Shown: piece by piece, positions 1 through 64,000 of the stretch
Numbering within the stretch: position 1 is the first letter of the stretch
How the letters are laid out: each line of letters begins with the position of its first letter
NCBI GenBank assembly: GCA_028286615.1
Contig: JAQBRG010000003.1
Coordinates: forward strand, 147,406 to 211,405
Direction of reading: 5' to 3'
Length of the DNA stretch: 64,000 nucleotides
Source of the DNA: Parcubacteria group bacterium
GTDB lineage: Bacteria; Patescibacteriota; Minisyncoccia; Phycocordibacterales; Phycocordibacteraceae
Translations under genes and position numbers: made by a program
The notes under the pieces: model-generated
What the model saw: the letters and a program-made list of their open reading frames with translations, nothing else
Database searches by the model: none
What the model was told of the DNA's origin: nothing

Positions 1-222
1 GGCAGCTTCATAGCGACCAGCTCGTTGCAGTGCCTTGACGGCTTTTGAACGAAGAACGATATGGCCGTCATCATTATCATTGCCGAGTTTTCCGGCAATT
101 GGATTCTGGCGTAGCTCCTCGTCAGTTGCCAGTGGAATTTGAACTCCTACCCATTGTTCTCGGATTTCAAGCGGAGCGAGAACTCCAGGCGGAATATCAA
201 TAATGCGAATAGAACTCATCAG
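1..222 (-). CDS. hypothetical protein, 5' portion (ATG at 222, runs off window start)
   Basis: Reverse-complement of 1-222 translates from ATG without a stop (MSSIRIIDIPPGVLAPLEIREQWVGVQIPLATDEEL...). Not in ORF track because it is open at the window edge. Confidence 0.4.
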   Translation of the reverse strand, partial: MMSSIRIIDIPPGVLAPLEIREQWVGVQIPLATDEELRQNPIAGKLGNDNDDGHIVLRSKAVKALQRAGRYEAA

Positions 223-361
223 AGCCTCCTTAGCTGCTGGTTGAAGCCAACATATCATATTCAAAAGCAAAGGCACGCTTTCACCTGGAGACAGGTTCTT
301 CTATGATGTTCCATTCCAGGGTATGTAAGCCTGCTCTTCATTTCCATGCTAGATTTTTGGT

Positions 362-868
362 ATGAGAATCCCAGTTGTTGACCGAAACGATATACAGATC
401 GCGACAAAAGAGCGAGACAATCTCGAACCAGGCGATTTTTACCGTGTCTCGGCACTTTGGCTTACAAATTCAAAAAGAGAAATCCTACTCGCTCAGAGAG
501 CTCTCTCCAAGGAAAATAGTCCTGGGAAATGGGGGCCAGCCGTTGCAGGAACTGTTGAAGAAGGAGAAACATACGACGTAAATATTGTGAAGGAAATTTC
601 CGAAGAAATAGGGATTTTTGTTTCCATAGATCAACTCAGAAGAGGTCCCAAGCTTTTTATTCATACTACAGAAAAAGGTTTCTTCGATCAGTGGTACTTC
701 TATACTGTCGATCTGTCTCTTGAGGAATTCGTTATACAAGAAGATGAGGTAGCTCAGATCCGATGGGTAAGCCAGGATGTTCTTGAGAAATGGTATGCCG
801 AGCATCCGGAAGAGTTTCTATCAAATACTTCTCAGTGGCTTCCCCAACTCCTTTCATATTCTAGTTAG
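362..868 (+). CDS. NUDIX hydrolase
   Basis: Nudix box GTVEEGETYDVNIVKEISEEIGI (GX5EX7REUXEEXGU pattern) seen in the translation. Confidence 0.8.
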   Translation: MRIPVVDRNDIQIATKERDNLEPGDFYRVSALWLTNSKREILLAQRALSKENSPGKWGPAVAGTVEEGETYDVNIVKEISEEIGIFVSIDQLRRGPKLFIHTTEKGFFDQWYFYTVDLSLEEFVIQEDEVAQIRWVSQDVLEKWYAEHPEEFLSNTSQWLPQLLSYSS

Positions 869-967
869 AATCTTGCATCAAGCGTTGATGGATTAAGAAT
901 TGTTTTGAGCAAAAGTAGAACGCTCAATCTTGTGAGATCGAGCGCTGTTCCACTTTCGGTGGAAATT

Positions 968-1099
968 CTATTGGGACCGCCTCTTCTGCAGAAAGCGGTC
1001 GATGAGAGGAGCGAAGATGATGGCGACAACCATAATGCCGCTGACCAGCAGCATGCCGCTCTTTTCGCCGAGCCGGTCACGGATGAGGTCGTACCTCAT
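968..1099 (-). CDS. 43-aa single-TM micro-protein (MRYDLIRDRLGEKSGMLLVSGIMVVAIIFAPLIDRFLQKRRSQ)
   Basis: Hand-translated minus-strand ORF with ATG and TAG and a clean C-terminal hydrophobic helix. No obvious SD. Below the ORF-track size cutoff. Confidence 0.3.
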   Translation of the reverse strand: MRYDLIRDRLGEKSGMLLVSGIMVVAIIFAPLIDRFLQKRRSQ

Positions 1100-1198
1100 G
1101 AAGAGAATCACAGCGTCCCATCACGACCCAGCGTTCGCACACCTGAGCATCAAATACGAAACCCGCCAGAGGTCCTAAGGACTTGGCGGGTGGCTCGT

Positions 1199-1891
1199 TT
1201 AGAGCGTGATGATGCTTTCCCAAGAAGGAGTTGCCCACCCTGGATCGGCGTCAAGCTCGCTGTCGCGCTTCATTTTGATTTTACCGCCATATACATAGAA
1301 GTCCGGGACAAACAGTTTGTGGTTTGTATCCAAGATGCGGGAACCAGATGCGTGCAAGTTGTGGTCGCTAAAGATCTCAGGGTTAATAATCGTGAGAGCA
1401 AGAACCTCTTCAACATTCATTGCGTGTCGAGGCGTGAGTTCGACACCAGCTTTGTAGGGGCTAAGTCCCAGGGACTTGTAGCCGCACTCCACATTAACCA
1501 GAAGATAAGGCGCGGCTGTGGGTCGGTCGGGAGCGTCCACGACATTCACAATATCCTCCGGGTTAAGAAAGCTATGCGATGACTTTCCCTTATATCGCAC
1601 CGTCTGAAGCTGATCTTCAAAGGGCATCAATCCAAACGGAAAAACAAGGACGAGTGGAAGGTTCCTCGACTCGCCAGAAGGCACAGAGATGGAGTCGGGA
1701 ACTTTCTCTCGTAGCAGGAAGAATAAGTCACTAGCCTCCTTTATGAACTTAAAACGGGTGCCCGAAGGACTGAACTTCCTGGCTTGGGCATCTAGGATGT
1801 CCAGCAGCTCTTGGTTGCTATAGCTCGGCATGTCTACCTCTCCTTTGAATTGGACTGAACACATTTCAACATATCTGTTACGTTTTGACAA
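1199..1891 (-). CDS. hypothetical protein
   Basis: 230-aa ORF with protein-like composition. The overlapping plus-strand ORF 905-1582 is low-complexity and preferred as antisense artefact. Confidence 0.5.
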   Translation of the reverse strand: MSKRNRYVEMCSVQFKGEVDMPSYSNQELLDILDAQARKFSPSGTRFKFIKEASDLFFLLREKVPDSISVPSGESRNLPLVLVFPFGLMPFEDQLQTVRYKGKSSHSFLNPEDIVNVVDAPDRPTAAPYLLVNVECGYKSLGLSPYKAGVELTPRHAMNVEEVLALTIINPEIFSDHNLHASGSRILDTNHKLFVPDFYVYGGKIKMKRDSELDADPGWATPSWESIITL

Positions 1892-1900
1892 CTGGCAATA

Positions 1901-2000
1901 GAAAAACCGCCCTTCCGGGCGGCTTCTCTTACTTCTTAACTTCTTTGTATATAACCCGCTGGCGGAGCGTTGGGTCGAACTTCATGAGTTCGATCTTGCG
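1901..2000 (-). repeat. direct repeat copy 1: truncated rpmG 3' end (last 23 codons) plus terminator hairpin
   Basis: 100 bp, 97/100 identical to 2749-2848. Minus strand reads ...LFTRKIELMKFDPTLRQRVIYKEVKK* followed by hairpin GCCGCCCGGAAGGGCGG and a T-run. An upstream in-frame stop shows it is a fragment. Confidence 0.85.
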
Positions 2001-2022
2001 AGTGAACAATTAAATATTTAAG

Positions 2023-2691
2023 TTATTCTGGTATAACCTTCACAAAAGAGTAGCTGCCTTTTGAAAGGTCATATTTCCAGATTTCTTTTGAGGATGTGCG
2101 TGAGAAGCCGTATTCATTAGTCTCATCTATAACAACTTCATACGCAGTAACGTCTATTGAATCTTTATCGTTCCACACATATGAATCAATTACAGGATTA
2201 ACTCCGTTACTGCTTGCAAAGGGTGGCTTAATTGAAATAATTTTTGAATTATTTAGATCAACTAAAGTTATCTTAAAATCTCCACACCCTGCTCCACAAG
2301 CGGTATAACTTCCAAAACTTAGGTAAGCGCTATTGGGAGAGAAAACAGGATTGTCTTTTATAGTTCCAGCAAAGTTTCCAATAACCTTTCCGTTCAAACT
2401 TATATTATAAATTGGGTTTCTGGAGGCTTGACCTGATTCAGAAAAAGATATTTTTGAACTAGTTGTTTGACTTGTAAATACTTTCCTTGTAACACCCTTA
2501 TCTGCAGTTATAGAGAAAATAGGAGCGGGTACATGAAGAGTGTTAGCAGTATGCGATACGGGAGTCGTAGCAGTAGCGTCGGGCAGGCTTACATCTTGTC
2601 GGTTATGAGTAAGCCAGTAGAAAGAAGGTACTCCTAAGATAATGAGGAATATTACAATCAAGATTGCTAGTGTCCGCTTGCTCGTATTCAT
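2023..2691 (-). CDS. signal-anchored secreted/surface protein, AT-rich (likely acquired)
   Basis: N-terminal hydrophobic anchor LAILIVIFLIILGV followed by Ser/Thr/Asn-rich domain. AT-rich codon usage unlike neighbours. Lies exactly between the two rpmG 3'-end repeat copies. Confidence 0.6.
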   Translation of the reverse strand: MNTSKRTLAILIVIFLIILGVPSFYWLTHNRQDVSLPDATATTPVSHTANTLHVPAPIFSITADKGVTRKVFTSQTTSSKISFSESGQASRNPIYNISLNGKVIGNFAGTIKDNPVFSPNSAYLSFGSYTACGAGCGDFKITLVDLNNSKIISIKPPFASSNGVNPVIDSYVWNDKDSIDVTAYEVVIDETNEYGFSRTSSKEIWKYDLSKGSYSFVKVIPE

Positions 2692-2748
2692 TTGTTCTAT
2701 TGTACTACCCCTTCCCTTGGGAAAGGCTTCTATTCAGATATTTCAAAA

Positions 2749-2848
2749 GAAAAACCGCCCTTTCGGGCGGCTTCTCTTACTTCTTAACTTCTTTGTATAT
2801 AACCCGCTGGCGAAGCGTTGGGTCGAACTTCATGAGTTCGATTTTGCG
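2749..2848 (-). repeat. direct repeat copy 2 (intact rpmG 3' end plus terminator)
   Basis: Matches 1901-2000 with 3 mismatches. Part of the functional rpmG gene and its terminator. Confidence 0.85.
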
Positions 2849-2932
2849 CTCAACCTTCTTCTTATTCTTGCGGCTGAAATAGACGTGTTCCGACTTCGTT
2901 GAGCGGAGTTTTATAAGGCGATCCTGTGACAT
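2777..2932 (-). CDS. rpmG: 50S ribosomal protein L33
   Basis: 51-aa translation MSQDRLIKLRSTKSEHVYFSRKNKKKVERKIELMKFDPTLRQRVIYKEVKK. C-terminal (K/R)xELxKFDPxxRxHVxYKExKK pattern typical of L33. Followed by a rho-independent terminator. Below ORF-track cutoff. Confidence 0.85.
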   Translation of the reverse strand: MSQDRLIKLRSTKSEHVYFSRKNKKKVERKIELMKFDPTLRQRVIYKEVKK

Positions 2933-2959
2933 GCAGGGACTATAGCAAGCAGCCAGCTG

Positions 2960-5656
2960 TTACGCAACCGCGGCAACCTTAGGGCGGGAGACGCGCTTGG
3001 CGGTCTTTCGAACCTCAAAGTGTGGTGCGCCTAGCTTGAGTGAGACTTCCACATGACCGCCTTCCATAACACCCTGGTCAACCATGAGAGAGGCTATAGG
3101 GGTAAGGATATGGTCCTGGATAGCACGTTTGAGCGGTCGAGCGCCGTACTGGGGGTTGTATCCCTTATCAGCAAGCCAGGTCTCAACCTCAGGAGCAATG
3201 TTAAGCGTTATACGCTTCTCTCCTAGACGGCGCACAACCTCCGCAACCTGGTTCGTTACAATCCGCGTAATAGTCTCCTTAGAGAGGACGTCGAAGGTAA
3301 CAATGTCGTCGAGACGGTTGAGGAACTCAGGACGGAAGTGGTCTTTGAGTGCAGTCATAACCTTCTCCTTAATTCCTTCGTAGCGTACAGCGTCGTCTGC
3401 GTCGCTATGGGCAAATCCGATACCCGCCATACGGTCTATGAACTCAGCTCCTATGTTAGAGGTTAGGACAATGATGGTGTTCTTGAAGTTAACCTTCCTT
3501 CCCTTTCCGTCTGTAAGGTGTCCGGAGTCGAGCACCTGGAGAAGAATGTTGAACACTTCTGGATGCGCCTTCTCAATCTCGTCGAAGAGCACAACGGCGT
3601 ATGGGCGATGGCGAATGCGTTCAGTAAGAGAACCGGACTCTTCGTATCCAACATAGCCCGGAGGTGCACCAATAAGCTTTGAGATGGAATGCTTCTCCAT
3701 GAACTCGCTCATATCAACACGAACGAGTGAGTCTTTGTCGTTAAACATGAACTCTGCAAGCTGGCGAGAGAGTTCTGTCTTTCCAACACCGGTTGGTCCC
3801 ATAAAGAGGAACGAGCCAATAGGACGATTAGGATCTGAGATACCTACACGAGATCGCTTAACGGCGTTTGTTATAGCCTTAACTGCAGCGTCTTGTCCTA
3901 TAACCGCTTCCTTAAGTGCATCTTCCATGCGAGCAAGCTTTGAAGCTTCTTCCTCGATCATCTTTGCTAGAGGAATACCGGTCCAACGGGAGACAACTCC
4001 TGCGATCTCATGCTCGGTAACTTCTTCGTGAAGGATGCGACGAGACTTCTGAAGAGTCTTGAGGCGCTTCGTCTTGAGTTCGAGTTCCTTCTGAAGATGC
4101 GGAATGCGTCCGTAACGGATTTCTGCCGCAGTTCCAAGGTCTGCTGTTGCTTCAGCGTTGTCTGCCTGTACACGAAGCGTATCGAGTTCGGTCTTTATGC
4201 CACGAATACTCTGAAGGACTTCCTTTTCGTTCTTCCACTTAAGCTCAAGCTCTGAAGTTTTCTCTCGAAGATCTGCAATCTCAGTATCAATCGCCCTCAC
4301 ACGCTCGCGTGCTTCTTTAGCATGCTCACGCTCTTGGCCCGTCTGAGTCTCGTCATCCTTCTTAAGGGCTTCCTTCTCAATTTCAAGTCGGCGAATCTTT
4401 CTATCAGTTTCTTCAAGCTGTGGAGGCTTGTTCTCTAGAGCAATACGGAGACCTGAAGCGGCCTCATCTATAAGGTCTATAGCTTTGTCTGGGAGGAATC
4501 GGTCCGTTATGTAGCGGCTTGAGAATTCAACGGCAGACACAATAGCGCCATCTGTTATACGGACACCGTGGAAGAGTTCGTACTTGTCGCGAAGTCCGCG
4601 AAGGATAGCAACCGCGTCTTCAGTTGATGGCTCGTTCACAAACACTGGCTGGAAGCGACGCGTAAGAGCGGCGTCCTTTTCGATGTGCTGCTGGTATTCC
4701 TTGAGCGTTGTTGCGCCAATCATACGAATCTCGCCACGAGAGAGCGCAGGCTTAAGCATGTTCGTTGCATCCATAGAGCCTTCAGCAGCTCCGGCACCAA
4801 CGAGCGTGTGGAGCTCGTCCACGAAGAGAATAACCTTCCCTTCTGAACGCTCCACTTCTTTCATAACGCCCTTCATGCGCTCTTCGAACTCTCCTCGATA
4901 CTTCGTACCTGCGATCATAAGACCAAGGTCTAGAGAAAGAAGCTCCTTTCCGCGAAGAGATTCTGGAACGTCTCCTGTTGCAATGCGAGTTGCGAGTCCC
5001 TCAGCAATAGCCGTCTTTCCAACACCTGCTTCTCCTATAAGGACAGGGTTGTTCTTGGTGCGGCGAGCGAGGATTTGTATAACGCGTCCTATTTCAAGGT
5101 CTCGGCCAATAACAGGATCAAGCGCATTGTCTGCTGCCATCTTGGTTAGATTGCGCGTGTACTTAGCGAGTGCACGAAAACGTTTAGGTTCTCCGCTCTG
5201 TCCGTCCTTTGATGTTTTAAGTTCTTTAAGTACTGAAAGCACTGTCTCTGCATCAATGCGGAAACGAGATATAACATCCGCTGCAGGTCCTGGGTGTTCG
5301 AGCACCGCCACAAAGAGGTGTTCGGTACCCACAAACGGGTCGTTCATGCGGGCTGCAACTTTTCCAGCAGCTTCTAGCACTTCTGCCAGTTCAGGCGTTA
5401 AGTACAGGTTGTAGCTAGGAGAGAGGGTTGAGGCTGTCTCAGGAATCTCGAGGATCTCAAGAAGCATGTCTGCAAGAAGCATGGTGTCTATGTCCATGCG
5501 GTCGAGCACAGAGAACACGAGACTCTCCTCCTGATGTAGGAGAGCGGTTAAAAGATGAAGAGGGCTCACATGGTTCTGGCCACGTTCAATAGCCAGCTCG
5601 TGTGCCTTCTTTATCGCTTCTTTTGCTTTGGTGGTGAAGTTTTTGAAAGGGGGCAT
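2960..5656 (-). CDS. clpB: ATP-dependent chaperone ClpB
   Basis: 898 aa with N-terminal Clp repeat domain, two AAA+ modules ([10 protein letters not shown] and [10 protein letters not shown] Walker A motifs) and a middle coiled-coil. Confidence 0.95.
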
Positions 5657-5690
5657 AGATATCTATGATGACGTAACCAAGCTACCGTTA

Positions 5691-6464
5691 TTACGGCGCT
5701 GGAGCTAGTAATGTTGAGATCTTCTCGGCGCTCGCAAATATACCCGGGACCGAAGTTGCGATGCCGATAATATCGCCTGAAATGTTAACTGCAGCCGCCC
5801 CTACAGGAACACCGCTGACGTTAGAGTGTATTCCTTCTGTGTCTATCTTGGCAATAATGCCTGTCTGCGCGCTTCCTGTGGCTGTTATCGCAACAAGAGT
5901 CTGTCCTTGCTTCAGGTCTTTAGAACTAATTAAGTCTGGCGAGGGGGCACTTGGAAGCACCGCAGCATCAGCAAAACCATAGATGGTTAGGGTTGCGCCA
6001 GGCTTAGAGAGCGATGCTTGAACCGCGGCTCCGTTAGCGAACTCGATAGTTGCCTCCTTAGGAAGGTTTTGCACAGTTGCCGTTACCACAACCTTCGACT
6101 TTGGAAGGAATGTTCCAACCGCTATTACAGGAGTTGAGGTGCCGTTACCTTTATGAATCTCAACCGTGCGAGCAACGTCAGCGCTAATAGCAGCTGAGAG
6201 AAGATCCTCGTCTCGTATTACTACGGTCTGCGTTTGGGGCTTTGGCGTAACGATAGTTGCAAGAGGCGTACCTGTCGCAACGCGTTCAACCGTGCGTTCC
6301 ACTATTTGATTAACGGTCTGAGTAACGGTTGGTGGAGCTACGTCCAAAAGCGATACGGTTAATACGCAGGTCGCGATTGAGGTTACGAAGTTCACGAGCA
6401 CCATTAGCCAGAGCAACTGTGTTTTTGTTAGGTCCTCGATGTTCATGTACCTATTATAGCTCAC
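5691..6464 (-). CDS. membrane-anchored hypothetical protein
   Basis: N-terminal TM helix then Ala/Thr/Val-rich extracytoplasmic domain. No recognisable catalytic motif. Confidence 0.5.
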   Translation of the reverse strand: MSYNRYMNIEDLTKTQLLWLMVLVNFVTSIATCVLTVSLLDVAPPTVTQTVNQIVERTVERVATGTPLATIVTPKPQTQTVVIRDEDLLSAAISADVARTVEIHKGNGTSTPVIAVGTFLPKSKVVVTATVQNLPKEATIEFANGAAVQASLSKPGATLTIYGFADAAVLPSAPSPDLISSKDLKQGQTLVAITATGSAQTGIIAKIDTEGIHSNVSGVPVGAAAVNISGDIIGIATSVPGIFASAEKISTLLAPAP

Positions 6465-6599
6465 AGGAGATTTCTTTTAAATGTGGGTTAGCTGTAAGTT
6501 TGTCTATTCTTAAATCTCGTTTGACATTTATAAATAGACTTGCAGTATTGCTTACTTTTTGGGATAGTCATGTGGAACGATCTTTAAAAGGAGGAAGTC

Positions 6600-7220
6600 G
6601 TGTTTGAAGCATTTGACCTGTTCATACTTGATCGCTGTTTCGAACCGCTTTCAAGAGAAATCCAGAAAGCCTTCAACATAACCAATTATACCGTTGCGAA
6701 AATCATACTGATGACCGCGACGGCCGTGATTGCAGTTGCGATGATAATTAACTTAACTAATGGTCAGACATTCGGATTTGGCACAACGGTGTACATTGCA
6801 ACAGTTGCCTGGCCGTCCCTGAAACTGGCCATGCGTCTCGAAACTGAGTCGGAGAAGGGTTCTGAGACTCTTCCAAATTTCCGTGTATCGAACCGAAGTA
6901 CAGAGGTCGGACGTATCGTCTTTAATAGAAAGTGGATACTGGCTATATTTATTCTCGCGTTCTTTCTGAGGGTGATCCTTTGGATTACTGCTTCCATTTG
7001 GTTTAAAGATTATGTCCCGCCTCCCCAGCCAGTACAGCACGTAAACACTCCCGACCTTTCAAGTGAGGCGATGAGCAGAATCATGAGCGCATTTGCAGTC
7101 TGTCTCATGACTGTAGAAATCGGGATGTACTTTCTGTCCTGTACGCCTCGTCCAAGACGCAGATTGCACAAAGAAGCGCCCGCGTCGTTAAGGCCGGCAT
7201 TGGTAAAATCCACAAACTAG
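6600..7220 (+). CDS. polytopic membrane protein, hypothetical
   Basis: GTG start preceded by SD AAAGGAGGAAG at optimal spacing. Several hydrophobic helices. Confidence 0.6.
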   Translation: MFEAFDLFILDRCFEPLSREIQKAFNITNYTVAKIILMTATAVIAVAMIINLTNGQTFGFGTTVYIATVAWPSLKLAMRLETESEKGSETLPNFRVSNRSTEVGRIVFNRKWILAIFILAFFLRVILWITASIWFKDYVPPPQPVQHVNTPDLSSEAMSRIMSAFAVCLMTVEIGMYFLSCTPRPRRRLHKEAPASLRPALVKSTN

Positions 7221-7276
7221 AGGCTTATGCCTCGGCACTCGTTATGCGGGTGCTTCTTCTTTATATAAACTGTAAA

Positions 7277-8461
7277 TTAGATTTCGACTGACTTGTTATC
7301 TAGAAATTGCACGGCATTAATAAGCGCTTCTGAAAATCGCATCAAGTCTGCGCCTCGCGTTTCCGGTCCCCAAGATACTCGAAGTGTAGAAACTGCTCGT
7401 GCTTCGTCATTCGTAAGAGCAAGGACAGCACGAGATCCTTCTTCGCTATCAGACTCGCACGCGCTCTTTGTAGAGACAGCAAATCCTGCTTCGTCTAGAA
7501 GTGCTGCAAGATAATCTGTATCACGTCCTATAAAGGAAAGGTTAAGGATGTGGGGTGCCTGTTCCTTCCCTTCGTTAACTTCAACCTTTTCTACTTTCTT
7601 AATACTCTCAAGCAAAGCCTTCCGAGAATTCAGTGCAGACTCTACAAACTTCTCTCTTCCTTTGTCAGCATCCTCAAGAGCAACAACGAATGCGGCCGCG
7701 AGCGCATGAGGTTCGGTACCTGGACGCATGCCTCGTTCCTGTCCTCCGCCACGTATTAAAGGAAGGAGCGGAACATGCCTTGGAGCAATTAATACTCCTA
7801 TGCCTCGGACTCCTCCAACTTTCTGTGCATCGAGCGAAAGCATGTCTGCCCCGAGACGATTTAACTCATAGGATGTAACAAGAGGAGCTTGGCTCGCATC
7901 AACATGGAGCGTTATGTGCTTTCCGTTTTCTTTGTTGTACGCATCAAGCACTCGGCGTACATCTCGTACGTCATACAGCGCACCTGTTTCTCCGCAGACT
8001 AAGTCCATGCATACAAGTACCGTGTTGGGCGTTAGAGAGCTCTTAAGAGCAGCAAGGTCAGCTGCTCCGTCTTTGAGGGTTATGGGAGAAAGAGATACGC
8101 CTCGTTTTCCGAGTATGGCTAGCGCTCCTCCAATAGAGGAGTGCGCGCTTGGCATATACAACACGTGCATGTCTTTTGCTTCCCTTCCTGCTTTAACCAA
8201 AGCTTTTATATGTCCGCGTATAGCTAGTGCATTGGCTTCTGTTGCGTTAGCGGTAAAGATAACGGCTTCTGCTTTGGTACCCGCGAGTTTTGCAATGCGC
8301 GCTCGTGCGTCTTCGAGAATGGCTTTAGCGGCTCTCCCTTCTGTATGTGGAGAAGAAGGATTTCCGAACGCATCGAGCGCAACATCAAATACCCGCTTCG
8401 CACGAGCTGAGGTTGGAGCAGCCGCTGCCCAGTCCAAATAGATTCTTTTACTGCCAAACAT
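7277..8461 (-). CDS. cysteine desulfurase (class V aminotransferase, NifS/IscS/SufS-like)
   Basis: PLP-lysine context SLDAQKVGGVRG, HTEGR motif, C-terminal active Cys region STKSACESDSEEGS. Confidence 0.85.
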   Translation of the reverse strand: MFGSKRIYLDWAAAAPTSARAKRVFDVALDAFGNPSSPHTEGRAAKAILEDARARIAKLAGTKAEAVIFTANATEANALAIRGHIKALVKAGREAKDMHVLYMPSAHSSIGGALAILGKRGVSLSPITLKDGAADLAALKSSLTPNTVLVCMDLVCGETGALYDVRDVRRVLDAYNKENGKHITLHVDASQAPLVTSYELNRLGADMLSLDAQKVGGVRGIGVLIAPRHVPLLPLIRGGGQERGMRPGTEPHALAAAFVVALEDADKGREKFVESALNSRKALLESIKKVEKVEVNEGKEQAPHILNLSFIGRDTDYLAALLDEAGFAVSTKSACESDSEEGSRAVLALTNDEARAVSTLRVSWGPETRGADLMRFSEALINAVQFLDNKSVEI

Positions 8462-8523
8462 ATACCTCTAGCCTGCAGCCTACATTGCAATTATGCAAGT
8501 AAAATGGTCTATTATAAGCATCT

Positions 8524-10002
8524 ATGGCACAAAGCACCCGACCACCGATCGTGGCCGTTATGGGTCATATTGACCACGGCAAATCATCTCTTCTGGATTA
8601 CATCCGGAAGGCTAATGTCACAGCTGGCGAAGCTGGAGGCATAACCCAGCACGTTTCAGCGTACGAAGCTGAGCACGAACACGATGGTGTTACGCGCACC
8701 ATAACCTTCCTCGACACTCCAGGACACGAGGCCTTTCGTGCACTTCGCGCTCGCGGAGCAGCAGCGGCTGATGTTGCTATTCTCGTGCTCGCTTCAGACG
8801 AAGGGGTGAAGCCTCAGACGCTTGAAGCATACGAAGCAATAACCGAGTCTGGTATTCCTTTCGTTGTTGCGCTAACCAAGATGGACAAGAACGGTGCTGA
8901 TGTTGAGAAAGCAAAACTCTCAGCACTTGAGCACGGCATATACCTTGAAGGACTTGGAGGCTCCATTCCCTTTGCAGCAGTGTCTTCAAAGACGGGAGAA
9001 GGAGTTCCAGAGCTTCTCGATCTCGTGCTTATAACAGCAGACCTTGCAGAACTAACCGCAGACCCAGACGCTCCTGCAAGCGGATTCATTCTTGAATCTT
9101 CTCAGGATCCAAAACAGGGTCTTGCCGCCACGCTTATCCTTAAAGAAGGAACGCTTAACACCGGGGACTTTGTTATTGCCGGAAACGCCATTGCTCCCGT
9201 TCGCTTTATTGAAGACTTCAAAGGTGCCCGTCTAGCGAAAGCTATTGCGTCCCAGCCTATTCGTATTTCAGGCTTTTCTATGCAACCGCCTGCAGGCACT
9301 CCGTTCGCTTCTACAAGCAACAAGAAGGAAGCTGAAAAGCTCGCTGCTATGACAGAAACTGCTCCTGCTAAAGTTCGTGACGCTATTACCGAGAACGGAC
9401 ACGCCGTACTTCCTATCATTCTTAAAGCAGACGTAACCGGAAGCATTGAAGCCATCAAGCATGAGCTCGCAAAGATTGCTCATGACCGCGTAAAGGTACG
9501 CATTGTAATTGAAGGTATCGGAGCTGTTGCTGAGAACGATGTGAAGACCGCGCAGTCTGCAGGAGGCACTATTATCGCCTTCCATGTACCGACCGCTTCT
9601 TCTGCTCGCGATCTGGCAGAACGCACAGGCGTAACCATCGATACCTACGACATTATCTACGAACTCAAAGAGCGCGTGGAAGAACTCGTAAAGGAACGTG
9701 CACCTAAGATAACAACGGAAGAACTTCTTGGAGAGGCAAAGGTGCTTAAAGTGTTTAGCTCAGGCGGCAACAAGCAGACTCTTGGTGCTCGTTGGATCTC
9801 TGGCGCCCTAACCGTTGGCAATACCGTTAAGATAGACCGTCGTGGTATTCACGTAGGCAACGCAAAGCTAACCAATCTCCAGGTTGCTCGTTCAGATGTT
9901 AAAGAGATTCATATCGAAGGAGAGTTTGGTCTTCAGATTGAAGGCAAGTACGAAGCAGCTGCAGGAGACTCTCTTATCGCCTTCCGCATGACCGAAAGCT
10001 AA
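8524..10002 (+). CDS. infB: translation initiation factor IF-2 (short form, G domain to C-terminus)
   Basis: G1 motif GHIDHGKSSLLD, DTPGHEAF, TKMDK. Followed by rbfA as in the canonical operon. Only 492 aa, so it lacks N-terminal domains. Confidence 0.9.
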   Translation: MAQSTRPPIVAVMGHIDHGKSSLLDYIRKANVTAGEAGGITQHVSAYEAEHEHDGVTRTITFLDTPGHEAFRALRARGAAAADVAILVLASDEGVKPQTLEAYEAITESGIPFVVALTKMDKNGADVEKAKLSALEHGIYLEGLGGSIPFAAVSSKTGEGVPELLDLVLITADLAELTADPDAPASGFILESSQDPKQGLAATLILKEGTLNTGDFVIAGNAIAPVRFIEDFKGARLAKAIASQPIRISGFSMQPPAGTPFASTSNKKEAEKLAAMTETAPAKVRDAITENGHAVLPIILKADVTGSIEAIKHELAKIAHDRVKVRIVIEGIGAVAENDVKTAQSAGGTIIAFHVPTASSARDLAERTGVTIDTYDIIYELKERVEELVKERAPKITTEELLGEAKVLKVFSSGGNKQTLGARWISGALTVGNTVKIDRRGIHVGNAKLTNLQVARSDVKEIHIEGEFGLQIEGKYEAAAGDSLIAFRMTES

Positions 10003-10003
10003 T

Positions 10004-10342
10004 ATGAGCGACCGAGATAATCGTGCGCTCTCTATAATCCTCGAAAGCGCTGGTGCATACATTTCGCGCGAAGCAGGACGCAACACGCTAATTACGCCTA
10101 CTCGCGTGATGCTCTCGAGCGATCGCAAGGACGCAACTATTTTTGTAAGCGTGTTCCCTGATGGCGAGGAGAAGCAGGCGCTTTCCTTCCTCATTAGACA
10201 TAAGGATATGTTCCGCAACGAACTTAAGAAGACTCGTCTTATGCGACTTCCCTTCATACACTTCGAGATAGATTATGGCGAAAAGAACCGCCAGCATTTG
10301 GAAGAGATTTCCAAGGACTTAGATATAGAACCTGAGGTATAG
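10004..10342 (+). CDS. rbfA: ribosome-binding factor A
   Basis: 112 aa. Position immediately after infB. RbfA-like KH fold signature (NTLITPTRVMLSSDRKDATIFVS). Confidence 0.8.
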   Translation: MSDRDNRALSIILESAGAYISREAGRNTLITPTRVMLSSDRKDATIFVSVFPDGEEKQALSFLIRHKDMFRNELKKTRLMRLPFIHFEIDYGEKNRQHLEEISKDLDIEPEV

Positions 10343-10376
10343 CGCCCTAGGCTTAAGCACGATAATATCGGGGTAC

Positions 10377-10453
10377 GGCCTGGTGGCGAAGTAGATTAAC
10401 GCGATGGATTGCAAACCCATTATGCGCGGGTGCGATTCCCGCCCAGGCCTCCA
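10377..10453 (+). tRNA. tRNA-Cys (GCA)
   Basis: Hand-folded cloverleaf: acceptor GGCCTGG/CCAGGCC, anticodon loop TTGCAAA, T-arm GCGGG-TGCGATT-CCCGC, 3' CCA encoded. Irregular: 3-bp D stem, A:C at anticodon-stem base, G at position 55. Confidence 0.6.
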
Positions 10454-10498
10454 AATAACGTCTTGATAATTATTTGATCTCCATATGCTTATGCTGGC

Positions 10499-10996
10499 TT
10501 GATGCCAAAGTATAAGTATAAAAACGATCGATGGAGTGAAGAGAATCTGCGCAAAACAGTTGCGGAGTCACTTAGCATTCGTGAGTGTCTAGAAAAATTG
10601 GGTCTATTTCCTGGAGGTGGAAACTATAGTCAGTATCATTTTCATATCAATAAATACGACATAGATACTTCTCATTACACTGGGCAGGGTTGGCGTAAGA
10701 ATAGAAGAGTGCCTAAAGAACCTTTATACAGTACAGAAGAATTATTTATTGCCGGTGTCCCACGTTCTCGGAGGAATCTCAAGAGGAGATTATACGGAGA
10801 AGGTTTCAAACTACCTAAGTGCGAAGAGTGCGGATGGGCTGAAGTAAGCCCAGACGGCCGCTTGCCTTTGGAGCTTGATCACATAAATGGAGACAATATG
10901 GATAACAGGATAGAGAACCTTCGTATCCTGTGCCCAAACTGTCATAGTTTGAAACCTACCCACAGAGGCAGTAACATGGGCAGAAGGCCGGGGTGA
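10499..10996 (+). CDS. HNH endonuclease (homing-endonuclease-like), AT-rich
   Basis: C-terminal HNH motif CEECGW...LELDHINGDNMDNRIENLRILCPNCHS. AT-rich codon usage. Sits between two tRNA genes, and its stop codon lies inside the 5' acceptor stem of tRNA-Leu. Confidence 0.8.
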   Translation: MMPKYKYKNDRWSEENLRKTVAESLSIRECLEKLGLFPGGGNYSQYHFHINKYDIDTSHYTGQGWRKNRRVPKEPLYSTEELFIAGVPRSRRNLKRRLYGEGFKLPKCEECGWAEVSPDGRLPLELDHINGDNMDNRIENLRILCPNCHSLKPTHRGSNMGRRPG

Positions 10997-11074
10997 TGAA
11001 ATTGGTTAGACATTACAGACTTAAACTCTGTCGGTAGCAATACCATGCGGGTTCGAGTCCCGCCCCCGGCACCA
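10987..11074 (+). tRNA. tRNA-Leu (TAA), type II with long variable arm
   Basis: Acceptor GCCGGGG/CCCCGGC, anticodon stem ACAGA/TCTGT with loop CTTAAAC, variable arm ~15 nt, T-arm GCGGG-TTCGAGT-CCCGC, CCA encoded. The alr ATG overlaps the terminal A. Confidence 0.8.
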
Positions 11075-12231
11075 TGGAATTTTTAAATAAACTTCGTGCT
11101 TTCAAGAACAGGTTCTCGCACTACAGCCCACTAGTAGAGGTTGGAATTTCCCGTGCGAATCTTCTGCACAATCTCCACACCTACCAGGAGTCTTATCCAA
11201 ATCTTAAGTTCGCACCGGTACTTAAAAGCAACGCATACGGACATGACTTAGGTCTTGTGGCTCGCCTACTTGATAAAGAGGACATCGCCTTTTTTATGGT
11301 GGACTCGTTCTATGAGGCACGAAGATTGAGAGGCGCGGGAGTACGCTCTCGTATTCTTGTTATGGGCTACGTGCGTCCAGAAGATATAGTTCGCACTTCT
11401 GTTACAAACGTAGACTTTGCTATAACTGACCTAACACAACTCAAAGAGGTCTCCACTCTTCTTACGCACCCAACACGTATACACCTCAAGCTCGATACTG
11501 GGATGCATCGCCAGGGCATAACTCCGGAAGACCTGGCTGAGGCTATTAGCTTAATAAAGCAGAATTCAAACCTAGAGCTTGTTGGTATCTGTTCTCATTT
11601 TGCAGACGCTGATACAGACAATTCTCCTCATGCCCGTATGCAGGTTAAACGCTTCCAGGAAGCTTCTCTAGTGCTGTCTGAGGCATTTCCTCATATCGAG
11701 TACAAACACCTCGCAGCAACCAAGGGAGTGCGGTATGCAGAGGAAGCAGGAACGAACGTGGCCCGTCCCGGTATCGGTCTCTATGGTTTTGATACTTCCC
11801 CCTCGCATAGCACGCCTCTTAAGCCAGTTCTTGAGCTTCGAGCGATTATTGGGTCTGTACGCACAGTGTCTCCTGGAGAGACGGTTGGATACAACGCGAC
11901 ACACGAGGTTACAAAGGAGTCTCGCATAGCAACTATCCCAGCTGGATACTTTGAAGGCGTAGACCGAAGACTGTCTGGAAAAGGCGTGGTGCTAGTTCGA
12001 GGAGTTGTTTGTCCTATTGTTGGGCGGGTATCCATGAACATGATTAGTGTAGACGTTACGGGCGTTCCTGAGGCAGCTCCAGGAGACTCTGTAGTCCTCA
12101 TCAGCCGCAACCCAGAGGATTTGAATAGCATTCCTCACATTGCCGAAGCCGTAAGCACCCCAGAGTACCGGGAGAGCGAGTACGTCCTTCTCACTCACAT
12201 TCCCCAGCATCTGAGACGTGTGGCTGAATAA
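11074..12231 (+). CDS. alr: alanine racemase
   Basis: PLP-lysine motif VLKSNAYGHD. 385 aa, typical Alr length and C-terminal domain. Confidence 0.9.
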   Translation: MEFLNKLRAFKNRFSHYSPLVEVGISRANLLHNLHTYQESYPNLKFAPVLKSNAYGHDLGLVARLLDKEDIAFFMVDSFYEARRLRGAGVRSRILVMGYVRPEDIVRTSVTNVDFAITDLTQLKEVSTLLTHPTRIHLKLDTGMHRQGITPEDLAEAISLIKQNSNLELVGICSHFADADTDNSPHARMQVKRFQEASLVLSEAFPHIEYKHLAATKGVRYAEEAGTNVARPGIGLYGFDTSPSHSTPLKPVLELRAIIGSVRTVSPGETVGYNATHEVTKESRIATIPAGYFEGVDRRLSGKGVVLVRGVVCPIVGRVSMNMISVDVTGVPEAAPGDSVVLISRNPEDLNSIPHIAEAVSTPEYRESEYVLLTHIPQHLRRVAE

Positions 12232-12232
12232 G

Positions 12233-12262
12233 AAAAAGAGGATTCCAAGAATCCTCTTTTTC
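12233..12262 (+). terminator. rho-independent terminator after alr
   Basis: AAAAAGAGGATTC-CAAG-AATCCTCTTTTTC hairpin plus T-run. Confidence 0.75.
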
Positions 12263-12279
12263 TAGTATGGTATGTCTTG

Positions 12280-12352
12280 TCCGCCTGCCTGGATTCGAAC
12301 CAGGGACCATCTCCTTAAGAGGGAGTTGCTCTACCAACTGAGCTACAGGCGG
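12280..12352 (-). tRNA. tRNA-Lys (CTT)
   Basis: Minus strand: acceptor CCGCCTG/CAGGCGG, D-arm GCTC-AGTTGGTA-GAGC, anticodon loop CTCTTAA, T-arm CCTGG-TTCGAAT-CCAGG. Confidence 0.75.
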
Positions 12353-12400
12353 GTTAAGATGAATCCTAGCACAAGGAGTTAGTTTGGTTCAATAGGAAAT

Positions 12401-12481
12401 GCTGGAGTGGCGAAATGGTATACGCGCTTGCCTTAGGAGCAGGTCCCTTCGGGGGTGGAGGTTCAAGTCCTCTCTCCAGCA
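12401..12481 (+). tRNA. tRNA-Leu (TAG), type II
   Basis: Acceptor GCTGGAG/CTCCAGC, anticodon stem CTTGC/GCAGG with loop CTTAGGA, long variable arm CCC-TTCG-GGG, T-loop TTCAAGT. Confidence 0.75.
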
Positions 12482-12564
12482 CACTTGACAATACTTGGTA
12501 TTGTGTGATATATTTTAAAGTGGAAGACATTGCTATTTGATGTCCAAATGAAAGGTTCAATCTC

Positions 12565-13680
12565 ATGGCCACCGTGCCTCACAGTACTGCGACTAAAGTG
12601 CGGATCGAGATTTATTGGATCACGGTCGCCCTCGTCACCCTCCTGCCGCTCGCTAGCCTGTCTCTGCCAACTCTTCTGATGGGCGTTCGGTTTACTGTCG
12701 TGCACTGGGCCTTCACGGTTCTGCTCGCGGCATACTACCTGACGTCAATCATGTTCGTTCAAACGAATGAACGAGGAGGTATCACAGTCCTCGAAAAGCC
12801 GGCACGAGAAGTTGGGCCGGGAATGTATTTCGTGCCCCGCTTCCTGATGGAACTCTTTACGATTCCAATCTCGACTCAGCAGGATCAATTCCCTGCTGAT
12901 CCGGAGCTCATCTCTAAAAGGCCGGATGAATTTGGCCTGAAAGAAAACGAGCTTCGTCCAATTCGTGCTACCACTGCTGCCGGAAGAATCGTTCCAGGTG
13001 ATGATCTTCAGAACGAAGACCCCCTTAACACGCGACTCACGCTTGAGCTCACCTACAGCATTCGCTGGAGACTCCGCGAAAAAGGATTCTTCGATATGTA
13101 TGTTTCTATCCCAGGCAGAACCTGGGACGACATGCGTACGGAAATCCGTCGGCAGATGCGCGATACGTCAGAATCTGAACTCGTTGAAGAAGTCAGTAAG
13201 CGGACGCCGTTCGAAGTGAACGGCGACATTCAGGTTCTTAACGCGGAGCTTGAACGCGAGGTCCAAACTGGAGTTTCTGATTGGGGTATCGATATCCTCG
13301 AGGCCCGACTGCAAACTCCGGATTTCTCGCACGACGTCAGCAAGGCTCTCTCCAACATTGCCACCAACCGCGCCGAAGCACAGGCAACTGCTGCTAAGGC
13401 GCAAGGTGAGCAACAACGTCTGATCCTTGAAGGCGAGGGTCAGGCTCAAGCCCGCGAAAGGCTGGCAACCGCTCGACAAGCTGAAATCGCCGCAGAAGGC
13501 AAAGGCCTCAAAGAAGCAGCTGATGCTTTGGAAATGCCCGGCGCCGACTACTACGCGGGCGAGATCGTCAAAACCGCTGTCGGTGAAGGTGACCTGATCA
13601 TCGGCACTGACGGCATATCCCAAATCGCCGGCCTCGGAAAATATATCTTCAAAGGCAAAAACGGAAAGGACAACACCTGA
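12565..13680 (+). CDS. SPFH/band-7 (stomatin/prohibitin/flotillin/HflKC family) membrane protein, GC-rich
   Basis: N-terminal TMs, SPFH core (VLEKPAREVGPGMYFVPRF...TQQDQF) and C-terminal Ala/Gln/Glu-rich coiled-coil. Visibly GC-richer than flanking core genes. Confidence 0.8.
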   Translation: MATVPHSTATKVRIEIYWITVALVTLLPLASLSLPTLLMGVRFTVVHWAFTVLLAAYYLTSIMFVQTNERGGITVLEKPAREVGPGMYFVPRFLMELFTIPISTQQDQFPADPELISKRPDEFGLKENELRPIRATTAAGRIVPGDDLQNEDPLNTRLTLELTYSIRWRLREKGFFDMYVSIPGRTWDDMRTEIRRQMRDTSESELVEEVSKRTPFEVNGDIQVLNAELEREVQTGVSDWGIDILEARLQTPDFSHDVSKALSNIATNRAEAQATAAKAQGEQQRLILEGEGQAQARERLATARQAEIAAEGKGLKEAADALEMPGADYYAGEIVKTAVGEGDLIIGTDGISQIAGLGKYIFKGKNGKDNT

Positions 13681-14483
13681 TGAGCATAAATGGCTCAGTG
13701 GTTGGTACGGTTGTCATCGTTCTCATCTGCATCGTTGCAGCGGGCGCGCTGATTCTAACCAGATGGAGGCCCGCACGGGGTATCCGTCTGCCGCGTATCA
13801 ACTTCAGGGGAATGTTTGGTGGCGGAGGCGGGCATGCGCCCGCAGCTGCTGCTCACGCCCCTGCCGCGCATGGTCATGGTGGACACGCGCCTTCTCCAGG
13901 CAACTGGGGTATGGTCGCCGTCCTCCTAGGCCTTGCGATACTGCTCGCCGCAATCGGTATCCTTTCGGGGAGATCGCCTTCCGTCGAGTCTATCGGCACC
14001 GTGGTCAAGAACGGCTGGTTCTGGATCCTACTTTCTTTCATCGTCCTGTTCGTGACCGCCTCGCTGATGCCCTCGGGCAAAGGTACGGCTTACACGCTCC
14101 TGGCGGTGATTGGGTTTCTCCTGCTTCTCGCCGCGGGAAGCACCGTGCAGGTGGCCGTTTCAGATACACAATCTGAGCATGCCGCACAGCAGACTGAACC
14201 TCCCATGAGCGATGCGTCGACCATGGGCCTGCATTGCCAAGGCGAAGGCGTACCTCTCAAGGAACTCGTTCCTGGAGAAGCTATCACCGTCTATCTGCCG
14301 GACTTTAAGGGAATTGAAAACTTCCCGAACGTCCGTAGCGGCCTCATCAGTCTTTGTTCCTTCAGTGACGAGACTCTGTGCGCAAGCCCAGATAACCCGC
14401 TGAAGCTCAGTTCTGAGCTCAGGGCCGTTAAGAATATTTCGGACCACAACATCAAGTATTCCTGCACCTATCATCCGTCGTAA
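13680..14483 (+). CDS. membrane protein with Gly/His/Ala-rich low-complexity linker and C-terminal soluble domain (possibly NfeD-like partner of the SPFH protein)
   Basis: ATG overlaps the upstream TGA (TGATG coupling). Several TM helices. GGGGGHAPAAAAHAPAAHGHGGHAPSPG tract. The NfeD assignment is inferred only from the common SPFH-NfeD operon arrangement. Confidence 0.5.
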   Translation: MSINGSVVGTVVIVLICIVAAGALILTRWRPARGIRLPRINFRGMFGGGGGHAPAAAAHAPAAHGHGGHAPSPGNWGMVAVLLGLAILLAAIGILSGRSPSVESIGTVVKNGWFWILLSFIVLFVTASLMPSGKGTAYTLLAVIGFLLLLAAGSTVQVAVSDTQSEHAAQQTEPPMSDASTMGLHCQGEGVPLKELVPGEAITVYLPDFKGIENFPNVRSGLISLCSFSDETLCASPDNPLKLSSELRAVKNISDHNIKYSCTYHPS

Positions 14484-14504
14484 GTACGCCGGACCAAAAC
14501 AAGA

Positions 14505-14542
14505 GTCGCCCCTGTCTTCGGACACGGGCGACTTTCTTTTAT
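14505..14542. terminator. bidirectional rho-independent terminator
   Basis: GTCGCCCCTGTC-TTCG-GACACGGGCGAC with T-runs on both strands. Closes the SPFH operon and the minus-strand pilin-like array. Confidence 0.75.
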
Positions 14543-14802
14543 CCAGCACCAACCGTAGCTTTCATAATCGCGATAATAGAGTTGGCAGCAAATATAATAG
14601 CGAGCCCCACAAGTCCCCAGATCATGTGCATCTTTCCATCGCTTCGTTTCTCTTCGTCTGCTGAGTTAGCAACGAACTGAAAGATTCCCCACAAGAACAG
14701 CACGAACGCTGCGAGACTAATAAGCGTAATAATCGGATAGAGGATAGCGTTCGAGAACTTCTCAATCATAGGAGAGAGTATGCTTGTGGTTGCTTGATTC
14801 AT
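14539..14802 (-). CDS. pilin-like small 2-TM protein, paralog A (no signal peptide)
   Basis: Shares the conserved helix-[S/A]DEEK..GK-helix module with the next four genes. Confidence 0.6.
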   Translation of the reverse strand: MNQATTSILSPMIEKFSNAILYPIITLISLAAFVLFLWGIFQFVANSADEEKRSDGKMHMIWGLVGLAIIFAANSIIAIMKATVGAG

Positions 14803-14865
14803 TCCCTAATACTAACAGAACCCCGCGCCAAGAGCGCGGGGTTCTGCGTGGAGAAATCTAACGTG

Positions 14866-15228
14866 CTAGCGAGTTGTTGGTGCTACAGGAAGCTCGCTTC
14901 CGCGTGGACTGTTGTTATCAAGCTTAACGGTTCCGGTAAGGATGTTAACGAGTCCCCAAACAGATGCCATAACGAAGAATCCAATAAGGCCGTAGAGCAT
15001 GAGGCTCTTTCCCTTGCCCTGCTTCTCTTCGTCAGAAGCTCCTGCAATGAAGTAGAGGAATACTCCCCAAATAAACACGATGAATGCGAGTGCGAATACG
15101 AGAGGCACTGCAACCGTGTTAATGAGGTTGATAACAAAAGCCGCGAGGCTTTGAACGCTAGTAACCGTCTGCGCGGACGCAAGAGCGGGGAAAAGGAGTG
15201 CAGCACCGATGTAACCAATTTTCTTCAT
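14866..15228 (-). CDS. pilin-like small 2-TM protein, paralog B (signal peptide ...ALASA|QT)
   Basis: Conserved module FALAFIVFIWGVFLYFIAGASDEEKQGKGKSLMLYGLIGFFVMASVWGLVNIL. Confidence 0.65.
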   Translation of the reverse strand: MKKIGYIGAALLFPALASAQTVTSVQSLAAFVINLINTVAVPLVFALAFIVFIWGVFLYFIAGASDEEKQGKGKSLMLYGLIGFFVMASVWGLVNILTGTVKLDNNSPRGSELPVAPTTR

Positions 15229-15314
15229 AGTAATGATAGGTAGTAAGTACTTCTTTAGAATAGACCGGAATGGAAACGCGTCAATAGACCTCTAGCGACT
15301 ATGGGGAAAAGATT

Positions 15315-15764
15315 TTACCCCTCCGCGTAGTCGAAATCAGAGGTACAAGGTGCTCCATCAAATGTTGGGATGCAGGGACGATTCTGTGAACCGAACCCGA
15401 ATGTGTTAACGAGCAAGTTAACAAGTCCCCATAGAGAAATCATAACGGCAAATCCGATGATACCGAATGTGATGAACTTAACGCCGTCTGCACGCTTCTC
15501 TTCGTTAGCAGCACCTGCGATGAAATAATTGAAAACTCCGAAAAGGAAGACAATGAATGCAACCGCAAAGATTAATGGAACGAGTACGCGGTTAAGGAAC
15601 GATACAAAGGAGGTGATGAGCGAACTTACGTTCGTTGCATCAATCTTTTGCGCGAACGTAACAAGCGGCATGGAGACAAGGAGTGCGAGTGCGCCTAAGC
15701 GGTAGAAGTTCTTCATATAAGGACAGACTAGCAGGGATATGGTCTTGAACAAGCTGTTATGCAC
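15315..15764 (-). CDS. pilin-like small 2-TM protein, paralog C (true start probably internal Met at about 15716)
   Basis: Module FAVAFIVFLFGVFNYFIAGAANEEKRADGVKFITFGIIGFAVMISLWGLVNLL. Signal peptide LALLVSMPLVTFA|QK. Overlaps paralog D by 8 nt. Confidence 0.65.
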   Translation of the reverse strand: MHNSLFKTISLLVCPYMKNFYRLGALALLVSMPLVTFAQKIDATNVSSLITSFVSFLNRVLVPLIFAVAFIVFLFGVFNYFIAGAANEEKRADGVKFITFGIIGFAVMISLWGLVNLLVNTFGFGSQNRPCIPTFDGAPCTSDFDYAEG

Positions 15765-16236
15765 CTGAGCCGGCTACTGCACCCGCAAAACTGCTTACCA
15801 GGAGGTTCACAAGCCCCCAGACCGAGAACATCACGAAGAACGCGATAACCCCCCAAAGCATCAGATTCTTGCCCTTTGCGCGACCCTCCTCGCTTTGATC
15901 CAAGAAGAAGAATTGCACCATACCGATTAAGAAGGCTATAAATGTAAGCGCGTATATGAGCGGGACGACGCTGTTACTTACGAAAGGCACTATCACTTTG
16001 TATACCAAGCGTGCAAAAGTATTATTTACCTTTCCTGTTGAAACCACCTCGCTAACCTCGCAGTTATTGTTAAAACTACAATCGCTTACGCAGCGATAGC
16101 CGCCTTCATAAAAACGACAAGAGGTGCCATCAGGACAAGCACTTACGCACGTCTCAGCTGCTTGAACACTTGGTAGGTTCGGAAAGGCGAAAACACCCAG
16201 AAGGAGTATCGATAGACCAAAAAAACGCAGACTCAT
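15757..16236 (-). CDS. pilin-like small 2-TM protein, paralog D with Cys-rich insert
   Basis: Signal peptide, then CVSACPDGTSCRFYEGGYRCVSDCSFNNNC, then the conserved module. Overlaps paralog E by 4 nt. Confidence 0.65.
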   Translation of the reverse strand: MSLRFFGLSILLLGVFAFPNLPSVQAAETCVSACPDGTSCRFYEGGYRCVSDCSFNNNCEVSEVVSTGKVNNTFARLVYKVIVPFVSNSVVPLIYALTFIAFLIGMVQFFFLDQSEEGRAKGKNLMLWGVIAFFVMFSVWGLVNLLVSSFAGAVAGSGA

Positions 16237-16622
16237 AGAGTATTTGCTGTTGCTTGGATAACAGCACTAATCGCCTGGGCTCCAAGGAGAATAAGTCCGC
16301 CGATAACAGTCCAGATGAGCATGGAACGTGCATTCTTAAGCTCTTCCGCATTTCCCTGCGCGAGCACGAATTTAAACCCGGTGTATACCAGCATAAGTAC
16401 TAGGACAATAGTACCTATCTCAATAACCGCGCTCAGAATAACGTTCAACAAGTCGTTGAGATTATTAATATTCTTAAGCGGATTCTGTAAACCTGTTGAT
16501 GGTCCAGGATTAACCGAGTCAATCTCTTTATTTCCTGGATTCACTGAGTCCACCTCAGCTGCAGCGAAGAAAGGTACTGAGAATGTAGTTGCCAGAAGAA
16601 AGATAAATAGAATTCGATACAT
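16233..16622 (-). CDS. pilin-like small 2-TM protein, paralog E (divergent; start taken at internal Met MYRILFIF)
   Basis: Signal peptide, tandem EVDSVNPGNK/EIDSVNPGPS repeat, divergent version of the 2-helix module. ATG lies 5 nt after the stop of the upstream SBP-like gene. Confidence 0.55.
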   Translation of the reverse strand: MYRILFIFLLATTFSVPFFAAAEVDSVNPGNKEIDSVNPGPSTGLQNPLKNINNLNDLLNVILSAVIEIGTIVLVLMLVYTGFKFVLAQGNAEELKNARSMLIWTVIGGLILLGAQAISAVIQATANTL

Positions 16623-16626
16623 AGTG

Positions 16627-17934
16627 TTAGTGGAGTGCGGCATCAATACTTTCGCTTGCGGACAGCAGCGCCTCATGCACTTGCTGGCGTCCGCTCGTTA
16701 TGTTTCCAATCATAGCAGCGAAGACACTATCGGTTTGTGGAGGTGCTGGGGACAGCCACACCTTTGCAACCAGCACTTCTGGATAAAAGACCGGTTCATA
16801 AAGATCGTCTAGCGAAGGCGTGAGCGCTGAGCGAAGAGCAGGAGCCATGCCAAGCGCACGAGCAACACCAGGAGCGATTGCTTTTCCAGTTAGTCCTGAG
16901 GCAACACGATACGCGCCGGTTGCATTTCGAGCAGTCTTTGGAATTACAAAAGCGTACACGCGTCCATACGTAGTGCGTGTGGCTGCGGTTGAAGGTTGTG
17001 GCACTACGCTCATATCAAAATCAAGATTCGGGTTCGCAGCTTTGAGTGAGTTGCGTTCTGATGCGTAGCCGAAGTAGAGCGCCAGGTCTCCTGAGAGAAA
17101 GGCTTGTCTCGCATCTGGGAGCGAACGATTCCAGGAATACACGGTTTTTGCAGGATTAGAAAACTCAGTATAGAAGCGAATAGCTGATTCGCTTCCACTG
17201 GTGCCGAAGTTTCCGTCTGTTTGTTTTGAGAGGGTTGAATACACTCCTCCTCCAGCGTCTCTGCTTGTTATGGCAGCTCCAGCTTGAAGAAGAAGGAGCG
17301 AGAGGATAGCCCGAGAGTTCCCTCCGTTCTCATAACTTCCAAACGAAACGAGACTGCGCGTTATGGTCTGGCCATTCGTTTGCTGCACGATACGAGGTGC
17401 AAGACCCATAACCGCTTCCCAGGTCTGAGGAGGCTCAGCAACACCGCTGGCAGACAATATAGAGCGGTTGTAGTACATAACAAGCGGATCAATAGCGAAT
17501 GGAATGCCGTAGCTTCCCGCACTGGTTAGATATATTTCTGAAACCGGAAGGAAAGAATCCTTGAAGGTACGTTCTGAGATGGTGGAGAGCGGTATGGGAG
17601 AAAGCTTGTTCTCTTCTTGAGCTAACTGCTCTTGCGATATAAGAAGGAGGTCGGGACCGTTGCCTGAAGCAATGGCATCTGCAACCTCCCCATCGAAGTT
17701 CGAGATTGATTTCTCTACGTACGAAACGGTTGCATATTCCTGATGGTCACGTCTGAGTTCGCTTAGTTGTACTTGGAGCACTTCTTCTGGAAGCGTTCCC
17801 CAAATAGTAACGGCACCTAGTGGCTTTACGCTTGTACCGAAACCTTTGAAGGTTGCAAAGAGAACAAGGCCGATAACCGCAAGAAAGCCGAAGACGGAGA
17901 GAAGGATAATCTGAAAGGGTCGTTGGGTTTGCAT
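16627..17934 (-). CDS. membrane-anchored extracellular solute-binding-protein-like protein (SBP family 1-like)
   Basis: N-terminal TM anchor. Body resembles sugar-type periplasmic binding proteins (DLLLISQEQL, GIPFAIDPLVMYYN). No permease or ATPase adjacent. Confidence 0.65.
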   Translation of the reverse strand: MQTQRPFQIILLSVFGFLAVIGLVLFATFKGFGTSVKPLGAVTIWGTLPEEVLQVQLSELRRDHQEYATVSYVEKSISNFDGEVADAIASGNGPDLLLISQEQLAQEENKLSPIPLSTISERTFKDSFLPVSEIYLTSAGSYGIPFAIDPLVMYYNRSILSASGVAEPPQTWEAVMGLAPRIVQQTNGQTITRSLVSFGSYENGGNSRAILSLLLLQAGAAITSRDAGGGVYSTLSKQTDGNFGTSGSESAIRFYTEFSNPAKTVYSWNRSLPDARQAFLSGDLALYFGYASERNSLKAANPNLDFDMSVVPQPSTAATRTTYGRVYAFVIPKTARNATGAYRVASGLTGKAIAPGVARALGMAPALRSALTPSLDDLYEPVFYPEVLVAKVWLSPAPPQTDSVFAAMIGNITSGRQQVHEALLSASESIDAALH

Positions 17935-17940
17935 AGAAAG

Positions 17941-18471
17941 TTACGGAGCTGTAAACACAATACTATAGTGGTGTGGGCCTGCACGGAAATCTTTAACCTT
18001 ATGGAAGCCCCCTGTAATAAAAAGTTCTTCAGCAACATGCTCGGGTACCACGCGATGCGGAAGCGGACCCATACCTCCATATGCTCCTGCCCAATCTATA
18101 ACAAGTAACCGTCCTCCCGGCTTTAAGATGCGTTTGATTTCTGCAATTGCTTCCTGTTGGTGATCAAGTTGAAAGAGCGTGTTCGAAAGAATAACCACAT
18201 CAAGTGCGTGGTCTTTGAGCTTCGTACCTCCTGCTGTCTCGAAGTTCCCCCAAACGGTTTCGATATTCTTGAATCCGCGCTGCTGTGCGAGATCTCGAAT
18301 ATGCTTAAGAATATCTTCTTGGATATCAACGGCATACACGCGTCCCTCGTCTCCAACCATAGCGGCTGCAGCAACAGCGTAGTGTCCAGACCCAGCACCC
18401 AGGTCTCCCACTTTCATACCTTCTTTAAGACCCAGCTGCAGAACATTGCTCTGCGGGTTAGAGAAATTCAT
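17941..18471 (-). CDS. class I SAM-dependent methyltransferase
   Basis: Motif I VGDLGAGSG, motif post-I VYAVDIQED, LLVIDW. Start placed at internal Met because the longer ORF would overlap the upstream gene. Confidence 0.7.
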   Translation of the reverse strand: MNFSNPQSNVLQLGLKEGMKVGDLGAGSGHYAVAAAAMVGDEGRVYAVDIQEDILKHIRDLAQQRGFKNIETVWGNFETAGGTKLKDHALDVVILSNTLFQLDHQQEAIAEIKRILKPGGRLLVIDWAGAYGGMGPLPHRVVPEHVAEELFITGGFHKVKDFRAGPHHYSIVFTAP

Positions 18472-18532
18472 TACTATAAAAATAGCACGGGCCACGCGAT
18501 GCGCAGCCCGTGTTGGGGACGAAATACGTATT

Positions 18533-18718
18533 CTAGGATTCAATGCGGTTTCCTTCTGAGTCTGCGACCCACCCCTCCTTGACGCTCTTGGCCACCTTGA
18601 GTGCTTGAACTCGATCGGGGTAGTCAGCAACGACTCGCTTTTCCCCGGCAACCACCCTGTACATGCCCTCGGGAGCTTTTAGCTCGTGACGCATAGGCGT
18701 CCTTCTAATAACAGTCAT
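18533..18718 (-). CDS. hypothetical small protein (61 aa), GC-rich
   Basis: ORF-track ORF. Composition protein-like. Preceded by a near-perfect hairpin CCCGGTGT-atatc-ACACCCGGG. Confidence 0.4.
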   Translation of the reverse strand: MTVIRRTPMRHELKAPEGMYRVVAGEKRVVADYPDRVQALKVAKSVKEGWVADSEGNRIES

Positions 18719-18844
18719 TGGCTTACTCCTTGCTGCCCGGGTGTGATATACACCGGGAACTTCTTGCTGTCTACAGTTACAGATAAAGAATCGACCCCAA
18801 CATGCGTGAGCAGGCTGAGGTCGAGATTGGGTAACCGAAACGTC

Positions 18845-19312
18845 TTAGTGCGGTTGCTGCGGTCCGGGTTCTCCTTCTCTAAAACCAACTATTATTACGC
18901 GACCCTGTGGCGGAGCTTTGACATAGCCCATAGTCCAGTCCGGCGCAACATAGCATCCGCGTTCTTCCTTGCCGTCCGGAAGTTCCTTGCACATTTCAGC
19001 CTGAAACAGCGCGAATGTGATTTGGTGAAGCAGCGCTGATTCGCAATAGAGGTCACGAAGGCTTACGGCAGGCGCTCCGTCACTGTTGCGCTCTGCCTCA
19101 TCGATCTTTACTCCCACGTCGGCAGCTATCTTTGAGTAGCGAGCTGCAAGCGTAATCAGCTGCTTAATGCCCGTTGTGGCGGGACCGACAGGTGTTATCT
19201 CGCAATCTGCGGGTGGCATACTGTCAATAGGTATGTAGTCCTCGGGTTTAATCGAGGCAAGATCCGCAAGGATTCGATTGAGCACATGGCTCGAAGTCGT
19301 GATGTCAGACAT
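18845..19312 (-). CDS. hypothetical protein (155 aa), GC-rich
   Basis: ORF-track ORF. No recognisable motif. Confidence 0.45.
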   Translation of the reverse strand: MSDITTSSHVLNRILADLASIKPEDYIPIDSMPPADCEITPVGPATTGIKQLITLAARYSKIAADVGVKIDEAERNSDGAPAVSLRDLYCESALLHQITFALFQAEMCKELPDGKEERGCYVAPDWTMGYVKAPPQGRVIIVGFREGEPGPQQPH

Positions 19313-19386
19313 TCAAGTTCCCCAAAATAGAAAATTGCAGGCACAGTTACAGCCTGCAATTACTATATAATATAAATATTTCTTGT

Positions 19387-21855
19387 CTAGAGCGCGACCA
19401 TCGACGCGATACTGTCTCCCTCGCGCATCTTCATGATGCGTACCCCCTGTGTGGCACGTGAGAGCGAAGGAATCTCTCCAGCTGAACAGCGGATAACCTG
19501 TCCTTTCTTAGAAATAACAACGATTTCCTCTTCCTCGCCTTCAATACCAAGAAGCACCTTGGCACCGATAATCTTTCCGGTCTTTGGCGTAACCTCGGCA
19601 GTCTTAATACCTGAGCCTCCACGTCCCTGTACTTTGTATTCGCTAAGAGGTGTCTTCTTGCCGTATCCCTTATCCATAATAACGAGGAGGTCTGCCTTCT
19701 TAACACCTGCCGGCACTACTTCAGCAGAAACGATGAAGTCACCTTTCTTAACGGTCATACCGCGCACTCCAGCTGCGGTGCGGCCCATGGCGCGTACTTC
19801 GCCTTCGTCAAAGCGGATACTCTGTCCTTCAGACGTAACTATAGAAATGCTTTCTCCTTCAGAAGCGAGGTGTGCGGACACGAGACGGTCTTTGCCCTTA
19901 AGGGCGATAGCGATGATGCCGGAGCGGCGTACATCAGAGAAGCTCTTCGCTTCAACCTTCTTAACAACACCCTCGTCTGTAACAAGGAAGACGGACATCG
20001 CGTCGCGTGCGGCTCCCTTAGGTATCGCGAGTACGCTCGTTACCTTCTCTTCGCCTCCAAGCTGCAAGAAGTTCATGATGCTCTTGCCCTTCGTTGCTTT
20101 CTTTCCTTCAGGAAGCTCGTACATCTTGAGCTGGAATGCTTTGCCTTGGTCTGTGAAGAAGAGGAGCTCGGAGTGTGCTGAAGCTTTGAGGAAGTGCGTA
20201 ACCACATCTTCTTCCTTGGTAGACATGTCTATAACACCCACGCCTCCACGCTTCTGAACTTTGTACTCGTCTGGGTTCGTACGCTTTACGTAGCCGCCTG
20301 CAGTGAGCACGAGTACAGACTCTTCGTCTGGTACGAGGTCTTCTACAGAAATATTCTTTACGCCTCCCTTAACAATCTTGGTACGCCTGTCGTCTCCATA
20401 CTTGTCTCGTACATCAACGAGCTCTGCGCGTACAACGGTAAGGATGTTCTTCTCGGAAGAAAGGATCTTCTTGAGGCGCGCGATTATGATCTGGAGTTCT
20501 TTGAGTTCGTCCTCAATCTTCTGGCGCTCAAGGCCTGCAAGCGTCTGGAGACGCATCGCAAGAATGGCTGCCGTTTGAATTGGTGTGAACGCAAACTTCT
20601 TTATGAGCGCTTCGGACGCGGTTGGTACGTCTTTGGATGCGCGGATTATCTTAATAACCTCATCGATGTGATCGAGCGCTTTAGAAAGTCCGAGGAGAAT
20701 GTGTTCGCGTTCTTCTGCTTTGCGAAGTTCGTACTCGGTTCGCTTACGCACCACAATCTTTCTATGGGCAATAAAGCTTTCAAGCATGCCCTTAAGAGAA
20801 AGGGTCTGCGGTACGCCATCAACAAGCGCGAGCATGTTGTAGTGGAAGGTGCTCTCGAGTTCGGTGTACTTATATAGGTTGTTGAGAACGGCCTGAGGGT
20901 GCGCCGTTCCTTTAAGCTCAACGACCACGCGAATGTCGCTGGTTGATTCGTCTCTAAGATCCTTGATGCCTTCAAGCTTCTTGTCTCGTACGAGGTCTGC
21001 GATGCGGGTTATAAGGTCTGCTTTGTTAACGCGGAAAGGAATGGAGGTAATAACAATGTTAGTTCCCTTCTTCTCTTCAATTATTTCAGCCTCTCCACGA
21101 ACCACAACGCCGCCACGTCCGGTTGCGTATGCTTGTTTGATATCTGTCTGGTTAAACGCGATGCCTCCCATTGGGAAGTCTGGACCCTTCACGTATTCAA
21201 GAAGATCTTCGGTTGTTGCTTCAGGCTCATCTATGAGACGAGTTGTTGCGTCAACAACTTCGCGCAAGTTGTGCGGAGGAATGTTGGTGGCCATACCGAC
21301 AGCAATACCAAGTGCGCCATTCAAAAGAAGGTTAGGAGCAGCAGCTGGAAGCACGGTTGGTTCCTGTTTAGATCCGTCGAAGTTAGGTGCCCATAGGACG
21401 GTTTCCTTTTCGAGGTCTCGGAGCATTTCGTCTGCCAGGCGAGACATCTTAGCTTCGGTGTACCTGTATGCAGCGGCTGGGTCTCCGTCGATAGAACCAA
21501 AGTTTCCCTGTCCAGAGACAAGCGGATAGCGGGTTGAGAAGTCCTGCGCGAGCTTAACCATCGCATCGTACACGGAAGCGTCTCCGTGCGGGTGATAGGA
21601 ACCGAGCACCTCTCCGACAACGGTAGCTGACTTACGGAACTTGGCCGTAGGAGTGAGGCCGGTCTGGCGCATCGCGTAGAGAATGCGGCGGTGCACAGGC
21701 TTGAGTCCGTCACGCACATCAGGAAGCGCGCGCGAAGTTATAACCGTCATGGCGTAGTCGATGTACGACTGACGCATCTCAGACGTAATCGACTGATTGA
21801 TGATGTTTATGCGCGGAGTCTCTTCAGGAGCCGGTACTACTTCTTTCTTAGCCAT
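19387..21855 (-). CDS. gyrA: DNA gyrase subunit A
   Basis: N-terminal [34 protein letters not shown] with active-site Tyr region, and beta-pinwheel C-terminal repeats. 822 aa. Confidence 0.95.
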
Positions 21856-21860
21856 ACAAA

Positions 21861-22220
21861 TTAAAACGGTATCACCGTGCGGGTGTCTTCTTTAGTATCA
21901 AAAGTCGAAGTCTCTTTCACATCAACCACGGTTAGCGTTGGTTTTGTTGAAGTTGCACCAACCGCAGCGCCCGCGGCTCCAAGAAGCTGAGAGAACCCGG
22001 TCTTCGTTTCTGTGTATGCCTGCTTCACATCGCTTCCCGTTCCTGTGTTTGAAGCAACCTGTGTTGGAGCAAGCGTAAGAGCGCCTGAGCTTGCCATAGC
22101 AGCAGCCCATCCAATAGCAACGAGACCTGTGAGAAGGCCTGATGTAGCAATGGCAATACGATGCCTGACATGGTCTGGCTTTTCTCGTAGACGATCGATG
22201 TGATGGACTAGGGTAGCCAT
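21861..22220 (-). CDS. small membrane protein, hypothetical
   Basis: One TM helix followed by Ala/Thr/Gly-rich segment. Immediately upstream of gyrA. Confidence 0.5.
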
Positions 22221-22225
22221 ACTAG

Positions 22226-22915
22226 TTAGGGAGTTATCACTATGATAGCACCGTCCTTTTCTGCAGCATCCTTCTTCTTAAGAGTGAGCTTGTCCAACCT
22301 CTCTTCCTTGCCGCTGCCCTCCTCCTTTATAAAGGCTTCGAGTGCCTTTGGTTCCCCCATCCCATTCCAATGCATTGGGATGATGATCTTAGGCTCGAGG
22401 GACACCGCAAGCTTTGCCGCTTCCGCTGCGTTGAGCACCCCGTCGCCCCCAACCGGGACGAACAAGATGTCGATCTCATCAATTGCTTCGCGCGCCTCAT
22501 GTGACAATACGGTATCAGAAAGCGCGCCTAGGTGCACGAGTGTCATTCCTTCGAGAGTAACGGCGTATACCGTGTTAACCGCATCGAGTTTTGCGAGCTC
22601 TCCTTTCTTAGTAGCGAGGCCGTACTGGCTCTTCGTTAGGAAGCCCTGGATAGTTACGCCTGAGTGCTCGTATTCGCCAGGGCCAATAATAGCGAACGGT
22701 TCCTTTCCTCCGAAAGAAACCTCATCCACGCCGTTCATATCTGGATGGTTGCGGGTTACGAGCGCAATGTCTGCTCCAAAGCGCACAGCAGGAAGAGTCC
22801 CGCCTTTAGAGATGGGATCGAATACGAGGGTTAGGTCCCCGAACGTAACTTTGAAGCATTGCCCGCCGTGGTGGGTGATGACCATTACATGAATTATACC
22901 CTGAACACTGTGCAC
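22226..22915 (-). CDS. metallo-beta-lactamase-fold hydrolase
   Basis: N-terminal ITHHGGQCFKV..DLTLVFDP matches the MBL-fold beta-strand/His motif region. Start may be the internal Met MVITHHG. Confidence 0.7.
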   Translation of the reverse strand: MHSVQGIIHVMVITHHGGQCFKVTFGDLTLVFDPISKGGTLPAVRFGADIALVTRNHPDMNGVDEVSFGGKEPFAIIGPGEYEHSGVTIQGFLTKSQYGLATKKGELAKLDAVNTVYAVTLEGMTLVHLGALSDTVLSHEAREAIDEIDILFVPVGGDGVLNAAEAAKLAVSLEPKIIIPMHWNGMGEPKALEAFIKEEGSGKEERLDKLTLKKKDAAEKDGAIIVITP

Positions 22916-23038
22916 AGGCGAGTCCTTGCAGCTTCATGAAGTAGGCATAGAGTAGAGAGGTTCGAGGTGCCTTATACAGGAAGACCTCAACACGTATCGA
23001 AGGGACATCCTGTCTTTTCGAGCAACTGGAGCCAGACC

Positions 23039-23179
23039 ATGAACAGACCACCGCCGTCCGTGAGCGCCGTCGCTCAAGCCCCTGCCGCACCGAGCATCTC
23101 CGCCCTGGCCGCTGACCGCGCCACCGAGCACCCCGACGTCGACCGCGGCCGCCACGCTGGGCACATCGCCGGCGGCTAG
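23039..23179 (+). CDS. 46-aa Ala/Pro-rich micro-ORF in GC-rich island
   Basis: ATG with GGAG 9 nt upstream. Followed by a 15-bp perfect palindrome and a terminator. Confidence 0.3.
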   Translation: MNRPPPSVSAVAQAPAAPSISALAADRATEHPDVDRGRHAGHIAGG

Positions 23180-23205
23180 CCTCCACTCCTGGATGATCTA
23201 GCCGC

Positions 23206-23252
23206 ATCAAAGGACTCTGTGGTGCGACGTGTGAGGCCTCGCACCACAGAGT
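23206..23252. repeat. 15-bp perfect inverted repeat (GGACTCTGTGGTGCGA..TCGCACCACAGAGTC)
   Basis: Seen directly. 11-nt loop. Could be a hairpin terminator or a protein-binding palindrome. Confidence 0.7.
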
Positions 23253-23443
23253 CTGGATCTCTTCATTCTTCTACTCCAACCACTATCTAGCTCTGCTACG
23301 ATACACAACGCCACGCTTCCCCAAGCGCGGCTTTTTCATTTTATTGACCCGACCCTAAACCCGTGTTAATCTACTCCCATCGCGTCTTCGGGCGCGCTGT
23401 TTATTTCACAACAGAATATAAATCTGAAGAGGGACGTTTACGC

Positions 23444-23587
23444 ATGAGCGGATACAGTCAACAGCAAAAACAAATGCAGCCTCTCCCGGACAAGGTGCGG
23501 GAACAACCCGTCACCGGTCACGGCAGCAAGGGCGCCGGCGTTCACCCGCAGCCGCATCAAGGCACCGCGGGTCGTTCCATCCGCTAA
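23444..23587 (+). CDS. 47-aa Gln/Pro-rich micro-protein (MSGYSQQQKQMQPLPDKVREQPVTGHGSKGAGVHPQPHQGTAGRSIR)
   Basis: Promoter-like TTGACC-17-TAATCT upstream. SD GAAGAGGGA about 9 nt before ATG. Confidence 0.35.
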   Translation: MSGYSQQQKQMQPLPDKVREQPVTGHGSKGAGVHPQPHQGTAGRSIR

Positions 23588-23696
23588 GGCGGGGATCTAG
23601 ACCAAAATATCGGTCTAGCTAGTCTGGCTTCGCGCCTGCTAGATACCGGGAGGAGCAAGCAATTGCTTCTCCCGAAGACCGCCAACAGCAAAAGGG

Positions 23697-23822
23697 ATGG
23701 ACTACATGTTTAAAGACCTTCCACAGCAACGGCCGCAAGACTTTCCGCTTCCGAGAAGCGCCAAGCAGCCGCAACACCAAGGCAAGCTTCTGGAACCCAA
23801 GAAGAAAACGGGGAGCCAATGA
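23697..23822 (+). CDS. 41-aa Gln/Pro/Lys-rich micro-protein (MDYMFKDLPQQRPQDFPLPRSAKQPQHQGKLLEPKKKTGSQ)
   Basis: Followed directly by the perfect hairpin GGGGAGCCAA-tgat-TTGGCTCCCC. Shares a QPxHQG-like motif with the previous micro-ORF. Confidence 0.3.
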   Translation: MDYMFKDLPQQRPQDFPLPRSAKQPQHQGKLLEPKKKTGSQ

Positions 23823-24026
23823 TTTGGCTCCCCGGACTACCCTCTTCAGATTAGCTCTTTCACAAAGTCCACCACGGTGGGCTTTTGTTATATAGCCTAT
23901 TTACTTACTTTCTTAGCCTTTTAACCCATATACCTATTGACATTTGATATCTAAAGTGCTATCGTTCATTCCAGAGAAAGGCTCGCGACCCGCGACCCTC
24001 TACCTTGATATTTAGGAGAGACATGA

Positions 24027-25094
24027 GTGAATAAGTCCCAAACCGAAGCTCGCCCCAATCTTGCTGACGCTCTCCAAGGAGAGGCCGTGATGCCCCCGCT
24101 CTGCTTCCGCATGAACGGTACGGGCAAGCTGGAAGAAGGCATCGAGCTTGAGATGAGCCACCCGCTTCTGTCAGTCGGCAAGATGGCCCTGTTCTTCAAC
24201 AACGCGTCCTACGTGTTGCGGAATCTGAACAACGGCTGTCTCTATCAGCCGCAACCCGAGAAGAACACCGGCCTCGTTCGGCGCGCCGTGGTCGAATGGA
24301 AGGAACTGGAGGGCAAAAAGCCCTTTCCGCTCCTCACTCGTCCGCAAGGCCAGACCGAAAACCTGTTGGCCCACGTGTGCGCCAACATGGAACTGCCCGT
24401 CGGCGCTCAGCTGAAGGAACGGTTCTATGCCGGCATCATCACCACGGCCAGCGTCATCGGCACCGATAAGCTCGGTCGCGAAATGCTCCTTTCCTTCGGG
24501 AAGGGCGACATCGCGGACGTGTTCTACAAGGACGGCAGCGTGAAGCGCGTCGTTCGCGAGAACGATGCTCTGGTCGTCGACGTCCTCACCATCGAGGACC
24601 AAGCCGACCTGCGCATCGACCGCGTGCGGAACGAACTCACCGCCCTCGAAAAGATGCCAGTCGGTGACGAACGCGCCAAGATGGAGGACGGCCTCTACCA
24701 TGAGGTCATCACCATCCTGACCATCGGCGGCAAGCGCTCCAGCTACATCTTGAAGTCGGCCTTCGACTTCCTCGATGACGCCTGCGACGAGAGCAAGCTG
24801 CGCGCCGGCGTTCGCGCCCGTGCGCTCGATATGCTTCGGCAGATCGACCCGGCCTATGCGCTGCGCTTCGGCATCAGCACACAGGCTGGCGGCCCTTCCA
24901 AGCGTGGGTCCGGTGATTTCACCACTGCCTCCGTGCCGTCTTCGGACAGCATGGTCCGCAAGGGTCCACCGGCGGCTCGAAAGGCCAAACTGGCTGAACG
25001 CGCCAACCGCGACCGCGAAGCTCGTTCGCGCATGGCTGGCTCCTCGGGAGGCGGCAAGCAGGACAAGGGCGGTAACAAGAAGAAGGGCAAGTAA
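24027..25094 (+). CDS. hypothetical 355-aa protein with basic disordered C-terminal tail, GC-rich
   Basis: GTG start 6 nt after SD TAGGAGAG. Promoter-like TTGACA-17-TATCGT upstream. C-terminus KGPPAARKAKLAERANRDREARSRMAGSSGGGKQDKGGNKKKGK. No recognised domain. Confidence 0.65.
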   Translation: MNKSQTEARPNLADALQGEAVMPPLCFRMNGTGKLEEGIELEMSHPLLSVGKMALFFNNASYVLRNLNNGCLYQPQPEKNTGLVRRAVVEWKELEGKKPFPLLTRPQGQTENLLAHVCANMELPVGAQLKERFYAGIITTASVIGTDKLGREMLLSFGKGDIADVFYKDGSVKRVVRENDALVVDVLTIEDQADLRIDRVRNELTALEKMPVGDERAKMEDGLYHEVITILTIGGKRSSYILKSAFDFLDDACDESKLRAGVRARALDMLRQIDPAYALRFGISTQAGGPSKRGSGDFTTASVPSSDSMVRKGPPAARKAKLAERANRDREARSRMAGSSGGGKQDKGGNKKKGK

Positions 25095-25371
25095 TAGCCC
25101 CTCCTAAATACAATATCCACTGAACCTTATAAGGCCCTCGACGTATCGAGGGCCTTAATCTTTATCTACATATGCTACGTCCCCTACAGATCCTTGAGTC
25201 CAGGCATCAAGGGCGCTCAACTTCAACATTGGGCGCCTTTTCTTTTACTTAAAATTAGAACATATCCACAGGCTCTTGACAATTCATGAAGCTCGTGATA
25301 ATTTCCTCTCACCGACTGCTTGAGGCGCGAGCTTTAAGAAGGGACGGTACGAACCTCGAAGGAGACGACCC

Positions 25372-25656
25372 ATGAAAAGGCTCCATCTCATCGGCGCGAT
25401 AGCGGCGATGTCTTGTCTGACGACGGCGCGCGACGCCGCAATGGCCGGCAGCGACAGGGTGCATTCCAAGACGACGACCGACGACGGCACCGCCATGACC
25501 AGTATCAGCAACGGCATCGGCAACACCGGCGGCGCGGGCGGCCACATCACCGGCCATGACCCCTATGTGAACCTGACCTCCATCGCGCATCCGCTCGACG
25601 AACTCGGCCGCGGCGCCGACTCGGCCGATCCGGACATCACCGTCCTGCTGAACTAG
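25372..25656 (+). CDS. small secreted protein (signal peptide, Gly/Thr/Asp-rich mature part), GC-rich
   Basis: N-terminal signal MKRLHLIGAIAAMSCLTTA. Promoter-like TTGACA upstream. Followed by two strong hairpin terminators. Confidence 0.55.
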   Translation: MKRLHLIGAIAAMSCLTTARDAAMAGSDRVHSKTTTDDGTAMTSISNGIGNTGGAGGHITGHDPYVNLTSIAHPLDELGRGADSADPDITVLLN

Positions 25657-25668
25657 AACCTGGTCGCC

Positions 25669-25766
25669 GACGGCTCTGTCTGAGTCATCTCAGACAGAGC
25701 CAGGCAAAAGTCCTCAAGGCAAAGCCTCGAGGCACGGGCGCACGATTTCTTCGGATCTCGTGCGCC
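25669..25766 (+). terminator. two consecutive rho-independent terminators
   Basis: GGCTCTGTCTGAG-tcat-CTCAGACAGAGCC and GGGCGCACGA-loop-TCGTGCGCCC followed by a T-run. Confidence 0.7.
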
Positions 25767-25895
25767 CTTTCTCTTTACCTATATATGTGCTACAAATCCC
25801 CTATCGCGAGCGCGTATATAAGCCGCGAGAGGGCTATCCCTGGGAGCGCAAGCAAACAGTACCCTCCGCACACAACGCGCCGCACTTTTTAATTC

Positions 25896-27041
25896 ATGCC
25901 TGAAGAAACCGCTTCCCCGGAGGCGCTTGAGGAGCGTAAGCCCTCAGCTCCGGTAAGCACTATTACAATTGAACCCGGCCATCCAATGGCGGGGATGATT
26001 GACGCTATCGTCACTCCTCCTCGTGTTGGAGACTTGGTTGAAGGAACCATAATCGAGCTCGTCCGCGGACGTCTCTATGTAGACCTTCCTCCATTTGGTA
26101 CGGGTATTATCTACGGCCGCGAGTATCTCAACGCTGCAGACGTGCTTCGCAAGGCAAACCCTGGAGACACCATAACCGCAAAGGTTGTGGACGTTGCTGG
26201 TATCGAAGGATACATCGAGCTTTCCCTTAAGGAGGCTCGCCAGGCAGCTATCTGGGGCGAGGCTGAGCAGGCTATCGTTGCACAGACCATCTACAACATT
26301 CCTGTTGAAGAAGCCAACAAGGGCGGTCTTATCCTTTCATGGCAGGGCATCCAGGGATTCCTTCCTGCATCCCAGCTTTCAAAGGACCACTACCCACGTG
26401 TTCCTGAGGGAGACAAGGACAAGATCTTCTCTGAACTTCAGAAGCTTGCCGGCGTATCTCTCGCCGTTCGCATCATCACAGCCGATCCTAAGGAAGGAAA
26501 GCTTATCTTCTCTGAGCGTGTTGGAGACGAGGAGCAGGAGAAGGCAAACCTCGTAGACAAGTACCAGGTTGGCGATGTTGTTGAGGGAGAAGTTACAGGA
26601 GCTGTAGACTTCGGTGTCTTTGTGAAGCTTGAGACCGGACTTGAAGGACTCGTACACATCTCAGAGCTCGATTGGGGACTCGTTGAAGACCCACGCGTAC
26701 TCTTCAAGGTTGGCGACGCCGTTAAGGTTAAGGTTATTGAAGTTAAGGACGGAAAGATCTCTCTTTCTATCAAGGCACTCAAGGAGAACCCTTGGAAGAC
26801 CGCTTCAGACCGTTACAAGAAGGGTATGGATGTTACCGGCGTTATCATCAAGTACAACAAGCACGGTGCACTCGCTTCTATTGAAGAAGGCGTTGCCGGT
26901 CTCGTACACATCAGCGAGTTCGCTACTCCAGCAGAACTCCGCGAGACACTTGAACTTGGAAAGACGTATCCGTTCAGCATTACCCTCTTCGAACCAAAGG
27001 ACCAGCGCATGACGCTCTCCATGATTGAGAAGAAGAAATAA
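25896..27041 (+). CDS. rpsA: 30S ribosomal protein S1 (four S1-domain form)
   Basis: Repeated S1 domains (GxV.G.V....fGvFV.L..g.eGLvHiSE). 381 aa. Confidence 0.9.
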   Translation: MPEETASPEALEERKPSAPVSTITIEPGHPMAGMIDAIVTPPRVGDLVEGTIIELVRGRLYVDLPPFGTGIIYGREYLNAADVLRKANPGDTITAKVVDVAGIEGYIELSLKEARQAAIWGEAEQAIVAQTIYNIPVEEANKGGLILSWQGIQGFLPASQLSKDHYPRVPEGDKDKIFSELQKLAGVSLAVRIITADPKEGKLIFSERVGDEEQEKANLVDKYQVGDVVEGEVTGAVDFGVFVKLETGLEGLVHISELDWGLVEDPRVLFKVGDAVKVKVIEVKDGKISLSIKALKENPWKTASDRYKKGMDVTGVIIKYNKHGALASIEEGVAGLVHISEFATPAELRETLELGKTYPFSITLFEPKDQRMTLSMIEKKK

Positions 27042-27056
27042 GGAAGACAGATAAAA

Positions 27057-27090
27057 GAAACCCCCGACTTGGTCGGGGGTTTCTTTTATT
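27057..27090. terminator. bidirectional terminator between rpsA and pth
   Basis: GAAACCCCCGAC-TTG-GTCGGGGGTTTC flanked by A-runs and T-runs. Confidence 0.8.
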
Positions 27091-27688
27091 TCGCAGTGTT
27101 CGCTTCGAGCATCGCTTTCTCTATCCCGTCTGTTACGAAATACCTCGCAGCAACAGCAGCGCGCTTGAGTACCTTCTTAAGCTCAGCCTCTTCAGTTGGT
27201 TTGAACTTCCCTATTACGTGATTGATTACCCTGTCTTCTCCCGAAACCTTCTTAACTTTTCCTTTTGCAGTTGCGCCTGAGATGCCAATCTTCATCTGAG
27301 CGAATTCCTTGGTCTTGAGAGTGCGCATAACGCTTTCGATACCTTTGTGTCCTCCGCTACCTCGTCCAAAGGTTGTCATCTTGATAGTACCGAGAGGAAG
27401 ATCTAGTTCGTCTCGGATAATAAGAAGTTTCTTAGCGGCTGGCTTGCTGCGCACAAGTGCTGCTGCGGATGTGCCCGAGTGGTTCATATATACCTCGGGA
27501 AGTACGATACTAACCTTCTCTCCTCCTATAGTTCCTTCTGCAACAAGTGCTTGAGCCGTCTTCTTAAGTTTGAAATCTGTAAATCCTTCTTCTGAAGCCA
27601 GGAGTTCTGCAACCATGCGCCCAGCGTTATGCCGGGTTTTTGCGTATTCGCCTCCGGGATTCCCAAGACCCATGATTACGTATGCCAT
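27086..27688 (-). CDS. pth: peptidyl-tRNA hydrolase
   Basis: N-terminal GLGNPGGEYAKTRHNAG and catalytic His region. 200 aa. Confidence 0.9.
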   Translation of the reverse strand: MAYVIMGLGNPGGEYAKTRHNAGRMVAELLASEEGFTDFKLKKTAQALVAEGTIGGEKVSIVLPEVYMNHSGTSAAALVRSKPAAKKLLIIRDELDLPLGTIKMTTFGRGSGGHKGIESVMRTLKTKEFAQMKIGISGATAKGKVKKVSGEDRVINHVIGKFKPTEEAELKKVLKRAAVAARYFVTDGIEKAMLEANTAK

Positions 27689-27721
27689 TAGAAAGATTGT
27701 ATCAGGTTTAAGAAAAAGGAT

Positions 27722-27749
27722 TTGACTAGAGAGTATGGGAGCGTATAAT
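27722..27749 (+). promoter_or_regulatory. near-consensus sigma70-type promoter (TTGACT-16 nt-TATAAT)
   Basis: Seen directly. Points away from pth toward the 3' end of the convergent MazF-like gene. Confidence 0.6.
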
Positions 27750-27756
27750 TCTTATA

Positions 27757-27875
27757 CAAATGCCGAGAGGCATCGGAGACTTCTGGCGCGAGCTGGGAGA
27801 TCGCAAGCCAACGAAGGTCACGTACCGTCGTTGGCCAAAATAGCAACAAGCCCCTGTTATGCAGGGGCTTGTTGG
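27757..27875 (+). ncRNA. candidate ~120-nt sRNA (promoter to terminator unit); alternatively a 27-aa micro-ORF MPRGIGDFWRELGDRKPTKVTYRRWPK
   Basis: Bounded by the promoter above and the hairpin AAGCCCCTG-ttat-CAGGGGCTT at 27848-27869. No SD before the internal ATG. Confidence 0.3.
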
Positions 27876-28262
27876 TTAAAATAAAAGTCTTTTGATTCTT
27901 TCTTTCATTAAGGAGAAGTCTGGCCGATTCATCTTTCCTATGTAGCGGTTAAATCTCTTCGTGCTTATTAAGTGCACATGAGTTATTAAAGCCACCCATT
28001 TATCACCTTTATTTTCAAATAAAAAATAATAAGGGAGATCTTTAAAGGTTGAGGTTGTGGGTACGATGAGTGCCAGACCTTTTCCAAACGTTTTGAGCAC
28101 AATTATTGGCCTTTCGTATAAGGCTTTCTTACCGTCTTGCTCGTCGCCTATATTTAAGCCTACTGAGCACCACCATATATCTCGCTCATACACGATCAAC
28201 TCAGATTTTTCTTCTTCTATTCTTTTCTTCTGCTCATTCCACGCATCAAAATCCTTTTGCAT
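27876..28262 (-). CDS. MazF/PemK/Kid-family endoribonuclease toxin-like protein, AT-rich, no cognate antitoxin gene seen
   Basis: ERDIWWCSVGLNIGDEQDGKKALYERPIIVLK...LIVPTTS matches the MazF/PemK pattern (DIVW..., G.EQ.G.RP.VVL, V.P.TS). AT-rich. Confidence 0.7.
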   Translation of the reverse strand: MQKDFDAWNEQKKRIEEEKSELIVYERDIWWCSVGLNIGDEQDGKKALYERPIIVLKTFGKGLALIVPTTSTFKDLPYYFLFENKGDKWVALITHVHLISTKRFNRYIGKMNRPDFSLMKERIKRLLF

Positions 28263-28353
28263 TGCACTAACCTACAATATTGCGATATGAACAAGATGGT
28301 CGCGTAATAAGAAAAAGTTGACGCGCCGAAAGAGAGGAATACAATGAGCGGTA

Positions 28354-28893
28354 ATGCGAACCTTGCGAGAGATACTTTCATTCGTCATCCTCGCCGTCAT
28401 CATTGTTGTTCCTATCCGTTTGTTCATCGCTCAACCATTCGTTGTTGAAGGTGAAAGCATGCATCCTACGTTTGAAAGCGCTGACTATCTCATCGTTGAC
28501 GAACTCTCCTACCATCTCCACGCACCGCAACGCGGCGACGTTATTGTTTTTAGATATCCAAACGATCCGAAAGTGTTTTACATAAAGCGCATCATCGGTC
28601 TTCCTGGAGAAACCGTGAGTGTTAAGGATGGGAAGACAACTGTTAAGAAAGTTGATGGTACTGAAATCGCACTTGATGAGCCGTACGTAGTCTCTGAAGA
28701 CGCCACATACACCAACGACAGCGTTCTTGGTGCAGACCAGTACTTTGTTATGGGAGACAACCGTCCTCGCAGCTCAGATTCTCGTATCTGGGGACCACTC
28801 CCTAAGAAAGATATTGTAGGTCGTGCTTTCATACGCCTTCTTCCTGCAGGATCAATAGGTATTCTTCCCGGAAGAATCGAACTACCACAATGA
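28354..28893 (+). CDS. lepB: signal peptidase I
   Basis: S26 motifs GESMHPT (Ser box), RGDVIVF, GDNRPRSSDSR. Confidence 0.85.
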   Translation: MRTLREILSFVILAVIIVVPIRLFIAQPFVVEGESMHPTFESADYLIVDELSYHLHAPQRGDVIVFRYPNDPKVFYIKRIIGLPGETVSVKDGKTTVKKVDGTEIALDEPYVVSEDATYTNDSVLGADQYFVMGDNRPRSSDSRIWGPLPKKDIVGRAFIRLLPAGSIGILPGRIELPQ

Positions 28894-30056
28894 GTACAAC
28901 CGCCTCCGTACCTGCCGGCGTACGGCCAGACGAACTTTTGAAGCGTGCGCACGCTATCGGCAACTATTACGGCTTCACGCCGCTTTCAGTCCTTGCTGCA
29001 AAACAGAAAGGGCATGGTGCTCGCGCTCCCTATCCTGAGAACATGGGACTGGACGCGCTGGATCCTGTTGCCCGCGAAGTTGTTACACTTCTCAAGCAAG
29101 TGCGAGACATGGGTCTAGCTCCTTCTAAAGAGCGCCCTCTCTTCCTTTGGCACTCTAATGCTGCATACGGACGTCCTGCACCTAAGCAGATAATTATCCA
29201 GTTCCATATTCTTGGTGTAGAGCATGCTATAGCTGACGCGGTACTTATTCGTGCAGTTCGGGCACTAACCATGGACTTCGCAAAAGGCGACGTACGCTTA
29301 CGTGTGAACAGTATGGGAGACAAAGAGACTCGTGGACGTTTCGCACGTGAACTTGGCACCTTCTTCAGAAAGCATGGAGCAACTCTTCCTGCAGACTGCG
29401 TTTCTTGCGCACGCACCGACGTGTTCCAGGCAGCGGAGCTTCTTGTATCAAACAAGGATGCAGAACTCCCTTCTCCAACAGACCATCTTTCTGAAGCCAG
29501 CCGCAAACATTTTGAGAATGTTCTTGAATACCTTGAAGAGACCGAGACTCCGTACGAACTTTCTCCAGATCTCCTTTCTCGCGGTACCGCGTGGAGCGAA
29601 ACCTGCTTTGAGATAACAGGCAACAGCGGAGCGCTTCCATTTCATGCATGGGGTTCACGATATTCAGAACTTGCTCGTCCTTTCTGGAAGAGTCCAGGAA
29701 CGTCTATTGGTGCGGTTATTCGTATCCAGACTGAAGGACGCGAGACTATCGCTCCTATTAAAGAACGTACGAATCCTCGTTTCGTATTCGTACACATTGG
29801 AGACGAAGCAAAGCGCGAGAGTATGAAGATGGCAGACGATCTCCGTCGTGCACGTATTCCTATGACCCAAGCAATTGGCATCGCCTCTCTTACCGAACAG
29901 ATGCGTCTTGTTGATGAGACCGATCCTCCATACCTGCTTATTATGGGTCGCAAGGAAGCTCTAGACCGCTCCGTTATTCTTCGTGAGCGCGCTACTTACA
30001 CCGAGTCTGTTATTCCTCTTGATTCTCTTATAGATAGATTGAAGATGGTTGCGTAA
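28890..30056 (+). CDS. histidyl-tRNA synthetase-like protein with degenerate catalytic motifs (HisZ-like paralog or highly divergent HisRS)
   Basis: C-terminal class-IIa anticodon-binding domain (RFVFVHIGDEAKRESMKMADDLRRARIP...LLIMGRKEALDRSVILRER). Middle resembles HisRS (VNSMGD..R..F..L). Motif 2 region reads LFLWHSNAAYGRP instead of FRYERPQxGRxR. ATGA overlap with lepB. Confidence 0.6.
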   Translation: MSTTASVPAGVRPDELLKRAHAIGNYYGFTPLSVLAAKQKGHGARAPYPENMGLDALDPVAREVVTLLKQVRDMGLAPSKERPLFLWHSNAAYGRPAPKQIIIQFHILGVEHAIADAVLIRAVRALTMDFAKGDVRLRVNSMGDKETRGRFARELGTFFRKHGATLPADCVSCARTDVFQAAELLVSNKDAELPSPTDHLSEASRKHFENVLEYLEETETPYELSPDLLSRGTAWSETCFEITGNSGALPFHAWGSRYSELARPFWKSPGTSIGAVIRIQTEGRETIAPIKERTNPRFVFVHIGDEAKRESMKMADDLRRARIPMTQAIGIASLTEQMRLVDETDPPYLLIMGRKEALDRSVILRERATYTESVIPLDSLIDRLKMVA

Positions 30057-30143
30057 AGCTTTGCTGCAAAGCAGGATTGACATATCAAACATTAAAATGT
30101 ATGGTGCGTTTTAGGAATTCACTGGCTGAAGGAGTCTTTTGTT

Positions 30144-30446
30144 ATGTTCGCGATAAAGAGTATCGATCGTGATACCGGCCTTAACGGTTCGGTATATGTC
30201 TTCGCCTGGGCCGGGTTGCTGTTTTGGGGCATAGGAGCGGCGCAGTCACATCAAATTTTCGCCAACACCAGCGATTATTTGGCAGGTTATGGCTTTGCGG
30301 CTTTCCTTGCTGGCTTCGCCGGCATGACGTTCGCCGCTAACGTCTATGTGAATGACAAGCTCCTCTCGTTCTTCGGAGCCGTAGCGCTTGTCGGGCTATT
30401 TATGTGCGCTGCCGGCTTAGGCATGGAAGTCTATCGGAACTCTTAA
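30144..30446 (+). CDS. small membrane protein, hypothetical
   Basis: SD AAGGAG before ATG. Three hydrophobic helices. Terminator hairpin follows. Confidence 0.6.
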   Translation: MFAIKSIDRDTGLNGSVYVFAWAGLLFWGIGAAQSHQIFANTSDYLAGYGFAAFLAGFAGMTFAANVYVNDKLLSFFGAVALVGLFMCAAGLGMEVYRNS

Positions 30447-30585
30447 ATACCGCGCCCGAGATTCGTACAGGATCTCGGGCGTTCTCATATTAGTACCTCT
30501 GGATTGAAGCTCTTTTACAGAACTTGACAAAAGTGTAACTTATATGTATCTTATAGACAGGGTTAACTTGGATAAGGAGCCATCT

Positions 30586-30909
30586 ATGATGGTTGTTTCC
30601 GCAAAGAATCTGAACTCGATCGATTGGGTCGCCATTTTCTTCGGCGTCCTGCTGCTGGCTCTCGCCGGCCTCATCGCCTACGGCACGTTTCCATTGCCAG
30701 GTGTGACGGGAATCGATATGGACATCTTCCACGTGATGTTCGGACTCGGTCTCGCCGACATGGGGGTCGCGATCGGCATCCTGCTGCTGCTCTTGGGCAC
30801 CTGCCGCAAGCAAGCAGCCGAGATGCTCACCGTCCCGCTGCTTCTCATCGCGGCCGGAGGTATGCTGGTTGCAGCTCTCGCCCTCGGACACATCGCCGAG
30901 CTGATCTAA
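30586..30909 (+). CDS. small GC-rich membrane protein, hypothetical (start at second in-frame Met with SD AAGGAG)
   Basis: Promoter-like TTGACA upstream. Three TM helices. GC-rich codons. Terminator hairpin at about 30931-30968. Confidence 0.55.
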   Translation: MMVVSAKNLNSIDWVAIFFGVLLLALAGLIAYGTFPLPGVTGIDMDIFHVMFGLGLADMGVAIGILLLLLGTCRKQAAEMLTVPLLLIAAGGMLVAALALGHIAELI

Positions 30910-31016
30910 GCCAGCACAAGGTCATCGGCAAACGCTCGCGTTCCCCCTCCTGGGACCGCGAGCGTTTTAACATCATTTCTGGACAGAAAACCTATATCTA
31001 TGCTATTCTCGGCCCT

Positions 31017-31277
31017 ATGAGTAACGCAACACGCGTAGAGGTTCGTCGCGGCAAGAACGAGAGTTCTGCTTCGCTTCTTCGACGTTTTTCCCGCCGCGGC
31101 CAGACCTTGGGCCTTGTTCGTGCGCTTCGCAAGATCCGCTACTACAGCCGCACCAAGTCTAAGAACGTGCAGCATGCCCGCGCCATGGTTAAGGGCGAGC
31201 GCATCGCTGAATACAACGAGCAGGTTAAGCTCGGCAAGATCGATCCAGCGGCTCGCAAGACCCGCGGCCGAAAGTAA
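31017..31277 (+). CDS. rpsU: 30S ribosomal protein S21 (with C-terminal extension)
   Basis: VEVRRGKNESSASLLRRFSRR..GLVRALRKIRYYSRTKSK aligns to the S21 consensus V.VR.NE...AL.RFKR. The ORF-track ORF 30624-31277 is an upstream over-extension of this gene. Confidence 0.7.
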   Translation: MSNATRVEVRRGKNESSASLLRRFSRRGQTLGLVRALRKIRYYSRTKSKNVQHARAMVKGERIAEYNEQVKLGKIDPAARKTRGRK

Positions 31278-31305
31278 AAGCGCCACTCGGCGCTTTTCGC
31301 CTTTT

Positions 31306-31728
31306 ATGTCTACCACTCTCGATACCCGTAACTTAACGCGCCAAAAGGCACCCTCCTTCCCTTTCAAAGAGGCAGCTGAACTCGTACTCCCTGGCTGGGA
31401 AGTATCTCTCGCATTCCTTGGAGAGACTCGTGCACAGAATATGAACGTCGCACTTCGAAAGAAGGATTACGTACCAAACGTACTGTCGTATGAGACCGGA
31501 AGCAGGTCTGGAGAGATTGTTATTTGTCTTCAAGAAGCGAAAAGACAGTACAAAAAATACGACATGACATACCCTCATTTCGTCGGTTTCTTGTTTATCC
31601 ACGGTTGTTTGCATTTGAAGGGTACACAACATGGGACTACAATGGAAAGTAAGGAACGAGCATACCTAGCTCGCTTCATCTCTACTCCCAAAAAAACTAA
31701 TGGCACGACGAATCGCAACAGGCATTGA
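31306..31728 (+). CDS. ybeY: endoribonuclease YbeY (rRNA maturation factor)
   Basis: HGCLHLKGTQHG matches the H..HG.LHL.GYDH zinc motif. 140 aa from internal Met of the 204-aa track ORF. 29-nt overlap with ftsA. Confidence 0.8.
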   Translation: MSTTLDTRNLTRQKAPSFPFKEAAELVLPGWEVSLAFLGETRAQNMNVALRKKDYVPNVLSYETGSRSGEIVICLQEAKRQYKKYDMTYPHFVGFLFIHGCLHLKGTQHGTTMESKERAYLARFISTPKKTNGTTNRNRH

Positions 31729-32866
31729 TATCGGAACACACCACACGAAAGTGGTGGTGGTTGAAGAGGTGCACGGTCCTGAAGGAGTCTCTCTCCATAT
31801 CATCGGTACAGGCCTTGCAGAGACCAAGGGGCTGCGACACGGGTACGTAGTTGATGCGGAGGACGCAGCAGCAAGCGTACGCGCTGCACGCCAGCAGGCA
31901 GAACAAACAGCGCACCTCCCCATTAAGAAAGGCTTCCTTGCTATTGGCGGCGTATCCCTCGACGAGGTACGCGCATCAGGGGAAACCATAATCTCTCGTG
32001 CAGACCAGGAGATTACCGATCTTGATGTAGACAAGGTTCGTGAAGCAGCACGTCAGGCTGCAAGTCCTCATTTCATAAACCGCACCGTGCTTCACGAGAT
32101 TCCTCTGGAGTTCCGCGTAGACGGCTCTAAGTCTCTTGGCGAACCAATCGGCATGAGAGGCACACGCCTTGAGGCAGACTTCCTTTTCATAACCTCTCTG
32201 TCCCAGCATGTGGATATGTTGGAGCAAGTAACAGAAGCTGCTGACATTGAAGTTATAGACCGCATGGCCTCTCCTCTCGCTGGCTCGTACGTAACGCTCG
32301 CAAAGGATCAGAAGATGAAAGGATGCGTACTTGCTAATATCGGAGCCGAGACCGTATCTATCGTTGTGTACGACGAAGGCCTACCTATTTCTATAAAAGT
32401 GTTCCCTATTGGCTCAACGCACATAACAGATGATCTCGCGCTTGGTTTCCGTATCTCTCTTGAAGACGCAGAACGATTGAAGCTCGGACGCCTTGGAGGC
32501 AGCATGTACCCTCGCAAGAAAGTTGAAGAGATTGTTACCGCACGCTTCCGCACCATGTTCGACCTTATAGACAAGCATCTCAAGCAGATTGGCAGACGCG
32601 CGGCTCTTCCTGCCGGCATTATTATTTCTGGAGGCGCTTCAGGCCAAGGAACTATTTCAGATATAGCCAAAGGTTCTCTTAACCTCCCTTCTCGTATTGC
32701 AGATCTCCGCCTCTCAACAGATGTGAAGGTGCGTGATGCAACCTGGGCTGTTGCGTATGGTCTAGCTCTCTGGGGTCTTACTGGAGACACTGATACACCT
32801 AAGAAGCGGAAGTTCGGAGATGTTCTTTCTTCAGCACAACAGTTTCTTAAACAATTCCTCCCCTAG
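31700..32866 (+). CDS. ftsA: cell division protein FtsA
   Basis: Actin-like ATPase. N-terminal GIDIGTHHTKVVV phosphate-1 motif. Directly upstream of ftsZ. Confidence 0.9.
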   Translation: MARRIATGIDIGTHHTKVVVVEEVHGPEGVSLHIIGTGLAETKGLRHGYVVDAEDAAASVRAARQQAEQTAHLPIKKGFLAIGGVSLDEVRASGETIISRADQEITDLDVDKVREAARQAASPHFINRTVLHEIPLEFRVDGSKSLGEPIGMRGTRLEADFLFITSLSQHVDMLEQVTEAADIEVIDRMASPLAGSYVTLAKDQKMKGCVLANIGAETVSIVVYDEGLPISIKVFPIGSTHITDDLALGFRISLEDAERLKLGRLGGSMYPRKKVEEIVTARFRTMFDLIDKHLKQIGRRAALPAGIIISGGASGQGTISDIAKGSLNLPSRIADLRLSTDVKVRDATWAVAYGLALWGLTGDTDTPKKRKFGDVLSSAQQFLKQFLP

Positions 32867-32919
32867 ACAATTTTATAGATTCCTCTAAGTTTACGTTTAG
32901 GGAAGAAGAGGAGGACGAT

Positions 32920-33087
32920 ATGGGTTTGACCAAGTCTGAGGTGCGCTGCTCAACAGAGATCCGGATCGTGCATCGACCCATCGATGAGATCGAGAAAGAT
33001 CCCGAGACCCACAGAAGCTACATGCGAACATCGTGTGGACTTTGCGGGAAGTTTATCGGCGACAAGCCGTTAGATATAGTTCGGTAG
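32920..33087 (+). CDS. 55-aa Cys-containing micro-protein between ftsA and ftsZ (MGLTKSEVRCSTEIRIVHRPIDEIEKDPETHRSYMRTSCGLCGKFIGDKPLDIVR)
   Basis: Strong SD GAGGAGG 5 nt before ATG. C10/H18...C39-x2-C42 could form a small zinc-binding site. Below the track cutoff. Confidence 0.35.
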   Translation: MGLTKSEVRCSTEIRIVHRPIDEIEKDPETHRSYMRTSCGLCGKFIGDKPLDIVR

Positions 33088-33276
33088 AGCATGCCGACAA
33101 ATCGAATTGCTTTGGTATTTGGGGAAACTAACCTCAAATACCAAGGCAATTTTGCTTTTTATACTGAAATCCAGGCATTTTTTAGAACACAAAAGTTAAG
33201 TAAGTCAGTATTTGCAAGCTGGAAAGCACTGGTATGATAAGCGTTACGTAGTTTAACGGCCCCCTATATACCCCTT

Positions 33277-34539
33277 ATGTCCAAGCGCGTAGAACCTGAG
33301 ATCGAAACCTTCGCCCGAATACGGGTTGTTGGTGTGGGCGGTTCCGGATGCAATGCCGTGAATCACATGGTTAATTCGAAGGTTAAAGGTGTTGAGTTCA
33401 TCGCAGTTAACTCTGACGCACAGGACCTTCATCGTTCTCTCGCCAAGCGCAAGATCCACATCGGCAAGAACCTAACCCGTGGACTCGGTACAGGTATGAA
33501 CCCCGAGCTCGGCAAGCGTGCAGCTGAAGAGACTCGCCAGGAAATCCAGGAAGCTCTCCAGGGTTCAGACATGGTATTCATCACCTGCGGAATGGGAGGC
33601 GGAACCGGAACCGGCGCAGCACCTGTTGTTGCGCGTATCGCAAAAGAGATTGGTGCTCTCACCATCGCTGTTGTTACTCGCCCATTCTCATTCGAAGGTC
33701 TTCAGCGCAAAGAGCTCTCTGAGCGCGGACTCGCAGAACTCAAGAAAGAAGTAGACGCGTTCATCGTTATTCCTAACGACAAGCTTCTTTCAATTGTTGA
33801 GGCGCAGACAACTGCAAAGACTGCATTCGCTATGGCCGACGAAATTCTTCGCCAGGCTGTTGAAGGTGTGTCTGACATCATCACCACTCCAGGAGAGATC
33901 AACACGGACTTCAACGACATCAAGGCCATCATGGAAGGCGCAGGTCCTGCACTCATGGGTATCGGTATTGCAGACGGCGATCGCCGTGCACAGGACGCAG
34001 CGGCTCAGGCTGTTAACTCTCCTCTCCTTGATGTATCTATTACGGGAGCCAAGGGCGTACTCTTCGTTGTTGCCGGTTCAGACGATCTCGGTATTCTCGA
34101 AGTCCAGGAAGCAGCCAAGGTTGTGTCCGATTCCGTGGACAAGAACGCAAAGGTTATCTTCGGTATCATGCGAGACGACAAACTCAAGAAGGGCCAGGTT
34201 CGCATCATCGTTATTGCTACCGGATTCCCCGAGCAAGATGTTGAAGGCGGAATCTCCCAGGCATCAGTTGAGCGTTCTCTCTTTGCCATGCCAGCAGTTG
34301 AGCAAGAAGAAACTCGCGGCAAGATTTTTAACGATGTAATGAAGCGTCCAGCTCCAGTTGAAGAAGCACCTCGCGAGGAGGCTGCTGTCCAGGAGCCAGT
34401 ACGTCGCGAAGAACCAATCGTAACGGCACAACCACAGCGTCGCGATGAACCACCCGCTAAGATAACTCCTCCTGCAGTAGACGAGGACGAAGAAGCTTGG
34501 GGAGCAATTCCAAACTTCCTCCGCCGACACAAGAAGTAA
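33277..34539 (+). CDS. ftsZ: cell division protein FtsZ
   Basis: Tubulin signature GGGTGTG, T7 loop NVDFAD-like region (NTDFND), disordered C-terminal tail. Confidence 0.95.
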   Translation: MSKRVEPEIETFARIRVVGVGGSGCNAVNHMVNSKVKGVEFIAVNSDAQDLHRSLAKRKIHIGKNLTRGLGTGMNPELGKRAAEETRQEIQEALQGSDMVFITCGMGGGTGTGAAPVVARIAKEIGALTIAVVTRPFSFEGLQRKELSERGLAELKKEVDAFIVIPNDKLLSIVEAQTTAKTAFAMADEILRQAVEGVSDIITTPGEINTDFNDIKAIMEGAGPALMGIGIADGDRRAQDAAAQAVNSPLLDVSITGAKGVLFVVAGSDDLGILEVQEAAKVVSDSVDKNAKVIFGIMRDDKLKKGQVRIIVIATGFPEQDVEGGISQASVERSLFAMPAVEQEETRGKIFNDVMKRPAPVEEAPREEAAVQEPVRREEPIVTAQPQRRDEPPAKITPPAVDEDEEAWGAIPNFLRRHKK

Positions 34540-34557
34540 GCTTACGTAACATATGCC

Positions 34558-34586
34558 GAAAATACCCACGACAAGTGGGTATTTTC
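34558..34586 (+). terminator. rho-independent terminator after ftsZ
   Basis: AAAATACCCAC-gaca-AGTGGGTATTTTC. Confidence 0.8.
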
Positions 34587-34887
34587 TTAATGATTTACCT
34601 ATCAATATTTTATAAGTCTCACAGGGTCTGATGTATTAGTTTCTGTCGTGTTAAGGAGAATGGAAATGGAAACATAACCTTCCTTAGTGTCTGGAAACAC
34701 AGAAAGAAAAGGAAGTAAATATAAAATCCCTCATTACTGAGAGATGTTATATAGTGCCCGCTTTCTGCGTATAGGACTTTCCTCGGCTGAATAAAGCTTT
34801 CGCTTCACGAGCACTGAGACAGTATAGGGAAAGATCCAAAAGTTTTCAAGAGCTGCTTTACTTCTTCTTTTGCTATACTCATAGCCT

Positions 34888-35814
34888 ATGCACGATCTCA
34901 TAATAATCGGAGGAGGACCGGCCGGCATTGCAGCTGGAGTCTATGCCTCACGTAAGCGTTTAAAGACAGTCGTTCTTGCTGAAGAGGTTGGTGGCCAGAG
35001 CACGGTATCTGAGGGTATTGAGAACTGGATAGGTACGGTTTCTATACGTGGCTCAGAGCTCGCAAAATCGCTCCGTACGCACCTTGAGGCCTATAAAGGT
35101 GACGTGCTCACACTTGAGGAAGGAGAGCGCGTAGAGAGGCTTGAGAAGGCAGAGGGGGGCTTCACCGCAACCACAGCCAAAGGCCGCACCTTTACGGCCC
35201 GCGCTGTCCTTATAGCCTCAGGCGCAGGCCGCCGAAAGCTTGATGTTCCAGGAGCAGATCTCTTCGAGCATAAGGGCGTTACGTACTGCGCATCGTGCGA
35301 CGGCCCTATATTCGCAGGCCAGGACGTTGCGGTTATCGGAGGCGGGAACGCAGGCTTTGAAAGTGCTGCCCAGCTTCTTGCGTACGCAAAGTCCGTAACC
35401 CTTATACATCGACGTTCTACATTCAAGGCAGACGCTATAACCGTACAGAAAGTGCTGGCACACGAGCACGTGTCCGTTCTAACGGATACAGAACCTATTG
35501 AAGTTAAGGGAGACAAGTTTACGAGCGGACTTGTTGTACGCGATATAAAAACAGGAGAAGAAAAAGAGCTTCCCGTAACAGGCATCTTCGTTGAAGTTGG
35601 TGTTATCCCAAACACACACTTTGCAAAGGAATTGGTGCAGCTTGATGAGGTTGGACGCGTTGTTACAGACCCCAAGAACCAGCACACGAGCGTGGATGGC
35701 GTGTGGGCTGCAGGAGACTGTACCGACGAGCTCTACCACCAGAACAACATCGCAGCAGGAGACGCGGTTAAGGCACTTGAAGATATCTATCAATGGCTCA
35801 TGGCGCATTCTTAG
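34888..35814 (+). CDS. trxB: thioredoxin reductase
   Basis: FAD motif IIGGGPAG, redox-active CASCDG, NADPH-binding GGGNAG. Confidence 0.9.
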   Translation: MHDLIIIGGGPAGIAAGVYASRKRLKTVVLAEEVGGQSTVSEGIENWIGTVSIRGSELAKSLRTHLEAYKGDVLTLEEGERVERLEKAEGGFTATTAKGRTFTARAVLIASGAGRRKLDVPGADLFEHKGVTYCASCDGPIFAGQDVAVIGGGNAGFESAAQLLAYAKSVTLIHRRSTFKADAITVQKVLAHEHVSVLTDTEPIEVKGDKFTSGLVVRDIKTGEEKELPVTGIFVEVGVIPNTHFAKELVQLDEVGRVVTDPKNQHTSVDGVWAAGDCTDELYHQNNIAAGDAVKALEDIYQWLMAHS

Positions 35815-35825
35815 ACAGGCATAAA

Positions 35826-35858
35826 GAAAGACCGCGATCCTCGGGATCGCGGTCTTTC
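35826..35858 (+). terminator. rho-independent terminator after trxB
   Basis: AAAGACCGCGATCC-tcg-GGATCGCGGTCTTT plus T-run. Confidence 0.8.
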
Positions 35859-36090
35859 TTATTAACGTGGAGTAGTGCTTACGCAGCCTCTTCCTCGACA
35901 GTCTCCGGAGCTGCTTCTTCGGTAGGAGCCTCTACGACTTCCTCACCTTCAACCTTTACTTCATTCTCATCCATGTGTTTGTGGGAGAACGACTCTGTTC
36001 AAAAAAACAAAGCCGTCCAAAATTAATTGGCTGGCAAATCCGACCTATATCCGCATTATACCTTCCCAAGCTTAAAATACAATGAAGGAA

Positions 36091-37293
36091 TCATACCCCG
36101 TTCATCTGCCAAATGAGGGAGGCGACGTTCCTTGGCCTCCCTTCAAAGGGTAGGTGGTGGTTGTCAAAGAACGGCATACTGTTGCACTCGAGGATGCCAC
36201 ACCTGTCCTGCTCTTTCCATGAGCGAGATATGTCCGCGATTATGAAATCGATACCCGCGATTGGAGCTTTGAGTACTTTTGTAACTTCTTCAAAGAGCGC
36301 GACGTTGTCTGGATGCACTTCGTCAGTTACATCAGCAGTTGTGCCCCCTACGCTCCAGTTAATCTTTGGGTGCAGGTTAGCCCACTGCCCATTTTTGAGC
36401 ACGGTATTGAAATCAAACCCCTGCCACGCGAGCTCTTTCTTTGCCGCATCATCTAGATTTACATGATGGAAATACGGTCCTTGGCGTTGCGGATTCTTAT
36501 TCTCTTCAGCAGCTAGCTCAGTTACGGTATGCACCCCGTCTCCTATAACGTGCGGCTGGTCTCTACGTAGCGCTGCTGCAAACTTCCCGTCTACCGTCGT
36601 TGCCCTGTATACAGGTCCAACAAGTTCTTCTTCAATAACAACGCGGGGAGCAATCTGTTTTGCAATACTAAATCCTCGAGCAAGTTCTGCTTCGTCTTTA
36701 ATGTGGAGAATGGTGTGGCGAGACCCTGAACCCGAAAAGGGTTTTGCAATAACAGGAGGGGTTACGTTTTTGTATATCCGTAGGGCTGCCTTGAGTGAAT
36801 CTGCAGTTCCTCCTTTGGCAATTGGAAACCCAAGCTTTCGAAACTTGTCTTTAAGTACCGCTTTGTTGTCCATCCACTCAACACGGTCTATATCCCGAGG
36901 AGGCATGGGGATGCCCTCGTAGCAGATAGTGCGGCCGTTCGGGAGACGAGCGAGGAATATATTGCGCGGCAGACCAAAGAGACGAATCTCAGATACTTCA
37001 ATCCCCCTAGTCTTTGCTTCGTTCCAAAGCATTAGCGCAAGGAGCTGTGTGTGTTCGTCGGGCTCCATAACCCGCTCTGCAACACCCAAGCGTGTAAGGG
37101 CGCGGAATATAAGTGGCGTGAGGCGTCGCTCTACCGCATTTCCTATATTCGCGAAAACACGCGATCCAGGGAAACGAATCTGGGGAAACGCAAAAAGTTC
37201 GTCCACAAGAATGGACGAGTACGTAAACTGATGGAAGACAGCGTCGCCTCCACATTCTTCGCAAGGAGGGGGTTTAGGAACATTCACGGCCAT
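36091..37293 (-). CDS. ATP-grasp domain protein (RimK/cyanophycin-synthetase-N-terminal-like)
   Basis: VIAKPFSGSGSRHTIL (phosphate-binding loop context), GPVYRATTVDGK, GIDFIIADISRSWKEQDRCGILECNSMP. Substrate unknown. Confidence 0.55.
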   Translation of the reverse strand: MAVNVPKPPPCEECGGDAVFHQFTYSSILVDELFAFPQIRFPGSRVFANIGNAVERRLTPLIFRALTRLGVAERVMEPDEHTQLLALMLWNEAKTRGIEVSEIRLFGLPRNIFLARLPNGRTICYEGIPMPPRDIDRVEWMDNKAVLKDKFRKLGFPIAKGGTADSLKAALRIYKNVTPPVIAKPFSGSGSRHTILHIKDEAELARGFSIAKQIAPRVVIEEELVGPVYRATTVDGKFAAALRRDQPHVIGDGVHTVTELAAEENKNPQRQGPYFHHVNLDDAAKKELAWQGFDFNTVLKNGQWANLHPKINWSVGGTTADVTDEVHPDNVALFEEVTKVLKAPIAGIDFIIADISRSWKEQDRCGILECNSMPFFDNHHLPFEGRPRNVASLIWQMNGV

Positions 37294-37311
37294 GATGCTG
37301 CCCAGTATAAC

Positions 37312-38010
37312 TTATCCAAGCGGGAGCGTTGCCGCTCCGTCTTTAATTCTATATTCGTTAACAGTGTTATGTGCAAAACGAGTAGGTTCAGGGAGGCGAT
37401 GCTTGCGCACGCAGCTCCACACAAGCTCAACCGCTTCTTCGAGAGTTATAAGGTGTCCTGGGGAGACAAATATTGGTTTAACTCCACGCTTGGTACGCAG
37501 TGCCATCCCAATAACCTCGTTTGTCTTGAGATCTATGAGAGGCGAAGTTGAGCCAGCTTCAGTGTCTGGTCCTTCGTAGAATCCAGTTAGTACACTCTTG
37601 GCACATCCAATTGTTGGAATACCGAGTTCAAGTCCAAGGTGTGAAGCGATACCAAGTCTTCGTGGGTGCGCGATACCAACCCCGTCTACAACTAAGACAT
37701 CTGGTTTAGTTTTCAGTTCTTCCCACGCATCAAGCAGCATGGGGATTTCTCGAAACGAGAGAAGACCTGGTACGTATGGAAAAGGTATGTCTCGCTTAAC
37801 AACCGCATGATCTAGGAGTTCGAGTGTTGGATATGAGAGCGTAACGAAGCCGGCAAAGCCTTCCTTTGCAAAGCGGTTCATAGATACGTCGCACCCACCT
37901 ATGAGCACAGGTCTCTTTTTAAGCGGTACGAGACTCACCTTCTCACGCAACTCTTTCTGGAGCGCAACAGCTTCTTTGGGCGTTACGCTCCAAGAGTGAG
38001 ACATAATCAT
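37312..38010 (-). CDS. nfi: endonuclease V
   Basis: GCDVS...PYVPGLLSFREIP...PDVLVVDGVGIAHPRRLGIASHLG...PTIGCAK matches Nfi catalytic motifs. Confidence 0.8.
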   Translation of the reverse strand: MIMSHSWSVTPKEAVALQKELREKVSLVPLKKRPVLIGGCDVSMNRFAKEGFAGFVTLSYPTLELLDHAVVKRDIPFPYVPGLLSFREIPMLLDAWEELKTKPDVLVVDGVGIAHPRRLGIASHLGLELGIPTIGCAKSVLTGFYEGPDTEAGSTSPLIDLKTNEVIGMALRTKRGVKPIFVSPGHLITLEEAVELVWSCVRKHRLPEPTRFAHNTVNEYRIKDGAATLPLG

Positions 38011-38076
38011 TGCTCATGGTACCAAATCGCAATGAATCTTTTATGAGCAAGAAAGGGTCTTCTATATGAAAATGTG

Positions 38077-38161
38077 CGGAGAGGGGGAGATTCGAACTCC
38101 CGATACCTTTCGGTATGCCGGTTTTCGAAACCGGTCGTTTCAACCACTCACGCACCCCTCC
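38077..38161 (-). tRNA. tRNA-Ser (CGA), type II
   Basis: Minus strand: acceptor GGAGGGG/CCTCTCC (one G-U), anticodon stem CCGGT/ACCGG with loop TTCGAAA, long variable arm, T-arm GGGAG-TTCGAAT-CTCCC. Confidence 0.8.
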
Positions 38162-38239
38162 AGGTAGAGCTATAACTTGAGTATCCTAGCATTTTCGCCT
38201 CGGAAAATGTAGGATAGCCAAGTGCTACCTTCAGTTGGA

Positions 38240-38311
38240 GGCCCTATCGTCTAACGGTTAGGACGCCCGCCTTTCACGCAGGAAATCGGGGTTCGATTCC
38301 CCGTAGGGTCA
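38240..38311 (+). tRNA. tRNA-Glu (TTC)
   Basis: Acceptor GGCCCTA/TAGGGTC, D-arm GTCT-AACGGTTA-GGAC, anticodon loop CTTTCAC, T-arm CGGGG-TTCGATT-CCCCG. Confidence 0.8.
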
Positions 38312-38317
38312 CAAATA

Positions 38318-38346
38318 GAAAAACCGCCCGAGTGGGCGGTTTTTCT
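38318..38346 (+). terminator. rho-independent terminator after tRNA-Glu
   Basis: AAAAACCGCCCGAGTGGGCGGTTTTTC. Confidence 0.8.
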
Positions 38347-38363
38347 GTGTACACGCTTTCTTC

Positions 38364-38717
38364 CTATTCCTGTGCTTCGAGTTTAACAGCAGCTTCAGGA
38401 GTTGAGACTGCCTTACTCATAACCAATGCTTTCGCGATAGCCATAGCAACAAGCCAGTACACAACCATTGCAAGTACCGTTGTCCATTCAAATACGCTTC
38501 CTGATACCTGCGTAACACGGAAGACGCTAATGAAAGGCGCTACGAATGGATACGTAATGGTGTAGATGAAACTCGTGAAGCCTGCGCCTGCATTTGCTCC
38601 AAGGAGCTTGAGCACGAAGCGGAATGCGAGCAATGCTTCGAGAAGACCGAACACGTACCAGATTATCTGGGTGCCACGATACAGCGGCTTAGTGCTAGGA
38701 GCGATAGTTGAATCCAT
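38364..38717 (-). CDS. YggT-family membrane protein
   Basis: Two YggT-like repeats (LLEALLAFRFVLKLL... and VLAMVVYWLVAMAIAKAL). Confidence 0.65.
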   Translation of the reverse strand: MDSTIAPSTKPLYRGTQIIWYVFGLLEALLAFRFVLKLLGANAGAGFTSFIYTITYPFVAPFISVFRVTQVSGSVFEWTTVLAMVVYWLVAMAIAKALVMSKAVSTPEAAVKLEAQE

Positions 38718-38777
38718 GGGAGAAAGTTAAGTAACTAATACTTGTTAACAATGGCACGGTACACATGAAGCTTGCGT

Positions 38778-38933
38778 GATTAACGAGCACCTTTTCCTCC
38801 CGTTGCTTTGTTAGAAGATCCTGCGCCTCCTTTATGGTCTATACGTCCTGCACCCGGCTTTCCATTTGGCCCTTCCCTTTTTGCTTTCTGTCGCTCGTCG
38901 TCTTTAGTGTGTGGTCCAAGTATTTTCTCAGGC
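38778..38933 (-). CDS. 51-aa basic Gly-rich micro-protein with KGG motifs (stress-protein-like)
   Basis: Hand-translated: MPEKILGPHTKDDERQKAKREGPNGKPGAGRIDHKGGAGSSNKATGGKGAR. Weak SD. Below track cutoff. Confidence 0.35.
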
Positions 38934-38979
38934 ATAGGACATTAGTATCGTCCTTTGTTCCTGATACTTGTATGAAGCA

Positions 38980-39402
38980 CTAGCTTGGAAGTACGTCCTT
39001 GCGAGCTGCTACATGCTGCGCTCCATATACGGAGATGTACAGAAGGCCAGCAATGAGACCCATGTGGGAAACGAACATGCCCATCTGCATCTGGTCCGCA
39101 AAGTTATGGTAGAAGACAAGCGCAAGAATGAAGGTAAGAGCAGCAAGGACACACGCTGCTCTTCGTGTCTGCCATCCGATGATAAGAGATACGCCTGCAA
39201 TAACTTCAATCAAGAAGGCAAGGAACACTGCTACGGTTGCGAATGGAAATCCTGCGGCTGCAGTCATACCTACCTCCATTATGAATCCTTGAGTTCCAGG
39301 AATCTTGAAGGATGCTCCCATAAGGAATAAGAGGCCGAAGATCACGCGTCCTGCAACTGGAGCCCAATTCTCATACACACGGCAATACGGAATAAGTCTC
39401 AT
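38980..39402 (-). CDS. DoxX-family membrane protein
   Basis: Four TM helices with DoxX-like spacing (RVIFGLLFLMGASFK...AGFPFATVAVFLAFLIEVIAGVSLIIG). Confidence 0.7.
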   Translation of the reverse strand: MRLIPYCRVYENWAPVAGRVIFGLLFLMGASFKIPGTQGFIMEVGMTAAAGFPFATVAVFLAFLIEVIAGVSLIIGWQTRRAACVLAALTFILALVFYHNFADQMQMGMFVSHMGLIAGLLYISVYGAQHVAARKDVLPS

Positions 39403-39473
39403 AGATGTTTAGTTAACTTTCTTCCAAAAGAAGCAAAGCTAGAAATATGATAGCAAAGAATAGAAATGGGAAA

Positions 39474-40094
39474 CTAGTTTTGCAGCTCTTCTTTTGAAAT
39501 AGCTCCCTCTCGCAGTACGTTTAACCTTTCTCCCGTAAAGGAGACAACGGTTGAAGGGATTCCTCCCGAAAGCGGTCCTGCATCAATAACAAGATCAATG
39601 TGCGGAATATGAGAACCAAACTGTTCTAGAATCTCGCGCACCGTGCTTCCTGTTATGAGTCCGCTCCTGTTCGCAGACGTTGCTGTATAGGGTCTCTTAA
39701 ACGCTTTTGAAAGTGCAGCTGTAAAAGGGTGGTTTGGAACTCGTATGCCGAGCGTGCCATGGAGCATCAATTCTTCTGGTAGCTTGTCTATTCCGGGTAG
39801 CACCAATGTTAGAGGTCCTGGCAGATACCGGCTCGCGAGATGCTTTGCCTGTTCTGAAAGAATTGCGTAGCTTTCTATAGAAGCCACATCAGGCACTATT
39901 ACAGAGATTGGCTTCTTCTTTTCTCTTCCCTTTAGATCACGGAGTTTTTCAAGCGCACGAGTATTAAGTGCGTCTACAGCTAGTCCGTAAATAGTATCTG
40001 TTGGGTAGAGAACGATACCCGCTTTACTCAAAGTTTTCGCTGCGAGTTTCGCTGCTTTCTCTACTCCCACGTCTTCAAGATTGACGATCTTCAT
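39474..40094 (-). CDS. tsaC: L-threonylcarbamoyladenylate synthase (YrdC/Sua5 family)
   Basis: VLYPTDTIYGLAVDA signature. Start set at internal Met MKIVNLEDVG because the longer ORF overlaps tRNA-Val on the opposite strand. Confidence 0.8.
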   Translation of the reverse strand: MKIVNLEDVGVEKAAKLAAKTLSKAGIVLYPTDTIYGLAVDALNTRALEKLRDLKGREKKKPISVIVPDVASIESYAILSEQAKHLASRYLPGPLTLVLPGIDKLPEELMLHGTLGIRVPNHPFTAALSKAFKRPYTATSANRSGLITGSTVREILEQFGSHIPHIDLVIDAGPLSGGIPSTVVSFTGERLNVLREGAISKEELQN

Positions 40095-40139
40095 AGGTTG
40101 AATGGTAGCTCTAAACGCGCTATTCTGCGAGCATTCTTG

Positions 40140-40212
40140 AAGCGCGATTAGCTCAATTGGTAGAGCGTTTCTTTGACGTAGAAAAGGTAGCAAGTTCGAA
40201 TCTTGCATCGCG
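40140..40212 (+). tRNA. tRNA-Val (GAC)
   Basis: Acceptor GCGCGAT/ATCGCGC, D-arm GCTC-AATTGGTA-GAGC, anticodon stem TTTCT/AGAAA with loop TTGACGT, T-arm GCAAG-TTCGAAT-CTTGC. Confidence 0.85.
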
Positions 40213-40224
40213 CACACAGATTTT

Positions 40225-41091
40225 ATGGAAAGAACAGTAATCTTTTATCACGGTAATTGCCCCGACGGTTTTGGGGGGGCTTATAGCGCGTGGAAAAAGT
40301 TTGGCGATTCAGCTGAATACATCCCTCTTAAACGCGGAGTTCCAGAGCCAGAAGATTTCAAGGGAGCCACGGTGTTTTTCATAGACTTCACTTACCCACA
40401 GGAAATCATGGATCGCTTCCTTGCTGAAGCAGGGGGATTAATAGTGCTTGATCATCATGAAGGTATCCAAGATGTGGTTGAGAGCATGCCTGAGCATGTG
40501 TATGACGTAAGTCGCTCGGGCGCCACAATCGCATGGACATACTTCCATCCTGATACAGAAGTGCCAACGTTGCTTAACCATATCGAAGACGACGACCTTT
40601 TCCGCTTTGCACTCCCTGATACCAAGCCTCTTATGGCGTACATAGGGGTACATCCTTTTACATTTGAGTCTTGGGACGAGCTTGCAGCAATACTCGACGA
40701 TCCAGGACGTAAAGGAATCTTTCTTGAGAAAGCGCGTGCGTATCGCGAATACTTTGACCTTCTCATTGCGCAGGCAGTTGAGCGTTCTAAGCTAGTCTCA
40801 TTCGAAGGACACGAAGTATATATAGGACAGACGCAGCCCATGAAGCCCATGGTTTCAGCGCTCGGAAACGCACTCGCTCGCAAGCAACCTCCTTTCGGCA
40901 TGATTCTCCAGCCTCGAGAGAATGGCATGAGCGTTTCTCTGCGTGGAGATGGCAGCATAGACCTCACCCAGATCGCTAAGAAGTACGGAGGAAATGGACA
41001 TCCTTCTTCAGCAGCCTTCTTCCTTCCTTGGGGCACTCCTATTCCTTGGGAAGCGGTAGAAGAAAAGACCGATGAGGATACTCGCGATTGA
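40225..41091 (+). CDS. DHH/DHHA1-family phosphoesterase (NrnA-like)
   Basis: DHH motif LDHHEG. DHHA1 GGNGHPSSAA. N-terminal YHGNCPDGFG metal-binding region. Confidence 0.75.
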   Translation: MERTVIFYHGNCPDGFGGAYSAWKKFGDSAEYIPLKRGVPEPEDFKGATVFFIDFTYPQEIMDRFLAEAGGLIVLDHHEGIQDVVESMPEHVYDVSRSGATIAWTYFHPDTEVPTLLNHIEDDDLFRFALPDTKPLMAYIGVHPFTFESWDELAAILDDPGRKGIFLEKARAYREYFDLLIAQAVERSKLVSFEGHEVYIGQTQPMKPMVSALGNALARKQPPFGMILQPRENGMSVSLRGDGSIDLTQIAKKYGGNGHPSSAAFFLPWGTPIPWEAVEEKTDEDTRD

Positions 41092-42247
41092 AACCTCGTG
41101 TGACGAGACCGCTGTTTCTATTCTGGAAGCAGAGGGTACTGAAGAAAATGCGCGCTTCCGTGTACTCGGAAATGCGCTTCTCTCTCAGATAGATATGCAT
41201 AGAGAGTACGGTGGCGTGTTTCCAGCTGTTGCTAAGCGCGAGCATGCAAAGAATTTAGTACCCTTGCTCGCAGCTGCACTTGAAGAAGCCGAACTTCTTA
41301 AAGAGGATACTCAGTCCATTCCAGACGATATACGTACTCAGGTTTCAGATCTTCTTGCTCGAGAGCCTGAACTGCCTGAAGCTTTTCTTTCTTTCATAAC
41401 TGAATGCGAGCCTGCTGAGATAGATGCAATTGCCGTTACAGCAGGCCCAGGTCTTGAACCTGCGCTTTGGGTTGGAATTAATTTTGCACGAGCTCTATCC
41501 CTTGTTTGGAACAAGCCACTTATTGCGGTTAACCACATGGAGGGACATCTTCTTTCAGCTCTTGCAAGAAACGAAGACGACACGCTTTCAATTACAGACG
41601 TCGATCTTCCTGTTCTTGCTCTCCTTATATCCGGCGGACACACTGAACTTGTTTCTATGCCTACGTGGCACTCGTACGAACTTATAGGATGCACACGAGA
41701 CGATGCTGCGGGCGAGGCATTCGACAAGGTTGCGCGCATGCTCGGACTTCCCTATCCAGGCGGTCCTGAAATTTCGCGCATTGCACACGCTTCAAGGAAT
41801 AGTGGCGAGAGCATACATACATTTCCTCGACCTATGATTAAGGATCCTCACTGCGACTTCTCATTCTCCGGACTCAAAACTTCGGTCATGTATCTCATTA
41901 AAGGAATGCCTGAATTAACTCAAGAAGACAAAGAACATATTGCTCGTTCGTTCGAGGACGCTGTTGCAGATGTGCTTTATGCAAAGACCTCACGCGCATT
42001 GCTTGAGACAGGAGCCAAGACACTTGTTCTTGGAGGAGGAGTCTCAGGCAACACGCACATTCAAGAAGTATTTACTGCAAAGCTTGCAGAAGACCATCCT
42101 GAAGTTGCGTTTCGTATTCCTACTCGCGAGCTCACTACAGACAACGCCATTATGATAGGTATCGCCGGATACTATAGAGCGCTTAAAAATGAGTTCACAG
42201 ATTCAAGCACTCTCGTCGCTAATGGCAACCTTTCCTTAGCAAAATAG
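41072..42247 (+). CDS. tsaD: tRNA N6-adenosine threonylcarbamoyltransferase TsaD (Kae1/Gcp)
   Basis: ILAIETSCDETAVSI N-terminus, metal-binding H..H (NHMEGHLL), ASKAT fold. 391 aa. Confidence 0.9.
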   Translation: MRILAIETSCDETAVSILEAEGTEENARFRVLGNALLSQIDMHREYGGVFPAVAKREHAKNLVPLLAAALEEAELLKEDTQSIPDDIRTQVSDLLAREPELPEAFLSFITECEPAEIDAIAVTAGPGLEPALWVGINFARALSLVWNKPLIAVNHMEGHLLSALARNEDDTLSITDVDLPVLALLISGGHTELVSMPTWHSYELIGCTRDDAAGEAFDKVARMLGLPYPGGPEISRIAHASRNSGESIHTFPRPMIKDPHCDFSFSGLKTSVMYLIKGMPELTQEDKEHIARSFEDAVADVLYAKTSRALLETGAKTLVLGGGVSGNTHIQEVFTAKLAEDHPEVAFRIPTRELTTDNAIMIGIAGYYRALKNEFTDSSTLVANGNLSLAK

Positions 42248-42285
42248 AGGCGAATTGAGCGTTTTTCTGCTATATTCGCCTATAT

Positions 42286-44472
42286 ATGGACGAGAAGTTC
42301 AAGAGCCCCTATAACCCGAAGGAGACCGAGGCACGCCTATATAAGGCGTGGGAGGAGAGCGGGTATTTCAACCCAGATAATCTGCCTGGAAAGAGAAAGA
42401 AGCCGTACACGATTATGATGCCGCCGCCAAACGCGACAGGTGTGCTTCACATGGGTCACGCGTTGATGCTTGTTATTCAAGACATCCTCATTCGCTACAA
42501 GCGTCTTCAGGGATTTGAGACTCTTTGGCTTCCAGGCACAGACCACGCAGCAATCGCAACCCAATCTAAAGTTGAGAAGGACATAAGCAAGAGCGAAGGT
42601 AAGAGTCGCCATGATCTTGGGCGAGAAGAACTGCTAAAGAGAATTGGTACCTATGTTGAAGAGAGTCGAGATACTATTCGAAACCAGATACGCGTACTGG
42701 GTTCTTCTTGCGATTGGTCTCGCGAAGCATTTACACTCGACGAAGAACGAAACAAAGCGGTGAACGAGTTGTTCAAGCGCATGTACCAGGCAGGACTTAT
42801 ATACCGCGGACATCGCATTGTTAATTGGGATCCAAAGGGGCAGACAACAATTTCAGACGACGAGATCGTGCACGAAGAACGCGCAGGAAAACTCTATACC
42901 TTTAAATACAGCAAGGACTTCCCTGTCTCCATTTCAAGCACTCGTCCCGAAACAAAAATTGGCGATGTTGCCGTTGCCGTACACCCAGACGACGCCAGGT
43001 ATCAAGAATACATCGGCAAGACATATGAGATGGAATTCTGTGGTGCACAGCTTTCAATACGAATTGTTCCTGACGAGGCCGTTGATCCCGATTTCGGTAC
43101 TGGTGCTCTTGGTGTTACGCCAGCACATAGCCAAATAGACTGGGAGATACGTGATCGTCACGCGCTGCCTGTTATTCAGGTTATAGATGAACGTGGTCGC
43201 ATGACCCGCGGAAACGAGTCAGTTAACGGAAAGAAAATATCAGAAGCACGTGAAGCAGTTGTTGCGTGGTTACGCGAAGAAGGACTGCTTGAGAAAGAAG
43301 AAGATATTATGCAGAACATCGCTACCGCAGAACGTACCGGCGGCACCATCGAGCCGCTTCCAAAGTTGCAGTGGTTTGTTGATGTGAACAAAGAATTCGC
43401 GCTCGATCATTCAGATATTCCTGGTATTAATGCAGGCGAACCCGTTACACTTAAGGAAATAATGAAGAAGGCCGTTGAAGGTAACGGCATACGTATTATT
43501 CCTGAGCACTTCAACAAAACGTACTTCCATTGGATAGATAACCTTAGAGACTGGTGTATTAGCCGACAGATCTGGTACGGACACCGTGTTCCTGTGTGGT
43601 ATCGAGGCGAGGAGATAACTATCGGAGAGGCTCCTGAGGGAGACTGGGCAAAGGATGGGTGGGTACAAGACGAAGACACGCTTGATACCTGGTTCTCCTC
43701 TGGCTCATGGACCTTCTCAACACTTGGCTGGCCCGAGTTCAAAAAGGATCTTGAACGTTTCCATCCAACCGACGTTCTTGAAACCGGGTACGACATTCTC
43801 TTCTTCTGGGTTGCCCGCATGATTCTCATGAGCGGATTTGCTTTGGGACAGGTTCCATTTAAGAACGTGTATCTGCACGGCATTGTTCGAGACGCGAAGG
43901 GACGCAAATTCTCTAAGTCTCTAGGAAACGGTATTGATCCCGTTGAGATGGTTGAGAAGTTTGGTACGGACGCTGTTCGTATGGCGCTTATTATTGGCAA
44001 CACGCCGGGTACTGACTCACGTCTTTCCGAAGACAAGATTAAGGGCTACAAGAATTTCGCTAACAAGATCTGGAATATCTCCCGATTCATTCTTGAGAAC
44101 ACTGAAGGCGCTGACGCTAAAGCGTCTCTTACGGAAGCGGATCAAGCCCTCCGCGAAGAATTTACCGCACTCGCTGCGGACATAACCTCAGACTTTGACG
44201 AGTTCCGTGTCTATCTCGCTGCAGAAAAGGCATACCATTACGCATGGCACCGTCTAGCAGATGAGGTCCTTGAAGAATCGAAGGCTATATTCTTAGGAGA
44301 AGACGAAGCAGCAAAAGCTTCACGCAAAGCGGTGCTTCTTTCACTCTTACATGACGTCCTCATTATTCTTCACCCGTTCATGCCGTTTGTTACTGAAGAA
44401 ATTTGGCAGAGCCTTCCAGACGCTAAAGACGAAGCCAAGTTCTTGATGGTTGCACGTTGGCCTGAGGCATAG
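42286..44472 (+). CDS. valS: valyl-tRNA synthetase (short form)
   Basis: PPPNATGVLHMGHAL (HIGH motif, ValRS-type PPPN context), KFSKSLGNGIDP (KMSKS). 728 aa, seemingly without the C-terminal coiled-coil. Confidence 0.9.
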   Translation: MDEKFKSPYNPKETEARLYKAWEESGYFNPDNLPGKRKKPYTIMMPPPNATGVLHMGHALMLVIQDILIRYKRLQGFETLWLPGTDHAAIATQSKVEKDISKSEGKSRHDLGREELLKRIGTYVEESRDTIRNQIRVLGSSCDWSREAFTLDEERNKAVNELFKRMYQAGLIYRGHRIVNWDPKGQTTISDDEIVHEERAGKLYTFKYSKDFPVSISSTRPETKIGDVAVAVHPDDARYQEYIGKTYEMEFCGAQLSIRIVPDEAVDPDFGTGALGVTPAHSQIDWEIRDRHALPVIQVIDERGRMTRGNESVNGKKISEAREAVVAWLREEGLLEKEEDIMQNIATAERTGGTIEPLPKLQWFVDVNKEFALDHSDIPGINAGEPVTLKEIMKKAVEGNGIRIIPEHFNKTYFHWIDNLRDWCISRQIWYGHRVPVWYRGEEITIGEAPEGDWAKDGWVQDEDTLDTWFSSGSWTFSTLGWPEFKKDLERFHPTDVLETGYDILFFWVARMILMSGFALGQVPFKNVYLHGIVRDAKGRKFSKSLGNGIDPVEMVEKFGTDAVRMALIIGNTPGTDSRLSEDKIKGYKNFANKIWNISRFILENTEGADAKASLTEADQALREEFTALAADITSDFDEFRVYLAAEKAYHYAWHRLADEVLEESKAIFLGEDEAAKASRKAVLLSLLHDVLIILHPFMPFVTEEIWQSLPDAKDEAKFLMVARWPEA

Positions 44473-44519
44473 CGTCTATCCCCCATTAGTTAGTACTGCG
44501 GGCGGTATACAATATAGGC

Positions 44520-45227
44520 ATGCCTTCTGTTGAAGTTATTCTCTACGCGCTCCTAGGCGGTATTCTTCCCGCACTCGTGTGGTTATGGTTCTTGTTGCGT
44601 GAGGATGCGCGATGTCCCGAACCTAAACCCATTATCGCTCTCGCTCTTTTGGCGGGCATGATTGCCGTACCACTCGTTCTTCCTTTGGAACAGATTGCCG
44701 CGTCTCTTCTTCCTACAGGACTCTCAACTATTGTTGCGTGGGCAACCATTGAGGAGACGGTTAAGTATTTGCTGGCTGCAGTGTTCATTCTCTGGAGACG
44801 CGAGGTTGATGAATCTATCGACCTTGTTATATACATGTTCACAATTGCGCTTGGGTTTGCTGCACTTGAGAACGCCCTCTTCCTTGTTGCACCGTTTTCA
44901 GGAGGAGATGTGCTTGGCGGATTGGTTACTGACAACCTTCGCTTCCTTGGTTCAACATTGCTTCATGTTATTGCATCTTCTGCGATTGGGTTCGCGCTCG
45001 CGCTCTCCTTCACAAAGCCTCCGTATCTCAGAACTGCGTTCGCTGCAGCCGGACTTATCCTTGCTATCGCATTGCATGCCCTATTTAACTTTCTTATAAT
45101 TGAACAGAGTGGTTCAACCACCCTCTTAGCATTCTTTCTCGTATGGAGTAGTGCAATTGCTTTCTTTGCTCTCTTTGAAACCTTGCGCTATTTCCGTTAC
45201 CGACATTTACCAAACAACACTTGTTAA
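44520..45227 (+). CDS. PrsW-family intramembrane metalloprotease
   Basis: EETVKY (EExxK), FAALEN (FxxxE) and HALFN motifs in a polytopic membrane protein. Confidence 0.75.
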   Translation: MPSVEVILYALLGGILPALVWLWFLLREDARCPEPKPIIALALLAGMIAVPLVLPLEQIAASLLPTGLSTIVAWATIEETVKYLLAAVFILWRREVDESIDLVIYMFTIALGFAALENALFLVAPFSGGDVLGGLVTDNLRFLGSTLLHVIASSAIGFALALSFTKPPYLRTAFAAAGLILAIALHALFNFLIIEQSGSTTLLAFFLVWSSAIAFFALFETLRYFRYRHLPNNTC

Positions 45228-45233
45228 CCTGCA

Positions 45234-45740
45234 GTGACTTCTATGAAAAAACGCTCTTCATTCTTCGATCGACTCTCCGGCGGCACCCAGCTTACGGATG
45301 ACTACGAACCATACGAGGATGACCTGTCGCACACGCCAGGGCGTACCGTTACGCCTCAGGCAGGCCGACAGCCAGTTATGGCTCCTATGCCTATTGAAGA
45401 CGACCAGACTGATGGCCAGCTGCCGGTTGATGTACACCAGACTCCTAACGAGATTGTTATCCGTACTTTCATTGCAGGAGTACGCCCTGACGAAATGAAC
45501 GTTTCTATAAGTCGCGACATGGTTGTTATTGAAGGATCCCGTGACGAGCGCGATTCTGTATCTGATACCGACTACTTTACCCGCGAACTCTTCTGGGGCT
45601 CGTTCTCTCGCACCATTCTCCTTCCCCAGGAAGTTGATGTTGAGAATTCTTCAGCAGGTTCTAAGGACGGTCTTCTTACTATTATCCTTCCGAAGCTTGA
45701 TAAGGCACGACAGACAAAACTCCGCATTAAGGCTGGATAA
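45234..45740 (+). CDS. Hsp20/alpha-crystallin small heat-shock protein
   Basis: Alpha-crystallin domain (VDVHQTPNEIVIRTFIAGV...GLLTIILPK). Confidence 0.85.
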   Translation: MTSMKKRSSFFDRLSGGTQLTDDYEPYEDDLSHTPGRTVTPQAGRQPVMAPMPIEDDQTDGQLPVDVHQTPNEIVIRTFIAGVRPDEMNVSISRDMVVIEGSRDERDSVSDTDYFTRELFWGSFSRTILLPQEVDVENSSAGSKDGLLTIILPKLDKARQTKLRIKAG

Positions 45741-45753
45741 GCCAAAGGTAAAG

Positions 45754-45782
45754 AAAAGGCCCGCAAACGCGGGCCTTTTCTT
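45754..45782. terminator. bidirectional terminator
   Basis: AAAAGGCCCGC-aaac-GCGGGCCTTTT. Confidence 0.8.
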
Positions 45783-46864
45783 TAATGTGTTTCTTCCCTG
45801 AGAGTTGGCGGAGTTGTTACTTCTTCAACAACAAACGGAATACGCCCAATAACCTGTCCGCTTGGTGTCTTAACCATCACGCGCCATTTACCCGCAGCAA
45901 GACTGCTTCTTTCAGAGTACCCTCGATACCCTTCTGCCCTTCCTCCAGATATAGGGAATGTTACGCGTCCTTCAGTTACCCATTTATTCTTCTCGGTATC
46001 ATAGTGTTCCCATTCGTGTATGGTGCTTGTTGAGAATTTAATAGGAGCAAAGATTGAGGTGAACGCATAGAGTGTTTCGCCCGGCGCCACATGTATCACT
46101 TGAGATCTCAGACCCCACCACATACGAGACGCTTCTGTTTGTACAACGTAGCCCTCTGCCGTATGCGAAACCGCGTGATATATATTGCCCTCTTTGAGTG
46201 TTAGAGGAATAGGCGGAACAAGACCAATGAAGTATGAGACTACAACAACAATTACTATTGCGAGAGACGAGCCAATAATGGGCGTGAGGCTTTCCTTTAA
46301 GCGAGTCTTTCCTGTTCTCCAAAGCAAGAACATGAAGAGTGCAAATACTGCAACCGAGATGACGCTTGAGCCCAGGAACACAATTGGACCAAGCTCATGC
46401 ACCAGAAGTGGGAGCGCGAATATGCTGTATGCGTAGAGCGTAAAGAAAAGGAGTACAGCAAGAAATACTGTGCGGTCTCTATATTTCCTGAACCACTCGT
46501 TCCCCAGGAACACGAGACCGATAAGCACGAGGAATGGCCAAGATACTGCAACAACCGAACTCTTGGTATAGAAGATAAGGAAGCCTGAGAGCAGACTTCC
46601 AAGCAGGTATTGCGCAGCAAGAGGCAGCACAACACGAAGCGTACTCAAAAAGAGTTTTGGCTTCTCTCCTCCCTTGGTATACGCGAGATGGCTGCCAAAC
46701 ACGCAGACCGCTGCTCCTATGAGATACCCTGCGAAGAGCAGGTTAACGATGGAGATGTCGAGGAGTGTGAACGTAAGGAGGTCTGTTATAAATCCTCCAA
46801 CGAAAAGGACCCCGCCTAAGTGACGTTCGTTCTGTTGTATCCACGAAATGAGAGACTTAAACAT
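45782..46864 (-). CDS. polytopic membrane protein with C-terminal soluble beta-rich domain, hypothetical
   Basis: Six or more TM helices then a ~130-aa hydrophilic domain. No confident family call. Confidence 0.5.
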   Translation of the reverse strand: MFKSLISWIQQNERHLGGVLFVGGFITDLLTFTLLDISIVNLLFAGYLIGAAVCVFGSHLAYTKGGEKPKLFLSTLRVVLPLAAQYLLGSLLSGFLIFYTKSSVVAVSWPFLVLIGLVFLGNEWFRKYRDRTVFLAVLLFFTLYAYSIFALPLLVHELGPIVFLGSSVISVAVFALFMFLLWRTGKTRLKESLTPIIGSSLAIVIVVVVSYFIGLVPPIPLTLKEGNIYHAVSHTAEGYVVQTEASRMWWGLRSQVIHVAPGETLYAFTSIFAPIKFSTSTIHEWEHYDTEKNKWVTEGRVTFPISGGRAEGYRGYSERSSLAAGKWRVMVKTPSGQVIGRIPFVVEEVTTPPTLREETH

Positions 46865-46887
46865 GCTTTAAGTATAAAGCATTCTGG

Positions 46888-46960
46888 TGCTTGAGACCGG
46901 GGTCGAACCGGTGACCTCACCCTCTTCAGGGGCGCGCTCTACCAACTGAGCTACTCAAGC
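46888..46960 (-). tRNA. tRNA-Phe (GAA)
   Basis: Minus strand: acceptor GCTTGAG/CTCAAGC, D-arm GCTC-AGTTGGTA-GAGC, anticodon loop CTGAAGA, T-arm CCGGT-TCGACCC variant. Confidence 0.85.
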
Positions 46961-46994
46961 GTTGCGGCTACTTTAGCACACCGGGGCCTGATTT

Positions 46995-47300
46995 TCACTT
47001 ATTCCCGTATGCTGCCTGGTACTCCTTAATGAGTACATCTATCTGTTCTTTTGAGGGTACGCCAAAGCCGGCAGGAGATGCCTGCTGGCCACTAAACAGG
47101 GCCATGAGAGGCTGAATATAGGCACTGAGGAAGAAGATAGGTACACCGAGGATAATGAGCCAGAGTAGGATTTTTGCTACGAGACCAAGTACCGCATCTC
47201 TGCGAATAAGTTTGAGCAGACGATTATTCTCCTTCGCTATCTCAATATTCTCCTCAAGCAAATCTTTGAGCTCCGCAATGTCTGGTGTTGGCGACTCCAT
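46995..47300 (-). CDS. small membrane protein, hypothetical
   Basis: One central TM pair (LGLVAKILLWLIILGVPIFFL) flanked by charged termini. Confidence 0.5.
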   Translation of the reverse strand: MESPTPDIAELKDLLEENIEIAKENNRLLKLIRRDAVLGLVAKILLWLIILGVPIFFLSAYIQPLMALFSGQQASPAGFGVPSKEQIDVLIKEYQAAYGNK

Positions 47301-47326
47301 ATTTTCAGTAGTATATCACTGCCTTA

Positions 47327-49033
47327 CTAGAAACTTGGCGGAGGGGGTGGCGGTGGAAACAGCTCCCTCATCCGAGCTTGCCATTCTTCCTCAGATTCAT
47401 TTTCAAACCTTGCCGTTGAAGGCGGTGGGGGTGGGGGTTCGAAAGCTGGGACTTCAGGTGTCTGCTGAAGAGGAAAACGTTCTGCGATAATCTTCTCTCC
47501 AAGACTCCTGAATCTGTCTTTCCCTTCAGACTGATACTCTTCGACGCTATCAATCCTTCTACCCAGATCGTAAGAAGACTCCGTTCCTGAATTTATTAAG
47601 CCGTGTCTTTCCTTCCAATTTAGGAGCGCAGCAGTTGGATCGCCTCCTTTGTAATACTCAACTTTCGAGGGTCTCTGTTCTGGATACTTCGTGTAATACG
47701 ACTCCCAAAAGTCTTGAGAGGATACCGTGTTTTCTGCTTCTTTGAAGCGAGTTCCTGAACTTTCAATGATACTGTCAGCAACTTCTTGTTTTCTTCGCTT
47801 AACATCCTCAGGACCAGAGTCACGATAATATTTTCCGAAATCTTCAGCGTTACGAGAATTTCTTAAGACAGCTTGTTGGAGCTTAGGGTCTTGAACACCG
47901 AAGCGGTCTTTTAGTATCTGTGCAGCTGCTTCATGATTATCCTTTCGGTCGTCATATGTATCTAGCCACGCATAGAAATCATCTGAGTCTAGAAGAGTGT
48001 CTATATTATTCTTAACCTCTTCGTTCTCAATTGGCTGTTTATGCTCATCAAGTGCATAGCGCGATCCTGTCTCGCTATCTACTTGCGCTTCTGCAGGGAT
48101 AAATACAATACCAGCATTAATATTCATTCCTCGATCAAGTTCAGAGTCTGAAAGAATCCAGGTATCGTTATTCTTAGTGTCTCCCCCTTCAGATAACTTT
48201 CCAATGAAGCGATGCTCAGCTGCAATATGAGCCGAGGGAAAGGCAATAAATATCTCATTGCTTTTCTCGGAACCGTAATATTTGTCTGCTACTTCTTCAG
48301 TGGCAACATGGACTGCCGCACGATCTGCATAGCCATCAAATGCGCTCGATAGAGAGGTCTCAAGACGCTTTTCTGCATCATCCCTGGATTCTGCTTTATC
48401 AAGCTTCAGCGCCTTAGCGACGGCTTCTTCTTTTCCATGTTCCATTGCAGTTATGGCGAGAGACGATTTCAACTTTCCGTCTTGCATCATCTGCATGAAG
48501 CCGTTGGCATATTCTCCCTTCCCCTTAGTGTGCTCAAACATACCTGTATGATCTCTGATACCCTGTCGTGTTACATGGGTAACCATCGCGCTCGGAAAAC
48601 GCTTTAGCAAAAGTGCATAATCTTCCATGGAAAGAGATGCGAGATGTTCCTCGGTAAAGGCCTTTTGCATCTCTTCAGGGTTTCCAGTGGATTCAGCCCA
48701 ACGTTGTTTTTCTTTAGAGTAGAACTCGTCTAGAAGGCGCTTTGGTTCCGAGAACTGAGAAGGGATACTCGAGTCAGGAGCATCCGGAGAGAGTCTTTTC
48801 TTAACCTCAGTCCATTTATTTAAATCTTGTACCTTATCAAGACCTGTTTCATTAAGAGACGTTAGATCTCCCTCAAGCGCTTGATACGTATTAACAGTTT
48901 CTTGAGCAGATTCGCTAAGACTTGATGCGCTGCTCTCTGCGCGAGATTCACGTATCTTTGCAGCTACTTCATTTCTCTCCTCTGCGTGTTCTTGCTTGGA
49001 GAACTCTTTAATAAATTTGGGCAGCTCGGACAT
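47327..49033 (-). CDS. acidic 568-aa soluble protein with two C-terminal poly-proline tracts, hypothetical
   Basis: No TM or signal peptide. Highly charged. C-terminus AFEPPPPPPSTARFENESEEEWQARMRELFPPPPPPPSF. Confidence 0.6.
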   Translation of the reverse strand: MSELPKFIKEFSKQEHAEERNEVAAKIRESRAESSASSLSESAQETVNTYQALEGDLTSLNETGLDKVQDLNKWTEVKKRLSPDAPDSSIPSQFSEPKRLLDEFYSKEKQRWAESTGNPEEMQKAFTEEHLASLSMEDYALLLKRFPSAMVTHVTRQGIRDHTGMFEHTKGKGEYANGFMQMMQDGKLKSSLAITAMEHGKEEAVAKALKLDKAESRDDAEKRLETSLSSAFDGYADRAAVHVATEEVADKYYGSEKSNEIFIAFPSAHIAAEHRFIGKLSEGGDTKNNDTWILSDSELDRGMNINAGIVFIPAEAQVDSETGSRYALDEHKQPIENEEVKNNIDTLLDSDDFYAWLDTYDDRKDNHEAAAQILKDRFGVQDPKLQQAVLRNSRNAEDFGKYYRDSGPEDVKRRKQEVADSIIESSGTRFKEAENTVSSQDFWESYYTKYPEQRPSKVEYYKGGDPTAALLNWKERHGLINSGTESSYDLGRRIDSVEEYQSEGKDRFRSLGEKIIAERFPLQQTPEVPAFEPPPPPPSTARFENESEEEWQARMRELFPPPPPPPSF

Positions 49034-49156
49034 AGATGTACCTAGTATATCTTGAATATAAGGGTGCTCTCGGCAGGAATCGGACCTACATTACCTCGTT
49101 AGGAGTGAGGAGTTCTATCCATTGAACTACGAGAGCGATACCACGAGACTAGCACA

Positions 49157-49190
49157 AAACCCCGCCAGCCTCACGGCCAGCGGGGTTTTG
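49157..49190 (-). terminator. terminator after glutaredoxin gene
   Basis: AAAACCCCGC-loop-GCGGGGTTTT. Confidence 0.75.
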
Positions 49191-49201
49191 CTGTATCTGC
49201 C

Positions 49202-49444
49202 TTATGCAGCGATTCCGAGTGCTGAAGAAAGACGGGCTTTATCAAAACCAATTACCATCTCGTCTCCGATGAAGATAACAGGTACTCCCATCTGTCCACT
49301 CTTCTCAATCATCTGCTGACGCTGTTCGAGGTCTGCAGCAACATCGTGCTCAGTGTATGCAATATTGTTCTCCTTGAAGAAATCCTTGCTCATCTGGCAG
49401 AAGTGGCAAGAAGGGGTGCTGTAAATAGTTACGGTCTTATCCAT
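49202..49444 (-). CDS. glutaredoxin-like protein
   Basis: CHFC active site in an 80-aa thioredoxin-fold protein, and GVPVIFIGDEMVIGFD. Confidence 0.8.
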   Translation of the reverse strand: MDKTVTIYSTPSCHFCQMSKDFFKENNIAYTEHDVAADLEQRQQMIEKSGQMGVPVIFIGDEMVIGFDKARLSSALGIAA

Positions 49445-49479
49445 AGGTCAGTTATTTAGTGTTGCCGAATTATACCACC

Positions 49480-50001
49480 CTACTTTTCCTCTGGGTACTG
49501 GGACAAGTACGCGCGCATATCTGCCCTACTTTTAATTGTAACGAGAGGTCCTTTGTACGTATTGAGAAATGCTCGTATTTTTGGTCCTGTTCTAAACGTG
49601 CGCAGTATAACCTCAGACGTAAAAGCCAGATCTTCCCAGAAAGAGACTTCCGCATGTCTATGATCTTGTCTTAGGACTCTTGAGATGTGGTTGTATACCC
49701 TTTCAAACAAAGGGATATCCACGAAGATTAAGAGTTCAGCACGGGCAGCAATGTCAGACTGAGCCTTTCCGTAGAACCCATCTGACACCCACGCATCCTG
49801 GCTTATAACCTCGTGTGTTTTCTGTTTAACGTATGCACGAACTACCTCTCGTTTCTCTACCTCAGACCTTTTAACATGCTGTCCATTAGCTTCAAACCAG
49901 AAACGATCTAAATGAATATGAGGAATATGTAGTCTGCGAGAAAGCTCTCGAGCGAGCAGGCTTTTGCCGCTTGCTGGAAGTCCTATGATACTTATGCGCA
50001 T
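49480..50001 (-). CDS. P-loop NTPase, adenylate-kinase-like (FlaR/topology-modulation-like)
   Basis: Walker A GLPASGKS. Short alpha/beta kinase fold size. Confidence 0.6.
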   Translation of the reverse strand: MRISIIGLPASGKSLLARELSRRLHIPHIHLDRFWFEANGQHVKRSEVEKREVVRAYVKQKTHEVISQDAWVSDGFYGKAQSDIAARAELLIFVDIPLFERVYNHISRVLRQDHRHAEVSFWEDLAFTSEVILRTFRTGPKIRAFLNTYKGPLVTIKSRADMRAYLSQYPEEK

Positions 50002-50013
50002 AGTGTCTCTCTT

Positions 50014-50394
50014 CTACCAGAAACCAAACCAGCCGAAGAACCGCTTCTGCCACGGAATCTTGGGAGCGGTTGTTGTTGCTTCTCCCGGCACCACGATAAT
50101 AACCTCCTCTCCAGGACGAGCTACACCATGAGTCTGGCGAAGGGTGGCTTCCTGTCCTCGCTCGGTCTTAAGCTCTGCGAGGTTCGCAGAAAGAGTTCCG
50201 CGACGTTCCTCAAGAACTGCGAGCTGGGCTTTTGTGTCTCGGACTGCGTGGCGGGCAATCTCCTCTTTTCGCACGATGCCCCATAGGAGAAATAGAATCC
50301 AAAGCAATGCGAGAGCGAGTACGCCAGCAAGAGCGTACTCGCCTACACGTTTTTTGGTTGGCTTCCGAGGCATGGCTTCTAGTATACCAAGCAA
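50014..50394 (-). CDS. septum formation initiator (FtsB/DivIC-like)
   Basis: N-terminal TM, heptad coiled-coil (LAVLEERRGTLSANLAELKTER), conserved GEEVIIV C-terminal segment. Confidence 0.6.
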   Translation of the reverse strand: MLGILEAMPRKPTKKRVGEYALAGVLALALLWILFLLWGIVRKEEIARHAVRDTKAQLAVLEERRGTLSANLAELKTERGQEATLRQTHGVARPGEEVIIVVPGEATTTAPKIPWQKRFFGWFGFW

Positions 50395-50575
50395 AAAATT
50401 ACCTTGTCCTTAATCCACTGATAAAGACATGGGTAGCTTGGTCTCAAAATGAGATTGCTGTGAACCCTATTTATAGCCATGTTTTACAATTGTGGAAAAC
50501 TTGCCTCAATATAGCTGATTTGTTATACTTGCAGAACACTCGGGAACCGTCACGCTTCGTGGCGGTTTTCTTTAT

Positions 50576-51187
50576 TTATCCATCTGTTTCTTCGCCTTTT
50601 TCAATGGTTCGCTGCCAATTCTTGATATGGATGAATTGGACTCGTCTTTGATCTAGGTCCTCACGTTCAATTATCGCCTTGAGTCGTGTTGAGAATCGAT
50701 TTTTATTGAAAAAATCCTTATTTTGACTGGACACAATTCTAACAGTGGCACCCTTCTCTAAGAGTTTTTCAATCAGGTATGCAAAATCTCCATCTCCCGT
50801 GAAAATCAAAGCTTGGTCCCCTTCTCTTATGGTTTCCAAGGCGTCGACAGTTAGTTCAACATCACAGTTAGATTTCTGATTCCCTTTTACCGTTTCTTTG
50901 TACGTAAAATCGCCGTGGCATTTGGGGCAGGCAACCTCAATCTCCTTAATCGTATTCGGATGAATGTGAGTTAGTTTAGTTCTGACGACATAACCCATTT
51001 CTTCGATTCTCTCGAGCTGCTCCTTCTCTTTCTCGCCCTTATGACCTTTATAGAAAAAGACAGAAGTACATGACCACTTATCGTTTACAAGCAGTTCATA
51101 GAGCTTTGACCAATCAATAGAAAAGCCAAGTACATTCTTGGTTGTACCCGTGGTATTCGGTACGTCTATGAAGGCAAATCTCCGCAT
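50576..51187 (-). CDS. NYN/PIN-like domain protein (LabA/DUF88-like) with CxxC...C zinc ribbon insert
   Basis: MRRFAFIDVPN N-terminus and FTGDGDFAYLIEKLLEKGATVRIV are NYN hallmarks. ACPKCHG...C insert. Confidence 0.6.
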   Translation of the reverse strand: MRRFAFIDVPNTTGTTKNVLGFSIDWSKLYELLVNDKWSCTSVFFYKGHKGEKEKEQLERIEEMGYVVRTKLTHIHPNTIKEIEVACPKCHGDFTYKETVKGNQKSNCDVELTVDALETIREGDQALIFTGDGDFAYLIEKLLEKGATVRIVSSQNKDFFNKNRFSTRLKAIIEREDLDQRRVQFIHIKNWQRTIEKGEETDG

Positions 51188-51241
51188 TCGGACATTATAC
51201 GCCTGTTCTTAATTACAGCCCACTATTAGAGAAATGCTCGA

Positions 51242-53047
51242 TTATCTATCCGAATCCTGCACCATCTTCATAAACACCTCCTGTGGTATTTCCATCTTTG
51301 AGTGTGCTCCACGTCTCTTCTTTCCCTTCTTCTGCTTCTCGAGCAGTTTCATCTTTCGCGTAATATCGCCTCCGTAGAGGTATCCGGTAACATCCTTACG
51401 CATAGCAGAGATGCTCTTAGAAGACACGATACGTCCTAGCGCATGAGCCTGGATCTTAAGCACGAACATCTGCTTTGGAAGAATGTCATGGAGTTTCTCA
51501 ACCATCTTCTCTCCTTCAAGCTCAACACGGCGTCTTGAGACAACGCGTGCGAACGCTGGCACCGCTTCTTCTGCAACGAAGATCTCGAGCTTAACCACAT
51601 CTGCTGGTCTGTCGTCTAGGAATTCGTATGAAAGAGATGCGTATCCTGAAGACGCGTTCTTAACCTTATCGAAGAAGCCACGCATAAGCTCGCGAAGAGG
51701 CATTTCAGCCGTAAGCTCTATGCGTCCGTCTGGATAGGTCTGGGTGTCCTGTACATCGCCTTCATGGTCATGGAAGAGCTGTATGAGGTTTGAGAGCGAG
51801 TCTGGAGGTGTAATGAGGATAACCTTCACCCACGGCTCTTCAATGGCTGCTATGTCTCCGTATGCTGGGAATTTGGATGGCGTGTACACGGTCTCACGCT
51901 TCCCTTGCTTGTCCGTAACGTGGTACGCGATTGTGGGAATGGTAACGATGAGCTCCAGGTCGAATTCGCGCTTCAAACGCTCGGTAATAATCTCAAGATG
52001 GAGCATGCCGAGGAACCCGCAACGGAATCCGCGTCCGAGCACGCCGGAAGACTCCTCTTCAAAAGAGAGCGAGGAGTCCGTCAGGCGAAGGCGCTCCAGA
52101 GACTGGCGAAGCTCGGTAAGGGAGTCCTGGCTTTCTGGATACACTGATGCCCACACAACGGGGCGAGGACGTATGAACTCGGAAAGCGGCGGAAGCGATC
52201 CGCGCTCAGTCGCTATCGTATCGCCAACAGCAACCACGCCTGCTTCCTTTATACCGGTAACCACGTACCCGATCTCTCCTGCGGAAAGAGATTCTGTCGG
52301 TGTCTCGTCTGGCATGAATATGCCGGTCTCAAGCGCGGAAAATCGTTTGTCAGCTGCTTTGAATTCAAGTGCGTCTCCCTTTTTAAGCTCGCCGTCAAAG
52401 ACGCGTACGAAGACCGCAATACCGCGGTGCGTTGAATATGAAAAGTCGAAGATAAGCGCGCGTGCTTCATTCTTCTCGCTCGGGCGTGGCTGCGGCACGT
52501 CCCGCACTATTCTTTCAAGAAGTGCTCCGACTCCTTCTCCTGTGCGTCCAGACACTCCTAGAATACTATCTGGATCGATGCTCAGAAGTTCAGCAAGTTC
52601 AAGCGCAACTTCGTCAGGACGCGCGGCTGGAGAATCTATCTTGGAGAGCACGGGAATGATTATGCATCCTGCATCGCGAGCCATGCCGAGCGTAGTCAGG
52701 GTCTGCGCCTGGATACCCTGGGTGCAGTCTACGAGGAGAATAACGCCCTCAACAGCTGAAAGCGCCCGAGACACCTCATATGCGAAGTCTATGTGCCCCG
52801 GCGTATCGATGAGATTCATGATGTAGTCCTGTCCGTCGGTAGCCTTGTACTTCATGCGGGCCGGCTGCATCTTGATGGTGATGCCGCGCTCTCGCTCAAG
52901 ATCCATTTTGTCTAGGACTTGGTCTCGCATCTTTCTCGCTTCAATAGTGCCAGTACGCTCAAGAAGTCGATCCGCGAGGGTCGACTTTCCATGATCTATG
53001 TGTGCAATTATCGAAAAGTTACGTATCTGGTTAGTCATTGAGGGCAT
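51242..53047 (-). CDS. lepA: elongation factor 4
   Basis: NFSIIAHIDHGKSTLADRLL G1 motif, DTPGHIDF, unique LepA C-terminal domain. 601 aa. Confidence 0.95.
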   Translation of the reverse strand: MPSMTNQIRNFSIIAHIDHGKSTLADRLLERTGTIEARKMRDQVLDKMDLERERGITIKMQPARMKYKATDGQDYIMNLIDTPGHIDFAYEVSRALSAVEGVILLVDCTQGIQAQTLTTLGMARDAGCIIIPVLSKIDSPAARPDEVALELAELLSIDPDSILGVSGRTGEGVGALLERIVRDVPQPRPSEKNEARALIFDFSYSTHRGIAVFVRVFDGELKKGDALEFKAADKRFSALETGIFMPDETPTESLSAGEIGYVVTGIKEAGVVAVGDTIATERGSLPPLSEFIRPRPVVWASVYPESQDSLTELRQSLERLRLTDSSLSFEEESSGVLGRGFRCGFLGMLHLEIITERLKREFDLELIVTIPTIAYHVTDKQGKRETVYTPSKFPAYGDIAAIEEPWVKVILITPPDSLSNLIQLFHDHEGDVQDTQTYPDGRIELTAEMPLRELMRGFFDKVKNASSGYASLSYEFLDDRPADVVKLEIFVAEEAVPAFARVVSRRRVELEGEKMVEKLHDILPKQMFVLKIQAHALGRIVSSKSISAMRKDVTGYLYGGDITRKMKLLEKQKKGKKRRGAHSKMEIPQEVFMKMVQDSDR

Positions 53048-54734
53048 TATCGATAGGCGAGCCGTACGGTTTGAGGGCCTTGGTTGAGGTGAGTTTCCTC
53101 AACGAATCAACTAGATCCCTGAATTCTTGGTTTGCGAGAAGCGCCAAAACCGCGGCAGCCACGATAAGACCTACCATACCAGCCAGGAAGCCTTCAGCAA
53201 AGACAGTCACAAGCGTGGTAAGCGGAGCCAGATTTCCAACGAACGAGAGCACGCCATATGCCGCTGCCCCGCCCATGATAGCGGCGGCCATACCCTCAGA
53301 CATAGGTCGAATGAGCGAACGCCCAACACGAGGTGCAACGCGGCCTAGAGTTACAAGCGCCAACACCCCCATAACTAACTGCCCAATACTTGAACCAACC
53401 GCTATCAGCACAATCTCTGCTCCCGGGATGTCTCCAATACGAAACAGAGACTCAAAGAAGAACCGCACCTGAGGATATGCAGATGCAAGCATCAACATGC
53501 CGCCTGCTCCGAGCACCGATACAACCGCACCCGCGCTCTGAATAAGAAGCGGGTTCCAAGAACGATTTGCGGCGTAGAAGGCGCGCGAAGCAAGCAGCAC
53601 GAGCCCCTGCGCCATAAGCGCAAGAGCTAATGTTGCTAGAATTGCCGCCGTGAGGCGAGTAGCGTCCCAGTCAAAGGCACCGGAACCCAAGATGATACGC
53701 ACAAGGTGCGCACGAAGAACCAAGATAAGCACCGAAGCAATCGCGGACCAGAAGATGATATGTCTCGCCGCCGTTACAAGAGTTGTCTTGAACTCGTCGA
53801 AACGTTTCGCTCCCATGTGTTCAGCCATAACCGGGAACGCAGCAGTTGCGTAAGACGCACCAATAAGCGCTAGAGGTACAGACGCCAAGTTCGCACCAAG
53901 CGTGAACACAGAGATACCTCCCTCCCCACTTCTTGCCGCAAGCGTAGTTAGCGCAAGCATCGACAGAGATCCCATACCAAGCGCAAGCGAACGTGGTACC
54001 GAGTCTTTAATAACAGGCCAAATAGTTTTAGCTTTTGGCAGCACAAGACGCGGCAACAGTTTCGCTTGAGCCAGGACCGGCACATGGATTAACAAGTGCG
54101 CGATAGCTCCTCCAATAACGCCGTACCCGATACCGGGGAGTCCATATATAGGATAGAGAAATACCGTACCTATAATAATTCCCACGTTGTAGAGCACCGG
54201 CGAGAGCGCGAACAATACGAACCTTCGGTTAACCTGCGTAACACTCGTGAATATTCCAGAGAGTCCAAGCAATATTGGCTGCACAAGAAGAAGACGAGAC
54301 AGGAACACGAAGCTTGCAGCTTCTGGCAGATTCTTAAATGCGGGGAACAACTGGAACAAGAAGAACGGCGCAAACACCGCGAGTACTGCACAAAGAACAC
54401 CTCCTCCTAGTAATAGGAATGAGGTGGTCTCTGATATGAGTCGCTTCGCATCTGCCTTCCCTTCTCCTGCAATACGCGGGATAAGCACGTAGGCCGACAC
54501 AAGAGATGCGACAAGTGCGAACACAATGTCAGGCACCTTGAATGCCGCGTAGTACAAGTCGAGCGTCTGTCCTGCACCGAAGTGATGGGCGAACAATCTA
54601 TCGCGAAGCAGTGCGAGCAGCTGGGACGCGAGAGTGAGGCCGGCAAGCAGATACGCAGCCTGGTGAAGGCCGCGTATCGGTGCCGCAACACGCCGGATCG
54701 GCGCTGCAATACTTTCAATGATAGTTCGCACCAT
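53031..54734 (-). CDS. murJ: lipid II flippase MurJ
   Basis: 14-TM MOP-superfamily profile. 567 aa. Overlaps lepA by 17 nt. Confidence 0.85.
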   Translation of the reverse strand: MVRTIIESIAAPIRRVAAPIRGLHQAAYLLAGLTLASQLLALLRDRLFAHHFGAGQTLDLYYAAFKVPDIVFALVASLVSAYVLIPRIAGEGKADAKRLISETTSFLLLGGGVLCAVLAVFAPFFLFQLFPAFKNLPEAASFVFLSRLLLVQPILLGLSGIFTSVTQVNRRFVLFALSPVLYNVGIIIGTVFLYPIYGLPGIGYGVIGGAIAHLLIHVPVLAQAKLLPRLVLPKAKTIWPVIKDSVPRSLALGMGSLSMLALTTLAARSGEGGISVFTLGANLASVPLALIGASYATAAFPVMAEHMGAKRFDEFKTTLVTAARHIIFWSAIASVLILVLRAHLVRIILGSGAFDWDATRLTAAILATLALALMAQGLVLLASRAFYAANRSWNPLLIQSAGAVVSVLGAGGMLMLASAYPQVRFFFESLFRIGDIPGAEIVLIAVGSSIGQLVMGVLALVTLGRVAPRVGRSLIRPMSEGMAAAIMGGAAAYGVLSFVGNLAPLTTLVTVFAEGFLAGMVGLIVAAAVLALLANQEFRDLVDSLRKLTSTKALKPYGSPIDNALND

Positions 54735-54740
54735 GAGGTG

Positions 54741-57191
54741 TTAACGAGCAGGCGTTGCTGTAGCTGGCTTGTTTGCCGGCTCAGTTATCGTCTGAGGGAT
54801 TCCGAGCGCGCCAAGTCGTGAAGGAGGGAACGGATTCTTTCCTAGACGAAGTTGGGCGAGATCTGGAGCAACTGCCGTAGCGTTCTCAGGTGAGAGCGCA
54901 GACACGGCTTCAAGCTGTGCGATAGCAAGATCGTTCTGCTTGTTCGTTGCGTACATAACCGCAAGGAAGAAACGAGCGTTTGCGTACTGAGGGTTGAGAT
55001 CAACCGCACGAGCGAGAGCCTGGATTGCTCCTGGAGTATCTCCGTTAGCTGAGCGCAAGATACCAACCTGGAAGAGCACGGTAGGGTCCTGCGGCGCAAA
55101 GTACGCAGCAGCCTCTGCAGCCTGGAGAGCTTCCTTTGCTTTGCCTTGCTCAGCCTTGAGCTGGGAAAGAAGGAAGATTGCCTGGGTGTAGTCGTGCTTC
55201 AGGTTAATAGCCTTAACGAGCTGTTCTTCAGCACCTGCACTGTTCTTCTTAGCAATCTCGAGCTGTGCGAGTACGTACGGCAAGGATGGGTTTGAAGGGT
55301 TCAGATCAACTGCCTTCTGGTACGCCGTCTTTGCGTTGTCGTATGCACCTTCGATGTTAAGAGGAACAACAGTCTCGTACACATTGCCGAGCATTGCCCA
55401 GTTCTGGTAGTTGTCGGGACCGAGGCGAGTTGAAGTAAGCGCTGCTTCAATGCTTGAAGACAGTGCTGTCTGGAACTGCTGCTGTGCGTCTGAAGGGGTT
55501 AGCTTCGTGTCTGCAGCAATCTGTGCCATGTGCGCAATACCAACCGCTGAAGCGAGACGGTATGTCCTGTCTGCTGGAGAGAAGAGTATTGAGCGAGCTA
55601 CAGCGGTGTCTGCCTTTGCTAGATCGTTGCTGTTAAGGGCAACAGAGGCTTCGCTGTATGCAACAGAGGCGAGGTATCGCTCTATAACAACGTATGCAGC
55701 GCCAACAGAGGCGAGCAAGAGAAGCGTGAGGCCAAAGACAATAACGAATCCAACGCGAGGACTTCGGGCGAACACAATTCCCCACTCATGTGCCTTCGCG
55801 CTATAGCGAAGAGACGAGATGAAGAGTCCTGCTAGCAAGAAGCCAACGGTAATAACAATGGGACCCGGCACCGTGAAGATGGTAAGTGCGAACACGAAGA
55901 GTGCACCGGTAAAGGATGCAACAGATGTGAAGCGTACGAACGCATCGTTCGGCTGTCTAAACAGCAGTGCGCGAAGACCAAAGAAGATAAAGAGACCGAG
56001 GAAGGCAAGCCATGCGAGCGCTCCAATGATGCCGGTCGTAACGAACGAGGTAGGAATGTATCCAATACCTGAAGTGAAGTCTATGTTCCAGAACACGGTG
56101 TCGTTAAGGCTGCGGTCACGGAACTTCAACCATTCTTCGTTGAAGGTACCGGGACCCGATCCAAAGAGTGGTGAGGAAGCGTACGTGTGTCCGCCAATAG
56201 CGAGCGTGGACTGCCATGATGGACGAACGTCAATAACGTTCGCACCAAAGGCTCCAGCAAGCGCGTTACCGATGGTTGAGCCGCCGATAAGGAAGAGCAA
56301 CGCGATAACGAGCGATACAAGCGGTACGGCAAGCGAGTGTGTCTCGCCTGACATAGGCTCTGTATCGTTTTCTGCGAGCAACATCGCTACTCCATCAAGA
56401 TCTGCCTCGGCGCCTGTTGCGCGGTGATGCATGATCGCTTCAATGAAGAGACCAAGAGACACGAGCGCAACCATTGCCCAGACAACTGCTGAGTTAACGA
56501 GTGCAAGAACCAATAGACCTACTCCAATACCCACGAAGAGCGCGATGCGCACCTTCTTGGTTGGCGTGAGGAAACGAAAGGCAAGAAGCGTAAGAGCAAC
56601 ACCAAGACCAACCAACATGCCGAGGTCCGCAAAGGAACCAATAAGGTTAGTGGTTGGCGAGATGAAGTTTGGCGCTACTTTGCCAGCAATAATGAAAACC
56701 AACTGCACTACAAGCACGAGGCCGAGCAATACCGCCCCAACTTTAAAGAAGGTGCGGTAGTGGCCTGTACGCCTGAACGCAAGCGCGGTTAAGCTTGCTA
56801 GTACAGCCGTAATAAGCACGAACCCAAGCGTATCTGGTTCAAGCTCTGTTCCGAAGAAGGCTCGTGAGAGTCCAGCTCCAGAGAAGAACGCTGAGAGAAG
56901 ATATGCAGCAGGCACGATCCACAGAGCCCCAAGCAGAGTCGCAGGTGGAACGATAACGTTTCCACGAGTGAGGCGCGCAAGGATGTAGAGCGCAAGTGTA
57001 ATAAGACCGCCGATAGCAAGAACGGAGACCTTCGTATACAGGAACGGAATCGTTGCTGTAGGTATGAAGGCTACGCTCGCCAATACGGCGGTAGCAAGAA
57101 GAGCCCAGATTGTTCCCAAATCAAACGACAACCGTCTGTTTCGAGGAGCAACCGTCACGGATGTATCCATAACGTTATATTTATTTAGCAC
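54741..57191 (-). CDS. O-antigen-ligase-like (Wzy_C) polytopic membrane protein fused to C-terminal TPR repeats
   Basis: About 12 TM helices with Wzy_C-like loop (GGHTYASSPLFGSGPGTFNEEW). C-terminal 250 aa are TPR-like (AYQKAVDLNP..., LARAVDLNPQYANARFFLA). Confidence 0.7.
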   Translation of the reverse strand: MLNKYNVMDTSVTVAPRNRRLSFDLGTIWALLATAVLASVAFIPTATIPFLYTKVSVLAIGGLITLALYILARLTRGNVIVPPATLLGALWIVPAAYLLSAFFSGAGLSRAFFGTELEPDTLGFVLITAVLASLTALAFRRTGHYRTFFKVGAVLLGLVLVVQLVFIIAGKVAPNFISPTTNLIGSFADLGMLVGLGVALTLLAFRFLTPTKKVRIALFVGIGVGLLVLALVNSAVVWAMVALVSLGLFIEAIMHHRATGAEADLDGVAMLLAENDTEPMSGETHSLAVPLVSLVIALLFLIGGSTIGNALAGAFGANVIDVRPSWQSTLAIGGHTYASSPLFGSGPGTFNEEWLKFRDRSLNDTVFWNIDFTSGIGYIPTSFVTTGIIGALAWLAFLGLFIFFGLRALLFRQPNDAFVRFTSVASFTGALFVFALTIFTVPGPIVITVGFLLAGLFISSLRYSAKAHEWGIVFARSPRVGFVIVFGLTLLLLASVGAAYVVIERYLASVAYSEASVALNSNDLAKADTAVARSILFSPADRTYRLASAVGIAHMAQIAADTKLTPSDAQQQFQTALSSSIEAALTSTRLGPDNYQNWAMLGNVYETVVPLNIEGAYDNAKTAYQKAVDLNPSNPSLPYVLAQLEIAKKNSAGAEEQLVKAINLKHDYTQAIFLLSQLKAEQGKAKEALQAAEAAAYFAPQDPTVLFQVGILRSANGDTPGAIQALARAVDLNPQYANARFFLAVMYATNKQNDLAIAQLEAVSALSPENATAVAPDLAQLRLGKNPFPPSRLGALGIPQTITEPANKPATATPAR

Positions 57192-57381
57192 CTAATAACC
57201 TATTTATTATAGCGTGCAATGGGTCCTTGTTTTGGGGGTTTGTGGAGAAAGCCTCAACAACTCACGCAGTCATGACAATTTCCTTAAAAATGGTATGTTC
57301 CATACGGAGTCGTTTGAAAAGTTCGGTTTGATGCCGCACACCTGGCAGACCCAGGTTCCATAGACGCTCCAGGAGACTACT

Positions 57382-57972
57382 GTGAAGAAATGGAACAGGA
57401 CCACCATTCATTGGCCGATGCAGGACTACATTTCAGCGGATTTCCCGCCCCTGCCCGGTCGCGGAAAACCCACCACAATCACATGGAAAGACGGATCGGG
57501 ACATCCAGACGAGCCGGTGTACACCCAGTGCAACTGCATTTCCATTAGTGCTTCGTCTGGGCTTTCTCGATACGCGGAGCTTGAATTAGACCTCTTGGCG
57601 TTGTCTGCCGATGGTCGTAAGGGAAGGGTACCGACTTTCGACCTCCACAAAGCGATAGTGGACCGACTTGAGCAATTAGTCACGGATCATCCTGAAATCA
57701 TCCTGCTCTCCGAAGGTCGTTATAAGCCGGTTGTGCGACTTCCCTTGCGCAACGGGGAGCAATTCTGTGAGCGAGCAATCGAATTCGTGAGTGACATCTT
57801 CAAGAACCTGGGTCTTGAAGATCCCAAGGGACACTTACGTGCGAACTTCACCATCACCCAGGAGACCTACGTCCTCGCGAACAACAGAGAAGAGCGGCCC
57901 AGCATGCGATACGAGGACTGGCTCCGTAACAAGTACGGCCTGAAGTTGCTCATACTCAATTCCGGCAACTAG
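57382..57972 (+). CDS. hypothetical protein (GTG start, SD CCAGGAG)
   Basis: ORF-track ORF. Somewhat GC-rich. Followed by the terminator GACCGCC-ccaca-GGCGGTC. Confidence 0.5.
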   Translation: MKKWNRTTIHWPMQDYISADFPPLPGRGKPTTITWKDGSGHPDEPVYTQCNCISISASSGLSRYAELELDLLALSADGRKGRVPTFDLHKAIVDRLEQLVTDHPEIILLSEGRYKPVVRLPLRNGEQFCERAIEFVSDIFKNLGLEDPKGHLRANFTITQETYVLANNREERPSMRYEDWLRNKYGLKLLILNSGN

Positions 57973-58061
57973 AGCTCCCGAACTAAACTGACCGCCCCAC
58001 AGGCGGTCGCTTTTTATATAACAAACGGCACAAACCCGCCGTGAGGCGGGTTTGTGCATGT

Positions 58062-58398
58062 TGTTGGATCTGGCCGATAAGCCGAGTTCTGTCGTAAGCC
58101 GAAGCCTACGGACGACCATCTATCTGGGACTGATGTTGCCAACAGCCTCGAGCGGCGCTCCTCATTGCTGAGGCACGGCCTTGCACAGAGGTAAGGATTT
58201 TGCCGTTTCAGCCTGAGATCGCTCTCAGGACACTCTACGAGAGAGTTCCTAGCTTTTCAGCATCGGACGTTTCTGTTCGCACCTCGCGCCTTGCGGCGGA
58301 CGGGGGTTACCCGCTACCCTTCTGCAGCATTGCTGCTGCCTGAGCTCGGACTTTCCTCCCCCTAGCGAGCTAGGGAGCGATCGTCTGGCCAGGTCCTT
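58062..58398 (-). ncRNA. rnpB: RNase P RNA (bacterial type A)
   Basis: Minus strand contains GGAGGAAAGTCCGAGCTC (P4 5' strand region) and ACAGAACTCGGCTTATCGGCCAG (P4 3' strand / P1). P1 pairing GGACCTGGCC/GGCCAGATCC. Terminator hairpin CACAAACCCGCC-gtga-GGCGGGTTTGTG downstream. Overlapping track ORFs are spurious. Confidence 0.75.
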
Positions 58399-58469
58399 AT
58401 TTCTTATACCATACTTGCTAGGAGTGTGTAAATGTTGTATAGATGATGTAGACATTGAAAGGGCTGCAA

Positions 58470-59120
58470 ATGCGCATGAATCTGGAAGAACGGTGGTCTC
58501 AGCTCTGGAAAGAGCTTAAAGGTAGGGGCGACGGCAAAGCGCTCTACGCCATGCTTGTTCACTGCTATGGCGAGAGAGGTCGCGAGTATCACAACCTCAG
58601 CCATCTCGAGCACTGCTTCGAGGAATTGGACGAAGTTCGTTCTCTGGCCCTCAATCCAAGCATGCTTGAGTTCAAGCTATGGCTGCACGATGTCTTCTAC
58701 ACCATCGGCCCAAAAATTCCGGGCCTGGAAGGAGATGAGGAGGCCAGTGCCGAAGCTGCTTATAACATCCTTATCGATGGCGGCATGGGTTATCACGCAG
58801 CGAGTGACGCGTATACGGGCATTCTGTGCACATTGCATAACGAGGAACATTCTCCCTCTACCACAGATGACCGTCTTCTAGTCGACATTGACCTAGCAAT
58901 CCTGGGACAGCGGCAGGAGCGATTCGACGAGTACGAGCGACAAATCCGCCAAGAATATGACTGGGTGCCAGAGGGCATCTTCCAAAAACGTCGGGCGGAG
59001 ATACTCACCGGCATGTACCAGCGACCCCACCTCTACTACACAGAACATTTTCAGAAAAAGTACGAAGATCAGACTCGCAAAAACCTGGCTCGTTCAATTA
59101 AAAGACTTCAGTCCTCTTAA
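58470..59120 (+). CDS. HD-superfamily-like metal-dependent phosphohydrolase (COG4339-like), tentative
   Basis: YHNLSHLEHCFEEL...WLHDVFY resembles the H..H....D pattern of HD-type hydrolases. Start at ATG 58470. Confidence 0.45.
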   Translation: MRMNLEERWSQLWKELKGRGDGKALYAMLVHCYGERGREYHNLSHLEHCFEELDEVRSLALNPSMLEFKLWLHDVFYTIGPKIPGLEGDEEASAEAAYNILIDGGMGYHAASDAYTGILCTLHNEEHSPSTTDDRLLVDIDLAILGQRQERFDEYERQIRQEYDWVPEGIFQKRRAEILTGMYQRPHLYYTEHFQKKYEDQTRKNLARSIKRLQSS

Positions 59121-59138
59121 AACGGAAACTGAAGTTGG

Positions 59139-59209
59139 CCTCGCGTCTCCCATGACGCGAGGTTTTCTTTTATAAACAACAAGAGCCGCGTGAAGCGGCT
59201 CTTGTTGTT
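59139..59209. terminator. two back-to-back terminators (plus-strand gene and nrdJ)
   Basis: CCTCGCGTC-loop-GACGCGAGG-TTTTCTTTT and AACAACAAGAGCCGC-gtgaa-GCGGCTCTTGTTGTT. Confidence 0.75.
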
Positions 59210-59221
59210 TATAAATCTAAG

Positions 59222-61600
59222 CTAGACAATCTCGCAGGTTCCAGACACACACGCGAGTTCCTTCTTGAGTTCGGTCTCATCTACGCGCTCGTAGAGCATG
59301 AGCTTTGCGTAATCGATCTCTGGGAAGTTCTTCATGCGAGTCTCGTACTCAGCCTTAGTTATTGGCTCGTACGGAGCGAGGCGATAAACGTGGTTGTCGC
59401 GTGGAAGGAATGAGAGTCCTCCAACCTTCTCCCAGTTCTCGTATACCCAGTTAGCAACCTTGATCCACTCATCATCTCCAACTGAGACTGTTACGGATGG
59501 GTTGTGCTCGGTGAAGTTCTCTTTCACAACCTTCCAGTGTTCGAGCTGGTCTAGGGCCGTTATGTCGTTCTTCGAGATAGCACCGTCTGGAGCTTTGACC
59601 GGGAACTCCATAACATAAGTGTTCGCAGTATCCATAGACTGTCCAACTTCTGGGAAGTATGGGACGCCTGCGTCACGCATGAACTTGAAGAGTGAGTCGG
59701 TTGCGCTGATGCGGATGCGACGTACGTAGTACGGAGCGTGGCGAGGGTGCATACCTGAAGCCACGTCGAAGGTCTGAGAAACAGTTCCAGATGGCTTTAC
59801 GCAGGTAATAGCGTTTGAGCTGTTGATACCGAAACGTTCTGAGTACTTCTTGTTGATCTTGATAGTCTCAAGACGCATTGCGTTAAGCGTACCAGCGTCT
59901 CGTGCAACCTTTGAGTCCCACTGTCCTGTTACAGACACTCCAAGAAGGCGCTCCGCTTCACAGTTCTCAGTCCATTCCTTTGAAAGGTAGCTGAAGTTCG
60001 TGAGGGTTGATTGGTAGGTACCGAGGATAGTTGCAAGACGTGCTTTGCGAACGAGGCTTTCCTTAGTATCTGTTGAGCGAGCGATAACTTCCGTAAGGTT
60101 ACAGAACTGCTTGCTCTTGAGGATAATCTCGCCACATGGGTTAGTTCCTGCAGGGCCAGAAATCTTTCCGTTCTTAACGTAGCCTGTCTGTTCCCAAAAG
60201 TTAATACGGCGCTCAGGAAGCTGCTTGATAAGCATGCCGCGATTGAAGATACCGCGCTCTCCTGAACCAGACTTCATAAGAGCAACCCACTCGTCCATGA
60301 ACTCTTCGTTCGTTGGCTTCTCGTTGTATACCGCAGAGTTGTTAGCGATTGAGCGCTGAGGATTAGTGTTCCAGAACTCTCCCTTCTTAGCATCGCGTAC
60401 GAGATCGTCATCAAGATCCGAAAGGGAAATCATGGCGCTGCGGCGAACCCCACCAGCAACAACACACTCGCCTATCTTACAAATGATGTCGTGTGCATCG
60501 ATGTTGCGGAGGCGACGGCCCTGGCGAGACATAATACGCTCACGAGAGAACGCGAGGAGGCTGCGAAGAGGCTCAGGTCCTGATGCCTTTCCACCCATAA
60601 CCTTAAGACGTGCTCCCGCAGGGCGGATTTGAGATAGATCGAATTCAATATCAGAACCTGCGTACCAAGTCTTAAGTCCAAGAGTTAGAGCGTCACACCA
60701 TCCTTCCTTAGAGTCTCCAACAACATGTGTTGGAAGCTTCTCTCCTGTCTGAGGAGTGATCTGTGGGAGCGCCTGAATGTTTGCACTTTCAACCGTGTAT
60801 CCAACGCCAGTACCCTGCATTGAGATGTACATAATTTCAGCAAAGTCTCCGAGCTTTGAAGGTGCGATGTATGAACAGTTGTATCCAGGTACATTGCAGC
60901 GACGCACTGCGTCTCCTGCGAACTGCATAAGGCGCATGGACGGCATAACTTCCTGCTTGAGAATAGCTTCGCGTACCTCCGCGTACTCCTTAGCAGTTAG
61001 TTTGTTCCCAAGATTCTCACGCATGAAATTCACATAACGGTCTACGGTCTCCACCCACGTCTCGCGACGTCCTTCTGAAGGGTTCCATTTCGCATAGCTA
61101 CGAAGGTATACGAATTCTCCGAGTGCGTTGTTCTTAAAATATTTCTTACTCTCCTCTGCAAGTGCCCGAACTTCTGCAGGAATCTCAATACGCTCAGAAC
61201 GCATCTGGTTCCGCTTGTCGCGGTACAGGATGTACGCCTTTGCAGTTGCGGTGAAATCCTGGAGCATGAGCTGCTTCTCAACAGAGTCCTGGATTCCTTC
61301 AACCGTTGGGAGGAAGTTCTTGTACTTCTTAGCAAAGCGCGCGAGCTCTCCTGCTACTTGATGCGCAACGAGCGTAGCTGAATCTTCATCTCCTTCTCCT
61401 GCTGCCTGCATCGCCTTGTGCACGACACCTACGAGTTTCTCAAATGAGAAAGGTACGAGACGTCCGTCGCGCTTTTCTATTTGAGGAATATTCTCGCGAT
61501 ACCGTCTTGTCTCTTTTGACTCAACTACAGGAGTTTGAGCTGCTTGAGTAACAGTCCTGGAGACAGTTTTTCGCACCGGTTTTTTTGCGGTCTTAGGCAT
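59222..61600 (-). CDS. nrdJ: adenosylcobalamin-dependent (class II) ribonucleotide reductase
   Basis: NPCGEIILKSKQFCNLTEV active-site cysteine context typical of monomeric class II RNR. 792 aa. Confidence 0.8.
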   Translation of the reverse strand: MPKTAKKPVRKTVSRTVTQAAQTPVVESKETRRYRENIPQIEKRDGRLVPFSFEKLVGVVHKAMQAAGEGDEDSATLVAHQVAGELARFAKKYKNFLPTVEGIQDSVEKQLMLQDFTATAKAYILYRDKRNQMRSERIEIPAEVRALAEESKKYFKNNALGEFVYLRSYAKWNPSEGRRETWVETVDRYVNFMRENLGNKLTAKEYAEVREAILKQEVMPSMRLMQFAGDAVRRCNVPGYNCSYIAPSKLGDFAEIMYISMQGTGVGYTVESANIQALPQITPQTGEKLPTHVVGDSKEGWCDALTLGLKTWYAGSDIEFDLSQIRPAGARLKVMGGKASGPEPLRSLLAFSRERIMSRQGRRLRNIDAHDIICKIGECVVAGGVRRSAMISLSDLDDDLVRDAKKGEFWNTNPQRSIANNSAVYNEKPTNEEFMDEWVALMKSGSGERGIFNRGMLIKQLPERRINFWEQTGYVKNGKISGPAGTNPCGEIILKSKQFCNLTEVIARSTDTKESLVRKARLATILGTYQSTLTNFSYLSKEWTENCEAERLLGVSVTGQWDSKVARDAGTLNAMRLETIKINKKYSERFGINSSNAITCVKPSGTVSQTFDVASGMHPRHAPYYVRRIRISATDSLFKFMRDAGVPYFPEVGQSMDTANTYVMEFPVKAPDGAISKNDITALDQLEHWKVVKENFTEHNPSVTVSVGDDEWIKVANWVYENWEKVGGLSFLPRDNHVYRLAPYEPITKAEYETRMKNFPEIDYAKLMLYERVDETELKKELACVSGTCEIV

Positions 61601-61721
61601 ACGCGAGATGAAGATTAACTATAATAGGCGCCGAGCATCGAACGAGTATTGGAGTCGACGTAGAGACTATTCTACCGTCGCTTCATGCAGCACCCTAACT
61701 GGGGATACTTCACTAAGAAAT

Positions 61722-62207
61722 TTATTTCGCAGACCGCAAGGGCTCGGAAAGATCCGTACCTTTTTCCCATCCCTGTTCCTTCGCATATCCAGCTTTGGTC
61801 TCAAGTACATATCGAACCGGCATTGGGGGATAAAAAGAATCTGGGTACGTTGAAGTTGCTACGTTGGCATCAATCTTAACTATCTGTTTCGTGTCCGATA
61901 GCCAAACAATGTCTATGGGGACAAGCATATCTTTCATCCAGAACCCGTACTTCTCTGCCTCGGGAAATACAAATAGCATCCCGTACCCTGCTGGCACATT
62001 TGCTCGTCCTCCCAGTCCCCGCTCCATAACAGCTGGCTCGCTAACAATCTCTATATTGGAAAGGGGAGTCGAGGTTGCCTGTTTCTCTTGCGGCTCTGTC
62101 GTATAGGACACAGGCGCTATAGCGTATTTAGCGTATAAAAGACATGCACTAGCTACGAGTGCGAGACCGAGAACACCATAAAGGACATGTCTCGGTGTAA
62201 AAGACAT
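61722..62207 (-). CDS. DUF192-family protein (membrane-anchored)
   Basis: GMLFVFPE..YGFWMKDMLVPIDIVWL...VRYVLE matches the DUF192/COG1430 conserved core. Confidence 0.65.
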   Translation of the reverse strand: MSFTPRHVLYGVLGLALVASACLLYAKYAIAPVSYTTEPQEKQATSTPLSNIEIVSEPAVMERGLGGRANVPAGYGMLFVFPEAEKYGFWMKDMLVPIDIVWLSDTKQIVKIDANVATSTYPDSFYPPMPVRYVLETKAGYAKEQGWEKGTDLSEPLRSAK

Positions 62208-62214
62208 ACCAAAG

Positions 62215-63231
62215 CTAGTTAGTCACCTCAGCAGCTTGGGCAGTTTCGATAATGGGGGCCGGTGCGAACACACGATCGAATACTACATAGAGTCCGCTCA
62301 TGAGAAGTACGAGGAAGCTGAGCGCGAAGACGCGGCGGGTGTGGTGGGTACGGAATTCCCTTCCGATCATTATGAGAAAGGCGAGAAGAAGGAATCCGGC
62401 GACAATCTGGTATACGGTTCGTAGGGTGTTCTTCGGAGACGCGGCTGCGTGTGCAATTGGAGAAGCTTCAGGTTGGACGGTTGGAGCAACTTGAGCAGGC
62501 GCTACCGGCTCTTCTTTTGGTGCTGTTTGTATAGCAAGCTTCTTAGGAGCTCCCGCGACAATCTTTTCAGACTCAGCTGAAGAACCTAGAACCTCCTCTC
62601 GTCTTTCGGCTGTTGCTATTTCTTCAGCTGGAACCGTAGCGCTAGCTGTTTTTATAGGAGCTGCACTTTGAGAACGTGCTGGGGTGCCGAACATCTGTAC
62701 AACGAAGATGGCTTTCTTTCCCTTATACTCGCCTTCAGCGGTTGCAATGCCGATCTCTGTAAAGTGCCCGTTCATGATGTTTGCACGGTGCGTAGGCGAA
62801 TTCATCCAGGCCTTCTCAACATCTTTTGAGTCTGAGAAATCAACTGCAAGATTCTCTCCTGCGTAAGAGAATGAGTATCCAACCTGCTTGAACCAAGACC
62901 ATGAGGTTAGGCCCTCAGGAGACGTGTGGGCAAAGTATCCCTTTGCTGCCATATCGTTAGCTTTTGCTTGTGCTGCTTCAGCAAGTACGGGGTTAACCGT
63001 AAGGGTTCCAAGGTCTTCAGTTGTCCGTTCTTTGTTCGTGAGATCTACAAGCACTGAGGAAATAACAGCTGCCATCTGACCTCCTTGAAGTGCAGGGAGT
63101 GCAAAGATGAATGCGAGTGCGAACACACTCACAATAGCGATTGAAAGCGCTGCTACGCCAATGGTAGAAAACAGGTTACTTACATGCTTCTGAGCATGTG
63201 CTGTAAGAGGAGATGTTCGTTTTTTAGCCAC
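62215..63231 (-). CDS. CAP/SCP/PR-1 (YkwD-like) domain protein with C-terminal TM helices
   Basis: CAP motifs (GYFAHTSPEG, GENLAV, WMNSPTHRANIM). N-terminal anchor, Ala/Pro-rich linker, two C-terminal TM helices. Confidence 0.7.
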   Translation of the reverse strand: MAKKRTSPLTAHAQKHVSNLFSTIGVAALSIAIVSVFALAFIFALPALQGGQMAAVISSVLVDLTNKERTTEDLGTLTVNPVLAEAAQAKANDMAAKGYFAHTSPEGLTSWSWFKQVGYSFSYAGENLAVDFSDSKDVEKAWMNSPTHRANIMNGHFTEIGIATAEGEYKGKKAIFVVQMFGTPARSQSAAPIKTASATVPAEEIATAERREEVLGSSAESEKIVAGAPKKLAIQTAPKEEPVAPAQVAPTVQPEASPIAHAAASPKNTLRTVYQIVAGFLLLAFLIMIGREFRTHHTRRVFALSFLVLLMSGLYVVFDRVFAPAPIIETAQAAEVTN

Positions 63232-63267
63232 GGAAATATTTTACCACACGACTAGGATACGACAAGA

Positions 63268-63299
63268 GCCGCATCCCCAAAAGGGAGCGGCTCTTGTGG
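63268..63299. terminator. hairpin terminator between minus-strand genes
   Basis: ACAAGAGCCGC-loop-GCGGCTCTTGT. Confidence 0.6.
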
Positions 63300-63320
63300 A
63301 TTACTTTAAAACGTAATCTC

Positions 63321-64000
63321 TTATGGAAGCTGAGGCATTGGTAGGTTGAGCTCAGGGCAGTTGATCATGTTGATCTTCCACGCTGTGGTCTTGTACACAT
63401 AGCCGGTTGGCGTGTGGTTAGTAGCTAGACCAAACGGAACCCAAGGATTGAGAACGTCTTCGAAGTACTTAATTTGGAAAGCGTTTACCGCTGCCGTTGT
63501 AAGCGCGTCGAACATACCGTTAACACTGAGGTCCGTACCCATCTCTCCGTTGAGGAAGGACTTAAGGTCGTTCACGTCAGCTGAGTCGTTTGCCTTGTTC
63601 TCACGCATGAAGGTGTCGATGAGGATGCCACATGAGGCACCGAGCACCTCGCCTCCAGTTGAGTTTCCAAGTACTGATCCACTACTGCGGCTTCGGGAGC
63701 TGCGTGAGCTTGAAGTGTCTGCAGGTGTCTGGTTTCCATCACCCGGAGTTTCAGAAACTGCGTCAGGCTCGAAGTCGTAGGTGGTAGTAGTTGAGTTGAT
63801 TCCGCTCTGGATACCAATAACGAACTTGTCTACATCTCCAACATATCCGTCAGGACCAGGCTCGCCTACACGTACTCCCATAAGACCGCCAGGAGAAAGG
63901 ATGCGAGCATTTGGATAATCTAGAAGAATTTCATTCCAGGTACGAGTAGCTGTACCGCTTTCACCAACTACGGCTGCGTCAGGACCTGTCGCGGTTGTTG
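63321..64000 (-). CDS. hypothetical secreted/surface protein, 3' portion (reading frame likely continues beyond window end)
   Basis: ORF-track ORF from Met at 63881. Ser/Thr/Gly-rich with an SRSSRSRSS tract. The upstream frame may remain open to 64000. Confidence 0.4.
   Translation of the reverse strand, partial: TTATGPDAAVVGESGTATRTWNEILLDYPNARILSPGGLMGVRVGEPGPDGYVGDVDKFVIGIQSGINSTTTTYDFEPDAVSETPGDGNQTPADTSSSRSSRSRSSGSVLGNSTGGEVLGASCGILIDTFMRENKANDSADVNDLKSFLNGEMGTDLSVNGMFDALTTAAVNAFQIKYFEDVLNPWVPFGLATNHTPTGYVYKTTAWKINMINCPELNLPMPQLP

Follow-up and report, generated by a model that had tools for sequence, protein, structure and literature searches.

The DNA between the gene for an MBL-fold hydrolase and rpsA, at positions 22916-25895 of the window (the whole stretch of 64,000 nucleotides analysed here), raises the question of how a gap between two conserved genes comes to be filled with GC-rich sequence, and whether this filling was imported or is native. 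The source of the window is a Paceibacteria/Kaiserbacteria-like CPR bacterium. A search with rpsA recovered about 80 Patescibacteria-group MAG species at 77-88% identity, and the order gyrA-P119-MBL-gap-rpsA is kept in about 80 species, with the MBL gene and rpsA divergently transcribed on either side of the gap. The gap measures 67 to 2645 bp in the relatives and 2980 bp in the window, and its contents are mostly unrelated between relatives and mostly unique. The view in the preliminary description that this is not housekeeping DNA is well founded; the segment is accessory and varies among relatives.

With a probability of about 0.68 we regard the segment as a lineage-wide variable spacer holding native, fast-evolving cassettes, among them those of a 355-aa protein (X) and of a small protein, and not as an import. 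This proposal starts from what the analysis established, namely synteny, family membership, a predicted fold, a contrast in rates, conserved promoters and UTRs, and the GC3 pattern. The segment would be the species-specific filling of a variable MBL-rpsA spacer in a family of ultra-small Paceibacteria (CPR), composed of about five short, independently transcribed cassettes, each running from a sigma-70-type promoter through a leader and a GC3-rich ORF to a hairpin terminator, followed by the promoter and leader of rpsA. X and the small protein would be native, lineage-restricted and very fast-evolving. Small independent promoter-ORF-terminator units are recognisable in the following list, and the five ORFs named in the preliminary description (46, 47, 41, 355 and 94 aa) are all present.

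22926-22953, + strand: putative promoter of the first small ORF, TTGCAG-N16-TAGAGT, by direct reading
23039-23179, + strand: 46-aa ORF (MNRPPPSVSAV...RHAGHIAGG) with an ATG start, GC3 0.72
23213-23253, + strand: perfect hairpin with a 15-bp stem, 3' of the 46-aa ORF
23310-23331, + strand: likely terminator, a hairpin with a T-run, after the preceding hairpin
23344-23396, + strand: promoter-like TTGACC-N17-TAATCT, then a UUCG-loop hairpin (23381-23396)
23444-23587, + strand: putative 47-aa Gln/Pro-rich ORF, GC1/2/3 0.71/0.48/0.67
23697-23822, + strand: putative 41-aa Gln/Pro-rich ORF
23809-23834, + strand: hairpin overlapping the 3' end of the 41-aa ORF
23864-23885, + strand: terminator with a T-run, after the 41-aa ORF
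23937-23965, + strand: promoter of X, TTGACA-N17-TATCGT with a TG upstream, 10/12 consensus positions
23973-24001, + strand: stem-loop in the 5'UTR of X, AAGG-NNGC-loop-GCNN-CCUU, then UUGA and an AGGAG Shine-Dalgarno
24027-25094, + strand: 355-aa ORF, protein X, GC3 0.79
25130-25240, + strand: two terminator-like hairpins 3' of X (25130-25157 and 25209-25240)
25260-25304, + strand: conserved promoter module of the small protein, ACATATCCnCAGG-N-TTGACAATnnATGAAG...TGnTAATTT, with TTGACA at 25276 and the -10 at 25299-25304
25372-25656, + strand: 94-aa ORF with a Gly/Thr/Asp/Ala-rich mature part, GC3 0.86
25672-25767, + strand: three hairpins 3' of the 94-aa ORF, the last (25736-25767, then a T-run) a likely terminator
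25786-25895, + strand: rpsA promoter (-10 TGTGCTACAAAT) and structured leader

The high GC content, first noticed by eye, was confirmed by computation: it amounts to 0.576 in the segment against 0.494 in the remaining window, and the windowed profile peaks here, 2-kb windows across 23001-26000 reaching 0.583-0.589, the highest values in the whole 64 kb. The rise is however confined to the ORFs (0.53-0.67, with all but one of the five at 0.62-0.67), and the spacers, 1,144 nt in all, stay at the genome value with a mean of 0.50. This non-uniform rise is an effect of third codon positions within ORFs. X and the 94-aa ORF, with GC3 of 0.79 and 0.86 against 0.48 +/- 0.08, are extreme outliers (z about +4). 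Perfect hairpins (stem of at least 9, loop of 3-12) are also concentrated, since five of the 23 in the window fall in 4.7% of its length, where about 1.1 would be expected; they lie at 23213-23253, 23809-23834, 25130-25157, 25672-25701 and 25736-25767. Every strong hairpin listed earlier was found as a perfect inverted repeat, although in the supposed 15-bp perfect palindrome an 11-nt loop separates the two 15-bp arms of the repeat, and the sole true palindrome has 12 bp (23657-23668). Two of the reported TTGACA promoters, at 23937 and 25276, are conserved across species, but the third, at 23344, reads TTGACC and lacks cross-species support; among these three only the site at 23937 passed a strict consensus scan. 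The extent first given to the island has to be shortened, as approximately 25757-25895 is the conserved promoter and leader of rpsA.

Protein X had been described as belonging to no recognisable family, and searches of Pfam, NCBIfam, PHROG, PADLOC and PDB sequences were all negative. Residues 25-188 are predicted to be all-beta and residues 189-288 helical, followed by a disordered linker (289-315), a helix (316-336) and a Lys/Gly-rich end; as modelled, the all-beta main domain resembles no solved structure. X has neither signal peptide nor transmembrane segment. Its basic tail, also noted before, holds 16 Lys or Arg among the final 50 residues and is the least variable region, with a net charge of +6 to +13 in 46 of 46 aligned members. 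The family comprises 142 representative clusters at 50% identity, nearly all of 330-370 aa, and all titled records of X relatives are Patescibacteria-group MAGs. X is found at the MBL-rpsA site in L001, L007, L034, L085 and L089, upstream of rpsA in L076, and at other sites in L084, L088, L090, L091, L093 and L095. As only 6 of about 80 species sampled have it at the MBL-rpsA site, X may have been gained there repeatedly. To judge from the sequences, X always stands alone as a monocistronic unit under a strong promoter of its own, with a 5'UTR stem-loop. The TTGACA promoter architecture is the same before family members at no fewer than five different genomic locations. An analogous 5'UTR hairpin, its stem sequence differing from locus to locus, is predicted for all 9 of the family loci (individual z-scores a modest -0.9 to -3.3), and RNAalifold on the MAFFT alignment found nothing.

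The rate at which X evolves sets it apart from its neighbours. In the pair L007/L085, the closest available, gyrA is 95% identical and X 46-48%. The dS of X in this pair (0.99) lies within the range of the flanking genes (0.64-1.73), whereas its dN (0.50 versus 0.04-0.20) indicates a non-synonymous divergence about 3-12 times faster, and dN/dS is approximately 0.5 in X and 0.04-0.16 in its flanks. The two most similar X proteins come from the two most closely related species. The pS of X is 0.55, near composition-limited saturation, so the argument that X is as old as its flanks is suggestive and no proof.

The third-position bias accompanies X wherever it occurs. In 12 of 12 genomes tested, with host means from 0.30 to 0.70, the GC3 of X is above the mean of its neighbours, and among the measured neighbours of at least about 100 codons none has a GC3 more than 0.002 above that of X. 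The offset scales with host GC3, and even in the low-GC genome L093 X has 0.39 versus 0.30. On the reading proposed here, the GC-richness would be a third-codon-position trait of both gene families in every host and no mark of import. In L084 X chooses its codons much like tuf and rpsJ. Within the window, X and rpsA agree at two-fold sites (ATC, AAG, AAC, GAC, TTC), and at four-fold sites X prefers CTG, GTC, GCC, GGC and CCG versus CTT, GTT, GCT, GGA and CCT in rpsA. This four-fold mismatch is unlike simple translational selection and is expected of a foreign or gene-conversion signature. The genes for X and the small protein would be strongly expressed, judging by promoter quality, Shine-Dalgarno, terminators and codon bias; selection acting on expression or mRNA could keep their GC3 high, as could GC-biased gene conversion at a recombining locus. 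The tail of X may bind a polyanion (RNA, ribosome or DNA) or act as an export signal.

The 94-aa protein appears to represent a single allele of a small protein that is hypervariable and in many cases carries a signal peptide. Its conserved promoter module occurs on the + strand of the MBL-rpsA gap in 16 species, the window included, and precedes ORFs of 34-135 aa whose GC3 is 0.83-0.98. The protein contains the motifs TSISxGIG, GGAGG and GHIT, and a profile search adds members to the family at E values of 1e-8 to 1e-10; homology among them is suggested by short low-complexity matches and by position. The signal peptide proposed earlier is probable: judged by eye and by hydropathy scan, the N-terminus (MKRLHLIGAIAAMSCLTTARDAAMA|G) has K2 and R3 in a Sec-like n-region, a hydrophobic h-region spanning residues 4-19, with Kyte-Doolittle values of about 1.8-1.9, and the motif AMA|G at 24-27, and a similar pattern is present in the homologues of L042, L005, L017, L028 and L070. 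The alleles are mosaic, with flanks 85-100% identical and an unalignable body, the variable part covering the 5'UTR and the ORF body and not a C-terminal repeat. Mosaic alleles of this kind indicate recombination at the site. The cross-species promoter would drive alleles made as mosaics by recombination, and the product may work outside the cell. Diversity-generating retroelements were looked for, with no template/variable-type repeat pair found in 22800-26000 and no reverse-transcriptase domain in the scanned flagged ORFs. X and the small protein do not travel together: in one MAG X lies elsewhere, and in no fewer than 10 species the gap holds the peptide module but no X.

The final 100-130 nt or so of the segment form a conserved structured rpsA leader, 72-91% identical at the DNA level in about 35 species. 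In a motif search, 78 of 79 loci had it upstream of rpsA. In the window, P1 (25828-25832) pairs with 25863-25867 and encloses the conserved GCUAUCC (25833-25839), the P2 hairpin (25840-25859) and then UAC. Among 71 distinct leaders canonical pairing reaches 0.78 for P1 and 0.81 for P2 against 0.59 and 0.64 in partner-shuffled controls (maxima 0.66 and 0.69), with several pair types per position, the helix strands having been picked by an anchor-based parse that favours pairing. No Rfam match was obtained for this leader. By its conserved structure and covariation in a 5'UTR it classes as a ribosomal-protein leader.

The left half of the segment has also been considered under a different reading. 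The 46-aa ORF is nested in a 70-aa GTG ORF (22967-23179) and is possibly a short member of a GH[IV]-motif small-peptide family, having weak similarity (E 0.03-0.04) to short ORFs of L005 and L011 and an N-terminus like that of the L007 peptide. The coding status of the 47-aa and 41-aa ORFs is uncertain and is suggested by the open frame; they have a QPxHQG motif in common, their two units align weakly, and no homologues were found among about 95 related loci. The spacer of the promoter-like site at 22926-22953 contains an ATGAAG motif that also occurs in the conserved peptide promoter at 25276, and the site resembles the TTGACAATnnATGAAG module. It could be argued that this half is largely non-coding, the three small ORFs being chance frames, within a set of small RNA genes or in decayed remnants of cassettes, and the hairpins being the functional elements. 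The absence of homologues for two of the ORFs, the dense hairpins, one of which (23809-23834) reaches into the 3' end of the 41-aa ORF, and the mostly unique gap contents of the relatives agree with this. We nevertheless find it rather unlikely, given that GC is raised within the ORFs and not between them, that the 46-aa ORF has the N-terminal and C-terminal GHI motifs of other species' peptides, and that Rfam gave no match.

A further reading sees in the segment a locus for host interaction or antagonism. X would be an effector secreted by way of a type IV signal in its C-terminus, the Sec-exported peptide would be another surface or host-directed factor, and an arms race would make both evolve fast. 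CPR bacteria are commonly episymbionts, and the dN/dS contrast between X (about 0.5) and its flanks (0.04-0.16), as well as the hypervariable, mosaic alleles of the small protein, can be read in this way. At a distance of 6 kb, 15315-16676 holds three genes for VirB2/TrbC-like T4SS_pilin proteins, which recur in relatives, although neither a secretion ATPase nor a coupling protein can be seen in the window. No part of X is better conserved than its tail, which is positively charged in all aligned members, a charge that is not specific to secretion substrates and just as typical of nucleic-acid-binding proteins. Moreover no toxin, enzyme or immunity domain was detected with Pfam, PADLOC or NCBIfam, and X and the small protein, being inherited independently, provide no co-inherited partner for a toxin-immunity or polymorphic-toxin cassette. 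We consider this reading improbable. The same low odds apply to the boldest version, in which X would found a CPR-specific protein class with a new beta fold and be made in large amounts, its invariant polybasic tail serving VirB2-type delivery into hosts or RNA/ribosome docking, and in which X and the variable secreted peptide would mark a host-interaction locus of episymbiotic Paceibacteria, diversified by mosaic recombination, with GC3 as the footprint of GC-biased gene conversion.

That the segment was recently acquired by horizontal transfer, with a high-GC donor (perhaps an actinobacterial host) whose codon usage the GC3-rich ORFs would have kept, was the interpretation first put forward, and it is very hard to sustain. 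The GC3 of X and of the 94-aa ORF (z about +4) is indeed atypical and their codon choice is unlike that of rpsA in the same genome, yet the excess is confined to ORFs, between spacers of native GC, and recurs as a family trait in every host tested. That composition in relatives, named beforehand as evidence against a foreign origin, was found in those relatives that carry X. The site differs between species, but X orthologues occupy it in six other genomes and the peptide promoter in 16 species, which speaks against absence from the relatives' site or incongruence, and the closest X pair, being the closest species pair, has a dS like that of the flanking genes. No tRNA was found in 18000-30000, nor any long direct repeat fit to mark island ends; tblastn matched nothing in phage or plasmid collections, no relative turned up in viral contigs scanned by motif, and no integrase or transposase Pfam match occurred among the scanned flagged ORFs and flanking genes. 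In addition, the recovered contexts of the X family are all among housekeeping genes, as in the window. A recent import is largely refuted.

A chimeric assembly, with a high-GC contig joined into a CPR genome, has the compositional contrast alone in its favour and is practically out of the question, as an independent Logan assembly (SRR13312974) is 100% identical over 22996-26263, which spans the island-rpsA junction and rules out a chimeric join at this right junction, and five independent MAGs or contigs show MBL, X and rpsA in that order.

The native, fast-evolving cassettes that we favour can be compared with several known systems. Substrates of VirB/D4-type systems carry positively charged C-terminal signals. 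X is similar in having a conserved, partly disordered, Arg/Lys-rich C-terminus on an otherwise neutral protein, with VirB2/TrbC-like pilin genes nearby; it differs in that no coupling protein was seen, and in that the conserved helix and Gly/Lys end of the tail would suit binding to RNA or DNA just as well. Class II microcins and bacteriocins are small, Gly-rich secreted bacterial peptides, and the 94-aa product is likewise small and Gly/Ser/Thr/Asp-rich, with a predicted N-terminal export signal and strong variation among relatives. Unlike them, it has a Sec-like N-terminus without a double-glycine leader and no adjacent immunity, modification or ABC-export gene.

Autoregulatory leaders are known from ribosomal-protein mRNAs, for example the E. 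coli rpsA leader bound by S1. Here too a conserved structured 5'UTR lies directly before rpsA, with two covarying helices and invariant single-stranded motifs; in contrast to the E. coli leader, the P1-GCUAWCC-P2-UAC-P1' arrangement is lineage-specific and has no Rfam family. As a whole the segment resembles the chromosomal hotspots or islets of gene turnover flanked by core genes that comparative genomics recognises, as it has one intergenic site between core genes, species-specific contents and mosaic alleles indicating recombination. It departs from them in the lack of integrase signals in the scanned ORFs and flanks, of tRNA genes in 18000-30000 and of matches in phage and plasmid collections, and in contents that are lineage-restricted and GC3-rich rather than AT-rich. 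Moreover at least two of its residents are apparently vertical and very fast-evolving, and one keeps its promoter while its coding body is replaced.

The interval between the gene of an MBL-fold hydrolase and rpsA (22916-25895) would best be described as a native, recombination-prone spacer that carries self-contained, rapidly evolving, lineage-specific genes which are probably strongly expressed, a description to which a probability of roughly 0.68 is given. A search with the rpsA product returned 80 species-level genomes (77-88% identity), and by their record titles these are nearly all MAGs of the Patescibacteria group (Paceibacterota, Parcubacteria, Kaiserbacteria, 'uncultured Saccharibacteria'). 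The order gyrA, 119-aa membrane protein (P119), MBL-fold hydrolase, gap, rpsA and pth is kept in every locus long enough. The gap measures 67-2645 bp in the relatives and 2980 bp in the window, and clustering of the gap ORFs from all loci showed that nearly all contents are species-specific. Since the order is kept while the length and the contents of the gap vary, the region represents a lineage-wide variable spot and not a one-off insertion. The MBL-fold gene, on the minus strand, has its listed start, a GTG, at 22915; its relatives start with MVITHHGG, corresponding to the ATG at 22885, and judging from these starts the intergenic region probably begins about 30 nt further left than 22915. 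This variable spot of the chromosome includes three objects of putative function, namely the 355-aa protein X, a 94-aa small protein and the rpsA leader, all of them testable, in a group of organisms where most lineage-specific genes are blank.

Features of the region (positions in the window)
23039-23179, ORF of 46 aa
23444-23587, ORF of 47 aa, Gln/Pro-rich
23697-23822, ORF of 41 aa, Gln/Pro-rich
23973-24001, plus strand, stem-loop in the 5'UTR of X
24027-25094, plus strand, X, 355 aa with a polybasic C-terminal tail
25260-25304, promoter module of the small protein
25372-25656, plus strand, small protein of 94 aa
25786-25895, rpsA leader

All the ORFs of the preliminary description are present as described, and the hairpins listed there are without exception perfect inverted repeats. 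A scan under uniform settings (stem of at least 9, loop of 3-12) counted 23 perfect hairpins in the window, and 5 of these lie in the region, which makes up 4.7% of the sequence. The QPxHQG-like motif said to be shared by the ORFs of 47 and 41 aa was found again, together with a shared 21-nt repeat. As wholes these two units align poorly, and an origin by tandem duplication was dropped, only short motifs being common to both. Their relatives were searched for among the related loci and none was found; likewise, the promoter- and terminator-like elements of the units had no cross-species support. These units could represent cassettes that are either young or in decay, or else small RNAs, and the odds that the two ORFs encode peptides are roughly even. 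The 46-aa ORF has a spacer motif like that of the small-protein promoter, an MNRPP start like the peptide of the related locus L007 and a C-terminal GHIAGG, and it may be a short paralogue of the small protein, with weak similarity (E 0.03-0.04). That the left half of the region is largely non-coding is a tentative proposal, compatible with the reading of a native spacer.

Apart from an identical copy, a word-indexed search with X recovered just one protein, of 40% identity, which is encoded on a 283-kb contig in exactly the same position between the MBL-fold gene and rpsA. An exhaustive profile search extended the family to 142 representative clusters, of which 39 fall below 1e-30; nearly all are 330-370 aa long. 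The 20 clusters looked up hold one member sequence each, mostly on one or two contigs, and a metagenome scan with 10 sequences of the family gave one locus, apparently the contig of L034. Neither X nor the small ORFs had a useful match in Pfam, PHROGs, PADLOC, NCBIfam or the PDB sequence profiles; this agrees with the absence of a recognisable family noted before for the 355-aa protein, and X is outside every described family. Paralogues of X or of the peptides were searched for elsewhere in the window and none was found. X occupies the same gap in five related loci and lies upstream of rpsA in L076; in others it is found elsewhere, and it is a lone gene amid housekeeping genes at every locus with readable neighbours.

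Position of X and GC at third codon positions (GC3) in 12 genomes: X; neighbours
Window, MBL-rpsA gap: 0.79; 0.48
L001, MBL-rpsA gap: 0.74; 0.45
L007, MBL-rpsA gap: 0.86; 0.57
L034, MBL-rpsA gap: 0.76; 0.56
L085, MBL-rpsA gap: 0.83; ~0.68
L089, MBL-rpsA gap: 0.80; 0.68
L084, before tuf-rpsJ: 0.80; 0.51-0.74
L088, near clpB: 0.73; 0.45
L090, near an ECF sigma factor gene: 0.74; 0.48
L091, between dsbA-like and RNase-H-like genes: 0.69; 0.50
L095, among other housekeeping genes: 0.81; 0.70
L093, among other housekeeping genes: 0.39; 0.30

Wherever X is located, a TTGACA-N17-(TG)nTAnnnT promoter lies upstream, that of the window scoring 10/12 against the consensus with an extended -10 element. 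The 5'UTR is predicted to form a stem-loop (at ~9950-9980 in L001), AAGG-NNGC-loop-GCNN-CCUU, followed by UUGA and AGGAG. By single-sequence folds this hairpin is kept, with differing stem sequences, in 9/9 loci (window, L001, L085, L007, L089, L084, L088, L090, L091); RNAalifold on a MAFFT alignment of the 5'UTR returned no structure, the variable hairpins being misaligned. The stem-loop could be an mRNA-stabilising or autoregulatory element. Because promoter and hairpin accompany X at all sites, the unit of inheritance is the complete expression cassette. For the protein starting at window 24027 (L003 1095), public gene calls give Met22 as the first residue (334 aa). The longer, GTG-initiated form is supported by the LQGEA motif upstream of Met22, which is conserved in homologues; the ATG at 24024 runs into an in-frame TAA after three codons.

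In the AlphaFold2 model of X (46-sequence alignment; pLDDT 90.2, pTM 0.78), residues 25-188 are predicted as an all-beta domain and 189-288 as a domain of five helices; a disordered linker then leads to a helix (316-336) and an end of Lys and Gly. In this model the beta half is without solved structural relative and the helical half is generic; no match was obtained in the BFVD viral fold library at E <= 0.001, and the idea of a viral capsid-like protein was dropped for want of fold or sequence support. Variability within the family is lowest over the C-terminal 45 residues (column entropy 2.2-2.3 bits against 2.45-2.64 in the folded domains), whose net charge is +6 to +13 in 46/46 aligned members, the body being about neutral. 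The family, of ~350 aa, would combine a confidently predicted domain unlike solved structures with an invariant basic tail. Most plausibly the tail would contact RNA, ribosomes or DNA, possibly including the hairpin in X's own 5'UTR.

Between L007 and L085 gyrA and rpsA are 95% identical, pth 89%, the MBL-fold gene 86% and P119 78%. The X proteins are only 46-48% identical, yet they form the closest X pair, in agreement with the species relationship. By the Nei-Gojobori method X has a dS of 0.99, a dN of 0.50 and a dN/dS of 0.51, against 0.64-1.73, 0.04-0.20 and 0.04-0.16 in the five flanking genes. Taken at face value X would be as old as its neighbours, although its pS of 0.55 is near the ceiling under skewed GC3 and a divergent allele may have replaced it. 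Non-synonymous change in X is roughly 3-12 times that of the flanking genes, about 12 times that of gyrA and rpsA and about 2.6 times that of P119.

The promoter module of the small protein, ACATATCCnCAGG...TTGACAATnnATGAAG...TGnTAnnnT, is found in 16 species in the gap between the MBL-fold gene and rpsA, in the same orientation, whether or not X is there as well, and behind it stands in each species one ORF of 34-135 aa with a GC3 of 0.83-0.98. The longer forms (window, L042, L005, L017, L028, L070) have a Sec-like N-terminus with a basic n-region, a hydrophobic core and AxA; the remainder is rich in Gly, Asp, Thr, Ser and Ala, with the motifs [MLV]TSI[SA]xG[IVF]G, GGxGG and GH[IV][TA]. The short forms start with MR..HPPGH[VI]G. 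Pairwise similarity is modest, and a five-sequence profile added two proteins (E 6.5e-10 and 1.2e-8 in 5.8 billion sequences). One retrieved small protein shares its MAG name with an X homologue at a different locus (KA104_01490, KA104_01755), so X and the small protein are not an obligate pair. Comparison of L007 with L085 shows 85-100% identity in the terminator and promoter upstream, in the seven final codons and in the next ~300 nt to rpsA, whereas the ~140 nt between (5'UTR and ORF body) cannot be aligned; moreover, the 5' half of the L085 allele matches L008, L012 and L004. From these comparisons the alleles appear mosaic, which is best explained by recombination at the site, the promoter being conserved and the coding body swapped or rewritten between close relatives. 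A diversity-generating retroelement was dropped, as neither a reverse-transcriptase domain in the ORFs scanned nor a template/variable repeat pair in 22800-26000 was found.

Between the small ORF and the rpsA promoter, a block of ~150 nt with ATGGAGGTGACCGACGTGACACCCTGACGAGC-hairpin-GGGCTCGTACCCGCAAGGGTCA is nearly identical in L085 (9345-9500) and L007 (9710-9860), with a weaker version in L001 (11370-11500). Its hairpins are nested and show one or more compensatory changes, it may include a mini-ORF of 8 codons, and it had no match in Rfam; at the equivalent place the window has three different hairpins. For the CUGACGAG element 3' of the small ORF in L007 and L085, a hammerhead ribozyme was considered and dropped, since there is neither a GAAA core nor an Rfam match.

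Sec is the probable route of export for the small protein, which would act outside the cell, and the accessory, secreted, non-housekeeping character attributed to the region before is supported. X shows neither signal peptide nor transmembrane segment (maximum 19-residue hydropathy 0.99), and its tail might alternatively serve as a signal for type IV secretion. The window has three VirB2/TrbC-like T4SS_pilin genes in tandem (PF18895; 15315-16676, minus strand), next to a solute-binding protein gene; in L001 and L085 the same block lies ahead of gyrA. An effector or host-interaction locus is nevertheless considered unlikely. If X and the small protein did have their role where symbiont and host meet, they would give access to the way in which these uncultured bacteria deal with their hosts.

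The rise in GC that had been judged by eye was borne out on computing: 22916-25895 has a GC of 0.576 against 0.494 in the remaining window, and the highest 2-kb values of all 64 kb (0.583-0.589) come from windows across 23001-26000. The ORFs of the region have a GC of 0.53-0.67 (four of five at 0.62-0.67) and the spacers (1,144 nt) average 0.50, the genome value, so the excess is limited to the ORFs. Inside these it is a third-position effect, with GC1/2/3 of 0.64/0.43/0.79 in X and 0.58/0.53/0.86 in the 94-aa ORF, compared with a GC3 of 0.48 +/- 0.08 over 54 other long ORFs. In the relatives, too, the peak GC of the gap is usually above the flanks. The long ORFs that rank next after X in GC3 (0.57-0.65; 57382-57972, 13680-14483, 58455-59120, 14794-15243) mostly encode proteins without a Pfam match, and a 121-aa ORF outside the region (30544-30909, plus strand; GC1/2/3 0.63/0.36/0.74) coincides with a local GC bump of 0.59 (30750-31249). 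In this genome, a raised GC3 may be common to lineage-specific genes in general.

In 12/12 genomes the GC3 of X exceeds the mean of the measured neighbours, and among genes of about 100 codons or more it is the highest or at most 0.002 below the highest; in L089 an adjacent 46-aa ORF surpasses it. As the offset is positive in every host and the absolute value tracks the host, down to 0.39, the GC3 of X is not a donor's signature but the product of a gene-specific force. The preliminary description had taken the composition for that of a foreign island. This is not supported, given the conserved order in relatives, X at the same site and the GC3 offset in all 12 hosts. Moreover, no tRNA was found in 18000-30000, no long direct repeat able to mark island ends, and no relative of X in viral contigs, phage or plasmid records. 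Recent import from a high-GC donor is accordingly very improbable. An assembly chimera can practically be dismissed, an independent assembly from another run being 100% identical over 22996-26263. In a small CPR genome, DNA that stands out in GC or codon usage is not necessarily foreign; here it would consist of native, fast-evolving, self-contained genes.

Two causes fit the GC3 offset of X. One would be selection tied to high expression or mRNA stability, favoured by the consensus promoters, the 5' stem-loop, a strong Shine-Dalgarno sequence and dedicated terminators, and by L084, where the codon table of X is like those of tuf and rpsJ. In the window, X prefers CTG, GTC, GCC, GGC and CCG and rpsA prefers CTT, GTT, GCT, GGA and CCT, the two agreeing only at two-fold sites, which disfavours simple translational selection. 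The other would be GC-biased gene conversion in often-recombining genes, supported by the mosaic small-protein alleles. The constancy of the offset over hosts of widely differing GC offers a means to tell these causes apart in bacteria.

The right-hand ~130 nt of the flagged stretch (25757-25885) are conserved in ~35 related species and belong to rpsA. A motif search found the leader upstream of rpsA in 78/79 loci, in the order -10 box (TGTGCTACAAAT in the window), P1 helix of 4-5 bp, near-invariant GCUA(U/A)CC, P2, UAC and P1 3' strand. P2 is a hairpin of variable length in which a CC/GG step and a GNRA loop are common. In an anchor-based count over 71 distinct sequences, canonical pairing was 0.78 in P1 and 0.81 in P2, against 0.59 and 0.64 in partner-shuffled controls (maxima 0.66 and 0.69 in 1000 shuffles); variable positions show three to five pair types and both helices covary. 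RNAalifold on the MAFFT alignment again gave no structure, with variable hairpins misaligned, and Rfam searches with the window region and with two related loci had no match that reached or approached the threshold, so that the leader has no Rfam family. The element would be a good candidate for a leader that responds to S1.

Another variable site lies between pth and lepB, where the window has a PemK/MazF-like toxin gene (27876-28262, minus strand; GC 0.37, GC3 0.40), the lowest in GC of 12 genes measured around the region, and where L001, L085 and L089 have differing genes. Of the two sites, it is this one that bears the closer resemblance to classical AT-rich acquired DNA.

Compared with known systems, the rpsA leader corresponds in its position to known ribosomal-protein leaders, although it is not in any curated family, and the small protein resembles Gly-rich secreted peptides in composition only. 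In its behaviour the MBL-rpsA site resembles the hotspots of gene turnover described from other bacteria, which lie between core genes. In contrast to these, it shows no mobility gene among the ORFs scanned, its contents are GC3-rich and not AT-rich and, with the qualification that the pS of X is near its ceiling, at least two of its residents would be vertically inherited.

Follow-up and report, generated by a model that had tools for sequence, protein, structure and literature searches.

The MazF/PemK-like toxin gene of the window, the whole 64-kb stretch of DNA that was analysed, most likely forms an RNA-antitoxin module with a predicted small RNA (sRNA) that converges on its 3' end, judging from the comparison of related loci. 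The initial annotation had proposed such an sRNA as the partner of this orphan toxin, a proposal that is supported by a family-wide promoter and a covarying RNA. Since the pairing of toxin and RNA recurs in most of 84 loci, the RNA very probably supplies the antidote that the toxin otherwise lacks. Two other readings offered earlier, an unrelated sRNA and a degenerate solitary toxin, are unlikely now, given the comparative evidence.

The toxin gene and its insertion between pth and lepB

The toxin ORF in the ORF list, 27876-28262 on the minus strand, encodes 128 aa. It matched Pfam PemK_toxin (PF02452) at 31.3 bits, above the cutoff of 23.1 (E 2.5e-7), and covered profile positions 3-109 of 109, as expected from its initial description as MazF/PemK-like. 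PF02452 was the sole Pfam family matched; no ToxN-type family was. The AF2 model of the toxin had a pLDDT of 85, and the best Foldseek match in the PDB was E. coli MazF (5ckd_B, E 4.8e-7, TM 0.69/0.79). The best 50 PDB matches listed were MazF-type toxin chains only. By profile and predicted structure, the ORF is a real MazF/PemK-fold protein. The gene, described before as AT-rich, has a GC content of 39-42% compared to 46-53% in its neighbours.

The catalytic Arg and Thr of MazF both have conserved equivalents. R51 aligned with R29 and T70 with T52 of E. coli MazF, and in the family alignment R51, T/S70 and E41 were each present in 37 of 37 toxins. At two positions the window toxin departs from the family, with H97 in place of R or K and H95 in place of Q. 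Therefore, the window toxin may be attenuated.

A weak -10-like hexamer, TAGGTT, was read from the sequence at 28269-28274 on the minus strand and ends 6 nt upstream of the toxin ATG. No Shine-Dalgarno motif was seen before this ATG on inspection of the sequence, and the window toxin mRNA is probably leaderless, starting from the TAGGTT box. Among 80 family toxin genes, TAnnnT was found 5-10 nt ahead of the start codon in 42 (18.3 expected), and just eight had a motif resembling Shine-Dalgarno. Since the toxin mRNAs are usually leaderless, they would not have a 5' UTR as a target, which fits an antidote that acts at the 3' end or on the protein. Leaderless mRNAs are also used in this genome by lepB, pth and an IF2-like gene.

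The toxin gene lies between pth, which starts at 27688 on the minus strand, and lepB, which starts at 28354 on the plus strand. The pth promoter has an extended -10 box, TGATACAAT (27696-27704, minus strand), which is conserved in relatives L093-L103 and lies 7 nt ahead of the pth ATG, giving a leaderless mRNA. This promoter is a host element outside the cassette and marks the lower edge of the cassette. A direct repeat, TAAGAAAAAG, was recognised in the sequence and by comparison with insertion-free relatives. The inserted cassette lies between the two copies of this repeat. The first copy (27709-27718, plus strand) is followed by GAT and then TTGACT; the second (28308-28317) runs straight into TTGACG, which is the lepB -35 hexamer. 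In four relatives whose pth is 75-77% identical, pth and lepB are about 100 nt apart and the toxin is absent, and the cassette was absent from the relatives with pth 70-77% identical. By this comparison, the whole cassette (about 600 bp, roughly 27706-28296) was inserted between pth and lepB in a strain-specific manner.

Solitary toxins and a family-wide convergent RNA

The window toxin belongs to a distinct subfamily marked by an N-terminal helix with the motif MQKDFDxWNxxKK. W8 and K12 are invariant in this N-terminal extension, which canonical MazF does not have. The subfamily comprises 576 clusters (50% identity, E <= 1e-30) in about 500 species genomes, for the most part of Patescibacteria. 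Members were also found on Campylobacter and Helicobacter plasmids and in one prophage, with convergent extended -10 promoters downstream, and tandem arrays of paralogues occur. The toxins are only 35-50% identical across the family, and the nearest homologue of the window toxin is 51% identical to it.

The subfamily toxin was solitary in every locus examined, and the neighbours of its gene differ locus by locus. In the family loci, upstream ORFs of 90 aa or more lay at a median distance of 87 nt from the toxin. When 1422 flanking ORFs (25 aa or longer) of about 80 loci were clustered by blastp, no cluster reached beyond three loci and no recurrent protein partner emerged. The initial annotation had noted that no antitoxin ORF lies upstream and that lepB begins about 90 bp away, and had left room for a canonical antitoxin that a more sensitive search might reveal. 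lepB starts only 91 nt from the toxin ATG and, therefore, an upstream antitoxin ORF cannot fit; no adjacent, co-transcribed MazE/PemI/Kis gene was found at the window locus, and no MazE-like or other conserved small partner ORF was found in about 80 family loci. A protein antitoxin for the window toxin was rejected because the upstream space is lacking and the flanking ORFs share no family. The 27-aa and 49-aa ORFs on the plus strand had no family match, and nothing meaningful was matched by the PADLOC defence-system models.

A consensus promoter lies directly beyond the toxin stop codon on the convergent strand in about 70 of the 84 loci, and most family loci have it in the form TTGAC(A/T)-16/17-TAnnnT. 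Matches of at least 10/12 positions were found on the convergent strand in 33 of 66 loci (2.9 expected) and on the same strand as the toxin in three (3.0 expected). The -10 box ends about 50-74 nt beyond the stop codon in most loci. In a second class, which includes the window, it ends about 105-128 nt beyond.

Two covariance models of the convergent RNA, R1 and R2, were built in this analysis. The family RNA is laid out as 5'-UACAAAU, a hairpin P1, YCCGA and a GC-rich hairpin P2, and UACAAAU stands at a fixed distance from the -10 box throughout the family. In the short form, which is the common one, P2 is followed, on the RNA strand only, by a U-tract that ends at the toxin stop codon. All matches were on the convergent strand (50/50 with R1 and 62/62 with R2). 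By covariance model, the RNA abuts the toxin stop codon in 52 of the 84 loci, and three more loci with the RNA, in which the toxin ORF is truncated under genetic code 11, bring the total to 55. About 15-18 further loci carry other RNA subtypes with the same promoter and an ACAA 5' motif. Orphan copies of the RNA also exist, remote from any toxin gene.

Covariation in the RNA is strong, and P1 covaries among loci (GGAC/GUCC, GGUC/GACC, CGGC/GCCG). In the alignment, 93% of cells were paired compared to 74% after shuffling, and 111 cells were compensatory compared to 26±4. On a seed aligned with MAFFT only, 84% of cells were paired against 74% in shuffles. The family RNA has 21 G-U pairs versus eight A-C mismatches, and both hairpins and the unpaired motifs are conserved despite the low identity of the toxins. 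Pairing of the RNA in trans with the toxin start region was also considered and rejected; cognate pairs had a duplex energy of -14.0 kcal/mol, as did non-cognate pairs, and shuffled RNAs had -15.1 kcal/mol, so that cognate pairs were no better than the controls. The convergent RNA family is absent from Rfam. Twenty typical family loci gave no Rfam match at the gathering threshold, and 12 family loci gave no match to RF02913 at E up to 5.

The predicted sRNA of the window

The near-perfect promoter reported in the initial annotation, TTGACT-16-TATAAT, is present at 27722-27749 on the plus strand; it matches 11 of 12 consensus positions and is of the family-wide type. Two sites of at least 11/12 were found on both strands of the window, compared to 0.53 expected from dinucleotide shuffles. 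A chance origin of the promoter was ruled out because the promoter is conserved across the family, and a role as the pth leader was also ruled out, pth having its own promoter. The 5' motif UACAAAU, at its conserved distance from the -10 box, lies at 27755-27761 (plus strand), and transcription is predicted to start at about 27756-27757. The window contains the compound pattern TTGAC-N16-20-TANNNT-N3-7-ACAAWTG a single time, at 27722-27762 on the plus strand (0.01 expected). Of 141 loci, 24 have it; each of these is a toxin-family locus, in every case with the pattern on the convergent strand.

The predicted sRNA of about 120-125 nt (27756-27880, plus strand) is supported by the fold z-score, the R1 match and the promoter profile. 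The plus strand from 27756 to 27885 folds into four consecutive hairpins with an MFE of -60.3 kcal/mol (z = -6.66), and none of 200 shuffles folded as well. This four-hairpin fold goes beyond what had been observed before. P1 (27760-27773: AUGCC, loop GAGA, GGCAU) corresponds to P1 of the family. It is followed by an unpaired linker, CGGA (27774-27777), where the family consensus is CCGA; CGGA is also seen in loci L134 and L015. P2 (27778-27802: GACUUCUGGC, loop GCGA, GCUGGGAG-A-UC) aligns to P2 of the model and contains three G-U pairs, which are possible on the plus strand only. GAGA and GCGA are two GNRA tetraloops. P2 is not followed by a U-tract in the window, unlike in the short-form RNAs. 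An extra hairpin, P3 (27807-27835), which is specific to the extended window copy and has no counterpart in the short-form RNAs, was found by folding. The unit has the promoter type, P1, CGGAGA linker and P2 of the family, and the 10-nt spacing between the -10 box and the AUG of the UACAAAUG motif is also as in the family.

A terminal hairpin of 13 bp (27844-27874) was found at the toxin stop codon by folding and a hairpin scan. It consists of CAACAAGCCCCTG, the loop TTATG and CAGGGGCTTGTTG; the initial annotation had placed the hairpin correctly, but its loop is 5 nt rather than the four (ttat) given there. The T-run in the scan is on the toxin strand only (CTATTTTGG). On the plus strand, the lower stem gives UUGUUGGUU past the GC core and, for this reason, the hairpin was read as bidirectional. 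Both the toxin mRNA and the predicted sRNA probably end at this hairpin, and it would be the sole segment where the two predicted transcripts overlap. In alignment, it corresponds to the hairpin at the end of the long-form RNAs of loci L017, L054 and L073.

R1 gave a full-length match at 27753-27810, which was weak (11.2 bits, E 0.0074 within 301 nt). R2 gave 12 bits (E 0.44 in 16 kb), below an ordinary terminator at 27031-27091. With a profile of the promoter and 5' half, the best match of the window was 27722-27782 (E 0.13). When the window RNA was aligned to R1 and R2, P1, the linker and P2 were aligned and the U-tract was absent. From these alignments, the sRNA is predicted to belong to the family-wide convergent RNA as a diverged and extended copy. 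The Rfam check of the sRNA region returned no family; the window had no Rfam match at the gathering threshold and no match to RF02913 at E up to 10. The intergenic sequence was not found a second time in the window or in the family and relative loci compared, and neither a second toxin of the subfamily nor a second RNA was found elsewhere in the 64 kb. A weak profile match at 8485-8540 was rejected as a second RNA since it is the promoter of the leaderless IF2-like gene.

Proposed mode of action and relation to known systems

We favour a compact, horizontally acquired toxin-antitoxin (TA)-like cassette in which the convergent RNA is the antidote, preferably as an antisense RNA, and we give this reading a probability of about 0.5. 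Transcription, toxicity, neutralisation and the antisense mode are what we infer from the comparisons above. The cassette, placed between the divergent, leaderless pth and lepB, would encode a MazF-fold endoribonuclease toxin with a weak promoter and a leaderless mRNA. A second gene, facing the first, would produce from its near-consensus promoter a structured noncoding RNA of about 120 nt that ends at the shared hairpin, and this RNA antidote would replace the missing MazE protein. The abundant RNA would base-pair with the 3' end of the toxin transcript, to which it would be complementary. For the window copy, the pairing region would be the shared terminator hairpin; since the ends of the transcripts are predictions, so is their overlap. 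In typical members, the toxin transcript would read through the RNA gene and, therefore, would be complementary to the full 55-60 nt of the RNA. Once formed, the duplex would cause the toxin mRNA to be cleaved and degraded from 3' to 5', possibly in addition to transcriptional interference from the convergence. Upon loss of the cassette or arrest of transcription, the labile RNA would decay and the toxin would be freed.

Several points argue against the favoured reading. The overlap in the window would be just the terminator of about 31-40 nt. Pure antisense pairing would not need unpaired UACAAAU and CCGA motifs conserved across phyla, and their conservation points to recognition by a protein instead. 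Also, the window RNA is a weak match to the covariance models, has CGGA for CCGA and lacks the U-tract after P2. The RNA has no extra complementarity to the toxin start region, which leaves 3' pairing as the only possibility. The possible attenuation of the window toxin also counts against the favoured reading.

The same cassette with the same antidote role could also work by direct binding of the RNA to the MazF-like dimer, in the manner of type III systems, although we consider this a tentative alternative. The single-stranded UACAAAU and/or CCGA might sit in the RNA-binding groove, either mimicking a substrate or serving as one that stays bound after cleavage, and the N-terminal helix with W8 and K12 might grip a hairpin; neither detail is more than a possible one. 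UACA resembles the known MazF recognition sites ACA and UACAU, and the type III toxin ToxN has a Kid/MazF-like fold. The unpaired motifs and hairpins are kept while the toxins have diverged to 35-50% identity, the N-terminal extension is absent in canonical MazF, orphan RNA copies exist without a nearby toxin gene, and the antisense overlap is minimal in the window. The conserved unpaired motifs are only suggestive of RNA-toxin binding. However, the RNA always lies in cis and is convergent, with a short form that ends exactly at the stop codon, and such placement is required for antisense overlap but not for protein binding. Known type III antitoxins are tandem repeat arrays, of which none was found here; the only tandem repeat in 27000-29000 was a TTTTC microrepeat inside the toxin ORF. 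With direct binding, the system might be a widespread but as yet unclassified kind of TA, in which a structured, single-copy convergent RNA inhibits a MazF-fold ribonuclease, with the motifs as pseudo-substrate and the N-terminal helix as RNA-binding adaptor, but we regard this as doubtful.

The remaining explanations are less probable. It is improbable that the protein is a domesticated RNA-processing nuclease with the RNA as its substrate or cofactor, or as an unrelated regulatory fellow traveller. The genes often sit among housekeeping genes (e.g. ftsA/ftsZ, pheT, rpsB-tsf). In the largest families of toxins and of antitoxins, more than half of the genes are solo, and other functions have been proposed for such solo homologues (Makarova et al. 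2009, PMC2701414). However, the position of the toxin gene differs between all genomes, its GC content is below that of its neighbours, close relatives do not have it at the same site, tandem arrays occur, and plasmids and a prophage carry the family. Variable position, low GC, patchiness, arrays and plasmids fit a mobile selfish or defence module and not a core function. A unit acting purely at the level of DNA and transcription, with the convergent promoter and a one-way terminator silencing or insulating the toxin and a functionless RNA, is more improbable still. It would agree with a consensus promoter that faces the toxin gene and with a short-form terminator that stops the RNA strand only, but interference alone leaves the covariation of P1, the conserved unpaired motifs, the fixed RNA architecture and the orphan RNA copies unexplained. 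Least probable of all, and barely credible, is a leaderless peptide antitoxin encoded by the 27-codon ATG ORF, which was present as reported initially and lies at 27760-27843 on the plus strand. Its ATG is 10 nt past the -10 box in a genome with leaderless lepB, pth and IF2-like genes, and it stops exactly at the terminal hairpin. Against this, about one-fifth of the family RNAs have no AUG (including those of L086, L065, L078, L088, L076, L067, L055 and L092), compensatory stem changes alter any encoded peptide, neither the length of the ORF nor its frame as a coding frame is conserved in the family, and no protein family match was found for the peptide.

The favoured antisense cassette resembles the type I systems txpA/RatA and bsrG/SR4 of Bacillus subtilis, whose convergent antisense RNAs overlap at their 3' ends. 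In both cases the toxin and RNA genes converge with overlapping 3' transcript ends (presumed here), a strong RNA promoter faces a weak toxin promoter, and the toxin mRNA is expected to be destabilised. The sequence shows a convergent RNA gene right next to the stop codon; the overlap of the transcripts is a prediction. The small hydrophobic membrane peptide of those systems, typical of type I though not universal, is here a 128-aa soluble MazF-fold ribonuclease. Also different are the RNA, with motifs and covarying structure conserved across phyla, and the overlap, which in the window is the shared terminator only. ToxIN, CptIN and TenpIN similarly combine a Kid/MazF-class endoribonuclease with a structured noncoding RNA instead of a protein, and they share a location on mobile elements and a plausible role in phage defence. 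In those type III systems, the antitoxin RNA is a tandem repeat array that precedes the toxin gene on its own strand, with a terminator in between, whereas the RNA here is single-copy, downstream, on the opposite strand and without tandem repeats; the toxin matches Pfam PemK_toxin and not a ToxN-type family. With MazEF, PemIK and Kid-Kis, the toxin shares its fold and the positions of the catalytic Arg and Thr. It differs from them in its extra conserved N-terminal helix, in an mRNA predicted to be leaderless and monocistronic, in the lack of a conserved protein partner in about 80 loci and in a partner that would be an RNA.

The pemK RNA motif is found in the 5' region of pemK genes in Firmicutes. 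As Rfam RF02913 (Weinberg et al. 2017), it is likewise a conserved RNA structure beside PemK-family toxin genes. It differs in that it matches neither the window nor the typical family loci tested. On plasmid pVir of C. jejuni, an RNA antitoxin, cjrA, reportedly neutralises a protein toxin, cjpT, in work by Shen and colleagues from 2016; this sole experimentally studied Campylobacter case is said to have been classified as type I, which speaks against protein binding. pVir carries a subfamily member, WP_011117588.1 (gene at NC_005012.1 30630-31034), which is 38% identical, has the N-terminal motif KFDEWNEVKK and may be cjpT. Downstream of its gene are a convergent promoter, TTGATT-17-TGATATAAT, and three hairpins; the pVir RNA did not match R2. 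To our knowledge, a family-wide RNA, a conserved structure and a presence in Patescibacteria have not been described. The full-text literature covered, which does not extend to Shen et al. 2016, contained no report of a MazF-family toxin paired with a convergent RNA.

Databases class MazF/PemK toxins as type II, that is, neutralised by a protein, and NCBI labels the family members 'type II toxin-antitoxin system PemK/MazF family toxin'. In the present case, an entire MazF subfamily consistently goes together with an sRNA that is conserved and covaries, which provides a concrete and testable explanation for one large set of orphan toxins. This pairing blurs the borders between types I, II and III and adds a new RNA family. 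The cassette is compact (about 500 bp) and host-independent, with consensus promoters and a toxin mRNA that is probably leaderless. It is common in Patescibacteria, and experiments are feasible on its copies in a prophage and on plasmids of Campylobacter and Helicobacter; cultivable carriers are C. jejuni 81-176 (pVir), Helicobacter suis (plasmid pSNTW101c_2), Nitratiruptor sp. YY08-14 and isolates of Sulfurospirillum or Sulfurimonas. If the RNA does directly bind and inhibit a MazF-fold ribonuclease, RNA partners may have been overlooked for many 'orphan' type II toxins, and such modules may serve in the defence of Patescibacteria, which are largely without CRISPR.

The toxin gene and its solitary subfamily

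The 128-aa toxin ORF (27876-28262, minus strand) lies between pth (27086-27688, minus strand) and lepB (28354-28893, plus strand) and has a lower GC content than the neighboring genes. It matches Pfam PemK_toxin at 31.3 bits (curated threshold 23.1). The AlphaFold model (pLDDT 85) shows a MazF fold with an extra N-terminal helix, residues 5-17; searched against the PDB, it matches E. coli MazF best (5ckd_B, E 4.8e-7, TM 0.79). In keeping with the MazF-like assignment of the initial annotation, both catalytic residues are present, R51 and T70 aligning with R29 and T52 of E. coli MazF. An identical, annotated protein was found in a Parcubacteria group MAG; the next-best homologue has 51% identity.

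Thirty-seven homologues of 126-151 aa could be aligned end to end. The catalytic positions hold R in 37/37 and T or S in 37/37, W8, K12, G35, N37, G39, E41, R51 and R103 are invariant, and the N-terminal motif MQKDFDxWNxxKK is conserved. At residue 97, only the window protein has H among the 37 aligned sequences, the others having R or K; with residue 95 also changed, the family motif SQxR becomes THVH. This change could reflect altered specificity or an attenuated toxin, beside an atypical RNA.

Relatives carrying the subfamily-specific peptide N[IV]GxEQDGK were found in 502 species-representative genomes, the majority Patescibacteria and the remainder Rickettsiales, Campylobacterota, Margulisbacteria, Bdellovibrionales and one Trueperaceae. 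When 1.84 billion cluster representatives were searched with a profile, 576 proteins matched at E <= 1e-30 and 2052 at E <= 1e-10. Gene neighbors varied at every locus examined (ftsA/ftsZ, pheT, rpsB-tsf, ABC transporters and others), with an upstream ORF of 90 aa or more at a median distance of 87 nt from the toxin gene. No recurrent partner emerged when the 1422 flanking ORFs of the examined family loci were all clustered. Judged by alignment and neighborhood, the toxin is a member of a distinct subfamily, solitary in all loci examined. One Kaiserbacteria locus (L035, MFMU01000004.1, 22-3867) holds four tandem toxin paralogues within 4 kb, with RNAs detected by covariance model R2 (described below) at only two of them, both overlapping the 3' ends of their ORFs.

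Insertion between pth and lepB and leaderless expression

Relatives with pth at 70-77% identity retain the order S1-domain gene, pth, lepB, hisS-like gene. Four of these have pth and lepB in divergent orientation, separated by about 100 nt that hold no toxin gene, and three others carry different cargo at the site. The segment at about 27706-28296, with the toxin, the hairpins and the plus-strand promoter, is specific to this strain, and by this comparison the cassette is an insertion between pth and lepB. The roughly 600-bp toxin and RNA insertion is flanked by a direct repeat at 27709-27727 and at about 28308-28323, made up of TAAGAAAAAG and a TTGAC that comes next either immediately or after GAT. 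The repeat suggests that host promoter sequence was duplicated, or that microhomology was involved, at the time of insertion. The -35 regions of lepB and of the small-RNA promoter are each formed by one of the two repeat copies. The site is cargo-variable (L093:1680-2500, L098:916-2500 and L102:1556-2500 vs L094, L095, L099 and L103): it is occupied by a hydrolase-like ORF, by a pair of ORFs or by an ORF for a membrane protein, always oriented as pth, or it is empty.

An SD-like motif precedes the toxin start in only 8 of 80 family genes, and a -10-like TAnnnT lies 5-10 nt 5' of the start codon in 42 of 80 (18.3 expected), 19 of these boxes having an extended TG. The window gene has TAGGTT 6 nt 5' of its ATG. 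The scarcity of SD motifs together with a -10-like hexamer at the start codon indicates that the toxin mRNAs are leaderless, and the cassette seems, on these motifs, to be built for host-independent, leaderless expression. Both pth (27686-27704, minus strand) and lepB (28318-28356, plus strand) have -10 boxes 6-8 nt before the ATG without a Shine-Dalgarno sequence, kept in the relatives L093-L103, so these genes should be leaderless as well. An IF2-like GTPase gene has the same arrangement (8485-8526, plus strand), and leaderless mRNAs therefore appear routine in this Parcubacteria genome.

A convergent promoter and a structured RNA

Two elements described in the initial annotation were borne out, a promoter-like TTGACT-16-TATAAT, at 27722-27749 (plus strand), and a hairpin, which has 13 bp and lies at 27844-27874. 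Sites with 11 of 12 promoter positions number two on both strands of the 64 kb, vs 0.53 expected; the second, TTGACA-18-TATATT (12485-12514, plus strand), lies immediately 3' of tRNA-Leu (12401-12482). The plus strand at 27756-27885 folds into four hairpins (-60.3 kcal/mol, z = -6.66), with two GNRA tetraloops and three G-U pairs possible on this strand only. No Rfam match was found in the region.

Across the family, a sigma-70 match of at least 10/12 occurs downstream of the toxin on the convergent strand at 33 of 66 loci (2.9 expected), vs three matches on the toxin strand of the same intergenic regions (3.0 expected). For most loci the distance from the toxin stop codon to the end of the -10 box is 50-74 nt; in a second class, to which the window belongs with 127 nt, it is about 105-128 nt. 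At a fixed distance 3' of the -10 box begins a conserved RNA, consisting, in 5'-to-3' order, of an unpaired 5' motif UACAAAU(G), a hairpin P1 of the type GGCC-NNNN-GGCC, an unpaired linker YCCGA, a GC-rich hairpin P2, and a G plus a U-tract running into the reverse complement of the toxin stop codon. The AUG of the 5' motif is missing in about one-fifth of the RNAs and is thus not a conserved start codon.

A covariance model, R1, was built from 18 MAFFT-aligned RNAs. Over 427 kb of family loci it gave 50 matches at E < 0.002, 50/50 on the convergent strand. From these a second model, R2, was built, which gave 62 matches at E < 0.005, again all convergent (62/62); six control loci taken from pth relatives gave no match. 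Of 84 non-redundant loci, 52 have an RNA match that abuts the stop codon (modal offset -3 to -1 nt); three further loci qualify, with toxin ORFs truncated under genetic code 11. In about 15-18 more loci the RNA is of other subtypes that have this promoter and the ACAA 5' motif. Rfam 15 gave no matches to the family RNAs. By these counts, the convergent promoter and structured RNA are conserved features of the toxin family.

Covariation supports both P1 and P2. In the model-fitted alignment, 93.1% of cells were paired vs 74.0±1.0% in shuffles, with 111 compensatory cells vs 26±4; slid controls reached at most 67% paired. The MAFFT-only seed gave 84.0% vs 73.7% paired and 23 vs 6.7 compensatory cells. 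The excess of G-U pairs over A-C mismatches (21 vs 8), the promoter and the U-tract fix the RNA strand.

R1 aligns to 27753-27810 (plus strand) across its full length (11.2 bits, E 0.0074 in a 301-nt search), reading UAUACAAAU, GCC-GAGA-GGC, AUCGGAGA, P2 and UCG. The window RNA has no U-tract and its linker is CGGA; R2 scored it at only 12 bits, non-significant in 16 kb. A terminator between the S1-domain gene and pth (27031-27091, AGAAACCCCCG...CGGGGGUUUCUUUU) scored higher with R2, 16.9 bits, so the 3' half of R2 is largely a generic terminator. With a sequence profile of the promoter and RNA 5' half from 55 loci, the top match in the whole window was exactly 27722-27782 (plus strand, E 0.13). 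The family-derived pattern TTGAC-N16-20-TANNNT-N3-7-ACAAWTG occurs once in the window, at the window RNA (0.01 expected), and at 24 of 141 loci, each a toxin-family locus and each on the convergent strand; written after family and window were seen, it is a consistency check and no independent test. The loci of the closest toxin homologues, L134, L135 and L136, have the standard short RNA. The window RNA shares a CGGAGA...GAUCG variant with L134 and L015, and resembles the long-form RNAs of L017, L054 and L073, in which the terminator is not P2 and a separate terminal hairpin adjoins the stop codon. On these resemblances, the window unit is probably a diverged, extended member of the RNA family.

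Relatives on mobile elements and probable function

By tblastn, several mobile elements carry family members, each with a PemK/MazF toxin annotation. They are C. jejuni 81-176 plasmid pVir (38% identity, N-terminal motif KFDEWNEVKK), plasmids of Helicobacter and Nitratiruptor, and Campylobacter prophage CJIE4. Downstream of the toxin, a convergent extended -10 box is present in 4/4 elements examined (pVir, CJIE4 and one plasmid each of Helicobacter suis and Nitratiruptor), followed by hairpins in the three plasmids. RNA copies also occur away from the 3' ends of family toxin genes (L040:3920-3991, L015:3830-3887, L041:1536-1599, L079:37-104 and L082:3183-3262). Of these, one comes after a 116-aa membrane-protein ORF, and another overlaps an IS200/RayT-like ORF at the 3' end of that ORF; there is one copy beside which no ORF lies, one that is placed divergently 5' of the toxin gene at the end of a contig, and one about 290 nt downstream of the toxin.

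The comparisons show a predicted portable two-gene unit, a leaderless MazF-fold toxin gene with a strongly promoted, convergent, structured RNA gene. They confirm what the initial annotation had observed and support its leading interpretation, an orphan toxin with a convergent RNA partner; we infer that the RNA is the antitoxin. The favored mode is that the RNA would pair antisense with the 3' end of the toxin mRNA and destabilize it, a proposed likeness to txpA/RatA and bsrG/SR4. Because the U-tract of the short form is on the RNA strand only, toxin transcripts should read through and carry the full RNA complement; in the window copy, toxin transcript and RNA would share a bidirectional terminator. 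No pairing of the RNA with the toxin start region was found. The main rival is that the RNA binds the toxin protein directly, in a type III-like manner, which would better account for the invariant N-terminal helix, for the conserved unpaired motifs and for the likeness of UACA to the sites that MazF cuts. Antisense pairing and protein binding, as proposed, are not mutually exclusive.

Solo toxins are abundant, and small-RNA antitoxins have been raised as a possibility (Makarova et al., PMC2701414). A full-text literature search turned up no account in which a MazF-family toxin is partnered by a convergent RNA. Shen et al. (Mol Microbiol 2016) reportedly described an RNA antitoxin, cjrA, and a protein toxin, cjpT, on pVir as type I; since pVir carries a member of the toxin subfamily, this pair may be an experimental precedent. 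To our knowledge, the family-wide RNA is new, as are the conserved structure of this RNA and its dominance in Patescibacteria. The system would be best classed as an RNA-antidote toxin system on a 'type II' toxin fold.

What the first reader, a model, noticed from the sequence alone, without database searches (positions are those of the whole stretch)
28890..30056. HisRS-like protein with degenerate class II catalytic motifs, translationally coupled to lepB
The protein has a convincing class IIa anticodon-binding domain and HisRS-like insertion region. The motif 2 position reads LFLWHSNAAYGRP rather than FRYERPQxGRxR, and motif 1 is not evident.

It could be a HisZ-like regulatory paralog, which would be odd in an organism unlikely to carry hisG. 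It could instead be a catalytically dead pseudo-synthetase with a new role, or an unusually divergent bona fide HisRS. It overlaps lepB by ATGA.
Basis: partly seen in the sequence, partly recalled or inferred. Interest (0 to 1): 0.5.

Follow-up and report, generated by a model that had tools for sequence, protein, structure and literature searches.

The report
Catalytically dead histidyl-tRNA synthetase in Parcubacteria
In this tiny-genome bacterium, and across a large group of its relatives, the gene sitting where the histidine tRNA-charging enzyme normally sits has lost every residue needed for the chemistry. It has kept the residues that read the histidine tRNA anticodon, so it is most likely a conserved tRNA-binding "pseudo-enzyme" that databases mislabel as the real enzyme.

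Summary

All ATP contacts (R113, E115, R121, F125, R311 in E. coli numbering) and nearly all histidine contacts are deleted or replaced. It scores 82.5 bits on TIGR00442 (cutoff 287).

It is not a stray paralogue. Canonical HisRS genes of other Paceibacteria (411 bits, every motif intact) occupy the same slot: pth-lepB-hisS-rpsU-ybeY-ftsA-ftsZ. The window gene is therefore the positional orthologue of a genuine hisS.

About 150 of the ~160 scanned genomic and metagenomic loci carry the dead form, which makes one long-branched clade. Two younger, independent decays also exist.

The gene evolves faster than FtsA/Z but as slowly as LepB among close relatives, so it is functional. The anticodon-reading residues (T. 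thermophilus E388, K397, Q404) are almost invariant, unlike in Gcn2.

A separate hisS is listed in 7 of 8 published Hanford Parcubacteria bins. In one bin I showed it is a different gene from the dead one, but I never saw its sequence.

Best reading: a non-catalytic, tRNA-His-binding pseudo-synthetase. HisZ-like and divergent-active-HisRS readings are not supported.

The parts
28318..28345 (+). promoter-like site (TTGACG-16-TACAAT) upstream of lepB; likely start of the lepB / hisS-like transcript
   Evidence: consensus scan, 10 of 12 matches; function not shown
28354..28893 (+). lepB (signal peptidase I), upstream partner; its stop overlaps the next start
   Evidence: Pfam Peptidase_S26, E 1.4e-47; lepB lies immediately upstream of the HisRS-type gene in 77/80 and 67/69 related loci
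28890..30056 (+). HisRS-derived pseudo-synthetase gene (388 aa), positional orthologue of hisS
28965..28982 (+). motif 1 remnant YYGFTP (residues 26-31), the dimer-interface element, conserved in canonical and degenerate forms
29136..29222 (+). former motif 2 hairpin (residues 83-111): R113 and E115 deleted; R121->P, R123->P, F125->Q, Q127->I, E131->H
   Evidence: predicted strands 84-89 and 100-108
29313..29561 (+). HisRS insertion domain (residues 142-224), well retained (INSMGDKETR ... LSEASRKHFENVLEYLEE)
29571..29663 (+). HisA/HisB region (residues 228-258): R259->S, Y263->A, Y264->W; HisB reduced to WGSRY (G285, R287, Y288 kept)
29703..29732 (+). motif 3 strand remnant (residues 272-281): G308->R, E310->Q, R311->T; no motif 3 helix follows in the model
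29781..30053 (+). class IIa anticodon-binding domain (residues 298-388) with the anticodon-reading positions kept: I351, E356, R365, E372 (T. thermophilus F383, E388, K397, Q404)
   Evidence: Pfam PF03129

Best explanation
The gene encodes a non-catalytic descendant of histidyl-tRNA synthetase. It sits in the ancestral hisS slot directly behind lepB and keeps the HisRS fold, the motif 1 dimer-interface element, the insertion domain and the anticodon-binding domain. It has lost the ATP site, the histidine site, the G-1/C73-reading motif 2 loop and the motif 3 helix, so it cannot form histidyl-adenylate or charge tRNA (shown by sequence and model; inactivity itself is inferred from established class II aaRS enzymology). 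Because the side chains that read the GUG anticodon are preserved under strong selection, it most likely still binds tRNA-His specifically, probably as a dimer, without aminoacylating it (inferred). Its likely role is to hold, sense, escort or present tRNA-His (speculative). The working HisRS is encoded elsewhere in the genome (indirect evidence only). The change arose once at the base of a large Paceibacteria clade, and again more recently in at least two other lineages.
For: Catalytic loss: in an alignment of E. coli HisRS, 40 canonical Paceibacteria HisRS, 40 close family members and 130 other degenerate forms, the canonical set is 40/40 for R81, E83, T85, R113, R121, R123, Q127, E131, R259, Y263, Y264 and R311. 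In the window family R113 and E115 are deleted and the others replaced; only G285, R287, Y288 and G304 persist.
Family thresholds: TIGR00442 gives 82.5 bits for the window protein, 90-230 for other degenerate forms and 411 for canonical controls, against a cutoff of 286.75.
Orthology: canonical hisS occupies the same gyrA..S1-pth-lepB-[hisS]-rpsU-ybeY-ftsA-ftsZ-trxB slot, as do degenerate forms of only 32-44% identity. lepB is adjacent in 77/80 and 67/69 loci.
Selection: degenerate pairs are 74% identical where FtsA/Z are 80-90% identical, similar to LepB at 70%. The close family has a mean column identity of 75%.
tRNA reading: T. thermophilus E388 (G34), K397 (G36) and Q404 (U35) correspond to E in 40/40 and 129/130, R or K in 40/40 and 130/130, and Q in 126/130 (E in the window family). 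Mean ABD column conservation in that set is only 0.57.
Second hisS: the Nelson & Stegen 2015 ortholog table lists a hisS away from lepB in 7 of 8 Hanford bins. Accession order proves that the degenerate P0076 is AB199_02180, not the listed hisS AB199_03725.
Against: The second, working hisS was never seen as a sequence. It is not in the 64-kb window. It is not within 10 kb of the degenerate gene in about 160 loci. It was not identifiable by contig-length matching among 240 canonical Paceibacteria HisRS. All eight canonical genes whose context was read are themselves lepB-linked. In C7867-004 the listed hisS carries a high locus-tag number and may lie on a small binned scaffold. tRNA binding is inferred from conserved residues, not measured. 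The window family has Q->E at the U35-reading position, so its specificity may have shifted. The former active-site pocket is itself nearly invariant within the window family (W87, H88, H106, W235, W254, R257, Y258, R278), which could mean a new small-molecule ligand rather than, or in addition to, tRNA.
Confidence: 0.68

Rival explanations
1. It is one half of a two-gene HisRS. The dead protein supplies anticodon recognition and the dimer scaffold, and it pairs as a heterodimer or in trans with a second, catalytic HisRS-type protein encoded elsewhere.
For: The motif 1 dimer-interface remnant and the anticodon-reading residues are both kept. A second HisRS-type gene exists in related bins. Class II synthetases are obligate dimers (established knowledge).
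Against: No sequence of the second gene was obtained, so nothing shows that it lacks an anticodon domain or that the two interact. The genes are not linked. The motif 1 region is only 21-24% identical to canonical HisRS.
Confidence: 0.12
2. It is a very divergent but still active HisRS, the cell's only one, using substitute residues for catalysis.
For: Several annotation pipelines call it histidine--tRNA ligase. It sits in the hisS slot. It is under purifying selection. No second hisS was seen directly here.
Against: Both class-defining arginines (motif 2 R113, motif 3 R311), the HisRS-specific catalytic R259, the adenine-stacking F125 and the histidine ligands are gone, and structural elements are deleted. 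Across the degenerate clade these positions are not replaced by any common residue: the motif 2 region has column conservation of 0.31, which is incompatible with a shared catalytic site. A separate hisS is listed in 7 of 8 related bins.
Confidence: 0.05
3. It is a HisZ-like allosteric regulatory subunit that binds histidine and controls ATP phosphoribosyltransferase or another enzyme.
Against: It has a full anticodon-binding domain, which HisZ lacks. It shows no hit to TIGR00443 or any PRK12292/12295/12421 HisZ model, even at E<=10. The histidine ligands E83, T85, Q127, E131 and Y264 are replaced. Its ancestry is the local hisS, not hisZ. Histidine biosynthesis is generally absent in these reduced genomes (my own knowledge, not tested here).
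Confidence: 0.03
4. It is a decaying relic of hisS with no function, kept only because it lies inside an operon.
For: It is the fastest-evolving gene in its block between distant lineages: about 30% identity against 50-67% for its neighbours.
Against: The reading frame is intact in about 150 independent loci from a deep clade. Divergence among close relatives matches that of LepB. The close family has 75% mean column identity with about 130 invariant positions. The AF2 model is very confident. These genomes are extremely reduced, so dead weight is unlikely to persist.
Confidence: 0.04

Closest known systems
Bacterial histidyl-tRNA synthetase (HisRS; TIGR00442, PF13393 + PF03129)
   Same: Same ancestry, same genomic slot, same overall fold and domain order (class II core, insertion domain, HGTP anticodon-binding domain). 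It keeps the anticodon-reading residues, the HisB R-Y pair and the motif 1 remnant.
   Different: All ATP contacts and nearly all histidine contacts are lost. The N-terminal RGxxD segment and the hairpin before the TXE helix are deleted. There is no motif 3 helix. It is 388 aa rather than about 435 aa, and it scores 82.5 against a 286.75 cutoff.
HisRS-like domain of the eukaryotic kinase Gcn2/GCN2
   Different: Gcn2's domain is fused to a kinase and has lost the anticodon-specific side chains, so it binds any tRNA (PMC11363354). Here the protein stands alone, is bacterial, and keeps E388/K397/Q404 equivalents, implying tRNA-His specificity. It has an independent origin from the local bacterial hisS.
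HisZ, regulatory subunit of short-form ATP phosphoribosyltransferase
   Different: HisZ lacks the anticodon-binding domain and retains a histidine site for feedback regulation. This protein has the domain, has lost the histidine ligands and matches no HisZ model.
Mitochondrial DNA polymerase gamma accessory subunit (Pol gamma B)
   Same: A class IIa synthetase-derived dimeric pseudo-enzyme that keeps an anticodon-binding-like domain for nucleic-acid-related work.

Membership tests
HisRS (histidine--tRNA ligase, TIGR00442 equivalog) | Score at or above the curated whole-protein cutoff (286.75 bits) over the full model | tested here: not met
   82.5 bits, model positions 125-402 only. Canonical Paceibacteria controls score 411 bits over positions 1-405.
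HisRS (histidine--tRNA ligase, TIGR00442 equivalog) | Class II motif 2 arginine (E. coli R113) and loop arginines R121/R123 for ATP and the G-1/C73 end of the tRNA | tested here: not met
   R113 and E115 deleted; R121->P96; R123->P98. Canonical clade is 40/40 R.
HisRS (histidine--tRNA ligase, TIGR00442 equivalog) | Class II motif 3 (GxGxGxER strand plus helix) with arginine R311 | tested here: not met
   SIGAVIRIQT: G308->R, E310->Q, R311->T. No helix follows strand 272-280 in the model.
HisRS (histidine--tRNA ligase, TIGR00442 equivalog) | Histidine pocket: TXE (E83, T85), Q127, E131, HisA R259/Y264, HisB GGRYD | tested here: not met
   E83->R, T85->V, Q127->I, E131->H, R259->S, Y264->W. Only G285, R287 and Y288 of HisB are kept.
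HisRS (histidine--tRNA ligase, TIGR00442 equivalog) | HGTP anticodon-binding domain with GUG-reading residues | tested here: met
   PF03129, E 2.8e-6. E356, R365 and I351 are kept; Q->E372.
HisRS (histidine--tRNA ligase, TIGR00442 equivalog) | Aminoacylation of tRNA-His | not testable with these tools
   Needs ATP-PPi exchange and charging assays.
HisZ (ATP-PRT regulatory subunit, TIGR00443 and PRK12292/12295/12421) | Match to a HisZ model at its cutoff | tested here: not met
   No HisZ model is listed, even at E<=10.
HisZ (ATP-PRT regulatory subunit, TIGR00443 and PRK12292/12295/12421) | Core only, with no anticodon-binding domain | tested here: not met
   A full anticodon-binding domain is present at residues 298-388.
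HisZ (ATP-PRT regulatory subunit, TIGR00443 and PRK12292/12295/12421) | Partner hisG (short form) in the genome | not tested
   Only 64 kb of the genome is visible, and the window ORFs were not all scanned for HisG.
Gcn2-type HisRS-like pseudo-enzyme | Catalytically null HisRS core plus anticodon-binding domain | tested here: met
Gcn2-type HisRS-like pseudo-enzyme | Fusion to a protein kinase and a ribosome-binding C-terminal domain; loss of anticodon-specific side chains | tested here: not met
   A stand-alone 388-aa protein with the anticodon-reading residues conserved. It works like this family but is not a member.

The most novel reading that the evidence does not exclude
Histidine charging in this large Paceibacteria clade may be done by an unconventional arrangement. 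One possibility is a two-gene HisRS in which this dead, anticodon-reading protein is the tRNA-recognition subunit for a separate catalytic protein. The other is that some complete genomes have no canonical HisRS at all and make His-tRNA by a route not yet described. My evidence excludes neither, because the second hisS was never seen as a sequence and no complete genome could be searched.
Probability: 0.12. Interest if true: 0.85.

Novelty: new variant of a known kind. Interest (0 to 1): 0.62.

Why it matters
Three reasons.

- **Biology.** It would be a free-standing bacterial counterpart of the Gcn2 HisRS-like pseudo-enzyme, but one that has kept tRNA-His-specific anticodon reading. It is retained across a deep clade of organisms with extremely small genomes, where every retained gene needs a reason. 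That makes a concrete question testable: what does a cell do with a protein that recognises one tRNA but cannot charge it?
- **Evolution.** The same essential gene at the same locus lost its chemistry at least three times. This implies functional replacement of hisS by another gene in these lineages, and offers a natural series (canonical, intermediate, fully dead) for studying how enzymes become pseudo-enzymes.
- **Annotation.** The family is variously named histidine--tRNA ligase, HisZ, or a domain-containing protein. Pipelines that count it as hisS, or that count hisS (a bac120 marker by my recollection) as missing, will misjudge the aaRS complement and genome completeness of Patescibacteria.

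Tried and rejected
- A second HisRS in the window: tblastn and phmmer with E. coli HisRS and with the protein itself found none.
- Finding the second hisS by homology. The P0235 search and a consensus-canonical search returned only canonical Paceibacteria HisRS.
- Finding it by proximity: about 160 loci with up to 10-kb flanks held no second HisRS gene. These flanks are the same conserved block in every genome, so this carries little weight.
- Using typA as an anchor, since the published second hisS lies 2-5 genes from typA in three bins: no typA in any fetched locus.
- Extending past the window ends reached only short read-assembly contigs.
- tRNA-His genes near the locus: none in 60 loci or in the window.
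- An AF2 model of a canonical Paceibacteria HisRS for element-by-element comparison failed (pLDDT 51) and was not used.
- My first mapping of the T. thermophilus anticodon residues used mafft --keeplength, which shifted the numbering. That table is invalid and was replaced.
- An early attempt to annotate the whole window by concatenating ORFs was abandoned.
- Literature searches for a prior description found none. The library is not exhaustive.
The first reproduced the PDB alignments. The second matched the chain length and the four published residue numbers. BipA was not validated and gave no hits.

Full report
**Observation.** The ORF at 28890-30056 (+) encodes 388 aa. Its ATG overlaps the TGA of lepB (28354-28893; Peptidase_S26, E 1.4e-47) as ATGA. 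A promoter-like site lies just upstream of lepB, and there is no terminator-like site between the two genes. Pfam sees only the class IIa anticodon-binding domain at residues 302-385. NCBIfam's hisS equivalog model aligns residues 105-373 to model positions 125-402 at 82.5 bits, against a cutoff of 286.75, and no HisZ model appears even at E<=10. The nearest solved proteins by sequence are bacterial HisRS (1qe0, 6e-18). The window holds no other HisRS-like gene. The exact protein is on record from an NCBI 'Parcubacteria group bacterium' MAG contig of 278,296 bp.

**The catalytic site is gone.** I aligned four groups: E. coli HisRS, 40 canonical Paceibacteria HisRS, 40 members of the window's close family and 130 other degenerate relatives.
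- The canonical group is 40/40 for R81, E83, T85, Y107, R113, R121, R123, Q127, E131, R259, Y263, Y264 and R311.
- In the window protein R113 and E115 fall in a deletion.
- The replacements are R121->P96, R123->P98, F125->Q100, Q127->I102, E131->H106, E83->R62, T85->V64, R259->S230, Y263->A234, Y264->W235, G308->R278, E310->Q280 and R311->T281.
- Only G285, R287, Y288 (a reduced HisB) and G304 remain.
- The N-terminal RGxxD segment and the hairpin preceding the TXE helix are deleted.
- As controls, canonical Paceibacteria proteins score 411 bits on TIGR00442, an intermediate form (P0235) 230, and other degenerate forms 90-146.

Motif 1 is not absent. A YYGF-P remnant (residues 26-31) is shared by all groups.

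**Family and orthology.** The close family (66-74% identity, more than 120 clusters) comes from Parcubacteria/Patescibacteria MAGs. An exhaustive search of cluster representatives found 1,615 relatives. None of the best 150 matched my patterns for the TXE motif, motif 2, HisA or motif 3, and the aligned motif regions showed the same losses. Gene order around the gene is gyrA .. S1 - pth - lepB - [gene] - rpsU-like - ybeY - ftsA - ftsZ - trxB. This holds in the window, in a 68%-identical relative (L001), and in relatives of only 30-44% identity.

The key finding is that fully canonical HisRS genes of other Paceibacteria (LRPEYT, FRHENPQKGRLRQF, RGLDYY, GGGRYD, GxGxGMER) occupy exactly the same slot. 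They also share long stretches with the window protein outside the active site, such as INSMGDKETR, YYGF, HFxEVLxYLEE and GQKEAxxxxVIVR.

Scans of the genome and metagenome collections returned 160 loci. lepB is immediately upstream in 77/80 and 67/69 assessable cases. Five loci carry a canonical gene, one an intermediate, and the rest degenerate genes. The window gene is therefore the positional orthologue of hisS, not a dispersed paralogue.

**Evolutionary behaviour.**
- So constraint was relaxed relative to a working HisRS but remains comparable to an essential neighbour. Together with intact frames in about 150 loci, this rules out a pseudogene.
- A neighbour-joining tree, made without support values and open to long-branch effects, places all short degenerate forms in one long-branched clade. 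Two full-length intermediates (P0235/L005 and L075) branch separately near the canonical clade. This suggests one old loss and at least two younger ones.
- By region, identity to the canonical consensus is lowest in the motif 2 hairpin (0.11-0.22) and the HisA/HisB/motif 3 strands (0.18-0.27). It is highest in the anticodon-binding domain (0.37-0.48) and the insertion domain (0.35).

**Is there another HisRS?** I could not search a whole genome. The ortholog table of Nelson & Stegen 2015 (PMC4508563) lists one hisS per Parcubacteria genome.
- In RAAC4 and five ACD genomes the listed gene is next to lepB.
- In seven of eight Hanford bins it is far from lepB, while two unlisted genes lie between lepB and ybeY.
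- For C7867-004 I showed from sequential GenBank accessions and the name 'AB199_02175' of its neighbour that the degenerate protein P0076 is AB199_02180. The listed hisS is AB199_03725. That bin therefore has two HisRS-type genes.
- In three other bins the listed hisS lies 2-5 genes from typA.

I never obtained the sequence of this second gene, and every attempt to reach it failed. That the working enzyme lies elsewhere is thus supported indirectly, and by the general requirement for His-tRNA.

**Likely function.** The Gcn2 structural study states that T. thermophilus HisRS reads the GUG anticodon with E388 (G34), F383 and Q404 (U35), and K397 (G36), and that Gcn2 has lost these side chains. 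Mapping these positions gave the following (the probe sequence was validated):

| T. thermophilus residue | Canonical Paceibacteria | Window family | Other degenerate forms |
|---|---|---|---|
| E388 (G34) | E, 40/40 | E356, 40/40 | E, 129/130 |
| K397 (G36) | R, 40/40 | R365, 40/40 | R or K, 130/130 |
| Q404 (U35) | Q, 40/40 | E372, 40/40 | Q, 126/130 |
| F383 (U35) | I, 40/40 | I351, 39/40 | I, 122/130 |

Average column conservation of the domain in the degenerate set is only 0.57, so these positions are under specific selection. Twenty-one anticodon-domain positions are shared by all three groups.

I therefore commit to this reading: a non-catalytic, probably dimeric protein that still recognises the anticodon arm of tRNA-His but can neither bind ATP or histidine nor accept the G-1/C73 end in a motif 2 loop. 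What it does with the bound tRNA (sensing, sequestering, escorting, or presenting it to the real synthetase) is not shown. Within the window's own family the former pocket is nearly invariant and rich in Trp, His and Arg (W87, H88, H106, W235, W254, R257, Y258, R278). A lineage-specific ligand is possible.

**Comparison with known systems.**
- It works most like the Gcn2 HisRS-like pseudo-enzyme. It differs in being free-standing, bacterial, independently derived and apparently tRNA-His-specific.
- It is not HisZ: it has the anticodon domain, lacks the histidine ligands and hits no HisZ model.
- It fails every catalytic membership criterion of HisRS while meeting the fold, domain and synteny criteria.

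I found no description of it in the searchable literature. I rate it a new variant of a known kind (synthetase-derived pseudo-enzymes).

**Limits.** Catalytic inactivity and tRNA binding are inferences from sequence and a predicted structure. The second hisS is documented only through a published table plus accession arithmetic. The tree lacks support values.

Noticed in passing
window 27876-28262 (-): A PemK/MazF-like toxin ORF (Pfam E 2.5e-7) is wedged between pth and lepB. Relatives have nothing or an alpha/beta-hydrolase gene at that spot (L001, L003, L004). Only about 90 bp separate it from lepB, so no cognate antitoxin gene fits upstream of it.
   Followed up: no
window 30144-30446 and 30544-30909 (+): Two small hydrophobic ORFs (100 and 121 aa, probable membrane proteins, no Pfam match) lie between the HisRS-like gene and the S21-like gene. 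They recur on the read-assembly contig L096 but not in more distant relatives.
   Followed up: partly
window 31017-31277 (+): An 86-aa basic protein gets no Pfam hit at 1e-3, but the cluster of its L001 orthologue is named 30S ribosomal protein S21. It looks like a divergent rpsU that standard models miss.
   Followed up: partly
L005 (P0235) 10001-11305; L075 1574-2932: These are full-length (434-453 aa) lepB-linked HisRS genes that keep some motifs (LRPD, GGRYNN, FLER) but have lost motif 2 and HisA. They appear to be younger, independent decays of the same gene. P0235 scores 230 bits on TIGR00442.
   Followed up: partly
L026 and L038 (contig CAXRCZ010000007.1, 126,716 bp): The same lepB / HisRS-like block appears twice on one contig in opposite orientation with identical statistics. 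This is probably an assembly artefact (hairpin or chimeric contig).
   Followed up: no
window 24001-26000: GC content rises to 0.589 against about 0.48-0.52 around it. The ORF at 24027-25094 (355 aa) has no Pfam match.
   Followed up: no
window 42286-44472 (+): A class I synthetase that looks like ValRS from its N-terminal sequence (Pfam tRNA-synt_1 plus Anticodon_1) is only 728 aa, shorter than a typical bacterial ValRS.
   Followed up: no
window 47327-49033 (-): A 567-aa ORF with a proline-rich C-terminus and no Pfam match.
   Followed up: no
family-wide: Public names for this one orthologous family are inconsistent: 'histidine--tRNA ligase', 'ATP phosphoribosyltransferase regulatory subunit', 'His/Gly/Thr/Pro-type tRNA ligase C-terminal domain-containing protein' and 'hypothetical protein'.
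   Followed up: yes
window 39474-40217 (-) and 40142-40215 (+): The longest ORF for the Sua5/TsaC-like gene overlaps a predicted tRNA-Val on the opposite strand, so its true start is probably further downstream.
   Followed up: no
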